DNA of 63,330 nt, filler included, from Dimorphilus gyrociliatus (taxonomy: Eukaryota > Animalia > Annelida), in assembly GCA_904063045.1 (NCBI GenBank). It is 8 parts of 7 records of this genome, joined end to end, with 100 filler letters (N's around TTAATTAATTAA, not from the genome) between each part and the next. Parts side by side here need not be neighbours in the genome. Positions count along the whole stretch, not along the records: positions 30,716 to 41,345 come from CAJFCJ010000221.1; 7 more parts are not named here. One strand, 5' to 3'. Below the pieces are notes generated by a model. It was not told where the DNA came from. It made no database searches and was given only the letters and a program-made list of their open reading frames with translations. A program made the translations under genes and the position numbers. This document shows, in pieces, positions 1 to 63,330 of this stretch (positions are counted from its first letter, which is position 1; every line of letters begins with the position of its first letter).

Positions 1-1662
1 GTGACAACTCGTCCTGGGACGAGTTGTCGCACAACTGATCCCACTGAAAAATGCGACAACTCGTCTCAAAAGTAAGAAATAAAAAACGAAAAATATAAAA
101 TAAAACGAATTTATTTGATTTTAATGTCATGAGCTTGTCAATCAGTTTAAAAAAAGCCTCAATACTTAAATTTGAACAATTTTCACATAAAATTTTTAGA
201 GAATATTCTTTTTTGTAATCAACCTCTGTTATAGCCAAATGGTTCCCGTTTTTGAATTGCGTCAAGTTGAAATACATTCTTTGTTCTTCCCTCGTTAAAA
301 CATTTATAAAAATAGCTAGATTTGGATGAGCTCTGTTAAAAGAGCTGTTTAATTCCCGGTGCCAGCTTTCAAGTGTGTTTGTTGTTCTTGGGACGGAATT
401 GATTACACGACTATGACAACTCCAGAAACTAGTGTCGTATAATGGTTGGGGTCTTTCTTTACTTCCAATAAAAGTTCTACGAAAATAAATTAAAAACTCT
501 TTCATCTTTTCATCATCCTGGTTCATGAGAATATCATGTGAGATTTTTTCGAATTCATGTAAAACTTCTGATTCTTTTATAAATGCTAAGTGGAAGCATT
601 TCCTAATCAATTTTCGTTGCCAAGTTTTATCTTTGTAAATTATAGAAAGGCCAAGAGACTGTATTCTCCTCCAAATCATTTGTCCGAAATGGAAATTGCA
701 TCCATACACTTTCGTAGATGTAAAAGATATTCTAACAGAGTTAATCAATCCCCTTTCAAAGTCAATTATAATAGCAGAAGGCTTGGCATTTGTTAAGTTT
801 TTTACTTTTTTGAATAAATTTAGATAACTCAATTCAGTTTTTTGAAACCATTATCGCATGTAAACAAGGCCAAAAACTTCCCAAGATACTTTCCTTGAAT
901 TGTAAGTAATTGTTCGAAATGGCCAGGCACACTTTTAAAAGTTCCATCTATAATCCAAATTTCAGACATTTTTAGTACATCTAATTGGAAATCGGAGGCG
1001 AAAATGACAAAGCGACTTATATCCTCCATTCCTGAATCACAACGAAAAAATAATTCTCCACGATTATTGTTCCAAAGGCATTCAGGAATTTCGGGAATAG
1101 ATGGAACAAAGTTGGGAATTCTAGTTAATCTCTCCCTTTGAACAATTCTATTTGAAGATCGTTCTTTCGGGAGATTTTGCATGGTGTCATCAGTGGCATT
1201 ATGTAATTCCTTGATGACTACATTCATAGTTCTATCTGAAGAAGTTCTCGCCATTTCTTTTAACTTAGACTTTAACCTCATGGCGTTTAATTCTCCGTCT
1301 ACAATTGGTTGATGGTTATGAAGGTTATTATCTTCAATATTCCCATTTTTATTTATCCGTACAGTAGTATTGCAGTGACGAATTCTGCATCGCCATATCG
1401 AATATTCTTCTTTGCTACTCTTTAGTGTAAACAGGTAATTTTGAAAAACTAAAATTTTCCCACTTCTTTGACCATTAATAAATTCATATTGAGTCATATA
1501 AGGGGTAATAAACTGAATTTATGAAAAATTTTTAATAATAAAAATGTCAAAATATTTTCAAGAAATATAATATATATAATCAATCATTTTTTAAAGAAAG
1601 TTAATTTAGGTTAGGTTTCATTTATTCAAAATCTTACTTTTGAGACGAGTTGTCGCAGGGCC
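1..1662 (-). mobile_element. Mutator-like (MULE) DNA transposon, copy 1 (frameshifted; promoter-side terminus shortened)
   Basis: Near-identical to 8972-10689 in reverse orientation. Terminal motif GCGACAACTCGTC at 1-62 and at 1641-1662 (ends ...GTCGCAGGGCC). Transposase ORF 829-1497 breaks at an extra A near 875. Confidence 0.9.
112..1497 (-). pseudogene. MULE transposase, frameshifted copy
   Basis: N-terminal 210 aa match the 505-aa ORF at 9189 (FLYWCH-like W-x-C...C...HNH; WIIDGTFK). The reading frame shifts at LGKF. Confidence 0.88.
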
Positions 1663-2441
1663 ATAAAAGACTACAGATGGACATTATAAATTTAAGTAGA
1701 TATAGCAATGAGAATAATGAACATAATAAATACATTTTAAATTGTGAAGATTGTTTCTCTAAATTCGTTTTCAGTTACAAATTATTAGACAAAAGAGCAG
1801 AAACAATACACGATATTCTCAATCAGTTATTTTACAACGAAGGTCCCTGAAAAGTTCTACATAGTGACAACGGAAGAGAGTTTAACAATGAGCTAGTAAG
1901 AAATCTATGTACTACTTTCAATATTCGGTACATAAGAGGGAGGCCCAGACACCCACAATCACAGGGTGTAATTGAAAGATTTAACCAAACACTAAAAAAA
2001 AGATTTAGGAAGGCGTTAGTAGAGTCAACAACTTGGGTTAATAAACATAGAAGTATAGTCTATCAATATAACAATTCTATACAAAGAGCAACAGGGTTTA
2101 AACCATTTGTATTGTTTCGAAGTGTTGATCCAATGAATATAGAAAATAATAATAGTTTTACCTTTCAAATTGCCAGACTTAATTATTTAAATTATGTTAA
2201 TGAGTACCGTAATGAATACAATAGAAGAATGAATCAAAATGAGATTGTTATTGGGGCAAGATATTTACTTGCTAGAGACTTTGATAATAATCCAAGAACA
2301 AGAAGACACCCATTAACTTCTTTATATCATAACGAAATATATGTCCTTATCAATAATAATAATAATAGATTAACTATTAAAGATGAAAATAATAATATTA
2401 AAACAGTGTCTAGAGGTATGGTAAAAAGAATAAATCAATAA
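1663..2441 (+). pseudogene. DDE integrase (rve) fragment with in-frame TGA at 1848-1850
   Basis: ORFs 1650-1850 and 2112-2441 are in the same frame, separated only by the TGA. Catalytic D (HSDNG) and E (VIERFN) are present. Confidence 0.85.
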
Positions 2442-2700
2442 TTTAAACCATTTTTATATATTTTTTAGTAATTTTTTTATTTATAAACCCCTATTAAATT
2501 AGTTATGTAGTTTATTTGTTGGGGTGTTTCTAAAAAAAATTATGTTAAAGTTTTGTATTAAATAAAAAAATGAAATCCTATTAAATTACCTTGTAGTTTA
2601 TTTGATCCGACCAAATTCATGAAAATAAGGGTTAAAATAATTTATTTTTGTGAAATTTATACTAATTTAATAGGATTTTGCCATGTAGTTTATTTGTAAA
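1663..2700 (+). mobile_element. 5'-truncated Gypsy-like integrase (Ginger-like) element with right subterminal repeats
   Basis: One frame 1663-2441 reads RLQMD...DCFSKF...EGP*KVLHSDNGREF...GRPRHPQSQGVIERFNQT...FKPF. Downstream is a repeated motif TGTAGTTTATTTG (x3) and CCTATTAAATTA, also seen in the TIRs at 46813-48615. The right boundary is approximate. Confidence 0.8.
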
Positions 2701-2707
2701 ATGTATT

Positions 2708-3738
2708 TTATTTGACACGACAATCATTGTCATAATCACTACTTGAGAATAGAATAAATATCTCATTTAATCTCTTGAACTTATCAAACTTTTTAAACCA
2801 TATTGACTGCAATAAATAAAAGAATTACAGGTCTTTACAATTTGTATGTTTTCTTATATGCCTTTTCGTAACACTCCATAAACATTCAATGTTTTGGGTG
2901 TGTATTTCCGGATCATCTGGACTTACAAAGAATCTATCATAGAGGAACTCGTGTTCTAGCTGTCCCAATGCAGATCTATAGGACTTCCATTGATCTGTTA
3001 TGATCTTTGTACCTGGTAAGATTTTTTCTAATATAATATTTTTTATCGTTTGCGTCCTTCTATCAGGAACCTCAATTACAAATATGTTGCTTGTTCCCGT
3101 TCTATTCCTCCTATATACCACCTCTGTTCTAATAATCTGCCTCTATTATATTTTCTTTTAAAGAAAAGGTTTTCATCCATTTCAACTATAGTAGGTTCTC
3201 CATTTTCGTTGATTCCACCTATTTGGCTTGTATTCTGTTGTATATTATATGCTATGGCTTCTAAAATAATTTTTTTCCCATTTAGATACAGATGCTCGAT
3301 CTAACCCAGAGTCATGTGCTATAACTTCTTTTTGTACTGCATATAGAAGTTTTTGAATTATTTTAAGAATTGTTTTTAAATTTAAGCTTGATTTAAAAAA
3401 AAGCTACCATATCTTACTGAGTGTTTCTTCTTACATATTCGACAGACAAATCTATATCCATCAATAATTTTTATTTCTTTATGTAAAAACATATAAATGC
3501 TACAACTATCGCACTTTTGTCGATTATTTATTAAACGCCAGCGTGCCATAAAATTAAGTAGGTCTTTTTTATCAAATATTGTTTCAAAGTAATCAGAACG
3601 TAAATTTGTATTTTTTATAGTAAAAAACGAAAATATTTCTGCTTCAGGTATAATATAATTTAAATTTTTGGAAAATGACATTTATTAAAGGGAGGGTCCT
3701 TAAAAATTTTCAAAACCCCACTATAATCCACATGAACC
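2708..3738 (-). mobile_element. Merlin/ISXO2-like (IS1595-related) transposon, degenerate copy of 52349-53510
   Basis: ORF pieces 3382-3681 and 2825-3121 nearly match the intact 330-aa protein at 52425. The left TIR CCCACTATAATCCACATGAACC ends at 3738. Several frameshifts are present, and no second TIR is seen. Confidence 0.9.
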
Positions 3739-4129
3739 TTTAAAACTCATAAAAACCAAATTATTTGAGTTCTAAAATTAAAAAATAAACCGTTTTTAAT
3801 TTCGTTTCGAATATTAATTAACAAACGAGATTTAAATAAAAATCTAGAAATTCAATCCATGTTTAGTTTTTATAGTATTTTTGAATTTTTTTATGACATA
3901 TTCTACCTCTCCTTTCAAATCCTATTCGTAAATAGTATATTTATTATATTAAGATTTATTACTTTTAGTGATTTTATTGACATTTTTAAAAGAGTTAATG
4001 AAATAGAAAATGGATAGCTTTTAGAGTTAGAATACAAATAATATATGATAAAGCTACTCATGATCATAGAAAATAACTTTTATAGGTTCTTTATAAAAAT
4101 AAATAGAATAAAAAAAGATTAAAGATAAA

Positions 4130-4233
4130 TTTAAGAATTAACTTAGAATATGATAAAAACAGTTCTTTATAGTTTAAGAATTCACTTAGAATATGATAAA
4201 AACAGTTCTTTATAGTTTAAGAATTCGCTTAGA
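4130..4233. repeat. 43-bp tandem repeat, about 2.4 copies
   Basis: TTTAAGAATT(A/C)ACTTAGAATATGATAAAAACAGTTCTTTATAG repeated at 4130, 4173 and partially at 4216. Confidence 0.85.
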
Positions 4234-4944
4234 AAGTAATTTTCATTTTATATAAATTTATTTATTTATAACTAAAAAAGATATATTTTTACTTTCGTTG
4301 AGTTTATTTTCGTCTATTCTTAAAAATACAAAGTTTCTTTAATAAAATTCTAAGTTTTAAAAGAATGTTAAGTTTTTACTTCTAAAGTTTAATACCCATA
4401 AACCGTCTTAAAAACATAAAAAATGTCAATTTGTTTTTTTAAATACTTATTTTGTATATTTATAAACACTGGTATTCTATTATTCATAATTAAAGATTAT
4501 AATACTTTATCATTGTTATAAGAAATCATATTTAAAATATAAAATTCTGGAGAGTTATTCATTAAACTTAAAAATAATATTTTAAGATCAAAATTGTCAT
4601 TAAACTTAGAAATCTCAATTTATGAAGAATTATTCATTAAATTAAGAAATAATGTTTTGAGATGAAAGTAGTCAATGAAACAAATTGGAATTTTAATTGA
4701 TGAAACTCAATTATTAAAATCTATTAAGCAAATTAAAAATCAAAAAACACCCTTTTTAGGAACAAATACAGCAAAATTATGAGTTGCAATTTACTTATTA
4801 TGAAAATTTAAAAGAATCTTTTTTCTACTATTTTGTGATTTTTTAATAAAAAAACATCAAAATTTCAAAAAATGAAACATTTTCGTTTCAAAAAAAAAAT
4901 TCAACTTTTTTTAAACCATAAATAAAAAAAAATAACCCTAACCC

Positions 4945-5539
4945 ATGGATTTAGATTTCATTCAAAAGAGAAAACCAACAAAGTCTGTTAACCCAATCAA
5001 GTTAATGACCAACTTGTTACCACTTAAGACAAAACCTAACTTTATTCTGTCTCAGTATTCTGTTAAGGTTGAACCAGAGATTAGAAGAGATAGTCTTTAC
5101 CCTTTCATAAAACAGTTTTGTGAAAAGGAAGAGTTCTTTAAGAATAATTTATATGCTTATGACGGTGTTCACTTCTTTGTTAGCTTAAATAAGTTTGAGG
5201 ACCAAAAGTTTACAGTTCAAAGAGGTACTAGGGAGTTTGTTATTACCTTTTCGCATAAAGCTGATCATAAAATACAGAATACCAAGCTAAATGAAGGTGC
5301 TTTGCAATCACTTGAGATCTTTTTAAGAAAATACCAAAATGAAAAATTTATGTTCGATGGAAGAAAACAATTAACACAGAAAAGTGATTCATTGCCTGAT
5401 GGTTTGAAATTAATGCATGGTATTACTCAAACTACAAAGTTTTTGAATAAAGGTTTAATGTTGAACGTTGACGTTACCTACTGCCCATTTTATGTAGCAG
5501 GCTCATTGTTACAGGTTATGCTTGGTAACAGAATTGAAC
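4945..5539 (+). CDS. ago: Argonaute family protein, N-terminal part (ArgoN + linker 1); runs into a gap
   Basis: IKLMTNLLPL...SQYSVKVEP...AYDG...ALQSLEIFLR...LPDGLKLMHGITQTTK...GLMLNVDVTYCPFY match the Argonaute N and L1 consensus. No introns; CCC motif before the ATG. PAZ and PIWI are not visible. Confidence 0.85.
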
Positions 5540-6283
5540 NNNNNNNNNNNNNNNNNNNNNNNNNNNNNNNNNNNNNNNNNNNNNNNNNNNNNNNNNNNNN
5601 NNNNNNNNNNNNNNNNNNNNNNNNNNNNNNNNNNNNNNNNNNNNNNNNNNNNNNNNNNNNNNNNNNNNNNNNNNNNNNNNNNNNNNNNNNNNNNNNNNNN
5701 NNNNNNNNNNNNNNNNNNNNNNNNNNNNNNNNNNNNNNNNNNNNNNNNNNNNNNNNNNNNNNNNNNNNNNNNNNNNNNNNNNNNNNNNNNNNNNNNNNNN
5801 NNNNNNNNNNNNNNNNNNNNNNNNNNNNNNNNNNNNNNNNNNNNNNNNNNNNNNNNNNNNNNNNNNNNNNNNNNNNNNNNNNNNNNNNNNNNNNNNNNNN
5901 NNNNNNNNNNNNNNNNNNNNNNNNNNNNNNNNNNNNNNNNNNNNNNNNNNNNNNNNNNNNNNNNNNNNNNNNNNNNNNNNNNNNNNNNNNNNNNNNNNNN
6001 NNNNNNNNNNNNNNNNNNNNNNNNNNNNNNNNNNNNNNNNNNNNNNNNNNNNNNNNNNNNNNNNNNNNNNNNNNNNNNNNNNNNNNNNNNNNNNNNNNNN
6101 NNNNNNNNNNNNNNNNNNNNNNNNNNNNNNNNNNNNNNNNNNNNNNNNNNNNNNNNNNNNNNNNNNNNNNNNNNNNNNNNNNNNNNNNNNNNNNNNNNNN
6201 NNNNNNNNNNNNNNNNNNNNNNNNNNNNNNNNNNNNNNNNNNNNNNNNNNNNNNNNNNNNNNNNNNNNNNNNNNNNNNNNNNN
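5540..6283. other. Assembly gap (744 N)
   Basis: Run of N with no linker sequence. Confidence 1.
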
Positions 6284-6863
6284 AATGTTATTTTTTAAGA
6301 TTATAATCAAAAATATTTTTAAAAGTGTAAAAAAAACACTAATTAATGGATAATATCTTAACACTTTTATATAAAAACAAAATAACTGTTTATTTAATGT
6401 GACTTAACATTACTCCAATTTTAAGAAAGTCGAAATGTTAAATTCAAAAAATAGAAACTATTATAGATATTCCATTCTCTTTTGTACGGATGATTTTTAT
6501 ATAGACTATATTAAAAGTATCTAAACGTCAAAAGGCTTTTCCTTAAGAGCTTAGAATGTATATCGAAGAAGTTGATAATTTCACATCCCATAACACAGAA
6601 ATCAATAAATTACAAGAAAAACAAGCTGTAAAGTTTTTGATATAATATTGAGATTTTATTTCGATAAACTAAACCTAATATCAGTTTTATCGATAAAACT
6701 CAGTTTCTAAAACGCAAGTAAATAATTATTTATTCTGAGGGAACTAAAATATGGATGAAAATAGTTGAAATTATAATAAACACAACCACTTTTAGTAATG
6801 AATCTAAATTTAGTATGTTTAATTCAGATGGAAATATTAATATAAAAAAGATGAAAGGTTATA

Positions 6864-6943
6864 CGTTAATCTCTTAAAATATACAAAATATATTTAATTT
6901 AAAATTAGGAGTGATTTTAGTTTATGTTATGAAAATTTTATAT
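6864..6943. repeat. 80-bp direct repeat flanking MULE copy 2 (partner at 8646-8725; mirrored at 8893-8972 and 10690-10769)
   Basis: CGTTAATCTCTTAAAATATAC...GAAAATTTTATAT is identical on both sides of the element. Confidence 0.9.
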
Positions 6944-8646
6944 CGGTGTGTGACAACTCGTCCTGGGACGAGTTGTCGCACAACTGATCCCACTGAAAAA
7001 TGCGACAACTCGTCTCAAAAGTAAGAAATAAAAACGAAAAATATAAAATAAAACGAATTTATTTGACTTTAAATGTCATGAGCTTGTCAATCAGTTTAAA
7101 AAAAGCCTCAATACTTAAATTTGAACAATTTTCACATAAAATTTTTAGAGAATATTCTTTTTTGTAATCAACCTCTGTTATAGCCAAATGGTTCCCGTTT
7201 TTGAATTGCGTCAAGTTGAAATACATTCTTTGTTCTTCCTCGTTAAAACATTTATAAAAATAGCTAGATTTGGATGAGCTCTGTTAAAAGAGCTGTTTAG
7301 TTCCCGGTGCCAGCTTTCAAGTGTGTTTGTTGTTCTTGGGACGGAATTGATTACACGACTATGACAACTCCAGAAACTAGTGTCGTATAATGGTTGGGGT
7401 CTTTCTTTACTTCCAATAAAAGTTCTACGAAAATAAATTAAAAATCTTTCATCTTTTCATCATCCTGGTTCATGAGAATATCATGTGAGATTTTTTCGAA
7501 TTCATGTAAAACTTCTGATTCTTTTATAAATGCTAAGTGGAAGCATTTCCTAATCAATTTTCGTTTCCAAGTTTTATCTTTGTAAATTATAGAAAGGCCA
7601 AGAGACTGTATTCTCCTCCAAATCATTTGTCCGAAATGGAAATTGCATCCATACACTTTCGTAGATGTAAAAGATATTCTAACAGAGTTAATCAATCCCT
7701 TTCAAAGTCAATTATAATAGCAGAAGGCTTGGCATTTGTTAAGTTTTTTACTTTTTTGAATAAATTTAGATAACTCAATTCAGTTTTTGAAACCATTATC
7801 GCATGTAAACAAGGCCAAAACTTCCCAAGATACTTTCCTTGAATTGTAAGTAATTGTTCGAAATGGCCAGGAACACTTTCCATCTATAATCCAAATTTCA
7901 GACATTTTTAGTACATCTAATTGGAAATCGGAGGCGAAAATGACAAAGCGACTTATATCCTCCATTCCTGAATCACAACGAAAAAATAATTCTCCACGAT
8001 TATTGTTCCAAAGGCATTCAGGAATTTCGGGAATAGATGGAACAAAGTTGGGAATTCTAGTTAATCTCTCCCTTTGAACAATTCTATTTAAAGATCGTTC
8101 TTTCGGGAGATTTTGCATGGTGTCATCAGTGGCATTATGTAATTCCTTGATGACTACATTCATAGTTCTATCTGAAGAAGTTCTCGCCATTTCTTTTAAC
8201 TTAGACTTTAACCTCATGGCGTTTAATTCTCCGTCTACAATTGGTTGATGGTTATGAAGGTTATTATCTTCAATATTCCCATTTTTATTTATCCGTACAG
8301 TAGTATTGCAGTGACGAATTCTGCATCGCCATATCGAATATTCTTCTTTGCTACTCTTTAGTGTAAACAGGTAATTTTGAAAAACTAAAATTTTCCCACT
8401 TCTTTGACCATTAATAAATTCATATTGAGTCATATAAGGGTAATAAACTGAATTTATGAAAAATTTTTAATAATAAAAATGTCAAAATATTTTCAAGAAA
8501 TATAATATATATAATCAATCATTTTTAAAGAAAGTTAATTTAGGTTAGGTTTCATTTATTCAAAATCTTACTTTTGAGACGAGTTGTCGCATTTTTCAGT
8601 GGATCAGTGTGCGACAACTCGTCCCAGGACGAGTTGTCGCAGGGCC
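6944..8646 (-). mobile_element. MULE transposon, copy 2 (several 1-bp indels and an 8-bp deletion)
   Basis: TIRs at 6944-7026 and ~8567-8646. Fragmented transposase ORFs at 7780-8433, 7692-7883 and 7438-7695. Confidence 0.9.
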
Positions 8647-8971
8647 GTTAATCTCTTAAAATATACAAAATATATTTAATTTAAAATTAGGAGTGATTTT
8701 AGTTTATGTTATGAAAATTTTATATTTATTGTTGTAAAAATAGATGCAGTAAAGTATTGAAATATTCATCTTTTCTTTATTTAGCTTCTAAACGGATTGA
8801 TTGTACTTGTTTCCGTACAAATAACGATTATATCTATATAAAGAAAAGATAGAATATTTCAATACTTTACTGCATCTATTTTACAACAATAAATATAAAA
8901 TTTTCATAACATAAACTAAAATCACTCCTAATTTTAAATTAAATATATTTTGTATATTTTAAGAGATTAAC

Positions 8972-10689
8972 GGCCCTGCGACAACTCGTCCTGGGACGAG
9001 TTGTCGCACAACTGATCCCACTGAAAAATGCGACAACTCGTCTCAAAAGTAAGATTTTGAATAAATGAAACCTAACCTAAATTAACTTTCTTTAAAAAAT
9101 GATTGATTATATATATTATATTTCTTGAAAATATTTTGACATTTTTATTATTAAAAATTTTTCATAAATTCAGTTTATTACCCCTTATATGACTCAATAT
9201 GAATTTATTAATGGTCAAAGAAGTGGGAAAATTTTAGTTTTTCAAAATTACCTGTTTACACTAAAGAGTAGCAAAGAAGAATATTCGATATGGCGATGCA
9301 GAATTCGTCACTGCAATACTACTGTACGGATAAATAAAAATGGGAATATTGAAGATAATAACCTTCATAACCATCAACCAATTGTAGACGGAGAATTAAA
9401 CGCCATGAGGTTAAAGTCTAAGTTAAAAGAAATGGCGAGAACTTCTTCAGATAGAACTATGAATGTAGTCATCAAGGAATTACATAATGCCACTGATGAC
9501 ACCATGCAAAATCTCCCGAAAGAACGATCTTTAAATAGAATTGTTCAAAGGGAGAGATTAACTAGAATTCCCAACTTTGTTCCATCTATTCCCGAAATTC
9601 CTGAATGCCTTTGGAACAATAATCGTGGAGAATTATTTTTTCGTTGTGATTCAGGAATGGAGGATATAAGTCGCTTTGTCATTTTCGCCTCCGATTTCCA
9701 ATTAGATGTACTAAAAATGTCTGAAATTTGGATTATAGATGGAACTTTTAAAAGTGTTCCTGGCCATTTCGAACAATTACTTACAATTCAAGGAAAGTAT
9801 CTTGGGAAGTTTTGGCCTTGTTTACATGCGATAATGGTTTCAAAAACTGAATTGAGTTATCTAAATTTATTCAAAAAAGTAAAAAACTTAACAAATGCCA
9901 AGCCTTCTGCTATTATAATTGACTTTGAAAGGGGATTGATTAACTCTGTTAGAATATCTTTTACATCTACGAAAGTGTATGGATGCAATTTCCATTTCGG
10001 ACAAATGATTTGGAGGAGAATACAGTCTCTTGGCCTTTCTATAATTTACAAAGATAAAACTTGGAAACGAAAATTGATTAGGAAATGCTTCCACTTAGCA
10101 TTTATAAAAGAATCAGAAGTTTTACATGAATTCGAAAAAATCTCACATGATATTCTCATGAACCAGGATGATGAAAAGATGAAAGAGTTTTTAATTTATT
10201 TTCGTAGAACTTTTATTGGAAGTAAAGAAAGACCCCAACCATTATACGACACTAGTTTCTGGAGTTGTCATAGTCGTGTAATCAATTCCGTCCCAAGAAC
10301 AACAAACACACTTGAAAGCTGGCACCGGGAATTAAACAGCTCTTTTAACAGAGCTCATCCAAATCTAGCTATTTTTATAAATGTTTTAACGAGGGAAGAA
10401 CAAAGAATGTATTTCAACTTGACGCAATTCAAAAACGGGAACCATTTGGCTATAACAGAGGTTGATTACAAAAAAGAATATTCTCTAAAAATTTTATGTG
10501 AAAATTGTTCAAATTTAAGTATTGAGGCTTTTTTTAAACTGATTGACAAGCTCATGACATTAAAATCAAATAAATTCGTTTTATTTTATATTTTTCGTTT
10601 TTTATTTCTTACTTTTGAGACGAGTTGTCGCATTTTTCAGTGGGATCAGTTGTGCGACAACTCGTCCCAGGACGAGTTGTCACACACCG
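8972..10689 (+). mobile_element. MULE transposon, copy 3 (full length)
   Basis: TIRs of ~83 bp at 8972-9054 and 10607-10689 enclose the transposase ORF. Confidence 0.92.
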
Positions 10690-10706
10690 ATATAAAATTT
10701 TCATAA
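9189..10706 (+). CDS. MULE transposase (FLYWCH-like Zn finger + DDE)
   Basis: Motifs WRCRIRHC...HNH, WIIDGTFK (D), IIIDFE (D), GCNFH (CxxH) and TTNTLESWH (E). The ORF reads through the right TIR. Confidence 0.92.
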   Translation: MTQYEFINGQRSGKILVFQNYLFTLKSSKEEYSIWRCRIRHCNTTVRINKNGNIEDNNLHNHQPIVDGELNAMRLKSKLKEMARTSSDRTMNVVIKELHNATDDTMQNLPKERSLNRIVQRERLTRIPNFVPSIPEIPECLWNNNRGELFFRCDSGMEDISRFVIFASDFQLDVLKMSEIWIIDGTFKSVPGHFEQLLTIQGKYLGKFWPCLHAIMVSKTELSYLNLFKKVKNLTNAKPSAIIIDFERGLINSVRISFTSTKVYGCNFHFGQMIWRRIQSLGLSIIYKDKTWKRKLIRKCFHLAFIKESEVLHEFEKISHDILMNQDDEKMKEFLIYFRRTFIGSKERPQPLYDTSFWSCHSRVINSVPRTTNTLESWHRELNSSFNRAHPNLAIFINVLTREEQRMYFNLTQFKNGNHLAITEVDYKKEYSLKILCENCSNLSIEAFFKLIDKLMTLKSNKFVLFYIFRFLFLTFETSCRIFQWDQLCDNSSQDELSHTDIKFS

Positions 10707-12311
10707 CATAAACTAAAATCACTCCTAATTTTAAATTAAATATATTTTGTATATTTTAAGAGATTAACGTATAACCTTTCATCTTTTTTATATTAATATT
10801 TCCATCTGAATTAAACATACTAAATTTAGATTCATTACTAAAAGTGGTTGTGTTTATTATAATTTCAACTATTTTCATCCATATTTTAGTTCCCTCAGAA
10901 TAAATAATTATTTACTTGCGTTTTAGAAACTGAGTTTTATCGATAAAACTGATATTAGGTTTAGTTTATCGAAATAAAATCTCAATATTATATCAAAAAC
11001 TTTACAGCTTGTTTTTCTTGTAATTTATTGATTTTCTGTGTTATGGGATGTGAAATTATCAACTTCTTTCGATATACATTCTAAGCTCTTAAGGAAAAGC
11101 CTTTTGACGTTTAGATACTTTTAATATAGTCTATATAAAAATCATCCGTACAAAAGAGAATGGAATATCTATAATAGTTTCTATTTTTTGAATTTAACAT
11201 TTCGACTTTCTTAAATTGGAGTAATGTTAAGTCACATTAAATAAACAGTTATTTTGTTTTTATATAAAAGTGTTAAGATATTATCCATTAATTAGTGTTT
11301 TTTTTACACTTTTAAAAATATTTTTGATTATAATCTTAAAAATAACATTAACGAAAAATTTTAGAAAATCACAGAGACTCAAATACATAATTGTAATAAT
11401 TTTGATACGAATTTACCTATATTTAAACTTTCAACTGTAAAAGATTAATAAAAATACATATGATTTTTTTACACTGTATATTTGAAAATGCGTATATGAG
11501 AATAAATTAAATATGAGATTCCTAAGTTATTTCTATGGAAGTAGATTTAAATGATTAAAAAATGTAAAAATTCCATACAAAGTTACAGATGGAACTGGGA
11601 ATATCAATATTCGGAACAATTTAATAATAAATAGAAAAGTATATTAATTCAAATTGTGACATATAAAAAACAAAACTTGGTGCAGAAAATAGTGAGATTC
11701 TACAGAGAATAGATGATAATGAGATGGCAATAACAATATAGATAAATTAAAACCTTTTTTAAGTGTTAATACACTAGAATTAAAATACTAGAGGAAAAAT
11801 CATATGGGCAGGGACGAAAAGAACATCTAGTAATTGTTTTAAAATAAAGTTTATTCGCAAGAAAAATCTATAGTGAAGAAAGTATTCGAATTTTATCACT
11901 ACCAAGAACTAACGTTATTACTGATAAATAGGAAGCATGTAACCTCTCCCTGAAGGAGCTTAATATGAAAACAACATTATATTAGACTATGAGATTATGA
12001 AATATACCTATCTACTGATTGATTTAGGAATTTATATACAAAAAATCAAAGAATTTCTTCTAAGATAAAAGTATTATTATGAAAAAATCTGGTATTAATA
12101 AAAGCAAATGCTATATATAAGAGTTGTTATGTATAAAAAAAACAATAAATGATAATAATGTTTATCTAGTTACAATACGATTAAAACAACAATTTTTTAA
12201 ACAATATTTACTGGACTTTCTAAAGTTAATATCTGCTGTTATAAAAATTCTTAGATATTTTTATAAAATCCATACAAAAAAGAAGTTTCCAAAAAAAATT
12301 AAATAAAAAAT

Positions 12312-12969
12312 TTATGAAATAAAAGAAAAAATATCTTTTGTTAAACAACTAAAAACAATCAATATATGTGGTTTATCAGCCACAATAAATTTTCTTTTGG
12401 TAGAAAAGGAGTCTTTTTTAATACTTTCTTCCTCAGTATGAGTAAAATTTTCGATTTTTTTATTTACGCCTGCTTTGTTAACTACAACTTCACATATTAA
12501 ATTTACGTACAATTTATTAATACAGACATCAGTCTTATCACAATATTTTAATATACTATTATTAAAGGAAGAATACAAACCATTGTTATCTGGAATACTT
12601 AATTTGATATCACAACTTTGAAAAATACTTGAAATTTTGTTTTTTTTTAAATCGAATAAATTTAAAAATGTCATACAAATATCTTCTAGCAATTCTTTAT
12701 CGTATATTTTTTTTCTAGGTACCAAATAAATACAATAATCTGGTTGATTAACATATATACTTTTTAAAGGGATGACTGCTATTTCTATTTCTTGTAAATT
12801 TATTTTCATTTTTTTATAGAAAGTTTTCAATTTTGTACAAATAAAACTAAATTGAATACTTTTGTGACATTTTGTTGAGTATACGGTTCTTAATTTACAA
12901 TTAACGAAGGTAACTGTATTAGCCCACGAAGCACTAGGACATTTTATTTTTAGCTCTAAAGACATTTTT
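12312..12969 (-). CDS. Orphan protein, probably the 3' part of a gene interrupted by the Merlin at 12970
   Basis: 219 open codons begin exactly at the Merlin TIR. No recognisable domain. Confidence 0.5.
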
Positions 12970-14123
12970 GGCAAGATGGAACTTAGGATCCCCTTCGATC
13001 AAAAATTGATTTTTTTGGAAATATGGAGAAATTGAAGAGAAGGGGATAAAAATAAAATAAAAAAAATTTTTTTTACAACATTTCTAAAGTACTATTTTAG
13101 CTCTTTTTAATTAAAAATTATTGAGATTAGTTTCAGAAACGCCTCTTTTTCATACTTTTTTCTAAATATCCATCTGGAAATAACAAAATCAAAATTATTA
13201 TGTATGTTAATACAATTACGTCGAATATACCTTTTTATAACACCCCAAGTGTTTTCTATTGACTGTGTATTCGCTCCAGTATATGGATCTATAAACTCTC
13301 TATCATGATTAACGGTGTCATGTATATAGCCTAGCTCTCTAGTTTTATGTATCCAGGCCACTCGTCGGTATAAATAATGCTATCTCGATGTACATACCTT
13401 GTAACTATGTCATTGATTGTTTCCTTTTTCCTATCAGTCACTTCAACAAAAAATGTTTTCTTCGTATAGATATCTATACCACCAATCACCCACTTTTTTT
13501 TAAGAAGCCTACCTACATTATACTTTCTTTTAGAAAACATACTTTCATCTATCTGTACTATATGACCAGGTCCTCCTATCATCTCATTTTCACTACTTAT
13601 CATAAATGAATAAATTTTTTCGTCTATTTTTTGAGTCCATTTACATACGGACTTTAGCGACAAATCTTGGAGTTCATTCGCTAATTCATTTTTATTTAAA
13701 TTCGTATGCATATAAAAATATAGAAAATCAATGAATACATTAATTTTAATTTTTGAATTTTTCAGGATGGTATTTTCATATAAAGAAATCGCACTTTTAC
13801 ATGAACTACACTTATACCTGTAAAAATCTTTATATTGTACAATAGTGGCTCTTTTATTGATACATTTGGTGCATATCTTATATCTACTAATAAAACCTTT
13901 ATCTAATAAAAATTCAACACATTTATTTTTATCTGAAGTTGCTAAAACTAATTCCCTATGGTTCATTAGAAGGTTAATATAATTTGTTTTTATAATAACA
14001 ATATTTTAGAAATGTTGTAAAAAAAATTTTTTTTATTTTATTTTTATCCCCTTCTCTTCAATTTCTCCATATTTCCAAAAAAATCAATTTTTGATCGAAG
14101 GGGATCCTAAGTTCCATGTTACC
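12970..14123 (-). mobile_element. Merlin/ISXO2-like transposon with ~120-bp TIRs; transposase frameshifted
   Basis: TIRs GGCAAGATGGAACTTAGGATCCCC... and ...GGGGATCCTAAGTTCCATGTTACC. ORFs 13331-13966 and 13107-13361 give CxxC...CxxC, VQIDES, IIYTDEW and TQSIENTW. Confidence 0.92.
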
Positions 14124-14336
14124 AACCGAGTTTAAAGTAAGTTCGTTTGTTGTTGATTCTATTAATTCTTCTAGTTTACAAATCAATGAAGATTTCACAA
14201 GATTAATGTTAAAATCTGATATTTTATTTTTGATTTCTAAAAGTTGATCGTTAATTGAATCTTTACATTCTTCTATAGAGTGACTTTCTTGGCTCTCAAA
14301 TATTAAATAAACCAGTAAGTAATGTAGAATGTTCAT
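14124..14336 (-). CDS. 5' part of a putative secreted orphan gene, cut by the Merlin
   Basis: MNILHYLLVYLIFES resembles a signal peptide. 71 open codons then run into the TIR. Confidence 0.5.
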
Positions 14337-14593
14337 GCCCTTCTATTAATTCCTAAATAAAAATCTTGAAAATACGGATTTAGAACTTGTTTAAATTCAT
14401 AAATAAAACAACACAAATAAACAATTTAGTATAATATAGAAAATTGGCTGTTCTAAAAAACGATTATTAACTTTTGATTAAGATTTGAGTTTATAGAAAA
14501 ATTAAATACTAGAAATTTTTAAAAGATATTAATTTATCGTTAAAAGAAAATATTTGACTAAAAAAAGAAAATAAGTTCATGAAACGAATTTTT

Positions 14594-14746
14594 AAATCTA
14601 TAAATGAAAACAGTAAAATGAAACAATACGAGTAAATTAAGACAATTTTATAGTTTATTTGAAATCTATAAATGAAAACAGTAAAATGAAACAATACGAG
14701 TAAATTAAGACAATTTTATAGTTTATTTGAAATCTATAAATGAAAA
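14594..14746. repeat. 68-bp tandem duplication, 2.2 copies
   Basis: AAATCTATAAATGAAAACAGTAAAATG...TTTATTTG at 14594 and 14662, partial at 14730. Confidence 0.88.
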
Positions 14747-15720
14747 TAATATAATTCGTAGATTTCAGAAAGATGAAGCATCATCTCCTTTTGATAAATA
14801 ATAAGATTGGAACAAATATTTTAGATTAATAGTACATCTTTCTAAATATTTCATTTAATAATTTCTTTATTTTTGGACTTGAAGTTGAACTTAGATAATA
14901 CATCATTAAAAAATGGACAAAACACAATTATTCTTTTGTAATATTCTTTTAATTATGAACTATGATTGTTATATTTCGAGTTAGTAGTTGAAATGTTATG
15001 CTTACAAGGTTGTTTTTATAATTGATGCTTTTATAATAATATAATTTTCTGTTCCTGGGGAAAAACATAGCTAAGAGATACTTATTATATAGGAGCGTGT
15101 AATAGCTTACCAAGACACCCCTATCCTACTTTTTACGTTATAATGGTAGAATAAACAATAAATACATTCAATAAGACACCTTAACCCCCTTTCCTCTTTA
15201 GGTTTATCCTTATCTAGTTTTTACTCATTTACTAAAGTGTCTTCAAGCTAAATTTATAGAAAACTCTAAGTTTATTTTTTTGAAGGCATTCCTTATTAAA
15301 TAATAATATTTTATGACCATTCTTTATATATTTTTGAAAGTAATCTTATCTTTAGTTTGTTTTCTTTTAAATAACAAAAACCACCTCAAATATTTTAACA
15401 CATGATATTTTTCCCTGAAAAGTTGGACCGTAACTTTAATTCCTTTTTTTTCAAATATTTAAAAATATATAACACATAGATTCTATGTTTGTATTCCGAT
15501 AATACTAAATATTAGATAGAAATTGCAAATAAACGATCCTCGTTAAATTCTTTTTTTAAAACAACTTTATACAAAATAAGAGAGAGCAAAATTTTATTTT
15601 ATGTGAAAGTTAACTGAAGTGTATTGAGTTTTAGTATAAACTTAATAATTTTCAATGTTCTCTTAATTTATAAAACCTTAAATATTATGATAGTCAGTAT
15701 ACATTGGCAGTTTTTAACAA

Positions 15721-15820
15721 NNNNNNNNNNNNNNNNNNNNNNNNNNNNNNNNNNNNNNNNNNNNTTAATTAATTAANNNNNNNNNNNNNNNNNNNNNNNN
15801 NNNNNNNNNNNNNNNNNNNN
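15721..15820. other. Artificial contig linker (N44-TTAATTAATTAA-N44)
   Basis: An identical 100-nt spacer recurs seven times. The core gives stops in all six frames. Confidence 0.98.
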
Positions 15821-15826
15821 AACTTG

Positions 15827-17775
15827 TCAAAGAAATATCCACAAAGTAACCTCCACCCTTAATAAAAATACCTTAAACACAGTTCTATATGACTGACATT
15901 CTCTTTTCTTGTAATTCATTGAAAGCATTTTACAAAGCATGAAGCATTCAATACGGTGATTTCTATCTCTAAAGAGCAGAGGAAATATACCATAGGATTT
16001 TGATACAAAATAATAATTTTTCAAATATCTTGCTTCATAGAAATTTGAATTTTCCACTTCAACAAATTTACTTAAATTGTTTATTTTAACTTGAAGGTCT
16101 GTAACAAAACTACTTTAATATAATTTTGGTTTTAAACTAGACATTTTTTGCTTAAAAAGAGTAGGATGTTTTCTCTCATAGCTCTTCCCACTCAAATATA
16201 CAATTTTTTACTCATATGTACCGCTTAATTCCAAATATGAGCACTTTAAGTGTTTATAAACTATTGAATGATTTCTGTATTCAATATCCATCACTCCTTT
16301 AGCATTGAATGATATCTCCACAGATACCTTTAAAGAGAATTCTCTAAATTTAATCTTAGTAAGAAAGTTAGTCTTTTCACAAATTTCTTTCCTTTGACTA
16401 ATATTTCCAACAACTGGATAAATTTCTCCATTCAATTGTAGAAATATATAATGAATATCATCTCTTTTATTATAACTAAAAGTGTCTAAAATAGATCAAA
16501 TTGGCAAATTATTTTTCTATCTGTTTAATCAGAGAACAAAAAGTTTCAACATACAAACTTTGTCTTTTCTATAGCATTTTAAAAGTATGCCAACAGCAGG
16601 TTGTGTAAATTTTAGTATACTGAATTGAAGGAAAAACAAAAATAACATTTTAGTTAGAATTTCAAAAAAGAAGTTTTTCTCTATTTACAAATGAATGGTA
16701 TTGTTGTATTTAGAATATTCCAATTCACTTTTATAGTAGTTATCTTCGTATTTAATTTGAAGTGGAGTCGCTAAAGAATGTACATTATCATATCCCAAAG
16801 TAGAACATAATTCATTAGAAATTTCTAATGGAATATAATAAAATTCAACAATAAATGTTGAATTTGTTTGATTGAATTTGAGATTTAATAATCCTTCATC
16901 AAAAATATTTCCATATTTAACATTTGTTAAAAATACATTAACAGCATTTAAACTTAATTTCTTTTCATCTGCAAAAAGAGACAAAAATATCAGTATTTTG
17001 TAAACAATTGTTGAAATAGGAAATTTAAAAAAATAAACACAATACAGTTGTTTTGATTTGTTTCACATTCAAGTTTGTTTATTAGTAGTAATTGAATTTT
17101 TTTTCTTGAATATTCAGGATAACAATTCAAAATAGTTCCATTAAAAAATTGACAATCTTTCAAATAACTCTAAAAGTTTTGAATGAGTCATAAAAGTTTA
17201 ATTGGACAAAAAATACTGTACGGTAAATTAAACTTACCTGTCCAATATAAATTTTTGAAGTGCAGGTATCCTTCTTTACAGTTGTTGATAAAAGTCTACA
17301 TATAAATTTGCATGCAATAGATTTATTTGTTTTCATGTTGAAGAGAGGAAGAGAAGCTCCAGTTGACTTTGAATAGAAATAATACGATTTTTCATCAAGA
17401 ATATAAAATTCCTTTCGTTCACGTTTTGTCAATTTAATATGAATATCTTTGGTTTAAAAATTATCATATTTGAAATTTAAAATTGTAAATAAACATAAAA
17501 AAGAAACCTTTCATTTGAAGAAAAGAACAATAGAGATAATTCGAAAATGATGTATTTTTTAAAGTAATATTTTTTGGAAAAGAATTTACAATTGCAATTT
17601 TTGTTCTACTGCTTAAATTTGGAATATTTTCGTTACGTTCTCCTTCAAAAATGAAATTGCTTTGTTGGCATAATCTCTTTTTTTGATTGGTTACTCCAAC
17701 AGCAATTGGATACACACTGCCAAACGCTCTTAAATACAATTGGTAGACATTACTAGTCAATTTCAAACTAAACAT
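15827..17775 (-). CDS. Multi-exon gene for a repetitive Cys-containing extracellular-type protein (possibly degenerate SRCR-like modules); 3' end cut by the linker
   Basis: Exon-sized ORFs repeat one another: 17464-17775 resembles 16208-16435 (YP..G...Q.K.+C...NF) and 17160-17432 resembles 15827-16057 (Y.F.SKS.G...PL...C..+C++LS...KK..C.S). GT-AG boundaries are visible. The exon model is approximate. Confidence 0.55.
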
Positions 17776-17952
17776 GTCTGTTGTTGTAATAATTGAAAGA
17801 AAAAATGAAAAAAATGAGGCAAATCGTCTTCAAAATTTAAAAAAATAATTTCACAAACATTTTGAATTCTTTTTAAAGCATTTTAATTCTAAAAGTTTTT
17901 TTGTTTTTCTATTAGTTGAAGTAAATCTTAAAGAGAAAAAAATTGTAACATA

Positions 17953-19596
17953 CAGTATCGGTGGTAAGTCACTGTTACACCTCAAAAAAATAATATTTTC
18001 TTGATTTTTTCTCTTTCCGCGCCTAAAGAATGAAAATGAAGGATATTATTATATTTAGTAATATTCTTCTTATCATTATAGAGAGAAAATATATGTTTTT
18101 CATTTCAAATCTCTGAATTATTGATATTTTAATGTGGTAGGCCTATTTTCAATGGGAGCATAAGTACTTGTTACAATCACAAAAATTACTCTAAAAGAAT
18201 ATTAAAAGTATTTTTTTGTTCTTATTTTGACTGTTATTTACAGGATATTATATTTTTTAATGCCTTAATATTTTGTGTGTATACCCTTAGCTTCTACAAG
18301 TGCCCTAGGCCTTCTTTCCATTGTCTCATATAAGAATTGAATTTCCAATTCTGAAATTTTATAAATTTCCTCTCTGAACATCTCCCACAGCTCATCCTTG
18401 TTTCTTGGCTTACATGCCATTAAATGTTTTTTGCATATGCCCCATATTTGCTATATTATGTTCAGGTCTGGGCTGTTTGCTGGCCATGGATCCAGTGTTT
18501 CTACTCCCTTTCTCTCGAGGTACGCTTTTGTTCTGGCTGCTGTATGACAGCTAGCCCCATCCTGCTGGAAAATTTCCCCTCTCCTATAATTTGGGACAAC
18601 ATGACTGCTCAAAATTTTGACATAATCTGAAGCTGTCATGTGATTAGACACTAAAGCTAGGCCCCTATCTCCATTGAACTTAATGTAGCCAAACACCATT
18701 ATATTCCCTCCCCCAAATTTTACTGTTTTTGTGGTATATTTGGGGTCATTCCGTTTACCTGGTGGCCTCCTAACAAACTCCCTTCTCCTAGGATGCAGCT
18801 CAACCTTTGATTCATCAGAAAAAATTACTTTTTTCCAATTTTCAATCCCCCAGTTTTCTCTCTCTCTACAGAACTCTTTCCTACTTATTATCTGCCACTT
18901 AGATAAAGCAGGTTTTTTGGCTGCAATTCTCCCATTTAAGTTATTTTTTCGTAGTACCTGCTTCACTGTTGTTAGAGAAAGAGATATAGGTATACCAGAA
19001 TTATATAATATCTGATGGCCCATCCACTTGGGGTTTGATTTAGATGCCCTGGTAATTTGCCTTTCCATCTTTGGTATCACTTTTTTTGGTCTACCACTTC
19101 TTTACTTATCTTTTATTGTTTTTAGCTCTTTAAATTTATTTTTTATATTTTGTACAGTAGTTGGACTACATTTAAAAAGCTTTGCCACTTTTCGAATGGA
19201 CATTTCTGGTCTTTGAAGACAATTTAAGATAGAAATTCTTGTTGCTTCAGATAGCTTCACCATTTTTATTTTAAATTTGTCAACTGTTAGATTACACATG
19301 CCCAAACACATAAATGACCTTAAAATCTGGTTAAAAGCGACACTACTCAATGATCAGGGTAAATTTTTTGAACATAACTGATGCTTGTGCTTTTCCATAA
19401 ATAGGCCTATCACATTAAAGTGATCATATTTCTGAGATTTTAAATTAAAAACATATATTTTTACTTTGTATAATGATAAGAAGAATATTATTAAATATAA
19501 TAATATCCTTCATTTTCATTCTTTGGGCACGGAAAGAGAAAAAATCAAGAAAATATTATTTTTTTGAGGTGTAACAGTGACTTACCGCCACTATTG
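17953..19596 (-). mobile_element. Tc1-family transposon with ~220-bp imperfect TIRs and TA target duplication
   Basis: TA|CAGTATCGGTGGTAAGTCACTGTTACACCTC... and ...GAGGTGTAACAGTGACTTACCGCCACTATTG|TA. Confidence 0.93.
18265..19263 (-). pseudogene. Tc1 transposase (DD35E spacing) with two nonsense codons
   Basis: Single frame: HTH (SIRKVAKLFKCSPTTV), *RSGRP, VIFSDESK, FQQDGA, WPANSPDLNII*QIW, KGIHTKY. Stops at 19102-19104 and 18451-18453; the second replaces the catalytic Glu. Confidence 0.92.
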
Positions 19597-19691
19597 TATA
19601 TAGGCTTATCTACATAGAAGGTTTTCTTTTAAATGATTGCAGGAGACTCTTGAAAACAGTCAGAGAATTGTGATTTGAATATAAAAGATAC

Positions 19692-20039
19692 TTACATTTG
19701 AATATTGTTATTCAGTGAAAATTTGAATATAAGTATAGATTCAGGATGAATGTTGCGGTATGGTGAAGCTAGAGCATAAAATGAATCGTAATTCAATTGT
19801 TTACATAAGAAAGCTCTAGCTAAAGGATGATATATCTCGTATTCCAAGTGATAAATATCTTTATCAACTGAAATTTTTACAATTCCCGCATCATATTTAT
19901 CATTTTCTATTGTTTTATCTAAATAGATTTTTATTTTAGACAAAAAGAAATTTTGCAAATGTAAACATTCTTCTTCTTGTAAATTTAACATTACAATTAA
20001 ACAATAAACAAAATATTTATATTGAAAAATATTCGTCAT
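19692..20039 (-). CDS. Exon or paralog segment homologous to 16685-16984 (SRCR-like module)
   Basis: AGIVKI...LEY...FLCKQLNYDSFYALASP aligns by eye with EGLLNL...VEF...ELCSTLGYDNVHSLATP. Confidence 0.45.
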   Translation of the reverse strand: MTNIFQYKYFVYCLIVMLNLQEEECLHLQNFFLSKIKIYLDKTIENDKYDAGIVKISVDKDIYHLEYEIYHPLARAFLCKQLNYDSFYALASPYRNIHPESILIFKFSLNNNIQM

Positions 20040-20688
20040 CTTTTTTTATCAAAATAGTAAAAAAATGATATTTTAGAAAAATAGAATTTGACAAAAAATC
20101 TCAGCCAAATTCAAATTGGTTTATGCAGCCAGCCATAAAAGAAAGTTAATTAAAGAAATGAATTTGATAAATCTTCTCCAAATACATTTGCAACTTTTTT
20201 TCTATTAAAAAGTTAATATATTTTCAAAATTAAATTAAATTTAATTAAATTAAATCAGTAGTTTTTCTTTTGGTATGACAACTTGCAATATATTTCAGGA
20301 AATTGAATTTTAGTTCTAGAATCTTCTTCACAACTGAAATTGACTTAAATTGATTGTTTCCATGTTTGTGGGTCGCATTACATTAATTGCAGTAGCATTG
20401 TTGGCAACAATTTGGAGTATTTTAAAAGATCTTAAAAGCTATTGAGTGTATGCATCACTGGCACTTGTCTCTGGTCTTCTGATAATTTCCTTTTACTTTT
20501 GCTTTTCGGCAACATTATGTATGAATTGAAAATGTTTACCAATTTGTAAATTCACTAATTGTTCTTTTTTGTCAATTTTTTGCTCTTGTGAAAAAATTAT
20601 TGTGAAAAACTTTTGATTTTTTAAAACTAAACAGAAAAAAATGAGTTTAAGCAGTCTTTGTTATATTTATCTCCAACAATCACTAGTA

Positions 20689-20877
20689 GGGTCGAGACGT
20701 CTCCTGAAGTTAAGCTTTGGGGCTTTTTTAGGGTTAGGAAAAATTCTATTTCATTGATTTCAGTCTATGTCAAAGCCAAAATGTAGGTTAGGGACAAAAA
20801 AGCAGAAATTACCTTACCCACTGTTGGGTTAGGGTTACGGTAAAAATGCAAATTAGGGCACGTTTTGTCCAACATCC
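20689..20877 (+). mobile_element. Short non-autonomous repeat with GGGTTAGG motifs (relative of 39831-40037)
   Basis: Starts GGGTCGA, ends ACGTTTT...CATCC, and shares TTGGGTTAGG.TTA.GGTAAAAA with 39983-40008. Confidence 0.5.
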
Positions 20878-21975
20878 CTGTTGCACCAGTAAGCCAGAAA
20901 TAAATAAGAGTTAGGATTTCAGATTTATACTAGACCTTAGTTCTTGAAATATTGAAATATAATAAACTTAAGCGTTCTATTTGTTTGAGTACTATGATAA
21001 ATTGGTATATGATTGAAAATGATGATTCTGATGAGCCAAAAATTCCTACATTGTGGCTAATGTGGCTTGTCTTGCTAATTCTTTGATAAGATTATATAAA
21101 TGTTCTTATTTTACCACTGCTCTAGTTAGTCTTGATACAAAATCTCAACATCATTGTTTGTTATGAAAACAAGTTGATAAAGAGACCAAACATTACAGAA
21201 ATTCACTTAAATAGAACAGTTATAGGTTTGAAAGAGATGAACATAAAAAAATTGAAAGTATGTTGTCCATGCTTAACTTTGTCAGAGGATTATATTATAG
21301 TGGAAAAAAACATCAAACTAAGATAATCATCTCAAACTTTTAGGATTAGAATTTCAGAGAAAAGATTAATGAAAGATTAAAATATTCTCGACGTTTTTGT
21401 TGTATTCATAGTATGAATGTAAGCTGCAATTAACTCAGCCGCTTTCTTTAACTCATCAACTCCAAAAATTGACGAATTATTTAGTTTTCATAAATTATTT
21501 TTGATCCAATGTGTCCTGAAATTTCTTCTATAAAAAGAATAACATCTTTCACAATGAAACGGCTACAATTGTCAGCGTTAAGTTTTTTCTTTGACTTTCA
21601 GGAAGGGCATTGAATCTGTTGTGCGCGAGACAAGCTTCAGTTTATACGAGTAAGAACAATAAAATCAAATTCATAATAAATTTGTCATTAAAAAATTAAT
21701 AGCAATATGAACAAAACATTTTCCTTAAATTTTCCACCAAGGACACAAAAAAAAGTCAATTTAAAATTTCATGAAGAATGCAACTATTTATGCATAAAAT
21801 GTAAATTAGATTGAGAGTAGATATTGAAGATCGCAAAAGTAAAATGTCAGAAATTTTCAAACTTTTCCTCAATTTTTTACTGTTAATAAAAGGCCTATTT
21901 GGAAACTCGCAATATGGTTTAAAAATTACCCCTGTATGTAGTGTGATCTATTTTTAATATTTTTTATCATTACAG

Positions 21976-22206
21976 CTTTAGTACCTGGATACGATAGATA
22001 TAATAATACTGACTCTTTTGGACATGATATTAAACATCTAAGTAGTAATTCTGCCAATAATTGTGGTGATATCTGCAACAATTTGCCAAATTGTATTGCA
22101 TTTAATTTCTTTCCTGATCAATCTAAATGCTATTTTAAACGTTTTGTGACACCTGAATCTGATTGGATTCCTGGAGCTAACAAAGTTTTTTATATTAAAA
22201 TACTTG
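21976..22206 (+). CDS. PAN/apple-domain exon (phase 1-1)
   Basis: TACAG| ... |GTAAG. Translation LVPGYDRYNNTDSFGHDIKHLSSNSANNCGDICNNLPNCIAFNFFPDQSKCYFK shows the PAN C-x3-C-x5-C...CY-K pattern. Confidence 0.75.
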
Positions 22207-22983
22207 GTAAGTTTTACAATTTTTTCTATTTTTGTTGTATATCATTATCATATTTTTGTTCTAAACTATCATTTAAATGTTCAAAACAGAGGCACTTTTT
22301 TTACAAAGGACATTAAAAAGATGCATGTTTCCAAATCTTATATTTTACGTAATACCAAAATCATTTTCTCTTAGCAAATTTTTTCCATTTAATTTATGAT
22401 AAAGTGAATAGAAATTTAAAAACTTGTCAAGCCATTTTAGGGTGAAAATTGATAAAAAGAAATAATTAGCTGCAGAAGATTTATAATTCAAATATATTGG
22501 CAAAAAGAATATAACAAAGAACATATTGTATTATCAAACAGCAAATTCTATAAAACATAAATAGATGATGAGATTTGAAATAATAATTCATCAATGGACA
22601 GTCTTTCAAGAAATATATATCAATTATTTATAGATACTTGAAAAATTGATCAAATGTCTAATTTTGTTAAGACTTTTTTGATAGGCCAAATTTTAGTCAA
22701 TAATTAAAATTGTTTGCTGATCAAACACAAGGCAGGTCATTTTGGTAATTTTGGATGATTTTTTAACTGGAATTATTGATATTCCATCCCCAAACAACTA
22801 TTCTCAGATTGTATATTGGAAGCATGGAGTGTTCAAAATTCAAGAGTGAACAACCTAAAAAGAAGATTTAGATTTCTTTAAAATTTCCTGGTGAAAGCAT
22901 TAAGGAAGATTAAAGATATCATTCAAATGAAAATATTTGTTCTATTGATTGGTGTAACATTAATTTTTGAGCATTATTAAGAA

Positions 22984-23585
22984 TGTATGGCTCTGTTAGA
23001 TTCCATATCTTTCCACCATTGGTTTCAAATGTTATTTCAAAGTTACCATCTTCCAGATAAGGTTTTAAATATTTCTATTCCTATTTGATTGATAGCAGGA
23101 GATTTGATGAGGGGATACTCTCATTTATTTATATTTTTATAAATGTTTCTTAAACAGTTTTGAAACACCAGAACTGATAAACATGATATGGGAGTAAAAA
23201 GGAGATAAATCCACAGGATTTGATCAAGTATTTGTAACTTTCAAACAGGACTGGTAGAAAATGGCCAAGATTGAAAATTTGAAAAAAGAGAGTATCATTA
23301 GAGTTTCGTGCCGCTGATATCAAAGAATCACTTTACAATTGCTGAACTGTCTATATATTATTTATGTTTAGTGAGAGGATGTTACAAGGTTCAGCATTCA
23401 GGAAGGCAAATGAAATAACTTGACCAAACCTTAACTTGTAAATAGATATGAACTTGAGGATAACTAATCAAGATCTGTGTTTAGCCAAGTTTATTGCATT
23501 TTCTTGCATAGATTTTAAGAGATACATGTATAAGTTTCATGTAAAGTTATACAACTAAAGCATAAAATGTAATGAAAGTTGTAGA
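22984..23585 (-). mobile_element. Diverged LTR related to 36527-37161
   Basis: The reverse complement of ~23290-23585 aligns with the 5' half of the LTR (e.g. CCTTCCT.AATG.TGAACCTTGTAACATCCT, ATACATGTA.CTTAAAA.CTA.GCAAGAAAATGC). The left boundary is uncertain and no TSD was found. Confidence 0.6.
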
Positions 23586-23983
23586 CCATAATTCTTAAAA
23601 AAATTATCCCTGGCCCCTTGTTATTAATATTGCATTATCTATATAAATATATCTTTGGCCTAACCCTCAGTTGTCCATTTTCAAAGGTTTTGTAATATTT
23701 GCAAAATCCTTAACAAATCACATGGAATAGCCACAAAATGTTAAGAAGCTTAGCAAGCTAATTTTTTCTAAAAAAAAAACACATGCATTCCTGATTCCTG
23801 AACGTTTAATCTAAATGAGCTGATTTATATAATCAGACGATCACAATCATTACATTGCTTGATGGAAAAAGCCAAAAGTTAAACCATTTACCTTTTGTTT
23901 CATGTTCTTATAAATCACAATGAGGTGAAAGTGAAACAAAGAGTATCAAGAAAAAATGATGTTGAATAAAACATATAAGATAC

Positions 23984-24337
23984 TGTACAGCTTTCGTTAT
24001 ATTTCATGCCTATACTATGCTATTTATTCATGTACTTATTCAAAAACCTATGCCAGAAATGCAATCATATTTGGACAAACTCAGACCTTGCCTGGTCATG
24101 CTTAAAATTCATCTTTAAGTGCCACTTAAGGTTTAGTCAAGTTGTGATTGATGAGGTTGTTTAAAGTTTGCCCAAGTTATGACTGCTAAGTTTGTCTGGA
24201 CAAACTATGATTAATTAGTATTCTCAAATGTTGAACTTTGTATCATATTATTCCTAAGGTTAAATATAAACTATATCATTGTTGTAACTTGCAAACGCAT
24301 AAATTTGTCAAGCAAGAGCAGTAGCAAGAGCAGTACA
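23984..24337 (+). mobile_element. Solo LTR (internally deleted) with 4-bp TSD ATAC
   Basis: ATAC|TGTACAGCTTTCGTTATATTT... ...GCAAGAGCAGTACA|ATAC. Both ends match the termini of 36527-37161. Confidence 0.8.
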
Positions 24338-24962
24338 ATACAAAAATAGTCTTTACAATATGACTACTTTTATGTATTATTGACAATGCTGGTAATATTA
24401 TTGGCCGAAAAATTTCCAAAATGGCTATTTTTAATACTACTATAAAAAAAAGATAAAAAGTGAATAGTTTAAAGAGAAAGTTAGTTTGGCCAAAACTATT
24501 ATACCAACAGTAACAGTAGCTTTTAATGACCACATTAAATTGACCTAGGAATATATTAGTTAGCTACTGACTATTAGCCCATCCCACCTAAAGAATTTTC
24601 TCAGGATTTACTAAGTGGTAAGCCTAGTACTTTACATTTAATTTTCTGTAGATTCGTTTTTTTAACTTTATTTCTCTATTGTAAGAATAATAGGCCAAAA
24701 ATTTTTGGCAAACTGTTTGTATTAACACCATTCTAGCTGACATTTTGTTTTTATTCCAACAGGTTTCTTTTATTTCGCTCAAAATATTAAAAATTTGGTT
24801 TGGAAAAACATCCAGATATTTTCTTGTTGATTATTATTTTCATACCGTGGGAAAATAATCACAAAAAAACTACACAAAGAAATGTTTGAGGTTCTATTTT
24901 TTAAAATAATTTTTTTTGACAAAATTTTTAGAAATAACCTCTTTTTTATATAAATTAAACAG

Positions 24963-27900
24963 CAAGATGAAGATTTAACAGACTCTACGGAAATAGGAAA
25001 TACACCAGATGACTATATTAAACAATTTCAAAGAGAAAACAAGTTTTTAGCATCCGAAGGATTAGTTGATTTCTATTTAGAAGATTTCAATGATGAAGAT
25101 GAAATGTCGCTGTGTGAGGGAGAAGTTGATGTTAGATTTTCTATCTAAATATTCATTTTCTAGGAAATCTCCTGTTAGGTTAATTGTTTATAATTTTTTT
25201 ACAGGAGGTTCAAGAATGTAGTGACATTGAAGTTGCTTATGTAAAAGAATCCGATGATGACTATTGTCCTGAAGAGAAATTATGCGAAATACAGCCTGAA
25301 GACGAACCCTGTCCCAAAAAGGTGTTATGTGTCGAGACTCCAAAAGTCGAGCCTTGTCCAGATGAGCTGTTATACAAAGCACGAGATAACTATGATCCAG
25401 AAGAGAAGTTATACAAAGTCCAAGCTAGATATGAGCCTTTACCAGTAGGTATGTTAAGGGACACACAATCTTAAGTTGAAGAGTTAAATAATGCTCATGA
25501 TGACTATTATCCAGAACAAACATTAAGCCAATCACAATCTGAAGATGAACCTTGTCCAGAATTCCGTTTATGCAACTCACAAATTGAGTGTAATAGAGAT
25601 AAAAAAAGGGAAGATTCCATAATTTATAGATCAGATATATCGGCTGATTGTGTGTCGAGTGCTGAAGATGACTCACATGATATATCCTTTGAAATTAAGG
25701 TTCTTTTTTCCTTTATAATTGTTATGCAATTGAAAAAACTATTTTCAGATTAATAAAGAGAAAAAGGAGGCAGAAGACAAACTCTTTCAGCTGGTTAAAA
25801 ATTGGACAGATTCCAATGAAAATGATATGAAAACATTTCTCAATGAGCTAGCCAGAGAAGATTGTGATAGACTATTCAAAATAAAAGACATTTCGGGATT
25901 GAATGTTATTCATCATGCTGCAAGGAAAAAATCTAAAACTTTACTAAATATTCTTGAACAGAATGGAGCCAGTAAAATATTTTCTTAATTTTTTCGATGT
26001 CAGACAAAAATTACCCAAAAGTTTTTGAATATTTACCTTTTAAATCCTAAATTATTACACAACCTGTATAGTTGACATTTCATTCTTTGGGAAAATTTTG
26101 TCTGGCAATTGTTTAATTTGTAATAAATCAAATTTTCTTTTTTCTAATATTTCTCTGATTCTTCAAGATTTCTACGAAAGAGATGATAATGACAAGTTAC
26201 CTGTGGCGCATTTTATAAATAATGTTGATTATCCTGTAATAATAACAAAAAAAACAGGGTTATAATCTAATCAATGACTCTTTTAAATAGAACACCAGGG
26301 AAGATGAGATTAATTTGGAAAATTCAGCTGATGATAAATGTAATATTGCAATCATAAAAGTTATTTTCGTAATTAATAAGCCTATATATATTTACAGATA
26401 GGAAATTTTCATTCCTAATGAATTATGGCTGTCTTGAATTTTTTTTAAATGAAAACTATATAGAGCAATTGCAAAGTGAAACTAAAGATAAAGTTTTATT
26501 AAGAGCAGTGAAAAGTAGAAGCAATTATGATACAATTGAAACTTTAATTCTTCTAATGCAATTTATTAAACAAGAAACATTTTTCAAATGGCTTTCTGTA
26601 AGTTTTCTGCTTTTTTTCCCTTCTAGCCAAAGATATCTGTTCATTTGCCAACAATTTCAACAGAATACGAGGGATAAAGGAAGAACGGCATTATTTATTG
26701 CAGTCGATTCGCTTCAGGTGGATGTATCCTATTATTTATTTAATTTAATTAGATTCCAAAAGGCTCACTATATTAGATATATGATTGTAAATGATTTGTA
26801 TTCAACACCTTTCCATAAACATTTCTTTGGATATTCGAGAAAACAAACGGAAAGCGCTCAAAAACTGATTAGAATGTTTGCCAGCCAAAAAGAGATTAAG
26901 GTAAAGTATAACAATTGTTTAGAGATTTCATCCTACTTCAGTGAAAAGTGGCCATCTCGTTAAGGGAACTGTCAATTGCTTTCGGTAGCCACTTTTTTTG
27001 GGTGAATCAGCAAAAATAAAACTCCTTTATCCACTACAACTACTGATTTTGCTATTTACAGTTATTCAATATGAAGAATAAAGATTACATGAGAATTTTC
27101 CATTACAATGTGTTTGACAAATGCTGGTTTGATTTCTTATTTCAGTGTAAATAATTTAATACATTTACATATATATGTAGGTTAAGATTGGGTTGCAAAC
27201 ATTTTATGGTGACCCCATTTTGACCTCACTACCGGATATTTAAAAGTTACTTTAAAATATCTTACTATCTTTCAGATAATCAATTTGATGTTGAAGATAT
27301 TGTGCCATTTGTATCATATTTAGCAATTATAAAAGATGATACAATAATAAATATGTTTTTTGAAAAATTTCAAGATGGTAAGAGAAAAAAATTCAAAAAA
27401 TTTCAAATTCAAATAGAATTTTTGTTTTTTGACTTTTTTTATCATAGGATTCACCAAAATGATTTTAGAATGCAGAAAAGAATATTTAAAAGAATGTATT
27501 AAAGAATGTAGAGAGAGGAAAATAGATAAATGTGCAATTATCTATAATTTATTACATTTTGCAATTGAAAAAGGAAATTCAACAATAATTGATTATTTAA
27601 TAAATAACGAGTAAGTAAAGACAAATCTTTGTCTTATTTCTCCTCTTTCTCTCTCTCTCTCTCTTTCAAATAATTGAGTATGATTTTATAATAGAAATAG
27701 GACTTTTCAAAAATTAATTGATATGAATTTTCATATTGAAAACATTGCACTACATAAAAGCTGCTCCAAAGCAACTAAAGATATTTATAGAAATAAACCT
27801 ACTAGTGTCATTTATTATTGCATTAAACATAATGAAGATAGCATTTTGGCTAAATTACTACCATGGTACATAGAAAGGTTGAAAAAATTTCCAGAAGAAG

Positions 27901-30615
27901 ATATAATATTTCAAGCTATGTCTAACTGTTCAATAAAAATTGTTAAGGTTCTAGCACATTTTCTTAATTTTGGACATTAAATTATCAGACAATATTTAAA
28001 CTTTTAAAACATTTACACAGCTTCTTTTCACAGAAAAATCAAAAATTATGGAAAACTTTTCACAAGTTATTGATTTTACAGATGAAGAAAAAAATACTCC
28101 TGCACACAAAGCAGCTCAAAGGAAAAATCCTCTCTTCATGAAAGTAAGATTAAACATAAATAATTGATTATTTGTCCACATTGACAACATCTTTACTTTG
28201 AGATTAATTTCTATAAATTGGAAATAGGTTTAAAAAAAACAAAATAAAACAGAATTTTTTTCATTTGTCTGTAAAGTAGGTCACAACTTTTTGTTGGTAA
28301 AATGACAAAGGAAAATTTTTCATTACACGACAGCTCCTATTGAATCATAATGCAGTGTTTTTGGCAAAGAATGCAAAAGGAGAGACTCCAATGTTACTAT
28401 CGGTTCAGAATAATAATGTGAGGTAGATAAATGAAAAAGAATAGAACAATAGAGATTGAAAATAGATAAGAATGTGTTTACTTTTAGAATCTTTGAATTG
28501 CTATTAGAAAAATTGGAAAGTAAATCTATATCAAAATCTCCATATTTATTGGAATCTATTAATGAGGCAATTAAATACGAGAGTATTGAAGTTTTAGATT
28601 ATCTTCTTCAAATTTCTGATAAAGAGACAATGGAATATCAAAATAAAATTCAAAGTGTAAGCATATAGAGAGATTATTATTTCTTGTATGAAGAATTGTT
28701 GTCTTTACAGATAGGATGGGGTACAAATGCCGTGTTTAGAGCAATTGATAATGGACATAGAAACATGTTACAAACTCTACTCAACTATAAAATTCATCCT
28801 TATGGTATGATAAGCGAAACTGAACAAGTAAATGTACTAGATTTTGCGATAGATAATGGAATGAAGTAAGAGAAATTTAGATATTTCAAATTCGGAAGAA
28901 ATGATATATTTCCGGTTTTGTTTTCTCCTTTTTCTTTAGGGCGGAAGTAGAAATTTTACTAAAATCCGATAAATGGTCGAATTTATTAAGACATTGCTAC
29001 GAAATTAAGAATTATAACTGCTTTCGTAGACAGCAATACATTGATAATCCATTCAAAAAGTTAATTAGAGAAATGCCAGGTGATGAAATAAATCCTATAT
29101 TCTACCAATTCAAAATGAGAAATATCTCTATTTTCAGATATGGCATTAATTGTTTTGAATAAATGTATCATTACGCCTACTGAAATTAAAAGCAAAATAA
29201 AACAAGAAAATGATAATACACCCATCACCATGGAAACTATAACTAAAGATTTTGATTTTAAAATTGAAGAGAAAGAGATGATAAAAACTAAATATAAATT
29301 ACAAGAAACGGTTGTATATAAGGATTTTAAAGAGAATGACGAATTTAATGAAACAATAAAACAAATGGAAGTTAATTATAGTTTGAAAAATGTAAAAATA
29401 ACTGATGAGTCATCAGTTGACAAACCCGTTAGCAAACCAGTCTATTATGATACTTGTCAATGTAAAGACGATCGACAACACGTGTTGTATAACTTTGAAT
29501 TTGTTGCCGATTCATTTCATAGTAAAAAACTAATGAAAAATACAACAAGATTGGAGCATCCTTTACAATTAATGGTAAAGAGAGAGAGAGAGAGAGGTTG
29601 AATTTAAATAAATTCATTTTTTCAAGAGTTCTATTTATAGGTTGAAAATGAAAGAGGAGATCTGATAAGGCATGTAATTACTCAAAAATATTTAAATCAT
29701 TTATGGAATCTGGTTTTTCGAGATTTTCTAATTGGTCTTATTTTCTATTTTGCATATGTTGTATTGTTTACAACTTTATTTTTAACATCAAAAATTTTAA
29801 TTTCCAAGTAAGAAAACAAAAAAATAAATCAAATTCGAAAATAATTGACTTTGTTCCTAAAGGAATGTTACAGAAAATGATGATAAATCTTCTAAATGCA
29901 AAAGGACAAATACATTTTTTATATTTATAATCCTTTTATACATTTATATAGTATTTTGCATTATTTCAGAGGTTAGCTTCATCTACAACTAACAACAACA
30001 GCAATAAAAGTATTTTGATGTTTTTTTTTCAGATTGTTCATCTCTTTTTCCTTAAATGGAAGTATATTACTATAAAAAAGCCACTGGATTGGTTTACTCT
30101 TATTTCTCCTTTTATTGTTTTTATTCACTTTGAAAATCAATGTTTAAATAATTCAGTAAATATCTTCTTTTCTCTATAAAAATTTTTTTTCCAGAGTTTT
30201 GTAAAATCAATTTCTTATTTAGATGAAAATATGGCAATGGGAACTTGGATCAATTTCTCTTCTCTGTTTATGGTTAAATCTTATTCTTGAATTAAGACAA
30301 GTTCCATTTTTTGGTTTATACATCTCTATGGTTATAACTGTTTTCAAGACATTTGTTCAATTTTGCCTTGTATTTCTATTATTTATTGTTGCTTTTGGTC
30401 TTAGTTTTTATAGTCTATTTAGAGATCAAGTAAGAAATAATTGTTGTTATTTTATGTTCATTTTCATTTTTAACTTTTGTCATAGGAATACTTTGCCTCC
30501 TTTGGAGAATCTCTATTGAAAACAGCTGTAATGATGATAGGTGAAATGGATTATGTAGACATGTTTTTTCAAAGTGAAACACCTCTGAATTTTCCAGTTG
30601 CTGCGCACTGCGTTT
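24963..30615 (+). CDS. TRPA-like ankyrin-repeat cation channel, multi-exon, 3' end truncated; some disablements
   Basis: Ankyrin motifs (GLNVIHHAA, GRTALFIAV, NTPAHKAA, GETPMLLSV, GTNAVFRAIDNGH), then HPLQLMV..RHVITQKYL, S4-S5 WQWELGSISLLCLWLNLILELRQVPFFGLYISM...AFGLSFY and pore LLKTAVMMIGEMDY. Inclusion of the exons before 25750 is tentative. Confidence 0.85.
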
Positions 30616-30715
30616 NNNNNNNNNNNNNNNNNNNNNNNNNNNNNNNNNNNNNNNNNNNNTTAATTAATTAANNNNNNNNNNNNNNNNNNNNNNNNNNNNN
30701 NNNNNNNNNNNNNNN
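30616..30715. other. Artificial contig linker
   Basis: N44-TTAATTAATTAA-N44. Confidence 0.98.
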
Positions 30716-33120
30716 CTTTTGGATTAACAATGCCCTCCTCATTTTAGTTTGTAATGAATTATTTGTGCTAAAGGATGTAAAGCATTTGTGCCTAAACTAC
30801 TTGATGACATAATAATATTTACCAAGTCGCTGGACCAACTTGGGAAGCATTGGAGACCATTCTTCAACAGATTCAAAAGTACAATTTTAAGATTAAACTA
30901 AGTAATGTTGTTTTTGAAAGAACAAGTTCAATTCTTGGACACATTGATCAGAAAAGGGATTGAAACAGATAAGTCCAAGACAGATAAATTATATAATTTA
31001 CAGCCACCAGTGTTGCAAATTCACTACTAAGCTTTGTTGCATTTTGTGGCTATTACAAAAATTTATACAAGATTTGCAAGAGTAGCTAAACCTCTGTATA
31101 TTTAATGAAACTACATGGGAAAAAGATAAATTGCAATGACTGAGGAAGCCAAGCAATCATTTTTCAAGTTGAGAATGCAGTAGTTAACCCTCCTGTATTA
31201 CAACTACCTGATTTTGCTAAAGATTTTCACTTAACAACAGATGCATCGAATGTAGCTGTAGGAGGAGTTCTTGAACAAGTTTATGTAGATGAGAATGGGA
31301 AGAAAACAATGAAAACCCATTGCCTACGCTTCAAAACAATTCAACAATAATCAAATGAAATATGCAGCCTATCAAAAGGAAGCATTTGGGTTTACTGGGT
31401 TGTAAAGAAATTTTTACATTACCTTCAAGACAAGCCATTCTTTTTATATACTGACCATCAGAGTCTAGTACAAACATTTAAGCAAAACAAATTGAATGTC
31501 AGCACAGCAAAATGGGTCATGGCTTTAATGGATTTAAAATTTACAATTAACTATGTGACAGGACGAAAAAATAGAGCAGATGCATTAACAAGATTAGAAG
31601 AATATACACCCCAAGGAAAGTAACATTTGAAGAGCTAATTCATGGAAAGATCAAAAAGGAGAATTCTCCCTCTATTTCAGTTAAAATGGAACAGTATGAA
31701 CATACACCAGAGTTAACTTTTGTAGCTACCAGTGATAACAGTGAAGAGAAAATTGATTTGTCTTCTGTTGACTTACAGTCAGAGCAAGAAAAAGATGTGA
31801 ATTTAAAATCAATTAAAGAATATTTAACATTGGATGGTCAGCTACCTATTCCTTATTTTGGAACTTTTACACCTTTCATAATGGAGATGTTTGTTCACAA
31901 GGAAATGATCTGGATTATCCTTGAAGAAAGAAACATTCTGGTTTTACCTGACCATTTGATGCTAACTCTGCTCCCTAAATTCCATAAAAATAAAATTCAC
32001 AATCACCATGGACCCAGAATGACATTACAAATAATTACAAAGACCTTTTGGCACCCAAAATTAAAGATTATGATTGAGAATTCAATAAAGGATTGCACTT
32101 TGTGTGAACAAATGAATGGTAGGAGTAGAGTATACCCTTTGGTAGAAACCTTTCACCCTGCATCACCAATGGAGTTGGTAGCCATGGATATAATGGGACC
32201 CTTACCCATGGTTAAGTCATACAGATTCATACTTGTGATAGTGGATCATTTCAGTAGATACACAGTTTTATATGCACTCAAACAGCAAACCAGTAAAGAA
32301 ATTGCAAACCTTCTTTTCAACAGATTTTTTCCCATTTTTGGAATTCCAAAACAAATGTTGACAGATCAAGGAAGAAACTTTGTTGGTAAAGCTTTATGAA
32401 GGTATTAGGTATTGAGAAAATCCAAACAACAGCTTATAGAAGCCAGAGCAATGGACTAGTTGAACGAAGAAATAGAGAAGTGAGGAAGGAAATCAATAAA
32501 TTAGTGGTGGAAGAAAATCAGCATAACTGGGTTGCAAACCTACCCTTGATTCAAGCATTTTTGAATCAATCACCTGTAGGAAGTACAAGACTACCACCCC
32601 AGGAACTTCTTTTTGGCACCAGCACAAGAACACTGATTGATGTAACAATGCATACTACCTCTCCTGAAACAAATGTACTATTTGTATTCAATCACCAGCA
32701 GCAATTAGTACAGTTAAGAGCTACAGCCTTCTGTAAATCCATCATGGCAAAAGAACAATATAGGGAAAGAAAGAATAGAAATCTCAATCTTCCAAAATAT
32801 TTTGAGGTTGATGATGAAGTATTCTTAAGAAATGATGCTGCAAGAATTGCAATAACAAAATCCTTCTTTAAAATGGTTAGGCCCATACGAATAACAAAAG
32901 TCAATCATCAAAATGGATATATGAAATACAAATGGATGATAATACATGCAAGTTGGTACATGGTAGCAGATTAAGACTAGCCAATGAATCTAATAAGTTG
33001 GAAACAGGGAAAGAAGCAACAACAATCTTTCACCTTGTGGAGAAGGAAATAACACACCTCCAATATCTTTCTCAGGTAGAAGGAAGAAATGACTTCCAAT
33101 TCCGTTTGAAGAATCAAAAA
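30716..33120 (+). pseudogene. Degraded pol: RT - RNase H - integrase
   Basis: FGL.N and YLDD (30798-30809); TTDASNVAVGGVLEQ, YASK, QKEA and YTDHQSL; HHG...CxxC, MDIMGPLP, DHFSRY, TDQGRNF, SNGLVERRN; KWLGPY and HGSRL in the C-terminal domain. Many frameshifts. Confidence 0.92.
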
Positions 33121-33450
33121 GGCCAAGAAGTCATTGCCTTGTGACACAGGAGCATTGAGATCCTTTATTACTGAAAAAGAAATCAGTTAATGGATGTTAC
33201 AATTATGGATAAAGAAAACAATTGGCTTACCAATTATAACTTCAGCTGATGGGAAAGCTTTAAAGCAAAAGGAAGCGTAAAGCTGAATATCCAATTTGCT
33301 GGAGAAAGTATGGAACAAGAATTTATAGTTATGGAAAATCTAGACATAGCAATAATACTTGGTTGTGATTTCCTACAACTGTGGAGCAAACTCAATTTTG
33401 AAGCTAAACAGTGTTCTCTCAAATTTGATAGAAGGAAAGGGAACCTGGCT
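33121..33450 (+). pseudogene. Retropepsin (aspartic protease) domain downstream of integrase
   Basis: QEVIAL/DTGALRSFIT (DTGA at 33143-33154), SADGKAL../GSVKLNIQFAGESMEQEFIVMENLDIAIILGCDFL. Small frameshifts occur, but the C-terminal half is in frame with the env ORF. Confidence 0.88.
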
Positions 33451-36400
33451 GAAAGAATAAGGCAACCTCAACTAAACAAAGTCACTATAGCCATGATGGG
33501 ACAGCATGACTCTTCATCAGAAAGCTCAGATAGTGATGACTCAGAGATGGAAGTTACTAATTCTGATACTGGTTATGACACAAGCAATACTTTCAAAACA
33601 GACAGTAATTACAGTCTCAATAAACCTTCAAGCTCATCTGAAAGTGATGACACAGAAACAAATAATGAACTGGATCAAAATACAGATTCAGAGGCAAACA
33701 TTATCTCTGATAGAGAAGATGAAATATCTAGTTCAGACGATGAGTCAATAATTATTGAAAGCGAAATTATTGATATAACCCATTCGGATAATGAGTCAAT
33801 AATTATTGAAGGTGAAATTATTGACATAACCCATTCGGATAATGAGTCCCTCATAGTGGTAGATTCATCCCAAGATGAGAAAGAAAATACAAGTGACACA
33901 GACAATGAGTCAGTCATATTTTTAGATGAGACTAAAATCATCTCTGAACAATTAGATTCCCAACAAGAAGTGGAACCACAATATATAGAGTTAGAAGATG
34001 GAATAACTATCAGAGTGGAACAACAACACAAAATTTTCAACCATTCAACTATAGCCAACACAGGAAGAGCTAACATGAAACAGATGTTGTGGCTTCCACT
34101 AGTGATGACTGTAATGGTGATCTGTGGCTGCATCCACTCAATAACAGTCCCAAAACCATCCTACCAAGGTGCCCATGTTACAAGTGCAAACATTACCTTA
34201 ACATTTAAACCACCATTATACTTTTGTTCTAACCAACTACCAAGCCAGGCATTTGATCTAGCAGATGAGCCAACTTGTAATATAGAATCACAAGAAACCA
34301 AGACAATTACAGCTGATATCTATGAATTGAACTTGGAAGAAATTGAAACAAGAGCAGTAAAATGTCAAGTGTATCTAAGAACTAATTTTTACACTTACTA
34401 TTTCTTTGGAGCAAAGAAGAGGAGGATTGTTAACTCAGTTATCAAAGTAACTCATGATCAATGCAGACAGATGATAAAAGACAAACGATCTTTTCAAGGA
34501 AAACCTTTAATGGTGAAAAGAAACACTTGGATCCACCAAGATCAGTTTCCTGCTGCCTACACATGGCCAACAACGACCAAGGTGCTGGAATACACCACAA
34601 TTATCCAGTTTGGCAAAGCATATTGGCAACCTCCTAATATGAAAATTACAACTAATCTGGACTACCTGGAAGATTGTTTACCAGGGCAGTCCTATTGTGA
34701 AACAGAAGAGGCAATTATTGTCTTTAGGAACCTCAAGAATAATTACACACTTGGGCAACAATCACCATGGATAAAAATTAGCAACAGAATTAGTTGTATC
34801 AAATTTGCTGGTCACTATTCTTGTCCAGGGTATTCTATTCTGGACATCCCTTATCAAGATAAGTTCATTGATGGAATTGGTGGTCCTGGAACAAAAGTAC
34901 TAGTACCACTGGAGGAACAGAGTTTAATACAGGAAACAAGCAAGGAACACCTATACAATTTGCTACAATATCAGAAGATTGGCAAAAATGAAGAAAAACG
35001 ACTATTAAACTATCCCAATAAAGTTAAAGAACAAATTATACTATACAAGCGAAACAACCCCTTACCAAGTCTTAACCAATGGTACAGAGAAACAAACACA
35101 AAGTATAAACTAATGAGAAATAAAGGCACACTCAAGGAAGTTGTGATATATCATCTACAACAACCCATTAGTCCATCTTACTGGGAGCTGGATAACTATT
35201 ATATCCAAGAAATGCTGCAAGCAGTCAATTGGACAAGGGCAACAAGACAATCTGTCACGATTTCAAAATATGTATACAGTGAGAAAAGAATCAAAAAGAA
35301 GGTATTACCAACATTGGGCATATGGTATAAAGGACCACCAGCCAGAGAATTTAAGATTACCTATGAAGGAATTTATTTTACTCTACACATGAGAATGGCT
35401 AAAAAGCAGATGAAGAAGGAAGCAAAACTGAAACATAAGATAAGTAAAAACCCATACCACAAATTCCCATTGGAAATGAGAGAAGCTGCCCAAACATCTA
35501 CCTTACTACATGGTATTGATTCAAATTTTAAGAATTTAAAAAAGTTTACCCAACAGCTGTCAAGTCTTCTCTGCAATCAATTTGTTCAAAGAAGCAGAAT
35601 GATGGCATTACTAGCAAATTTGGATCCTCAATTGACCACAGTGTTAACAAATGAGTTGGGAATGCACAGTAGTCAGATGGGAGAATTAGCTATAATTAAA
35701 CAATGTTCACCAATAGCCTCAACAGAAGTAGTTTGTGACTTAAGCATGATAAAAAAGAATAACAAATGTTCTCAATTTTTACTTGTCACCATGAACAACC
35801 TGCTTTTCCAAGTAGAACCAGTTACTCATGTTTTACAGCAAGTCAATCCTGAAGAGATTACCTATAATGAGTGTAAGTCTAACAAGTTATTCTACAAAAC
35901 AACTCACAACCCATTAAATCCTATAAGAAACCAACCAATGAAAGACAAAACGTATGTGTATTATTCAGAAAGAGGATGCAGATTTCACACTGTGTCTGCA
36001 AAATCCATGCAGTTACATATCCACAATCACCTTTCTGAACCAAAAATTGAAATTGCCAGATTAGCTGATCTACTCCACCATGGGGTAAAGAAGGATATTG
36101 CATACCAGCACTCAAAAATTAAGCAAGTTATCAGTTCACTGGAACAGAAGCAGGCAAGGTATGATAACATGGTCACTGTTGCAGAGAAAAATGGCATTGT
36201 ACCCAATTTATCTGGAATTAAAAAGTTTTTCCATAGTTGGTACTATAAACCTGGGAAAACACTTTATGTTATCATACGAAATATTTGTTTGAGTATTGTA
36301 GTGTCAATGGTATGTATCATCATTTTCAACTATATTATTGGAAGAAGAAAACAAAGAGAAGAAATTGCTACCCCAAGTGAGAGCACAGATAACTCTCCTG

Positions 36401-46812: not shown

Positions 46813-48615
46813 TGTTGCAACAAAAAGTGTCCGGCCTTAAATAGCGTTTATTTATAAAAATAAAGTGATTTGTAAACTTTTTTATTTTTTTTCAATTATA
46901 AATTTACTAAAAAGAGTAAGAGCTTCGTGACAAAAAGTGTCCAGGTAATTTAATAGGGGTCTCTTTTAATAAATTAATAGGGAAAATGGATAAATGTCAA
47001 TGGCTGACAAAAAGTGTCCGGGGTATTTTTTTAGAGATTTTACCAACATTATAAAGTAAATTTAATAGATATTATGATTTTAATTAAAAAAATAGTTTTT
47101 CTGAATTTTTAGATAAAAATTTACTTAGAAAGTATCCCATGTCTACAAATTTATTAATTGAGAACGATGAAGAAAAAAATAATATAATTATTTATCTATC
47201 TAATAAAACATATCCTATGAACTTTGACGATTCCCAAAAGAGAGTGTTACGTAGGAAGTGTAAAAACCTAGTGTTAAGAAATGGACTATTGAAGATGGTT
47301 GATGATAGGATAGAGAAAGATATAATTCTAATATCAGAAATAAATAAAAGAAAAGAAATAATAATGGAAAAGCATAATGTTGATCATGCCCGGGGAAGAG
47401 TTGTGTTTAATATAGTAAGACAAAGATATGTGGGGATTACCATAAATGATGTTAATAGTCTTTTAGAAAGCTGTGAAAATTGTTTAAGGGAGACGCCTCC
47501 AGCTTTTGCTGAATATATTACACCTATAATACCATCATATCCAAGGGAAAGGTTAATAGTTGATACTGTTGATCTCAGTGTATATTCCCAACATAACAAT
47601 GGATTGAAATACGTTTTCACAATGATTGATAGTTTTACTAAATTTGGATGGGGTTACACGGCTAATAATAAGAACTTAGAGATCTTCTCTGCTATTCTAG
47701 AACAGCACTTTTATAAAGAAGGAACGTAGGAAATTTTTCATAGTGATAATGGAGGTGAATTCAGAAACAATAGAGTAGAGAGTATTTTAACTAGATTTAA
47801 TGTAACTTCTACGCATGGCAGACCATATCATCCCCAATCACAAGGGCAAGTTGAGCGTTTTAATCGTACAATTAAATCGAGAATAAGAAAATCTTTTGGC
47901 TTTAACCAATTTGATTGGCATAATCATATTGATAGGATTGTATATTATTATAATAATACAGCTCATGGAAGCACAGGAATCAAACCATTTCTGTTATTTA
48001 AAGGATTCGATAACGAGCTGTTGAATAATATGAATACAACAACTTTCTCTGATGAAGCAAGATTAAGTTTATTAAACTATGTAGAAACATATCGCAGAGA
48101 GTTTTCCATTAGATCATCTCAGCAAATAAGAATACGGGATAGAGTATTACTGGTTAAGCCATATAGTCCAACTATAAGAAGACGGGCTCTTGAATCACTT
48201 TATTTTAATAATATTTATGTAGTTGAAGAAATAAATGGTGAGAGAATCGTTATTAAAAGGCAAAACTCTGAAGAGACAAAACAAACTTCAATACGCTGTG
48301 TGAAGAAAATTATCTAAAAAATTCAGAAAAACTATATTTTTAATTAAAATCATAATATCTATTAAATTTACTTTATAATGTTGGTAAAATCTCTAAAAAA
48401 ATACCCCGGACACTTTTTGTCAGCCATTGACATTTATCCATTTTCCCTATTAATTTATTAAAAGAGACCCCTATTAAATTACCTGGACACTTTTTGTCAC
48501 GAAGCTCTTACTCTTTTTAGTAAATTTATAATTGAAAAAAAAATAAAAAAGTTTACAAATCACTTTATTTTTATAAATAAACGCTATTTAAGGCCGGACA
48601 CTTTTTGTTGCAACA
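46813..48615 (+). mobile_element. Ginger-like DNA transposon: Gypsy-type integrase between ~300-bp TIRs
   Basis: TGTTGCAACAAAAAGTGTCCGG... and ...CCGGACACTTTTTGTTGCAACA. The TIR motif AAAAAGTGTCC occurs x3. No RT, RNase H or gag. Confidence 0.9.
47139..48317 (+). pseudogene. Integrase-type transposase (HHCC + DDE), intact except for one TAG at 47727-47729
   Basis: HNVDH...CENC, ERLIVD, IDSFTKF, EGT*EIFHSDNGGEF, HGRPYHPQSQGQVERFNRT. ORFs 47139-47729 and 48021-48317 share one frame. Confidence 0.9.
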
Positions 48616-49685
48616 ATTAGGAGGGACATTTGTGAGTTTTGAAAAAAAAAGCTTTGAACCTTTTTTTGTTATATCATTGAGAGAAAAATATAAAGTTATA
48701 AAAAAAAAGTTATCCAATAAACGTTTAATAAAAAATTATGGTTATGAATAAATGTTTATTATAACAATTGAGTATAACTCCACTAAATGAGTTTAACTGA
48801 AAAATATAAATAATATAGTCTTTGGGAGTTTTAAGTTTGAGCCATTTTTTTGTCCCCAACTGTATCTACTACACAATTCAACCATATTATTATTTATAAA
48901 CTCACGACCATTATCCGTATGTAGTATAACCCATGGCCTTTCAATTCTAAATATATTTACAAAAATATTGCATACTGCTGAAGCTTCTTTATTTTGCAAT
49001 TTGTAGCTGAATACGTATTTTGAGAAACAATCTATCAAACTAAGTATGGTACCTATATCCTTCATTAAACTCTGCATATCTAGATAAATCGATTATATCG
49101 GCTTGTAATCTTTCATGCACACTATATACGACTATAGGTTTAATTGGCGCTATATTAGATATAGGGACTACTCTCCGACATCCTTCACACGATGAAATAT
49201 AATTTTTTATATGAGACTCTGTAATATTAGCATAATGGGCTTCTATATTCTACTTTATTTTTCTAGAACAAAGATGACCGGATAAATGAAATTGTTTGAT
49301 TATAGTGCTTCTTCCTTCATCATAGCTGTATATATACTTTCTAATTTCTGGTCCTTTCTTTAAATGTAACTCATTGTTTTTTATTAAAAACTGTTGTGCT
49401 TTAGCTTTAAATGCTCGTTTTTGGTATTTACTAAGACCATTAGGATATATCGTATTTCTTAAATAATCAATTAACTGATATTTTTTAGTAGAAGTATTAA
49501 TATTAAGAGTTTTTGGCATGGAACAAAAAAATGTCAAAAATTTTTAAAATATATTTTTTTATAATGAAGATCGTATTACAAGAATTGAATATATGATGCA
49601 TCATCACAAATATGCGAAAAAATATTTATTAAATTAAAATTGTTATAGTTTTAAGAATTAAAAAATGTGTTGATATAATACTTTT

Positions 49686-50780
49686 GGCTAAGTGGGCTTC
49701 TCAGTCCCATATGCTAATAGACCTTAACTTTAAAAATTTAACCCTTCTTTTTTGAACGAAGGGAAGAAAAAAAGAGTTAAATTTTTAAAGTTAAGGTCTA
49801 TTAGCAAGCATAATACAATAAATTAGGATGGTTTATGTTTTCTGCTAGTAAATAAATAATAGTAATTAAACTTTTTTATTAAATTATTAGTGAGTTTATA
49901 AGAAAATCTAAATCAACAATATTGTTTTTCTTGAACATTAAAAATATAAAAATATTCTTATTAATTTTTTTGTTCTATATCTAGGTCTTATCATTAACTT
50001 GACACCATTCCAAATACCTTCTATTGTATTAGTATGTGCACCTGTCGTGGGATCTTTATAAAATTTAGTTTGGTTTACTCTTTTATGTGTATATCCTAAA
50101 CATTTTAGGTTTTTGTAACCTTTCCAGCAATCTGTCATTATAATAGAACCTTTTTCAACATTTTTTTGAATATAATAGGTAAGTTCATCAGCTTTTTTTG
50201 TTTTTAAAGGTATCATAATTACTGCACCAGTATCTTTTTCAACCATGCCTAAAACACATACACCCTTCACCTTATGTCCTTTATTATACTTTCTTCTACC
50301 AAATTTGCTCTCTTCTATTTCTACAATCTTATCTTCGCCTCCTATTTGCTTGAATTCATTCAAAATATTATACTGATTTTTTCTATACCAGTTAACTATC
50401 ACTTTTTTAATCGTCCTCTTTATTGTATTTGTATAATTACAGATGGTTTTAATGTCTGTACCTAGTAATACATTGTAAATTATATCAAAAACAGTGGTAT
50501 AAGATATATTACAATTTTCGAAGGGTATACCTTGTAGCCTTGTAGATTCATGTCTACAAAATGCCCCATTACATCGAAATATTAATTTTTTATTGGCATA
50601 CCACCTTCCCTTTCCACCACATTTTTTACAGATTATTGATTTAAAGTTGAAATTAAGGTATATTTTCATAGTATGTGCTAATTTTTTTAAGTTTTTTTTC
50701 AAAATTTTGATCATTTTAGAAGGGTTAATTTTTTAAAATTAAACTCTATTAATATGTGGTACTGGAGAGCTACGAGATCC
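49686..50780 (-). mobile_element. Merlin/ISXO2-like transposon with 9-bp TSD
   Basis: Imperfect ~63-bp TIRs (GGCTAAG... and ...GAGATCC). AATACTTTT occurs on both sides (49677-49685 and 50781-50789). Confidence 0.92.
49938..50714 (-). CDS. ISXO2-like transposase (first catalytic Asp appears as Glu; C-terminus may be frameshifted)
   Basis: CKKC...C...C, VEIEESK, IMTDCWKGY and HTNTIEGIW. Confidence 0.85.
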   Translation of the reverse strand: MIKILKKNLKKLAHTMKIYLNFNFKSIICKKCGGKGRWYANKKLIFRCNGAFCRHESTRLQGIPFENCNISYTTVFDIIYNVLLGTDIKTICNYTNTIKRTIKKVIVNWYRKNQYNILNEFKQIGGEDKIVEIEESKFGRRKYNKGHKVKGVCVLGMVEKDTGAVIMIPLKTKKADELTYYIQKNVEKGSIIMTDCWKGYKNLKCLGYTHKRVNQTKFYKDPTTGAHTNTIEGIWNGVKLMIRPRYRTKKLIRIFLYF

Positions 50781-51195
50781 AATACTTTTAAATAAAGGTA
50801 CATTTTTTTACATTACTTGACAAATTTATTGATTAATAATTAAAAATATTTATTGAAAAATTTTATATTAAATTAGTAGGAATTATTTGTGGTAATTTGG
50901 TAGGGGCGTTTATTCGTCGTTACCAAAATAACAAAAAAGGGTTCAAAAATAATTAAAAAAAGTTTTTTAGTGGTAAATTAATAGGAAAACTAGGCGGCGT
51001 TTATTGGTGAGGGTTGTATTATTCGACCCTACAATATGTTTCCTCGCTATTCTTATAATCATATCTCCAGATAAAAACTTTTTTTAATTTTTGATGACCA
51101 AAAACCATTTTAAGAATTTTAATAAAGGTAATAGGACAAGCTGTTCATATAAATATTTTCAAAACCTTTTTACGAAAATTATAACGAATAATTTA

Positions 51196-52190
51196 TCATT
51201 CGAGTCGTATTTTATTGATCCTTACCTTTTTTAGCTCCGTTTTTAACCCAGAACCAAAATATAAAACATCTAGAATGTTAACCACAACTGCTGATAGAGT
51301 CACTAAAAAGGTATAACTTGCAGACGAATAATTAAAAAGTTGCCTTACAAGAATATTCGTATTAGCTATATTTACATATGTAAAATAAATATTTATTCCA
51401 CAGTTTACAAGAGCAAAGATTACTACTAATAAATTATAGATATAATATTCTTTTTTTTCATTCTCTCTTATTAAAAAATAAGAAATTAAATAAAGAATAG
51501 TAGTCATCAATCTTAAGATTGTTAATTTACCGTCTTAAAGTTCGATATAAAAATCAAACCAAAATATAACACTGATAATTGTAAAAATAGATCACGAATA
51601 ATACATGTCAGCATCCTTATTCTATATGCTTCTATATTAGAACTTTAATATTCACTTACTTATCATTAATGGATTCTGGCCTATTCTTTTATATACGTAC
51701 CAATTATATTCTATATCTTTTAAATCAATAAACATTTTTATTACAATAAAATCATATATTTTAATAGGTATTTGTATAAAAAACAGTGATGAAGTGGAAC
51801 CAACTACATTGTCGTTAGTTAGTATTTCTAGTGCTATGTATACTATGAAAATGTTATTGCTAATAGTCAAATATAAATATGCTTTTAAATAACTTATATT
51901 TTTGGCAGAGACACCTATAAAGACCCATATAGGTAAATATAATAATATCAATATATAACTTACGACTGAATATTCAAAATTAGGAATTTTTTTGGGAAAA
52001 AAATGTTTGCCCAGTAAATGCCGAATACCGTTAAGTAAAATTGAACAAGATTAGATGTGAAAATAGATGTCAAAATAAAACTTTCAGATCCAAAATTCAT
52101 GGCCAAACAAAAACTTTGATTTTTAAGTAATCTAGAATCTAATAAACTTAAAATACTAAAATAAATATAAGTGTAACTGAATGAGCTCAT
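51196..52190 (-). pseudogene. Fragmented multi-pass membrane protein
   Basis: Three adjacent hydrophobic ORFs (51960-52190, 51652-51951, 51196-51510) with successive TM-like segments, broken by stops and frameshifts. Confidence 0.55.
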
Positions 52191-52348
52191 ATGGTAACTA
52201 AGAAAATTCTTAAGACCAATTTACCAGTTCTAGATTTATAATATTAGAATTTATATAGAAATATAATTTAAGTTTTATTTATGAAAATGGTTCATATACA
52301 GATAAAAGAGTTTTGATTTCTACAACACGATTTAGTTAAAAAGGGAAC

Positions 52349-53510
52349 GGTTAATGTGGATTATAGTGGGTTTTTGAGATTATAGTGGGCTTTTGAAAAT
52401 TTTTAAGGACCCTCCCTTTAATAAATGTCATTTTCCAAAAATTTAAATTATATTATACCTGAAGCAGAAATATTTTCGTTTTTCACTATAAAAAATACAA
52501 ATTTACGTTCTGATTACTTTGAAACAATATTTGATAAAAAAGACCTACTTAATTTTATGGCACGCTGGCGTTTAATAAATAATCGACAAAAGTGCGATAG
52601 TTGTAGCATTTATATGTTTTTACATAAAGAAATAAAAATTATTGATGGATATAGATTTGTCTGTCGAATATGTAAGAAGAAACGCTCAGTAAGATATGGT
52701 AGCTTTTTTTTTAAATCACGTTTAAATTTAAAAACAATTCTAAAAATAATCCAAAAACTTCTATATGCAGTACAAAAAGAAGTTATAGCACATGACTCAG
52801 GTTTAGATCGAGCATCTGTAACTAAATGGGAAAAAATTATTTTAGAAGCCATAGCTTATAATATACAACAGAATACAAGCCAAATAGGCGGAATCAATGA
52901 AAATGGAGAACCTACTATAGTTGAAATGGATGAAAGCCTTTTCTTTAAAAGAAAATATAATAGAGGCAGATTGTTAGAACAGAGGTGGTATATAGGAGGA
53001 ATAGAACGGGGAACAAGCAACATATTTGTAATTGAGGTTCCTGATAGAAGAACACAAACGATAAAAAATATTATTTTAGAAAATATTTTACCAGGAACAA
53101 AGATTATAACAGATCAATGGAAAGCCTATAGATCTGCATTGGGACAGCTAGAAGATGAGCTACTACATGATACTATTAACCATGATAGATTCTTTGTAAG
53201 TCCAGATGATCCGGAAATACACACCCAAAACATTGAATGTTTATGGAGTGTTACGAAAAGGCATATAAGAAAACATACAAATTGTAAAGATTTGCAATTC
53301 TTTTATCTCTTACAATGTATTTGGTTTAAAAAGTTTGATAAATTTAAAAGATTGAATGAAATGTTTATTTTATTATCAAGTAATGCTTATGAAATCGAAT
53401 TTGACGGACTCAATTAAAATTCAATTTTTTTAATTTTTTTAATTTTTTAATTTTTAAAAATTTTCAAAAACCCACTATAATCTCAAAAACCCACTATAAT
53501 CCACATAACC
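52349..53510 (+). mobile_element. Merlin/ISXO2-like transposon, apparently complete
   Basis: TIRs GGTTAATGTGGATTATAGTGGG... and ...CCCACTATAATCCACATAACC, each with a duplicated ATTATAGTGGG unit. The right end abuts the linker, so the TSD cannot be tested. Confidence 0.93.
52425..53417 (+). CDS. Intact ISXO2-like (Merlin) transposase, 330 aa
   Basis: CDSC...CRIC Zn ribbon, VEMDES (D), IITDQW (D), HTQNIECLW (E). Confidence 0.93.
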   Translation: MSFSKNLNYIIPEAEIFSFFTIKNTNLRSDYFETIFDKKDLLNFMARWRLINNRQKCDSCSIYMFLHKEIKIIDGYRFVCRICKKKRSVRYGSFFFKSRLNLKTILKIIQKLLYAVQKEVIAHDSGLDRASVTKWEKIILEAIAYNIQQNTSQIGGINENGEPTIVEMDESLFFKRKYNRGRLLEQRWYIGGIERGTSNIFVIEVPDRRTQTIKNIILENILPGTKIITDQWKAYRSALGQLEDELLHDTINHDRFFVSPDDPEIHTQNIECLWSVTKRHIRKHTNCKDLQFFYLLQCIWFKKFDKFKRLNEMFILLSSNAYEIEFDGLN

Positions 53511-53610
53511 NNNNNNNNNNNNNNNNNNNNNNNNNNNNNNNNNNNNNNNNNNNNTTAATTAATTAANNNNNNNNNNNNNNNNNNNNNNNNNNNNNNNNNN
53601 NNNNNNNNNN
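53511..53610. other. Artificial contig linker
   Basis: N44-TTAATTAATTAA-N44. Confidence 0.98.
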
Positions 53611-54303
53611 ATATGCATATTTATAAGGGAATTATTAAATTATCTTTCTTTATAAGAAGTTGCTATAATAAAAAATTATCTGCAATAACTAAATATCTAT
53701 AAATTTCTATAATAAACCTAATTTAATGTTTGCGTTATACATGTTTATTAATTATTTAAATATATTTTTTGAACTATTCAAGTATCATAGCTTCAAAATC
53801 TCAAAGTGTCAGGTTTCGTAGTAAAAAATAAAAGAAAAAAAACCTATAAAGTTAGAAATAGGCTATAATTTCTATACTTCATCTAACCTTAAGGAAATAT
53901 CGATAAAGTTCTATTCTACTTTTCATTACCAGCCTATGCTGTTCACATTTGTACTGTCAACAAAAAAATCTAATATATACAGACTACTTTAGCTCAAAGT
54001 GCTTCCTTTCTTCTTCAATACTATCTTTAGATATTCTTTTCTGTTATCAAATATTTTAAATATTATATTATTTGACACAATTTCTATATGAAAATGAAAT
54101 CATATTCAATGAACCGTTTCCAGCGTTTTCTATTTTCAATTTCCAAGTCGAATAAGACTTTTTCTTTAGAATATACCTTTTATTTTCTAATATGTTCATT
54201 TCCTATGCATATATTTGGCTAATGATGTAAAAAAATACAGAAAAAGGCAGAGTTTGAAGACTATATAAATACAGAAAGTCACAAGAATCCTACATACATA
54301 AAT

Positions 54304-55235
54304 ATGTCTAATATACCGGCTACAAAATCTAATGATGAAAACAATTTGTACGAGTACGTACCCGAAAAGCAGAAACGGCGCATCAAAGTGAATGTACATG
54401 AGAAAGTCATCAAAACTAGAAAACTAATACAAAATAAGAGGTTCTTATTTATTCTTTTTATAATAGTTCTCATAATCTTTATAGGAGGTTTAGTAGGTGG
54501 ATTAGTTGCTAACAAGAAAGATAACGGTTAGTTTTCACTTTAGATTATCTTTATAATCAGGATGATAATTATTTCATTTTCTTTTCAGAATCGTCTAATT
54601 ACAAAATATTCAAAAGTATAAAAAATAGAGATTTTAATACAAAAAAGAAATTTATTAATTGACATTTTGTTCTTTTTTTTTCAGTTTTTGCTTTATCGAC
54701 CATTTATATCAATATACCTTTTCGTAACGATTTTATGGTCAGATCGTCTGAGCCATACAAAAGTTTAACCAAGAATTTAAATAAAACCTTTTCTGACATA
54801 TTTGGAAACTCCAGTCATTCTATACTAAGAACATTTACTCAGATATCAAATGTTTACTTCTATGGAAATACAATGGCTGACTTTGAAATTACTTTTTCAC
54901 CTACACATCAAGCAAAAGGATTATTAATTAATAGTGAAATAACAAAGCAAGTGATGCGTTCTAAGCAGAAAAGTTTAACAAATCAGTTAAACTTTAATAT
55001 CATTCACTTTAATGTTACAAGAATAAACTACGATTTCTGGCCTCAGGATATGTCAATGATGCTATCATCTACAACCCCTAAAAAAGAAAGTAACACGTTC
55101 ATCAACTCCAACGCAATTGCCTCAAAAACAGTACAACAGACATCACCTACAACAGACTTTTCAGAGAGAGTAACATCTTTTAATCAAACATTTGCAAATG
55201 ATATTAGTACATCTATTGTGTCTACAATGGTATAA
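54304..55235 (+). CDS. Type II membrane protein with a SEA-like domain and a Ser/Thr-rich stalk (multi-exon, 3' end uncertain)
   Basis: Cytoplasmic N-terminus, TM FLFILFIIVLIIFIGGLVGGLVA, a donor site at ~54529, then Y..DF..RSSEPYKSL...FSDIF...ADFEITF (SEA-like) and an S/T-rich region. Confidence 0.65.
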
Positions 55236-55920
55236 GACATAAATCTTTTTTACCAACTAAAAAATAACAGTGTCGAACGTTCAAAGAGAATTACAGAACA
55301 GTCTTCGGAGATAGTAACCGCTAATGATAACCCGTTAGATTTTTGTTATCATATTCCTCATTGAAGTTAAAAAACATGATACAATTTTAACAAAACATAT
55401 AAGTTTGATAATGTTAATTGTTCATAAACATTTATTATTAATATGAAATATAATCATACTTTTCAATTCATTGAGAAGATATCATGAGATACCACAAAGT
55501 TAAATAATTCTCATAGTATTAGATATTCATCCATAAGCTCCTTGTAAGCTAAGTACACGATTGTTCCTAGCAGGGTTTTGTTAAAAAATTTAAAGTAACT
55601 ATATTTAGAATGGAAACGTAAATCATCAAATAAAGACTTACTATTATTCCAAAAAAATAATTGTAGAAAGCTGGAAAAGCAAAAAGACATACCATTCTCT
55701 TTGCATAAGTATGGTTAGTAAATATCCAACAAACACTATCATTTTTCCAGTATGCAGCAGTCTATTATTTAAAGAAGCTATTACATTTTTAAAACTATTT
55801 GAATTAGCTGAACAAAAAATCTATCAAATTTTTGACAAAAAAGCAACAAAGTTTATCCACCGAACAAAGTCCCTTTAACATGTTATTTTTACAAATATCC
55901 AATACACAACTTCTCCGAAC

Positions 55921-56020
55921 NNNNNNNNNNNNNNNNNNNNNNNNNNNNNNNNNNNNNNNNNNNNTTAATTAATTAANNNNNNNNNNNNNNNNNNNNNNNN
56001 NNNNNNNNNNNNNNNNNNNN
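55921..56020. other. Artificial contig linker
   Basis: N44-TTAATTAATTAA-N44. Confidence 0.98.
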
Positions 56021-57402
56021 TCTAAAGATGAAAAAGAAAGAAGTGTAGTTTATAATCAATCAACATGACAAAGAATGTATAACACAGTTAAAGAGGATGC
56101 GATAGAAAACGTTCATAAATGGAGAATTTTACCCTAAGCCAGATGTTGTCAATTATCCTCTATCTATAAATAATCCTGTATTATCTATAAATTTGTGCTT
56201 TCATGTTACTTACAAATTCTCATTTGACTTCATTAAAATTTTACAAGCGTTGTTTCTTTTCTTTCCATCATTTTTTCGTTTATATTATATAGATTAATAA
56301 TGTTTTCTTATGAACCTATTAATAGAATGTTTGATTATTGATAGAATATGAAAACTCGTTCAATCATTCCCTGTCACCATTTTTATTTCAAGATGGCAAA
56401 TAGAGAAAATTTCTACTTTCACTTTTGTTTTGTATACAATTTTTTTTTGTTTTACAGGTTAAAACTTTTCTATTCTGGAAGATTTTTGTTGTAGAAAGAT
56501 TTAACAGCATTTCTTTGTCAGTAATTAATGTTAATTGGAATTTAACTATATCCATGTTATGTTATTGAAATCATTGTTATTCAGAATGAAAACTTTTATC
56601 GATCTCATTCAAACTATCACACCTATTAGGTTTTTAAATGAATGTGAAAACATACCTAATCTCTAAGTAGCCTACTGAAACAACATAAAAAAGAGAGTGA
56701 GTTTACAAATCAGTATCCATATATTGTGAATCAAGTCAACAGTCATAGATGTGAAGAAATTCGTGCAGTACTGAATGACCTGCCAATGCATTCTTTAGGT
56801 AGCGAGCACTTGCGAATGACATAAGCAAATATATTCTATAAATAGAATAAAAATTTCGTTTATCGGCTGAAAAATAAGTAGATTTTCTAGAGTTTCTTAT
56901 AAGAAATATTCACTCTAACCAGCTAAGACAGTAGCTATCAGGTCAGTAGAAAGACAACTTGACCGCTTCAACGTCTTACTCTTCCTATTGATTTGCGAGT
57001 GCGGTAAGAAGAAATTGATTGATTTTGTAGTTTTGTATTTAGATCATGTAGGCTTAATACTAAATTTTCTTTTCTTTTACGATTTAATTAAAGGAGGAGA
57101 GACAACCATTTACTGTTGTAATAAATAATCAAAACTCCTTAAAAAATCTCTGTCTCTCTAGTTGATGTTAAAAAAATGTTTGATTGTATCAACTGCACAA
57201 TGTGTATTAAGATGAAAACAGGACACAAAATATATACAATTTAATCACAGATGACTCATTTTGACCAAAATTTTCAGTTAAAAAAATTCTCTTATTAGTT
57301 ATGGAATGCTCTCAAAGTTTTCTTGAATTCGCCAGATACCATGGTAACTGATTATACATTATATAATAAAATACTTGTTTTATATTATTTGGTTTTTGGC
57401 AG

Positions 57403-58386
57403 AAAATGTTACCAGTTTTACATTTTCACCAGTGAATGAAAGTTTATTGGATGATCCTGATCTATTAAAAGAAATAGACGCTGGAGTTAGTTAATGTATA
57501 TTTTTTGTTCATATTCATGGGTTTAGTTTATTTTCAATTTTTCAGTTGACATTTGACACAAGAGGAAGAAATAAGGTTATCATAATTGCAATGACAGACA
57601 AAAGGAAAGTAGATACGGCTTGCGATTTGATCAATCTTCGGTCTGTGTTTGGTAGTTTAAATTATGAAATAGAAGAATGGAGAGATATTAATACAGAAAT
57701 GTTGATTGAAAATATTGAAAATTTTAAGAATAGTGAAGAGAATCATTGTGATGAAAGTAATTCAATCAAATCATTAATTGTTATTGTTATGTCACAAGGA
57801 AACAAAAATTCAATTTTGTTAAAAAATAATAGCTATATAACATTTGAAGATTTATTAAATCAATTTGATTTATCGTCCATTTCTCAATTGGAAAATATTC
57901 CAAAAATTTTTATTTTTCAAAACCACAGACAAACAACAGGTTTTTGTTTAGTTTTCTATTTTTAACTTTGAATTATTATATAATTTTTTACATATATCAA
58001 AAATAGGTCAAGTGGACCAAATTTGTGTGTCAAACACTTGTCAGTCATTTACTGAGGGAAGAAATTGCGGATTTTTTATACTCTATTCAACAATTCCAGG
58101 TATATGAATTTATTTTTAACAGGCAGACAGAGATTACTCATTGTGAATATTTTTAAACATAGACACACACTCTTCTCAAATAGTGAAAGGTAGCCTTTTC
58201 ATAAGAGGATTCATAATGGCTATGTGTTATTTACAAAACAGCAAGAAGAGATATATAAATAACATTTCAAAATATATAAATTATTGGATGAATGAAATAT
58301 CAACAGATAATATGGATTTCATTCAACAAGTACAAACTATTGACAAGAATTATTTCTTCTTTCCACAAATGAAGAAAAACCAATAA
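57403..58386 (+). CDS. Caspase-fold (C14) protein lacking the catalytic His and Cys
   Basis: Exons ~57546-57939, ~58006-58100 and ~58163-58386 give DLINLRSVFGSLNYEI, VIVMSQG, PKIFIFQNHR, FFILYSTIP, GSLFI and YFFFP. Upstream exons are uncertain. Confidence 0.8.
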
Positions 58387-58462
58387 GGAGTGCTTGATTG
58401 TAATCTCTCTTTTCTAATTTGTTGGTTAAAAACAGTATCCCCTCTGAGATGTAGCAGTGTTA

Positions 58463-58562
58463 NNNNNNNNNNNNNNNNNNNNNNNNNNNNNNNNNNNNNN
58501 NNNNNNTTAATTAATTAANNNNNNNNNNNNNNNNNNNNNNNNNNNNNNNNNNNNNNNNNNNN
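58463..58562. other. Artificial contig linker
   Basis: N44-TTAATTAATTAA-N44. Confidence 0.98.
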
Positions 58563-58899
58563 GTAATTGTAGGAATTTCTGCTTCTTCGGAACAGTATTT
58601 GTCCTTTCCAATCATTTATCAACTTACCAAACTACTCACACAAATAGAACCTTTCAAGTTCGTCCACAAGTAGTCTTAACAAATGTAATTTCAGTAGAAA
58701 TTAATCAACAAAATGGCAGTATTGCTTGGGTTCAAGTGGTCAAAGGATCACAAAGTTAAAATTTGATGGTCTCATAATTCTCATGTAAAAAAATATGAAA
58801 GACTGTTATATCACACATATAAAATATAATGCCAAACATGTGCCACAGTAAACAAACACTAATACTGTATCCTCTAGTACACAATGTTGGATTATAGAT

Positions 58900-59521
58900 A
58901 GATGCAGATTAATAAATTGTAATTTTAATGTTAGGAAATCTGTTTTAAACAATTGGGAAAATGTTATACTAACTGGTTGTTTATTTCACTGGAATCAAGC
59001 TATTTATAGACAATTACAGGCGGAAAAATAAAATAAAATATATATTTAATCTATAGTTGTTAACTTTTTACGAACTTGGATATTCATCAGTTTCAAAAGA
59101 AAAAGGGTAGAATGGTTTAAAATGAGACAGATTATGGCATTACCATTTCTTCCAGATCACATAATTCCAAGAATTTGGAAGAATAAAAGATTACCTTCTA
59201 TCCATTATTAAACTTTGTGACTTATTAAAGTACTTTGAGAGAACTCGGATTATAGATAATATTTGGTCACCAAAGCAGTGGTCAGTGTATCAAAATGCAA
59301 CTAGAACTAATAATGATGTGGAAGAATTCTATAATTGATTAAATGGAAACTTAAGAGCAAATTCCTCATTCTATTCAGTAATAGACGAATTAATAAGAGA
59401 AGCAGATCTTATCAGAGAATACTATCAGAGAAAAAGATATTGAGGTATCAGAGAAAGTAATACAAAAATATGCAAAGTGAGATATTCATAATTTGGCAGA
59501 GATTTGATAGTGATGAGCTCT
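58900..59521 (+). pseudogene. C-terminal half of a MULE transposase, degraded
   Basis: LTGCLFHWNQAIYRQLQ, RQIMALPFLP, LKYFERT and WSVYQNATRTNNDVE, with stops and frameshifts. Confidence 0.75.
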
Positions 59522-59824
59522 CAAGATTGGAAAGGTTGGGCAGAATTCAAGATGGAAATATCCATCAACTGGAAGAACTAATCCAGATCTTGATGGAAGT
59601 ATATGGAGATTATAGAGACTGGAATGACTTGGGTAACAAACAGCTAGAGGCAATACTAGTGGTTGTGAGCAAGTTTAACAAGAGAGCCCGGCTAAGAGAA
59701 ATCAACAAGTAGACCTGTTGATGCGGCGTGACTACATAGACATGATAGCACATAGGACAATACTGGAAGGAGATGTACACAAGCTGACTGCCATGCTTTC
59801 CAAATTAGGATGGTCGATAACAGA

Positions 59825-60911
59825 AAAAATAGAATAGAAAAAAGCTGATAAAAAGGGTCTTTCACACATTTAAATGTGCCATCCATAAACCATATTTTAC
59901 CTTTACATAATAAATCAATTTGCTTTGTAGTTGAAAATATTAGTATTCTATCATTCTCCATTTGTATATCCATTTGTAAAAAATCATCAGGAATAAAAGT
60001 TCTAGCCAAATTGAAGTGAATACTTTGAGGTTCAGCTGGTCAAACTTTGTTCTTGTCCAATTTGCCAGTCTTGTACAATTATCTAGAGATGGAATAACTT
60101 CACTAGAACTACAATGTTTCACCAGAACATCTTCAGCTAAACATTTTCCTGAACTACTGATATCTTTATTACATACATTTTTTAGTTCATTCCTAATCAT
60201 TATTTTTTTTTTCCAGATCAGGTACTCTTTCATGAGAATGGGATAACTTTCCAGGATAAAAACTGTTCCCATGCTGACTAACTGTTGCTGAACATTTGTT
60301 TCTTTTGTTCCTAACACTGCATATCCAGAATGTTGTCTTGTTTCTTTTTTCTTTAATATTGTAGCAGAAATTGTTGAAAAGTAGCAAATCTTTTCCTTTC
60401 TGGCTCATTCCCTTTAAGATTTTAAATGAATAACTTTCTTTCTCACAATCTGATTTTGGAGAAACTATAAAAGAAACTTCCATCATATTATTTTGCTGAG
60501 CTGGAAGATCTTCAACTAAAACATTGTGTGATTCCATAATACTGCCATTTGTATCATTTCCACTTGAATTTCCACAATGATTTTCACAAATAATAGTTTG
60601 CTCATTTCTATTATTTACTGTATAAAAATTTGGTGTTTGACTTATTTTTTCATTAACAGATGCACTAGAAGGTAGCCTTTGCAATGTAACAATGCATTTC
60701 TTCATTGATATGTCACAGCAAATGTAACAATAAAATGATTGATCTGTGAAAAAACATAAAAGCATATTTGTAAGGATAGTGACAAAAAACTTAAACAAAC
60801 CTTTATATTCCAAACATTTCTTGTGTATTTTAAATAAAAGCAAAGCTGACATTTCTCATGATTCTGTCTTCCATATATTCTCTCTTCACAAATGTAACAA
60901 ATTGGTGCCAT
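59825..60911 (-). pseudogene. N-terminal half of a PHD-finger + FLYWCH + MULE transposase
   Basis: CYIC...CQLC../IHKKC...(intron)..YCYIC; SQKGKDLL...FWICS...CSATV...HSH; IFST...WFMDGTFK...FYQLFSI. Frameshifted. Confidence 0.78.
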
Positions 60912-61460
60912 GTTCAATTTGGAATCTCTTTTGATAATCAACTGTTTAAATTTAAAAATTAAACAATTAACAATAATGATAAACAAAATGGCTCCTATAA
61001 AAATAAAGCTAATTTAGAAATAAATCATTTCAACACAATATTCTATAACTTGCTGATATCAATTCTAAAGTTTGTGTTTTATCTGATGGTTTTCAATAGT
61101 GAAATATATTTCAAACTGCAAAAAATTCTGAAAAATTGTAGATGAAATGTGCACAATATACACTTTCCATGAAAAACATATAAGATCCCAGAACTGTTTC
61201 CTGTCTGGATTTCAAAATGGCTACCAAAAGTGATTGCATTATGGGAATGTATTGGATATATCTCAAAATCAATAATAATTTAAATTTGAGATAGTATTTT
61301 TTAATATTTTCTTCACATAGTGGATGTTTTCTCCATAATTCTTGTATAACATCTCTACAAAAAGTATATGAAAATTAAACTTTTACTTTTTAAAGATCAA
61401 AGGAAATTTCAAATCTCAAAAATGATGTTAGAAAGAAAAGTTTGTCATTTTTTTTAATGA

Positions 61461-61560
61461 NNNNNNNNNNNNNNNNNNNNNNNNNNNNNNNNNNNNNNNN
61501 NNNNTTAATTAATTAANNNNNNNNNNNNNNNNNNNNNNNNNNNNNNNNNNNNNNNNNNNN
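61461..61560. other. Artificial contig linker
   Basis: N44-TTAATTAATTAA-N44. Confidence 0.98.
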
Positions 61561-63326
61561 TACCAATAGGTTGCTGTATCAATAGGATGCAGACCAAATT
61601 AGTATAAAATTTTTTTTTTAATTATTTTAACCCCCTTTTATGGTAATACCCTTATGTATCAATAGGATGCAGACCAAATTACCATGAACTTTTTTTTAAT
61701 ATATAGGAGATTTTAGTATAAATTTTTTTTCAAAATCTCATTGTATCAATAGGATGCAGTAAAATTAATAGGAAATTTTTTATACTTATTTTAATATAAA
61801 AAAACATTTTTTAAATTTTTCAATAAAAATTTAATTATTATTAGATTGGTAATATCTCTTTATACGGTTTTTATGTACTATTTTGGTTGAACTACTTAGA
61901 TGATCCTTTATTATAATTGTATTATTATTAATGTTCTCAATAATAAAAATTTCATCATAATATAAATTCGATAAAGGTCTTCTTCTACTTTGAATGTTCA
62001 TATCAAAATCCTTTGCGAGTATTACGTTGTTTCCAATATCAAAATCACACCTAGCAATTCTCAAGTTATATTCATTGACATATCGATTAGCATAATTTAT
62101 AATTTGATGCCTTATATCATTTAATTCGGCGATTTTCTGTAGATTGAGGTTATTAGGACTATTGAAAGCACCTCTATAAATAAGAATGGTGTGTGCTTTG
62201 TAGCGCTGTGCTGTGAATTATTATACTCATATACAAGGCAATCCAGCTTATCAATCCATTTGTTACTTCCTAATAATAGTGATTTTTTAATCTTTTCTTT
62301 AATTGTTCTGTTGAATCTCTCTATCTGCCCTTGTGATTGTGGGTGTCTTGGTCTTCCATGAATCATTTCTATTCCCCAAACATTGCAAATTCCAGTCACC
62401 TCCTGATTAACAAACTCTCTGCCATTATCTGTATGAATAATATCAAATTTCCCTTCTGAATATAAGAACTTTGTTAGTATACGCGAGAAAGTTATGGCAG
62501 TTTTGTCCTTTGTGGCAAAAGAAAATGCAAATTTACTGAAGGTTTCAATTATATTAAATATATATCGATATCCATCGTTTTCATTCCTATATTGTGATAG
62601 GTCAACAAGATCTATCATTATTCGCTGCCTAAAATACTCTGGTACAATTGCTGTTATAGAGCTCTCTGGCTGGATTCTAGTGCTTCTTTGACATTTATCA
62701 CAACTTCGCACGAACTGAGCAATTTCATTGCTTTTAATCCCTAAATATGATCTACTTATATGATTTCTCATATCAACTATTCCAGAATGGCCAGTTCCAT
62801 GGGAAAGACGCAAAACAACCCTTTTTCTATAAAAATCATCAGATAAAATTATCTCTTTTTTTCATTATTTTTTTGATAGAATATTTTTCCATCAATATAG
62901 ACAAAATTTTGTACTTTTTTGAGAAATGAATTTTTTTTAGACCTATCGTTAAACTCAGGAATGCGTTTGGTTAAAAGATATGAAATGACGAGGTCTCTTT
63001 CTGCAATATTAGATATTCCAACCTGTTTACTCATTAAGGGACTTTTAATAATTAAATTTTTATTGAAAAAAGTTTAAAAAATGTTTTTTTATATTAAAAT
63101 AAGTATAAAAAATTTCCTATTAATTTTACTGCATCCTATTGATACAATGAGATTTTGAAAAAAAATTTATACTAAAATCTCCTATATATTAAAAAAAGTT
63201 CATGGTAATTTGGTCTGCATCCTATTGATACATAAGGGTATTACCATAAAAGGGGGTTAAAATAATTAAAAAAAAATTTATACTAATTTGGTCTGCATCC
63301 TATTGATACAGCAACCTATTGGTACA
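61561..63326 (-). mobile_element. Ginger-like DNA transposon with ~280-bp TIRs
   Basis: (TG)TACCAATAGGTTGCTGTATC... and ...GATACAGCAACCTATTGGTACA. The TIR motif GTATCAATAGGATGCAG occurs x3. Confidence 0.9.
61831..63034 (-). pseudogene. Integrase-type transposase with two frameshifts
   Basis: ORFs 62849-63034, 62121-62813 and 61831-62064: HGTGH...CDKC, IMIDLVD, IETFSKF, HTDNGREF and HGRPRHPQSQGQIERFNRT. Confidence 0.88.
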
Positions 63327-63330
63327 TAAC

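Follow-up and report, generated by a model that had tools for sequence, protein, structure and literature searches.

A retropepsin-type protease domain between integrase and a class III-like envelope in a Ty3/gypsy-type element of Dimorphilus gyrociliatus

The window analyzed here is a 63,330-nt stretch of eight joined parts from the genome assembly of Dimorphilus gyrociliatus (GCA_904063045.1), in which positions 30,716 to 41,345 come from contig CAJFCJ010000221.1. A Ty3/gypsy-type LTR element with an envelope gene lies 3' of the start of this contig (Table 1). The order reverse transcriptase (RT)-RNase H-integrase, recognized by motifs and Pfam matches, and the polypurine tract and LTR with TG...CA ends are as in Ty3/gypsy elements (Metaviridae). 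We take FGLT and LDDIIIF to be RT motifs and presume that the integrase tail with KWLGPY and HGSRLRL is of the GPY/F type. A contig present in sequencing runs X1 and X4 links position 37161 back to 30761 across 2,249 letters. From this joint we infer that a 5' LTR is present, and the internal part of the element is estimated at 8,050 bp.

Table 1 Features of the element on CAJFCJ010000221.1 (window positions)
Feature	Position	Strand	Basis and remarks
Reverse transcriptase, C-terminal part	30716..31150	+	FGLT and LDDIIIF in translation; many frame shifts; contig begins here
RNase H	31150..31600	+	Pfam RT_RNaseH_2 (E=6.6e-11), RT_RNaseH (E=1.6e-9)
Integrase: zinc-binding domain, core, C-terminal tail (presumably GPY/F type)	31947..32980	+	Pfam Integrase_H2C2 (E=1.8e-9), rve (E=4.4e-10), rve_3 (E=0.0054); KWLGPY and HGSRLRL
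Spacer, integrase tail to protease, about 40 codons	32981..33099	+	Open frame
Predicted retropepsin-type aspartic protease domain	33100..33435	+	Profile scores and shuffles; RVP_2 weak
Catalytic motif D-T-G-A	33143..33154	+	Sequence; fits catalytic column of 8/8 gypsy-like proteases
Flap-like S-A-D-G	33242..33253	+	Sequence; putative role from position
I-L-G-C-D-F-L	33355..33375	+	71 residues past the catalytic Asp
Acidic Ser/Thr-rich linker	33500..34070	+	31% D+E, 27% S+T; 51-nt tandem repeat inside
In-frame Met (34075), then hydrophobic signal-like segment (34084-34150)	34075..34150	+	Hydropathy
Class III fusion-protein-like ectodomain (gB/rhabdovirus G type)	34141..36258	+	Foldseek; start placed by eye
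Transmembrane segment	36259..36345	+	Hydropathy; cytoplasmic tail then runs to stop 36493-36495
Polypurine tract	36512..36525	+	Sequence
3' LTR, 635 bp	36527..37161	+	Sequence; ends TGTAC...GTACA

Gypsy-like elements of the Dinophilidae have been described as Dingle (PMC7854359), and Annelida_Polychaeta_Dgyr_errantivirus_1 is found in Supplementary file 1 of PMC13524379. In the accessible parts of both sources a size-matched family is placed in Ty3/gypsy, likewise with a gB-like envelope 3' of the integrase; the published LTRs of 631/636 bp and internal part of 8,048-8,049 bp compare with 635 bp and an estimated 8,050 bp here. The published place of an intact copy is on CAJFCJ010000063.1, at about 2300-10347. 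Among the gene models of D. gyrociliatus, two named ones match the envelope found here, and P0011 also matches the LTR (60%). Our element is thus very likely of the Dingle/Dgyr_errantivirus_1 kind, as judged by size and related gene models rather than by sequence comparison. Dgyr_errantivirus_1 is labelled GAG-POL, not GAG-POL-ENV, with a chromodomain after the integrase (accessible part of PMC13524379). Those authors used HHpred; in our Pfam and PDB sequence searches, no match to a chromodomain or any other domain was obtained for positions 32932-33141 (integrase tail and spacer). A protease after the integrase is mentioned in neither PMC7854359 nor PMC13524379 as far as their accessible texts, legends and tables go, while the domain map in Extended Data Fig. 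3d of PMC7854359 may draw the order.

Judged from its sequence, the domain behind the integrase is a full-length retropepsin (clan AA). This had been proposed in an earlier note on this DNA, and all motifs reported there were recovered at the same coordinates. Scored with X at the frame breaks, the segment reached 32.9 bits on a profile of 8 gypsy-like proteases (positions 14-111 of 119), a score attained by none of 1,000 shuffles; the 8 true proteases scored 7.7 to 54.3 when each was left out in turn. It reached 29.2 bits on a second profile of our own (0/1,000 shuffles) and, less than on the gypsy-like profile, 9.2 bits on a profile of 56 caulimovirid-like proteases (positions 4-107 of 114; 0/500 shuffles). 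The catalytic Asp and the Gly motif are 70-71 residues apart in 49 of the 56 caulimovirid-like proteases; among the gypsy-like proteases the distance, measurable in 5 of 8, is 57-71. The D-T-G, the flap and the hydrophobic-hydrophobic-Gly at 71 residues are therefore like those of clan AA retropepsins (RVP, RVP_2), from which the domain differs in its position after the integrase. No protease was located downstream of the RT/RNase H motif in any of 14 gypsy-like ORFs scoring on the combined profile. The Atlas look-alike comparison returned RVP_2 and RVP (0.93-0.94). Of the retropepsin HMM scans that the earlier note had called for, our own profiles gave the whole-domain matches above, and Pfam, run on the unbroken pieces, gave RVP_2 at E=0.037 and 14.3 bits, under the 20.3-bit cut-off and for the C-terminal half only. 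The N-terminal pieces, broken by frame shifts and scanned singly, had no Pfam match.

In the window, the coding region is broken repeatedly. An ATG at 32932 starts a frame with HGSRLRL (32959-32979) and QEVIAL (33124-33141) that ends at the stop 33142-33144 (stop to stop, 32881-33144), and KWLGPY (32871-32888) is in a different frame from HGSRLRL. SADG shares the frame of DTGA but lies past a stop at 33188, and ILGCDFL falls within the 1,081-codon frame 33250-36495 that also carries the envelope, so that the end of the protease is already in the envelope frame, as had been noticed before. There are four frame changes inside the protease segment alone. When X was placed at nine breaks, integrase tail, protease, acidic linker and envelope formed one stop-free frame of 1,210 codons, and only 2 of the 512 phase combinations at these places were open; this check extended from the integrase tail (32862) to the end of the envelope. 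In the run contigs, RNase H, integrase, protease and envelope are all in one phase. Over positions 30733-35500, run X2 differs from the window by 41 gap letters and 8 substitutions. Natural decay as the source of the breaks was rejected because the gap letters far exceed the substitutions and cease after about 34000; the breaks in the window are likely errors of this assembly. The earlier idea of a single ancestral ORF encoding RT-RNase H-integrase-protease-linker-envelope therefore holds for the shared phase and for the stop-free stretch from integrase tail to envelope, but the ORF is not merely ancestral.

The protease region (32862-34100) is spanned in one piece by contigs of runs X1, X2 and X4, which belong to a single study and may include the source of the window. 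The joined frame is kept in four of four runs from two studies, in contigs that merge element copies (collapsed repeats). Diverged sister contigs also contain the protease, and 15 of the 25 substitutions listed for them are at third codon positions (p=0.006), so the downstream protease looks to be under constraint. In the main contig of run X5, from another organism, an in-frame deletion removes 20 codons between active site and flap, with zero depth over the deleted codons. It would cut the Asp-to-Gly spacing to 51, compared with 57-73 in 60 of 61 measured proteases, which suggests that the downstream protease can be lost. This deletion, the merged copies, the published GAG-POL label, the missed Pfam cut-offs and a 24-nt repeat (71%) on both sides of the domain are consistent with a passenger, that is, a dead or nested protease fragment, or separate pol and env ORFs joined artefactually in collapsed contigs. 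We regard this as very improbable: the domain is complete with every motif, the frame persists across both studies, composition is even over integrase, protease, linker and envelope (GC 0.32-0.38, A 0.35-0.41), and no LTR-like or target-site repeats bounding the domain were found. On the last two grounds a nested insertion, which the earlier note had named as a refuting outcome, was rejected.

The 2,249 letters upstream, about 735 codons, leave room for Gag and a normal protease; in five gypsy loci the catalytic Asp lies 290 to 394 residues ahead of the RT motif. In the sister gene model P0011, which represents a deleted copy and whose start may be off-frame, RT-like sequence begins at about residue 120, and the stretch before it matches the C-terminal half of the protease profile weakly (3-4 of 1,000 shuffles). 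The caulimovirid profile did not recognize P0011 (64/500 shuffles), and its direct comparison with the downstream protease was not significant (118/1,000). Given the upstream room and the weak signal in P0011, the element may have two functional proteases: a conventional enzyme ahead of RT for Gag-Pol, and a losable accessory copy behind the integrase that only frees Pol from linker and anchor. The X5 deletion would fit such a role. We consider this arrangement a real but less probable option. The catalytic column of P0011 has no T-G behind Asp, so that D-T/S-G is missing at the expected place; the downstream copy is kept and looks constrained, and sister families could supply protease in trans to elements with the deletion. 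The contig with the upstream 2,249 letters has no match to the downstream protease at 80% likeness, so a recent duplication of an upstream protease was rejected as its origin.

The envelope appears to be a class III (gB/rhabdovirus G-like) protein. Foldseek with the envelope model gave herpesvirus gB as best PDB match (E=9e-10) and gB and rhabdo-like G in BFVD (E=7e-12 to 2e-11), with a model of mean pLDDT only 48.9 that is confident for about residues 54-221; a single-sequence fold (pLDDT 34) was unusable. The envelope homolog P0004 matches Rhabdo_glycop_FD. A predicted class III fusogen with signal-like and transmembrane segments after pol is as in HSV/gB-type errantiviruses. Since the envelope has its own signal-like segment, judged by hydropathy rather than by a signal-peptide predictor, host signal peptidase probably frees it: the ectodomain would be luminal and the cut would fall behind this segment. 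The earlier note had instead assigned release of the glycoprotein to the downstream protease, cutting within the linker. That protease does lie immediately upstream of linker and envelope in one frame, and the furin site R-x-K/R-R is absent from the whole joined frame. We nevertheless hold release by a linker cut to be improbable, as a luminal ectodomain would be beyond the reach of the protease, and related envelopes can stand alone, because the gene calls of homologs P0002, P0004, P0009, P0010 and P0012 start at a Met followed by a hydrophobic stretch. In alphaviruses, the cut by the capsid autoprotease exposes a downstream signal; a linker cut exposing the signal in this manner would merge this reading with the one that we prefer.

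The sequences establish the domain order, the protease motifs and their spacing, the single phase from RNase H to envelope, the stop-free frame from the integrase tail to the envelope stop, and the signal-like and transmembrane segments. A single frame with integrase, retropepsin and class III envelope predicts a single Pol-protease-linker-Env precursor. Its internal signal would tie the Pol part to the membrane, and signal peptidase, cutting behind it, would likely free the envelope ectodomain. On the cytosolic side, the protease may dimerize on tethered precursors, cut itself and the integrase off the anchor and its acidic linker, and also process Gag-Pol, as the likely main protease of the element. 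This model, with Env freed by a host peptidase and the downstream protease cytosolic and the main one, has in our estimate an even chance of being correct. Upstream room for a normal protease, the X5 deletion and the published GAG-POL label with its chromodomain after the integrase count against it, as does the failure of our searches to find a related locus with the same order.

At the usual place ahead of RT there is likely a degenerate remnant resembling a protease, and such a remnant would mark relocation by duplication and subsequent decay. It is rather doubtful, though conceivable, that the lineage moved its only active protease between integrase and membrane-anchored class III envelope, so that what remains ahead of RT is a dead relic. 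If so, Env-driven membrane tethering would switch on protease dimerization and hence particle maturation, and the relocation would break the protease-before-RT order, which the accessible part of PMC12440569 treats as conserved in the Pol of Metaviridae, Belpaoviridae and retroviruses. An element with a protease after the integrase, present in multiple copies and apparently intact, shows that this order is open to change or addition, and raises the questions of how a single Pol-Env precursor is divided between cytosol and membrane and whether membrane tethering sets the timing of protease activation. Pipelines assuming the order protease-RT-RNase H-integrase would miss a downstream protease, above all where assemblies have indel errors.

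Our searches for the same arrangement elsewhere gave no relative: not in protein databases (queried with the envelope frame at near and at longer lengths and with the integrase at longer lengths), not in locus scans of viral and metagenome contigs with envelope or integrase, where no second genome had the same order, and nothing relevant in PDB sequence searches or plasmid tblastn. A literature search for proteases that follow the integrase or occur as a second copy, with most subscription papers and Repbase reports outside its scope, likewise returned nothing relevant. The earlier note had given env as normally a separate ORF; Pol and Env in one ORF have precedents. Supplementary file 4 of PMC13524379 labels elements of springtail, rotifer and tardigrade as GAG-POL-ENV and one of a bee as POL-ENV. 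In these HSV/gB-type errantiviruses, as here, env comes after gypsy pol, and the labels of four elements give the two as fused; their POL is protease-RT-RNase H-integrase, and no protease between integrase and ENV is described in the accessible part of that source. The novelty of our element thus seems to lie in the position of its protease. Atlas virus and Cer13-like Belpaoviridae likewise have a single stop-free Gag-Pol-Env polyprotein, for which the accessible part of PMC9094657 describes no protease after the integrase. These belong to the BEL/Pao lineage with a class II phlebovirus-like Gn/Gc envelope, whereas the envelope here appears to be of class III.

Domain order, motifs, frame and membrane segments are shown for an envelope-carrying Ty3/gypsy-type element in the window, in which contigs are chained via 100-base pads, and every coordinate in the earlier note for this element was correct on re-reading.

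Features of the element and of other contigs in the window (X1, X4 and X5 are sequencing runs whose contigs were compared with it)
Position	Strand	Feature	Remark
30716-41345	+	Contig that carries the element; first domains RT remnants, RNase H, integrase	Pfam; 5' part missing, cut by contig edge
	+	Integrase tail, QEVIAL, DTGA, SADG, ILGCDFL, acidic linker	Sequence reading
	+	After linker: hydrophobic segment, cysteine-rich ectodomain, transmembrane segment, stop	Stop at 36495
	+	3' end: polypurine tract, then LTR	LTR 635 bp
33020-33125		Spacer before protease	By eye like first half of the chromodomain consensus
33026-33049, 33415-33438		24-nt direct repeat either side of protease	71%; probably chance
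33170-33231		In-frame 60-nt deletion within protease	Main X5 contig; zero depth across
33720-33934		Acidic linker: 51-nt tandem repeat, partial third copy	102 nt absent within this region in a diverged X5 contig
33967-34028		Linker end by signal segment	Matched by diverged X1, X4, X5 contigs, sequence upstream unlike; possibly a conserved cleavage or sorting motif
4942-5520		Argonaute N-terminal fragment	
9168-10706		MULE with FLYWCH	DNA transposon
18451-19101		Tc3-like DDE	DNA transposon
52425-53417		IS1595-like DDE	DNA transposon
26373-30615		Ankyrin and channel-like exons	Possibly a TRPA gene
43740-45329	-	ORF, 529 codons	No Pfam match
47730-48317, 62121-62861		Two integrase-core genes near inverted repeats	DNA transposons
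57495-57965		Caspase-domain exon	

To judge from its sequence, the segment after the integrase, for which the earlier note had proposed a retropepsin, is a full, gypsy-like one. In Pfam, the HMM check was negative for the N-terminal pieces of the protease and gave a weak RVP_2 match (E = 0.037) to its C-terminal half; Atlas look-alikes of that half comprised RVP_2 and RVP clusters (0.93-0.94) alongside unnamed clusters and one unrelated family. Because Pfam saw the C-terminal half alone, and weakly, we built whole-domain profiles from 56 natural protease domains (from 67 loci, mostly caulimovirid-like by layout) and from 8 gypsy-like ones (drawn from 21 loci), and scored the segment on both with X at the frame breaks of the window. 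Both profiles were positive. On the gypsy profile the segment reached 32.9 bits over positions 14-111, inside the leave-one-out range of true members (7.7-54.3), a score reached by 0 of 1000 shuffles; on the caulimovirid profile it matched over positions 4-107, above every six-frame segment of the window, with 0 of 500 shuffles reaching its score. The spacing of the protease motifs is typical.

The stretch is present in five runs of two studies, and four were compared with the window: X1, X2 and X4 are from one study, which may include the source of the window, and X5 is from the other, under another organism label. Over 4.8 kb, window and X2 differ by 41 gap letters and 8 substitutions; in the comparison with X5, 34216-35690 is free of gaps. 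Because gaps outnumber substitutions in the former and are absent further on in the latter, the frame breaks would fit assembly error near the contig end, not decay. X1, X2 and X4 each cross 32862-34100 in a single 1247-letter piece with 10 gap letters (one of the nine break places is not among the rows listed for X1). With X at the nine places, the frame holds 1210 codons and no stops from integrase tail to env stop, and of the 512 possible phase combinations 2 stay open. In contig coordinates, one phase is shared by RNase H, the core and tail of the integrase, and env. The single ORF suggested earlier is thus upheld for integrase tail, protease and env, with RNase H in the same phase. X5 keeps the phase, with 60 nt missing between protease active site and flap; diverged contigs likewise cover the protease, and 15 of the 25 substitutions listed in them there fall at third codon positions (p = 0.006, two rows adjoining a break excluded). 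We regard a passenger or artefactual protease as very improbable.

The protease after the integrase is a real observation. A literature search of partly accessible sources found no such order, which may nevertheless be drawn in Extended Data Fig. 3d of PMC7854359. A single Gag-Pol-Env ORF is known (PMC9094657), and the accessible part of PMC13524379 gives GAG-POL-ENV-type labels to other elements; the novelty claimed earlier seems to hold for the integrase-protease order and lapses for the fusion. One contig in X1 and X4 connects the LTR end to 30761 through 2249 letters, which gives an LTR-to-LTR internal part of ~8050 bp. Dgyr_errantivirus_1 is described, in the part of PMC13524379 available, with LTRs of 631/636 bp, an internal part of 8048-8049 bp, an HSV-type env and 7 copies, and the available part of PMC7854359 names a family Dingle with gB-like env. 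Given the fitting lengths, the gB-like env type and the match of the window env to two named gene models of D. gyrociliatus, the family is very likely already known. However, the same part of PMC13524379 labels Dgyr_errantivirus_1 GAG-POL with a chromodomain, which counts against our joined Pol-protease-Env reading unless the published copy is likewise broken in the protease. Pfam and PDB scans of the spacer after the integrase gave no chromodomain match.

Between LTR and RT motif, ~735 codons leave room for Gag and a protease. P0011 is a gene model for a sister copy that carries a deletion (60% to both env and LTR). It has RT-like sequence, and the stretch before that weakly matches the protease C-terminal half (4.7-5.8 bits; 3-4 of 1000 shuffles as good on gypsy-side profiling, not significant on the caulimovirid profile), and the Asp that falls in the catalytic column lacks a following T-G. 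The usual place may thus hold a degenerate protease, a hint from a model that may be off-frame there. Two active proteases, for which the upstream room and weak match would speak and the missing T-G would not, are a tentative alternative; that the protease after the integrase is the element's main one we hold with about even confidence. In L002, a separate gypsy-like viral contig (1-8383), the first ORF (709 aa) has the protease close to its end, and RT is encoded by another ORF.

If Env behaves as type I membrane proteins generally do, 34084-34150 would act as an internal signal and signal peptidase would free the ectodomain; Pol would remain anchored at the cytosolic face of the membrane until the protease, for which dimerisation is required, cuts around itself. 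We prefer this route to the earlier proposal that the protease releases the glycoprotein; direct release of Env by it seems improbable. An env-only transcript would be feasible too, given the in-frame Met at 34075.

Twelve env homologs were found, and the homolog P0004 matched a rhabdovirus G fusion domain (E = 2e-5). For an env model built from 13 sequences (mean pLDDT 48.9), the structural matches are to herpesvirus gB and to rhabdo-like G proteins; normalised by query length, their TM-scores are low (0.14-0.23), and the modelled env is a predicted class III fusogen-like protein. In X5, summed contig depth, which is no copy number, is higher over env (34216-36528) than over pol, an excess that would fit deleted copies retaining env and LTR.
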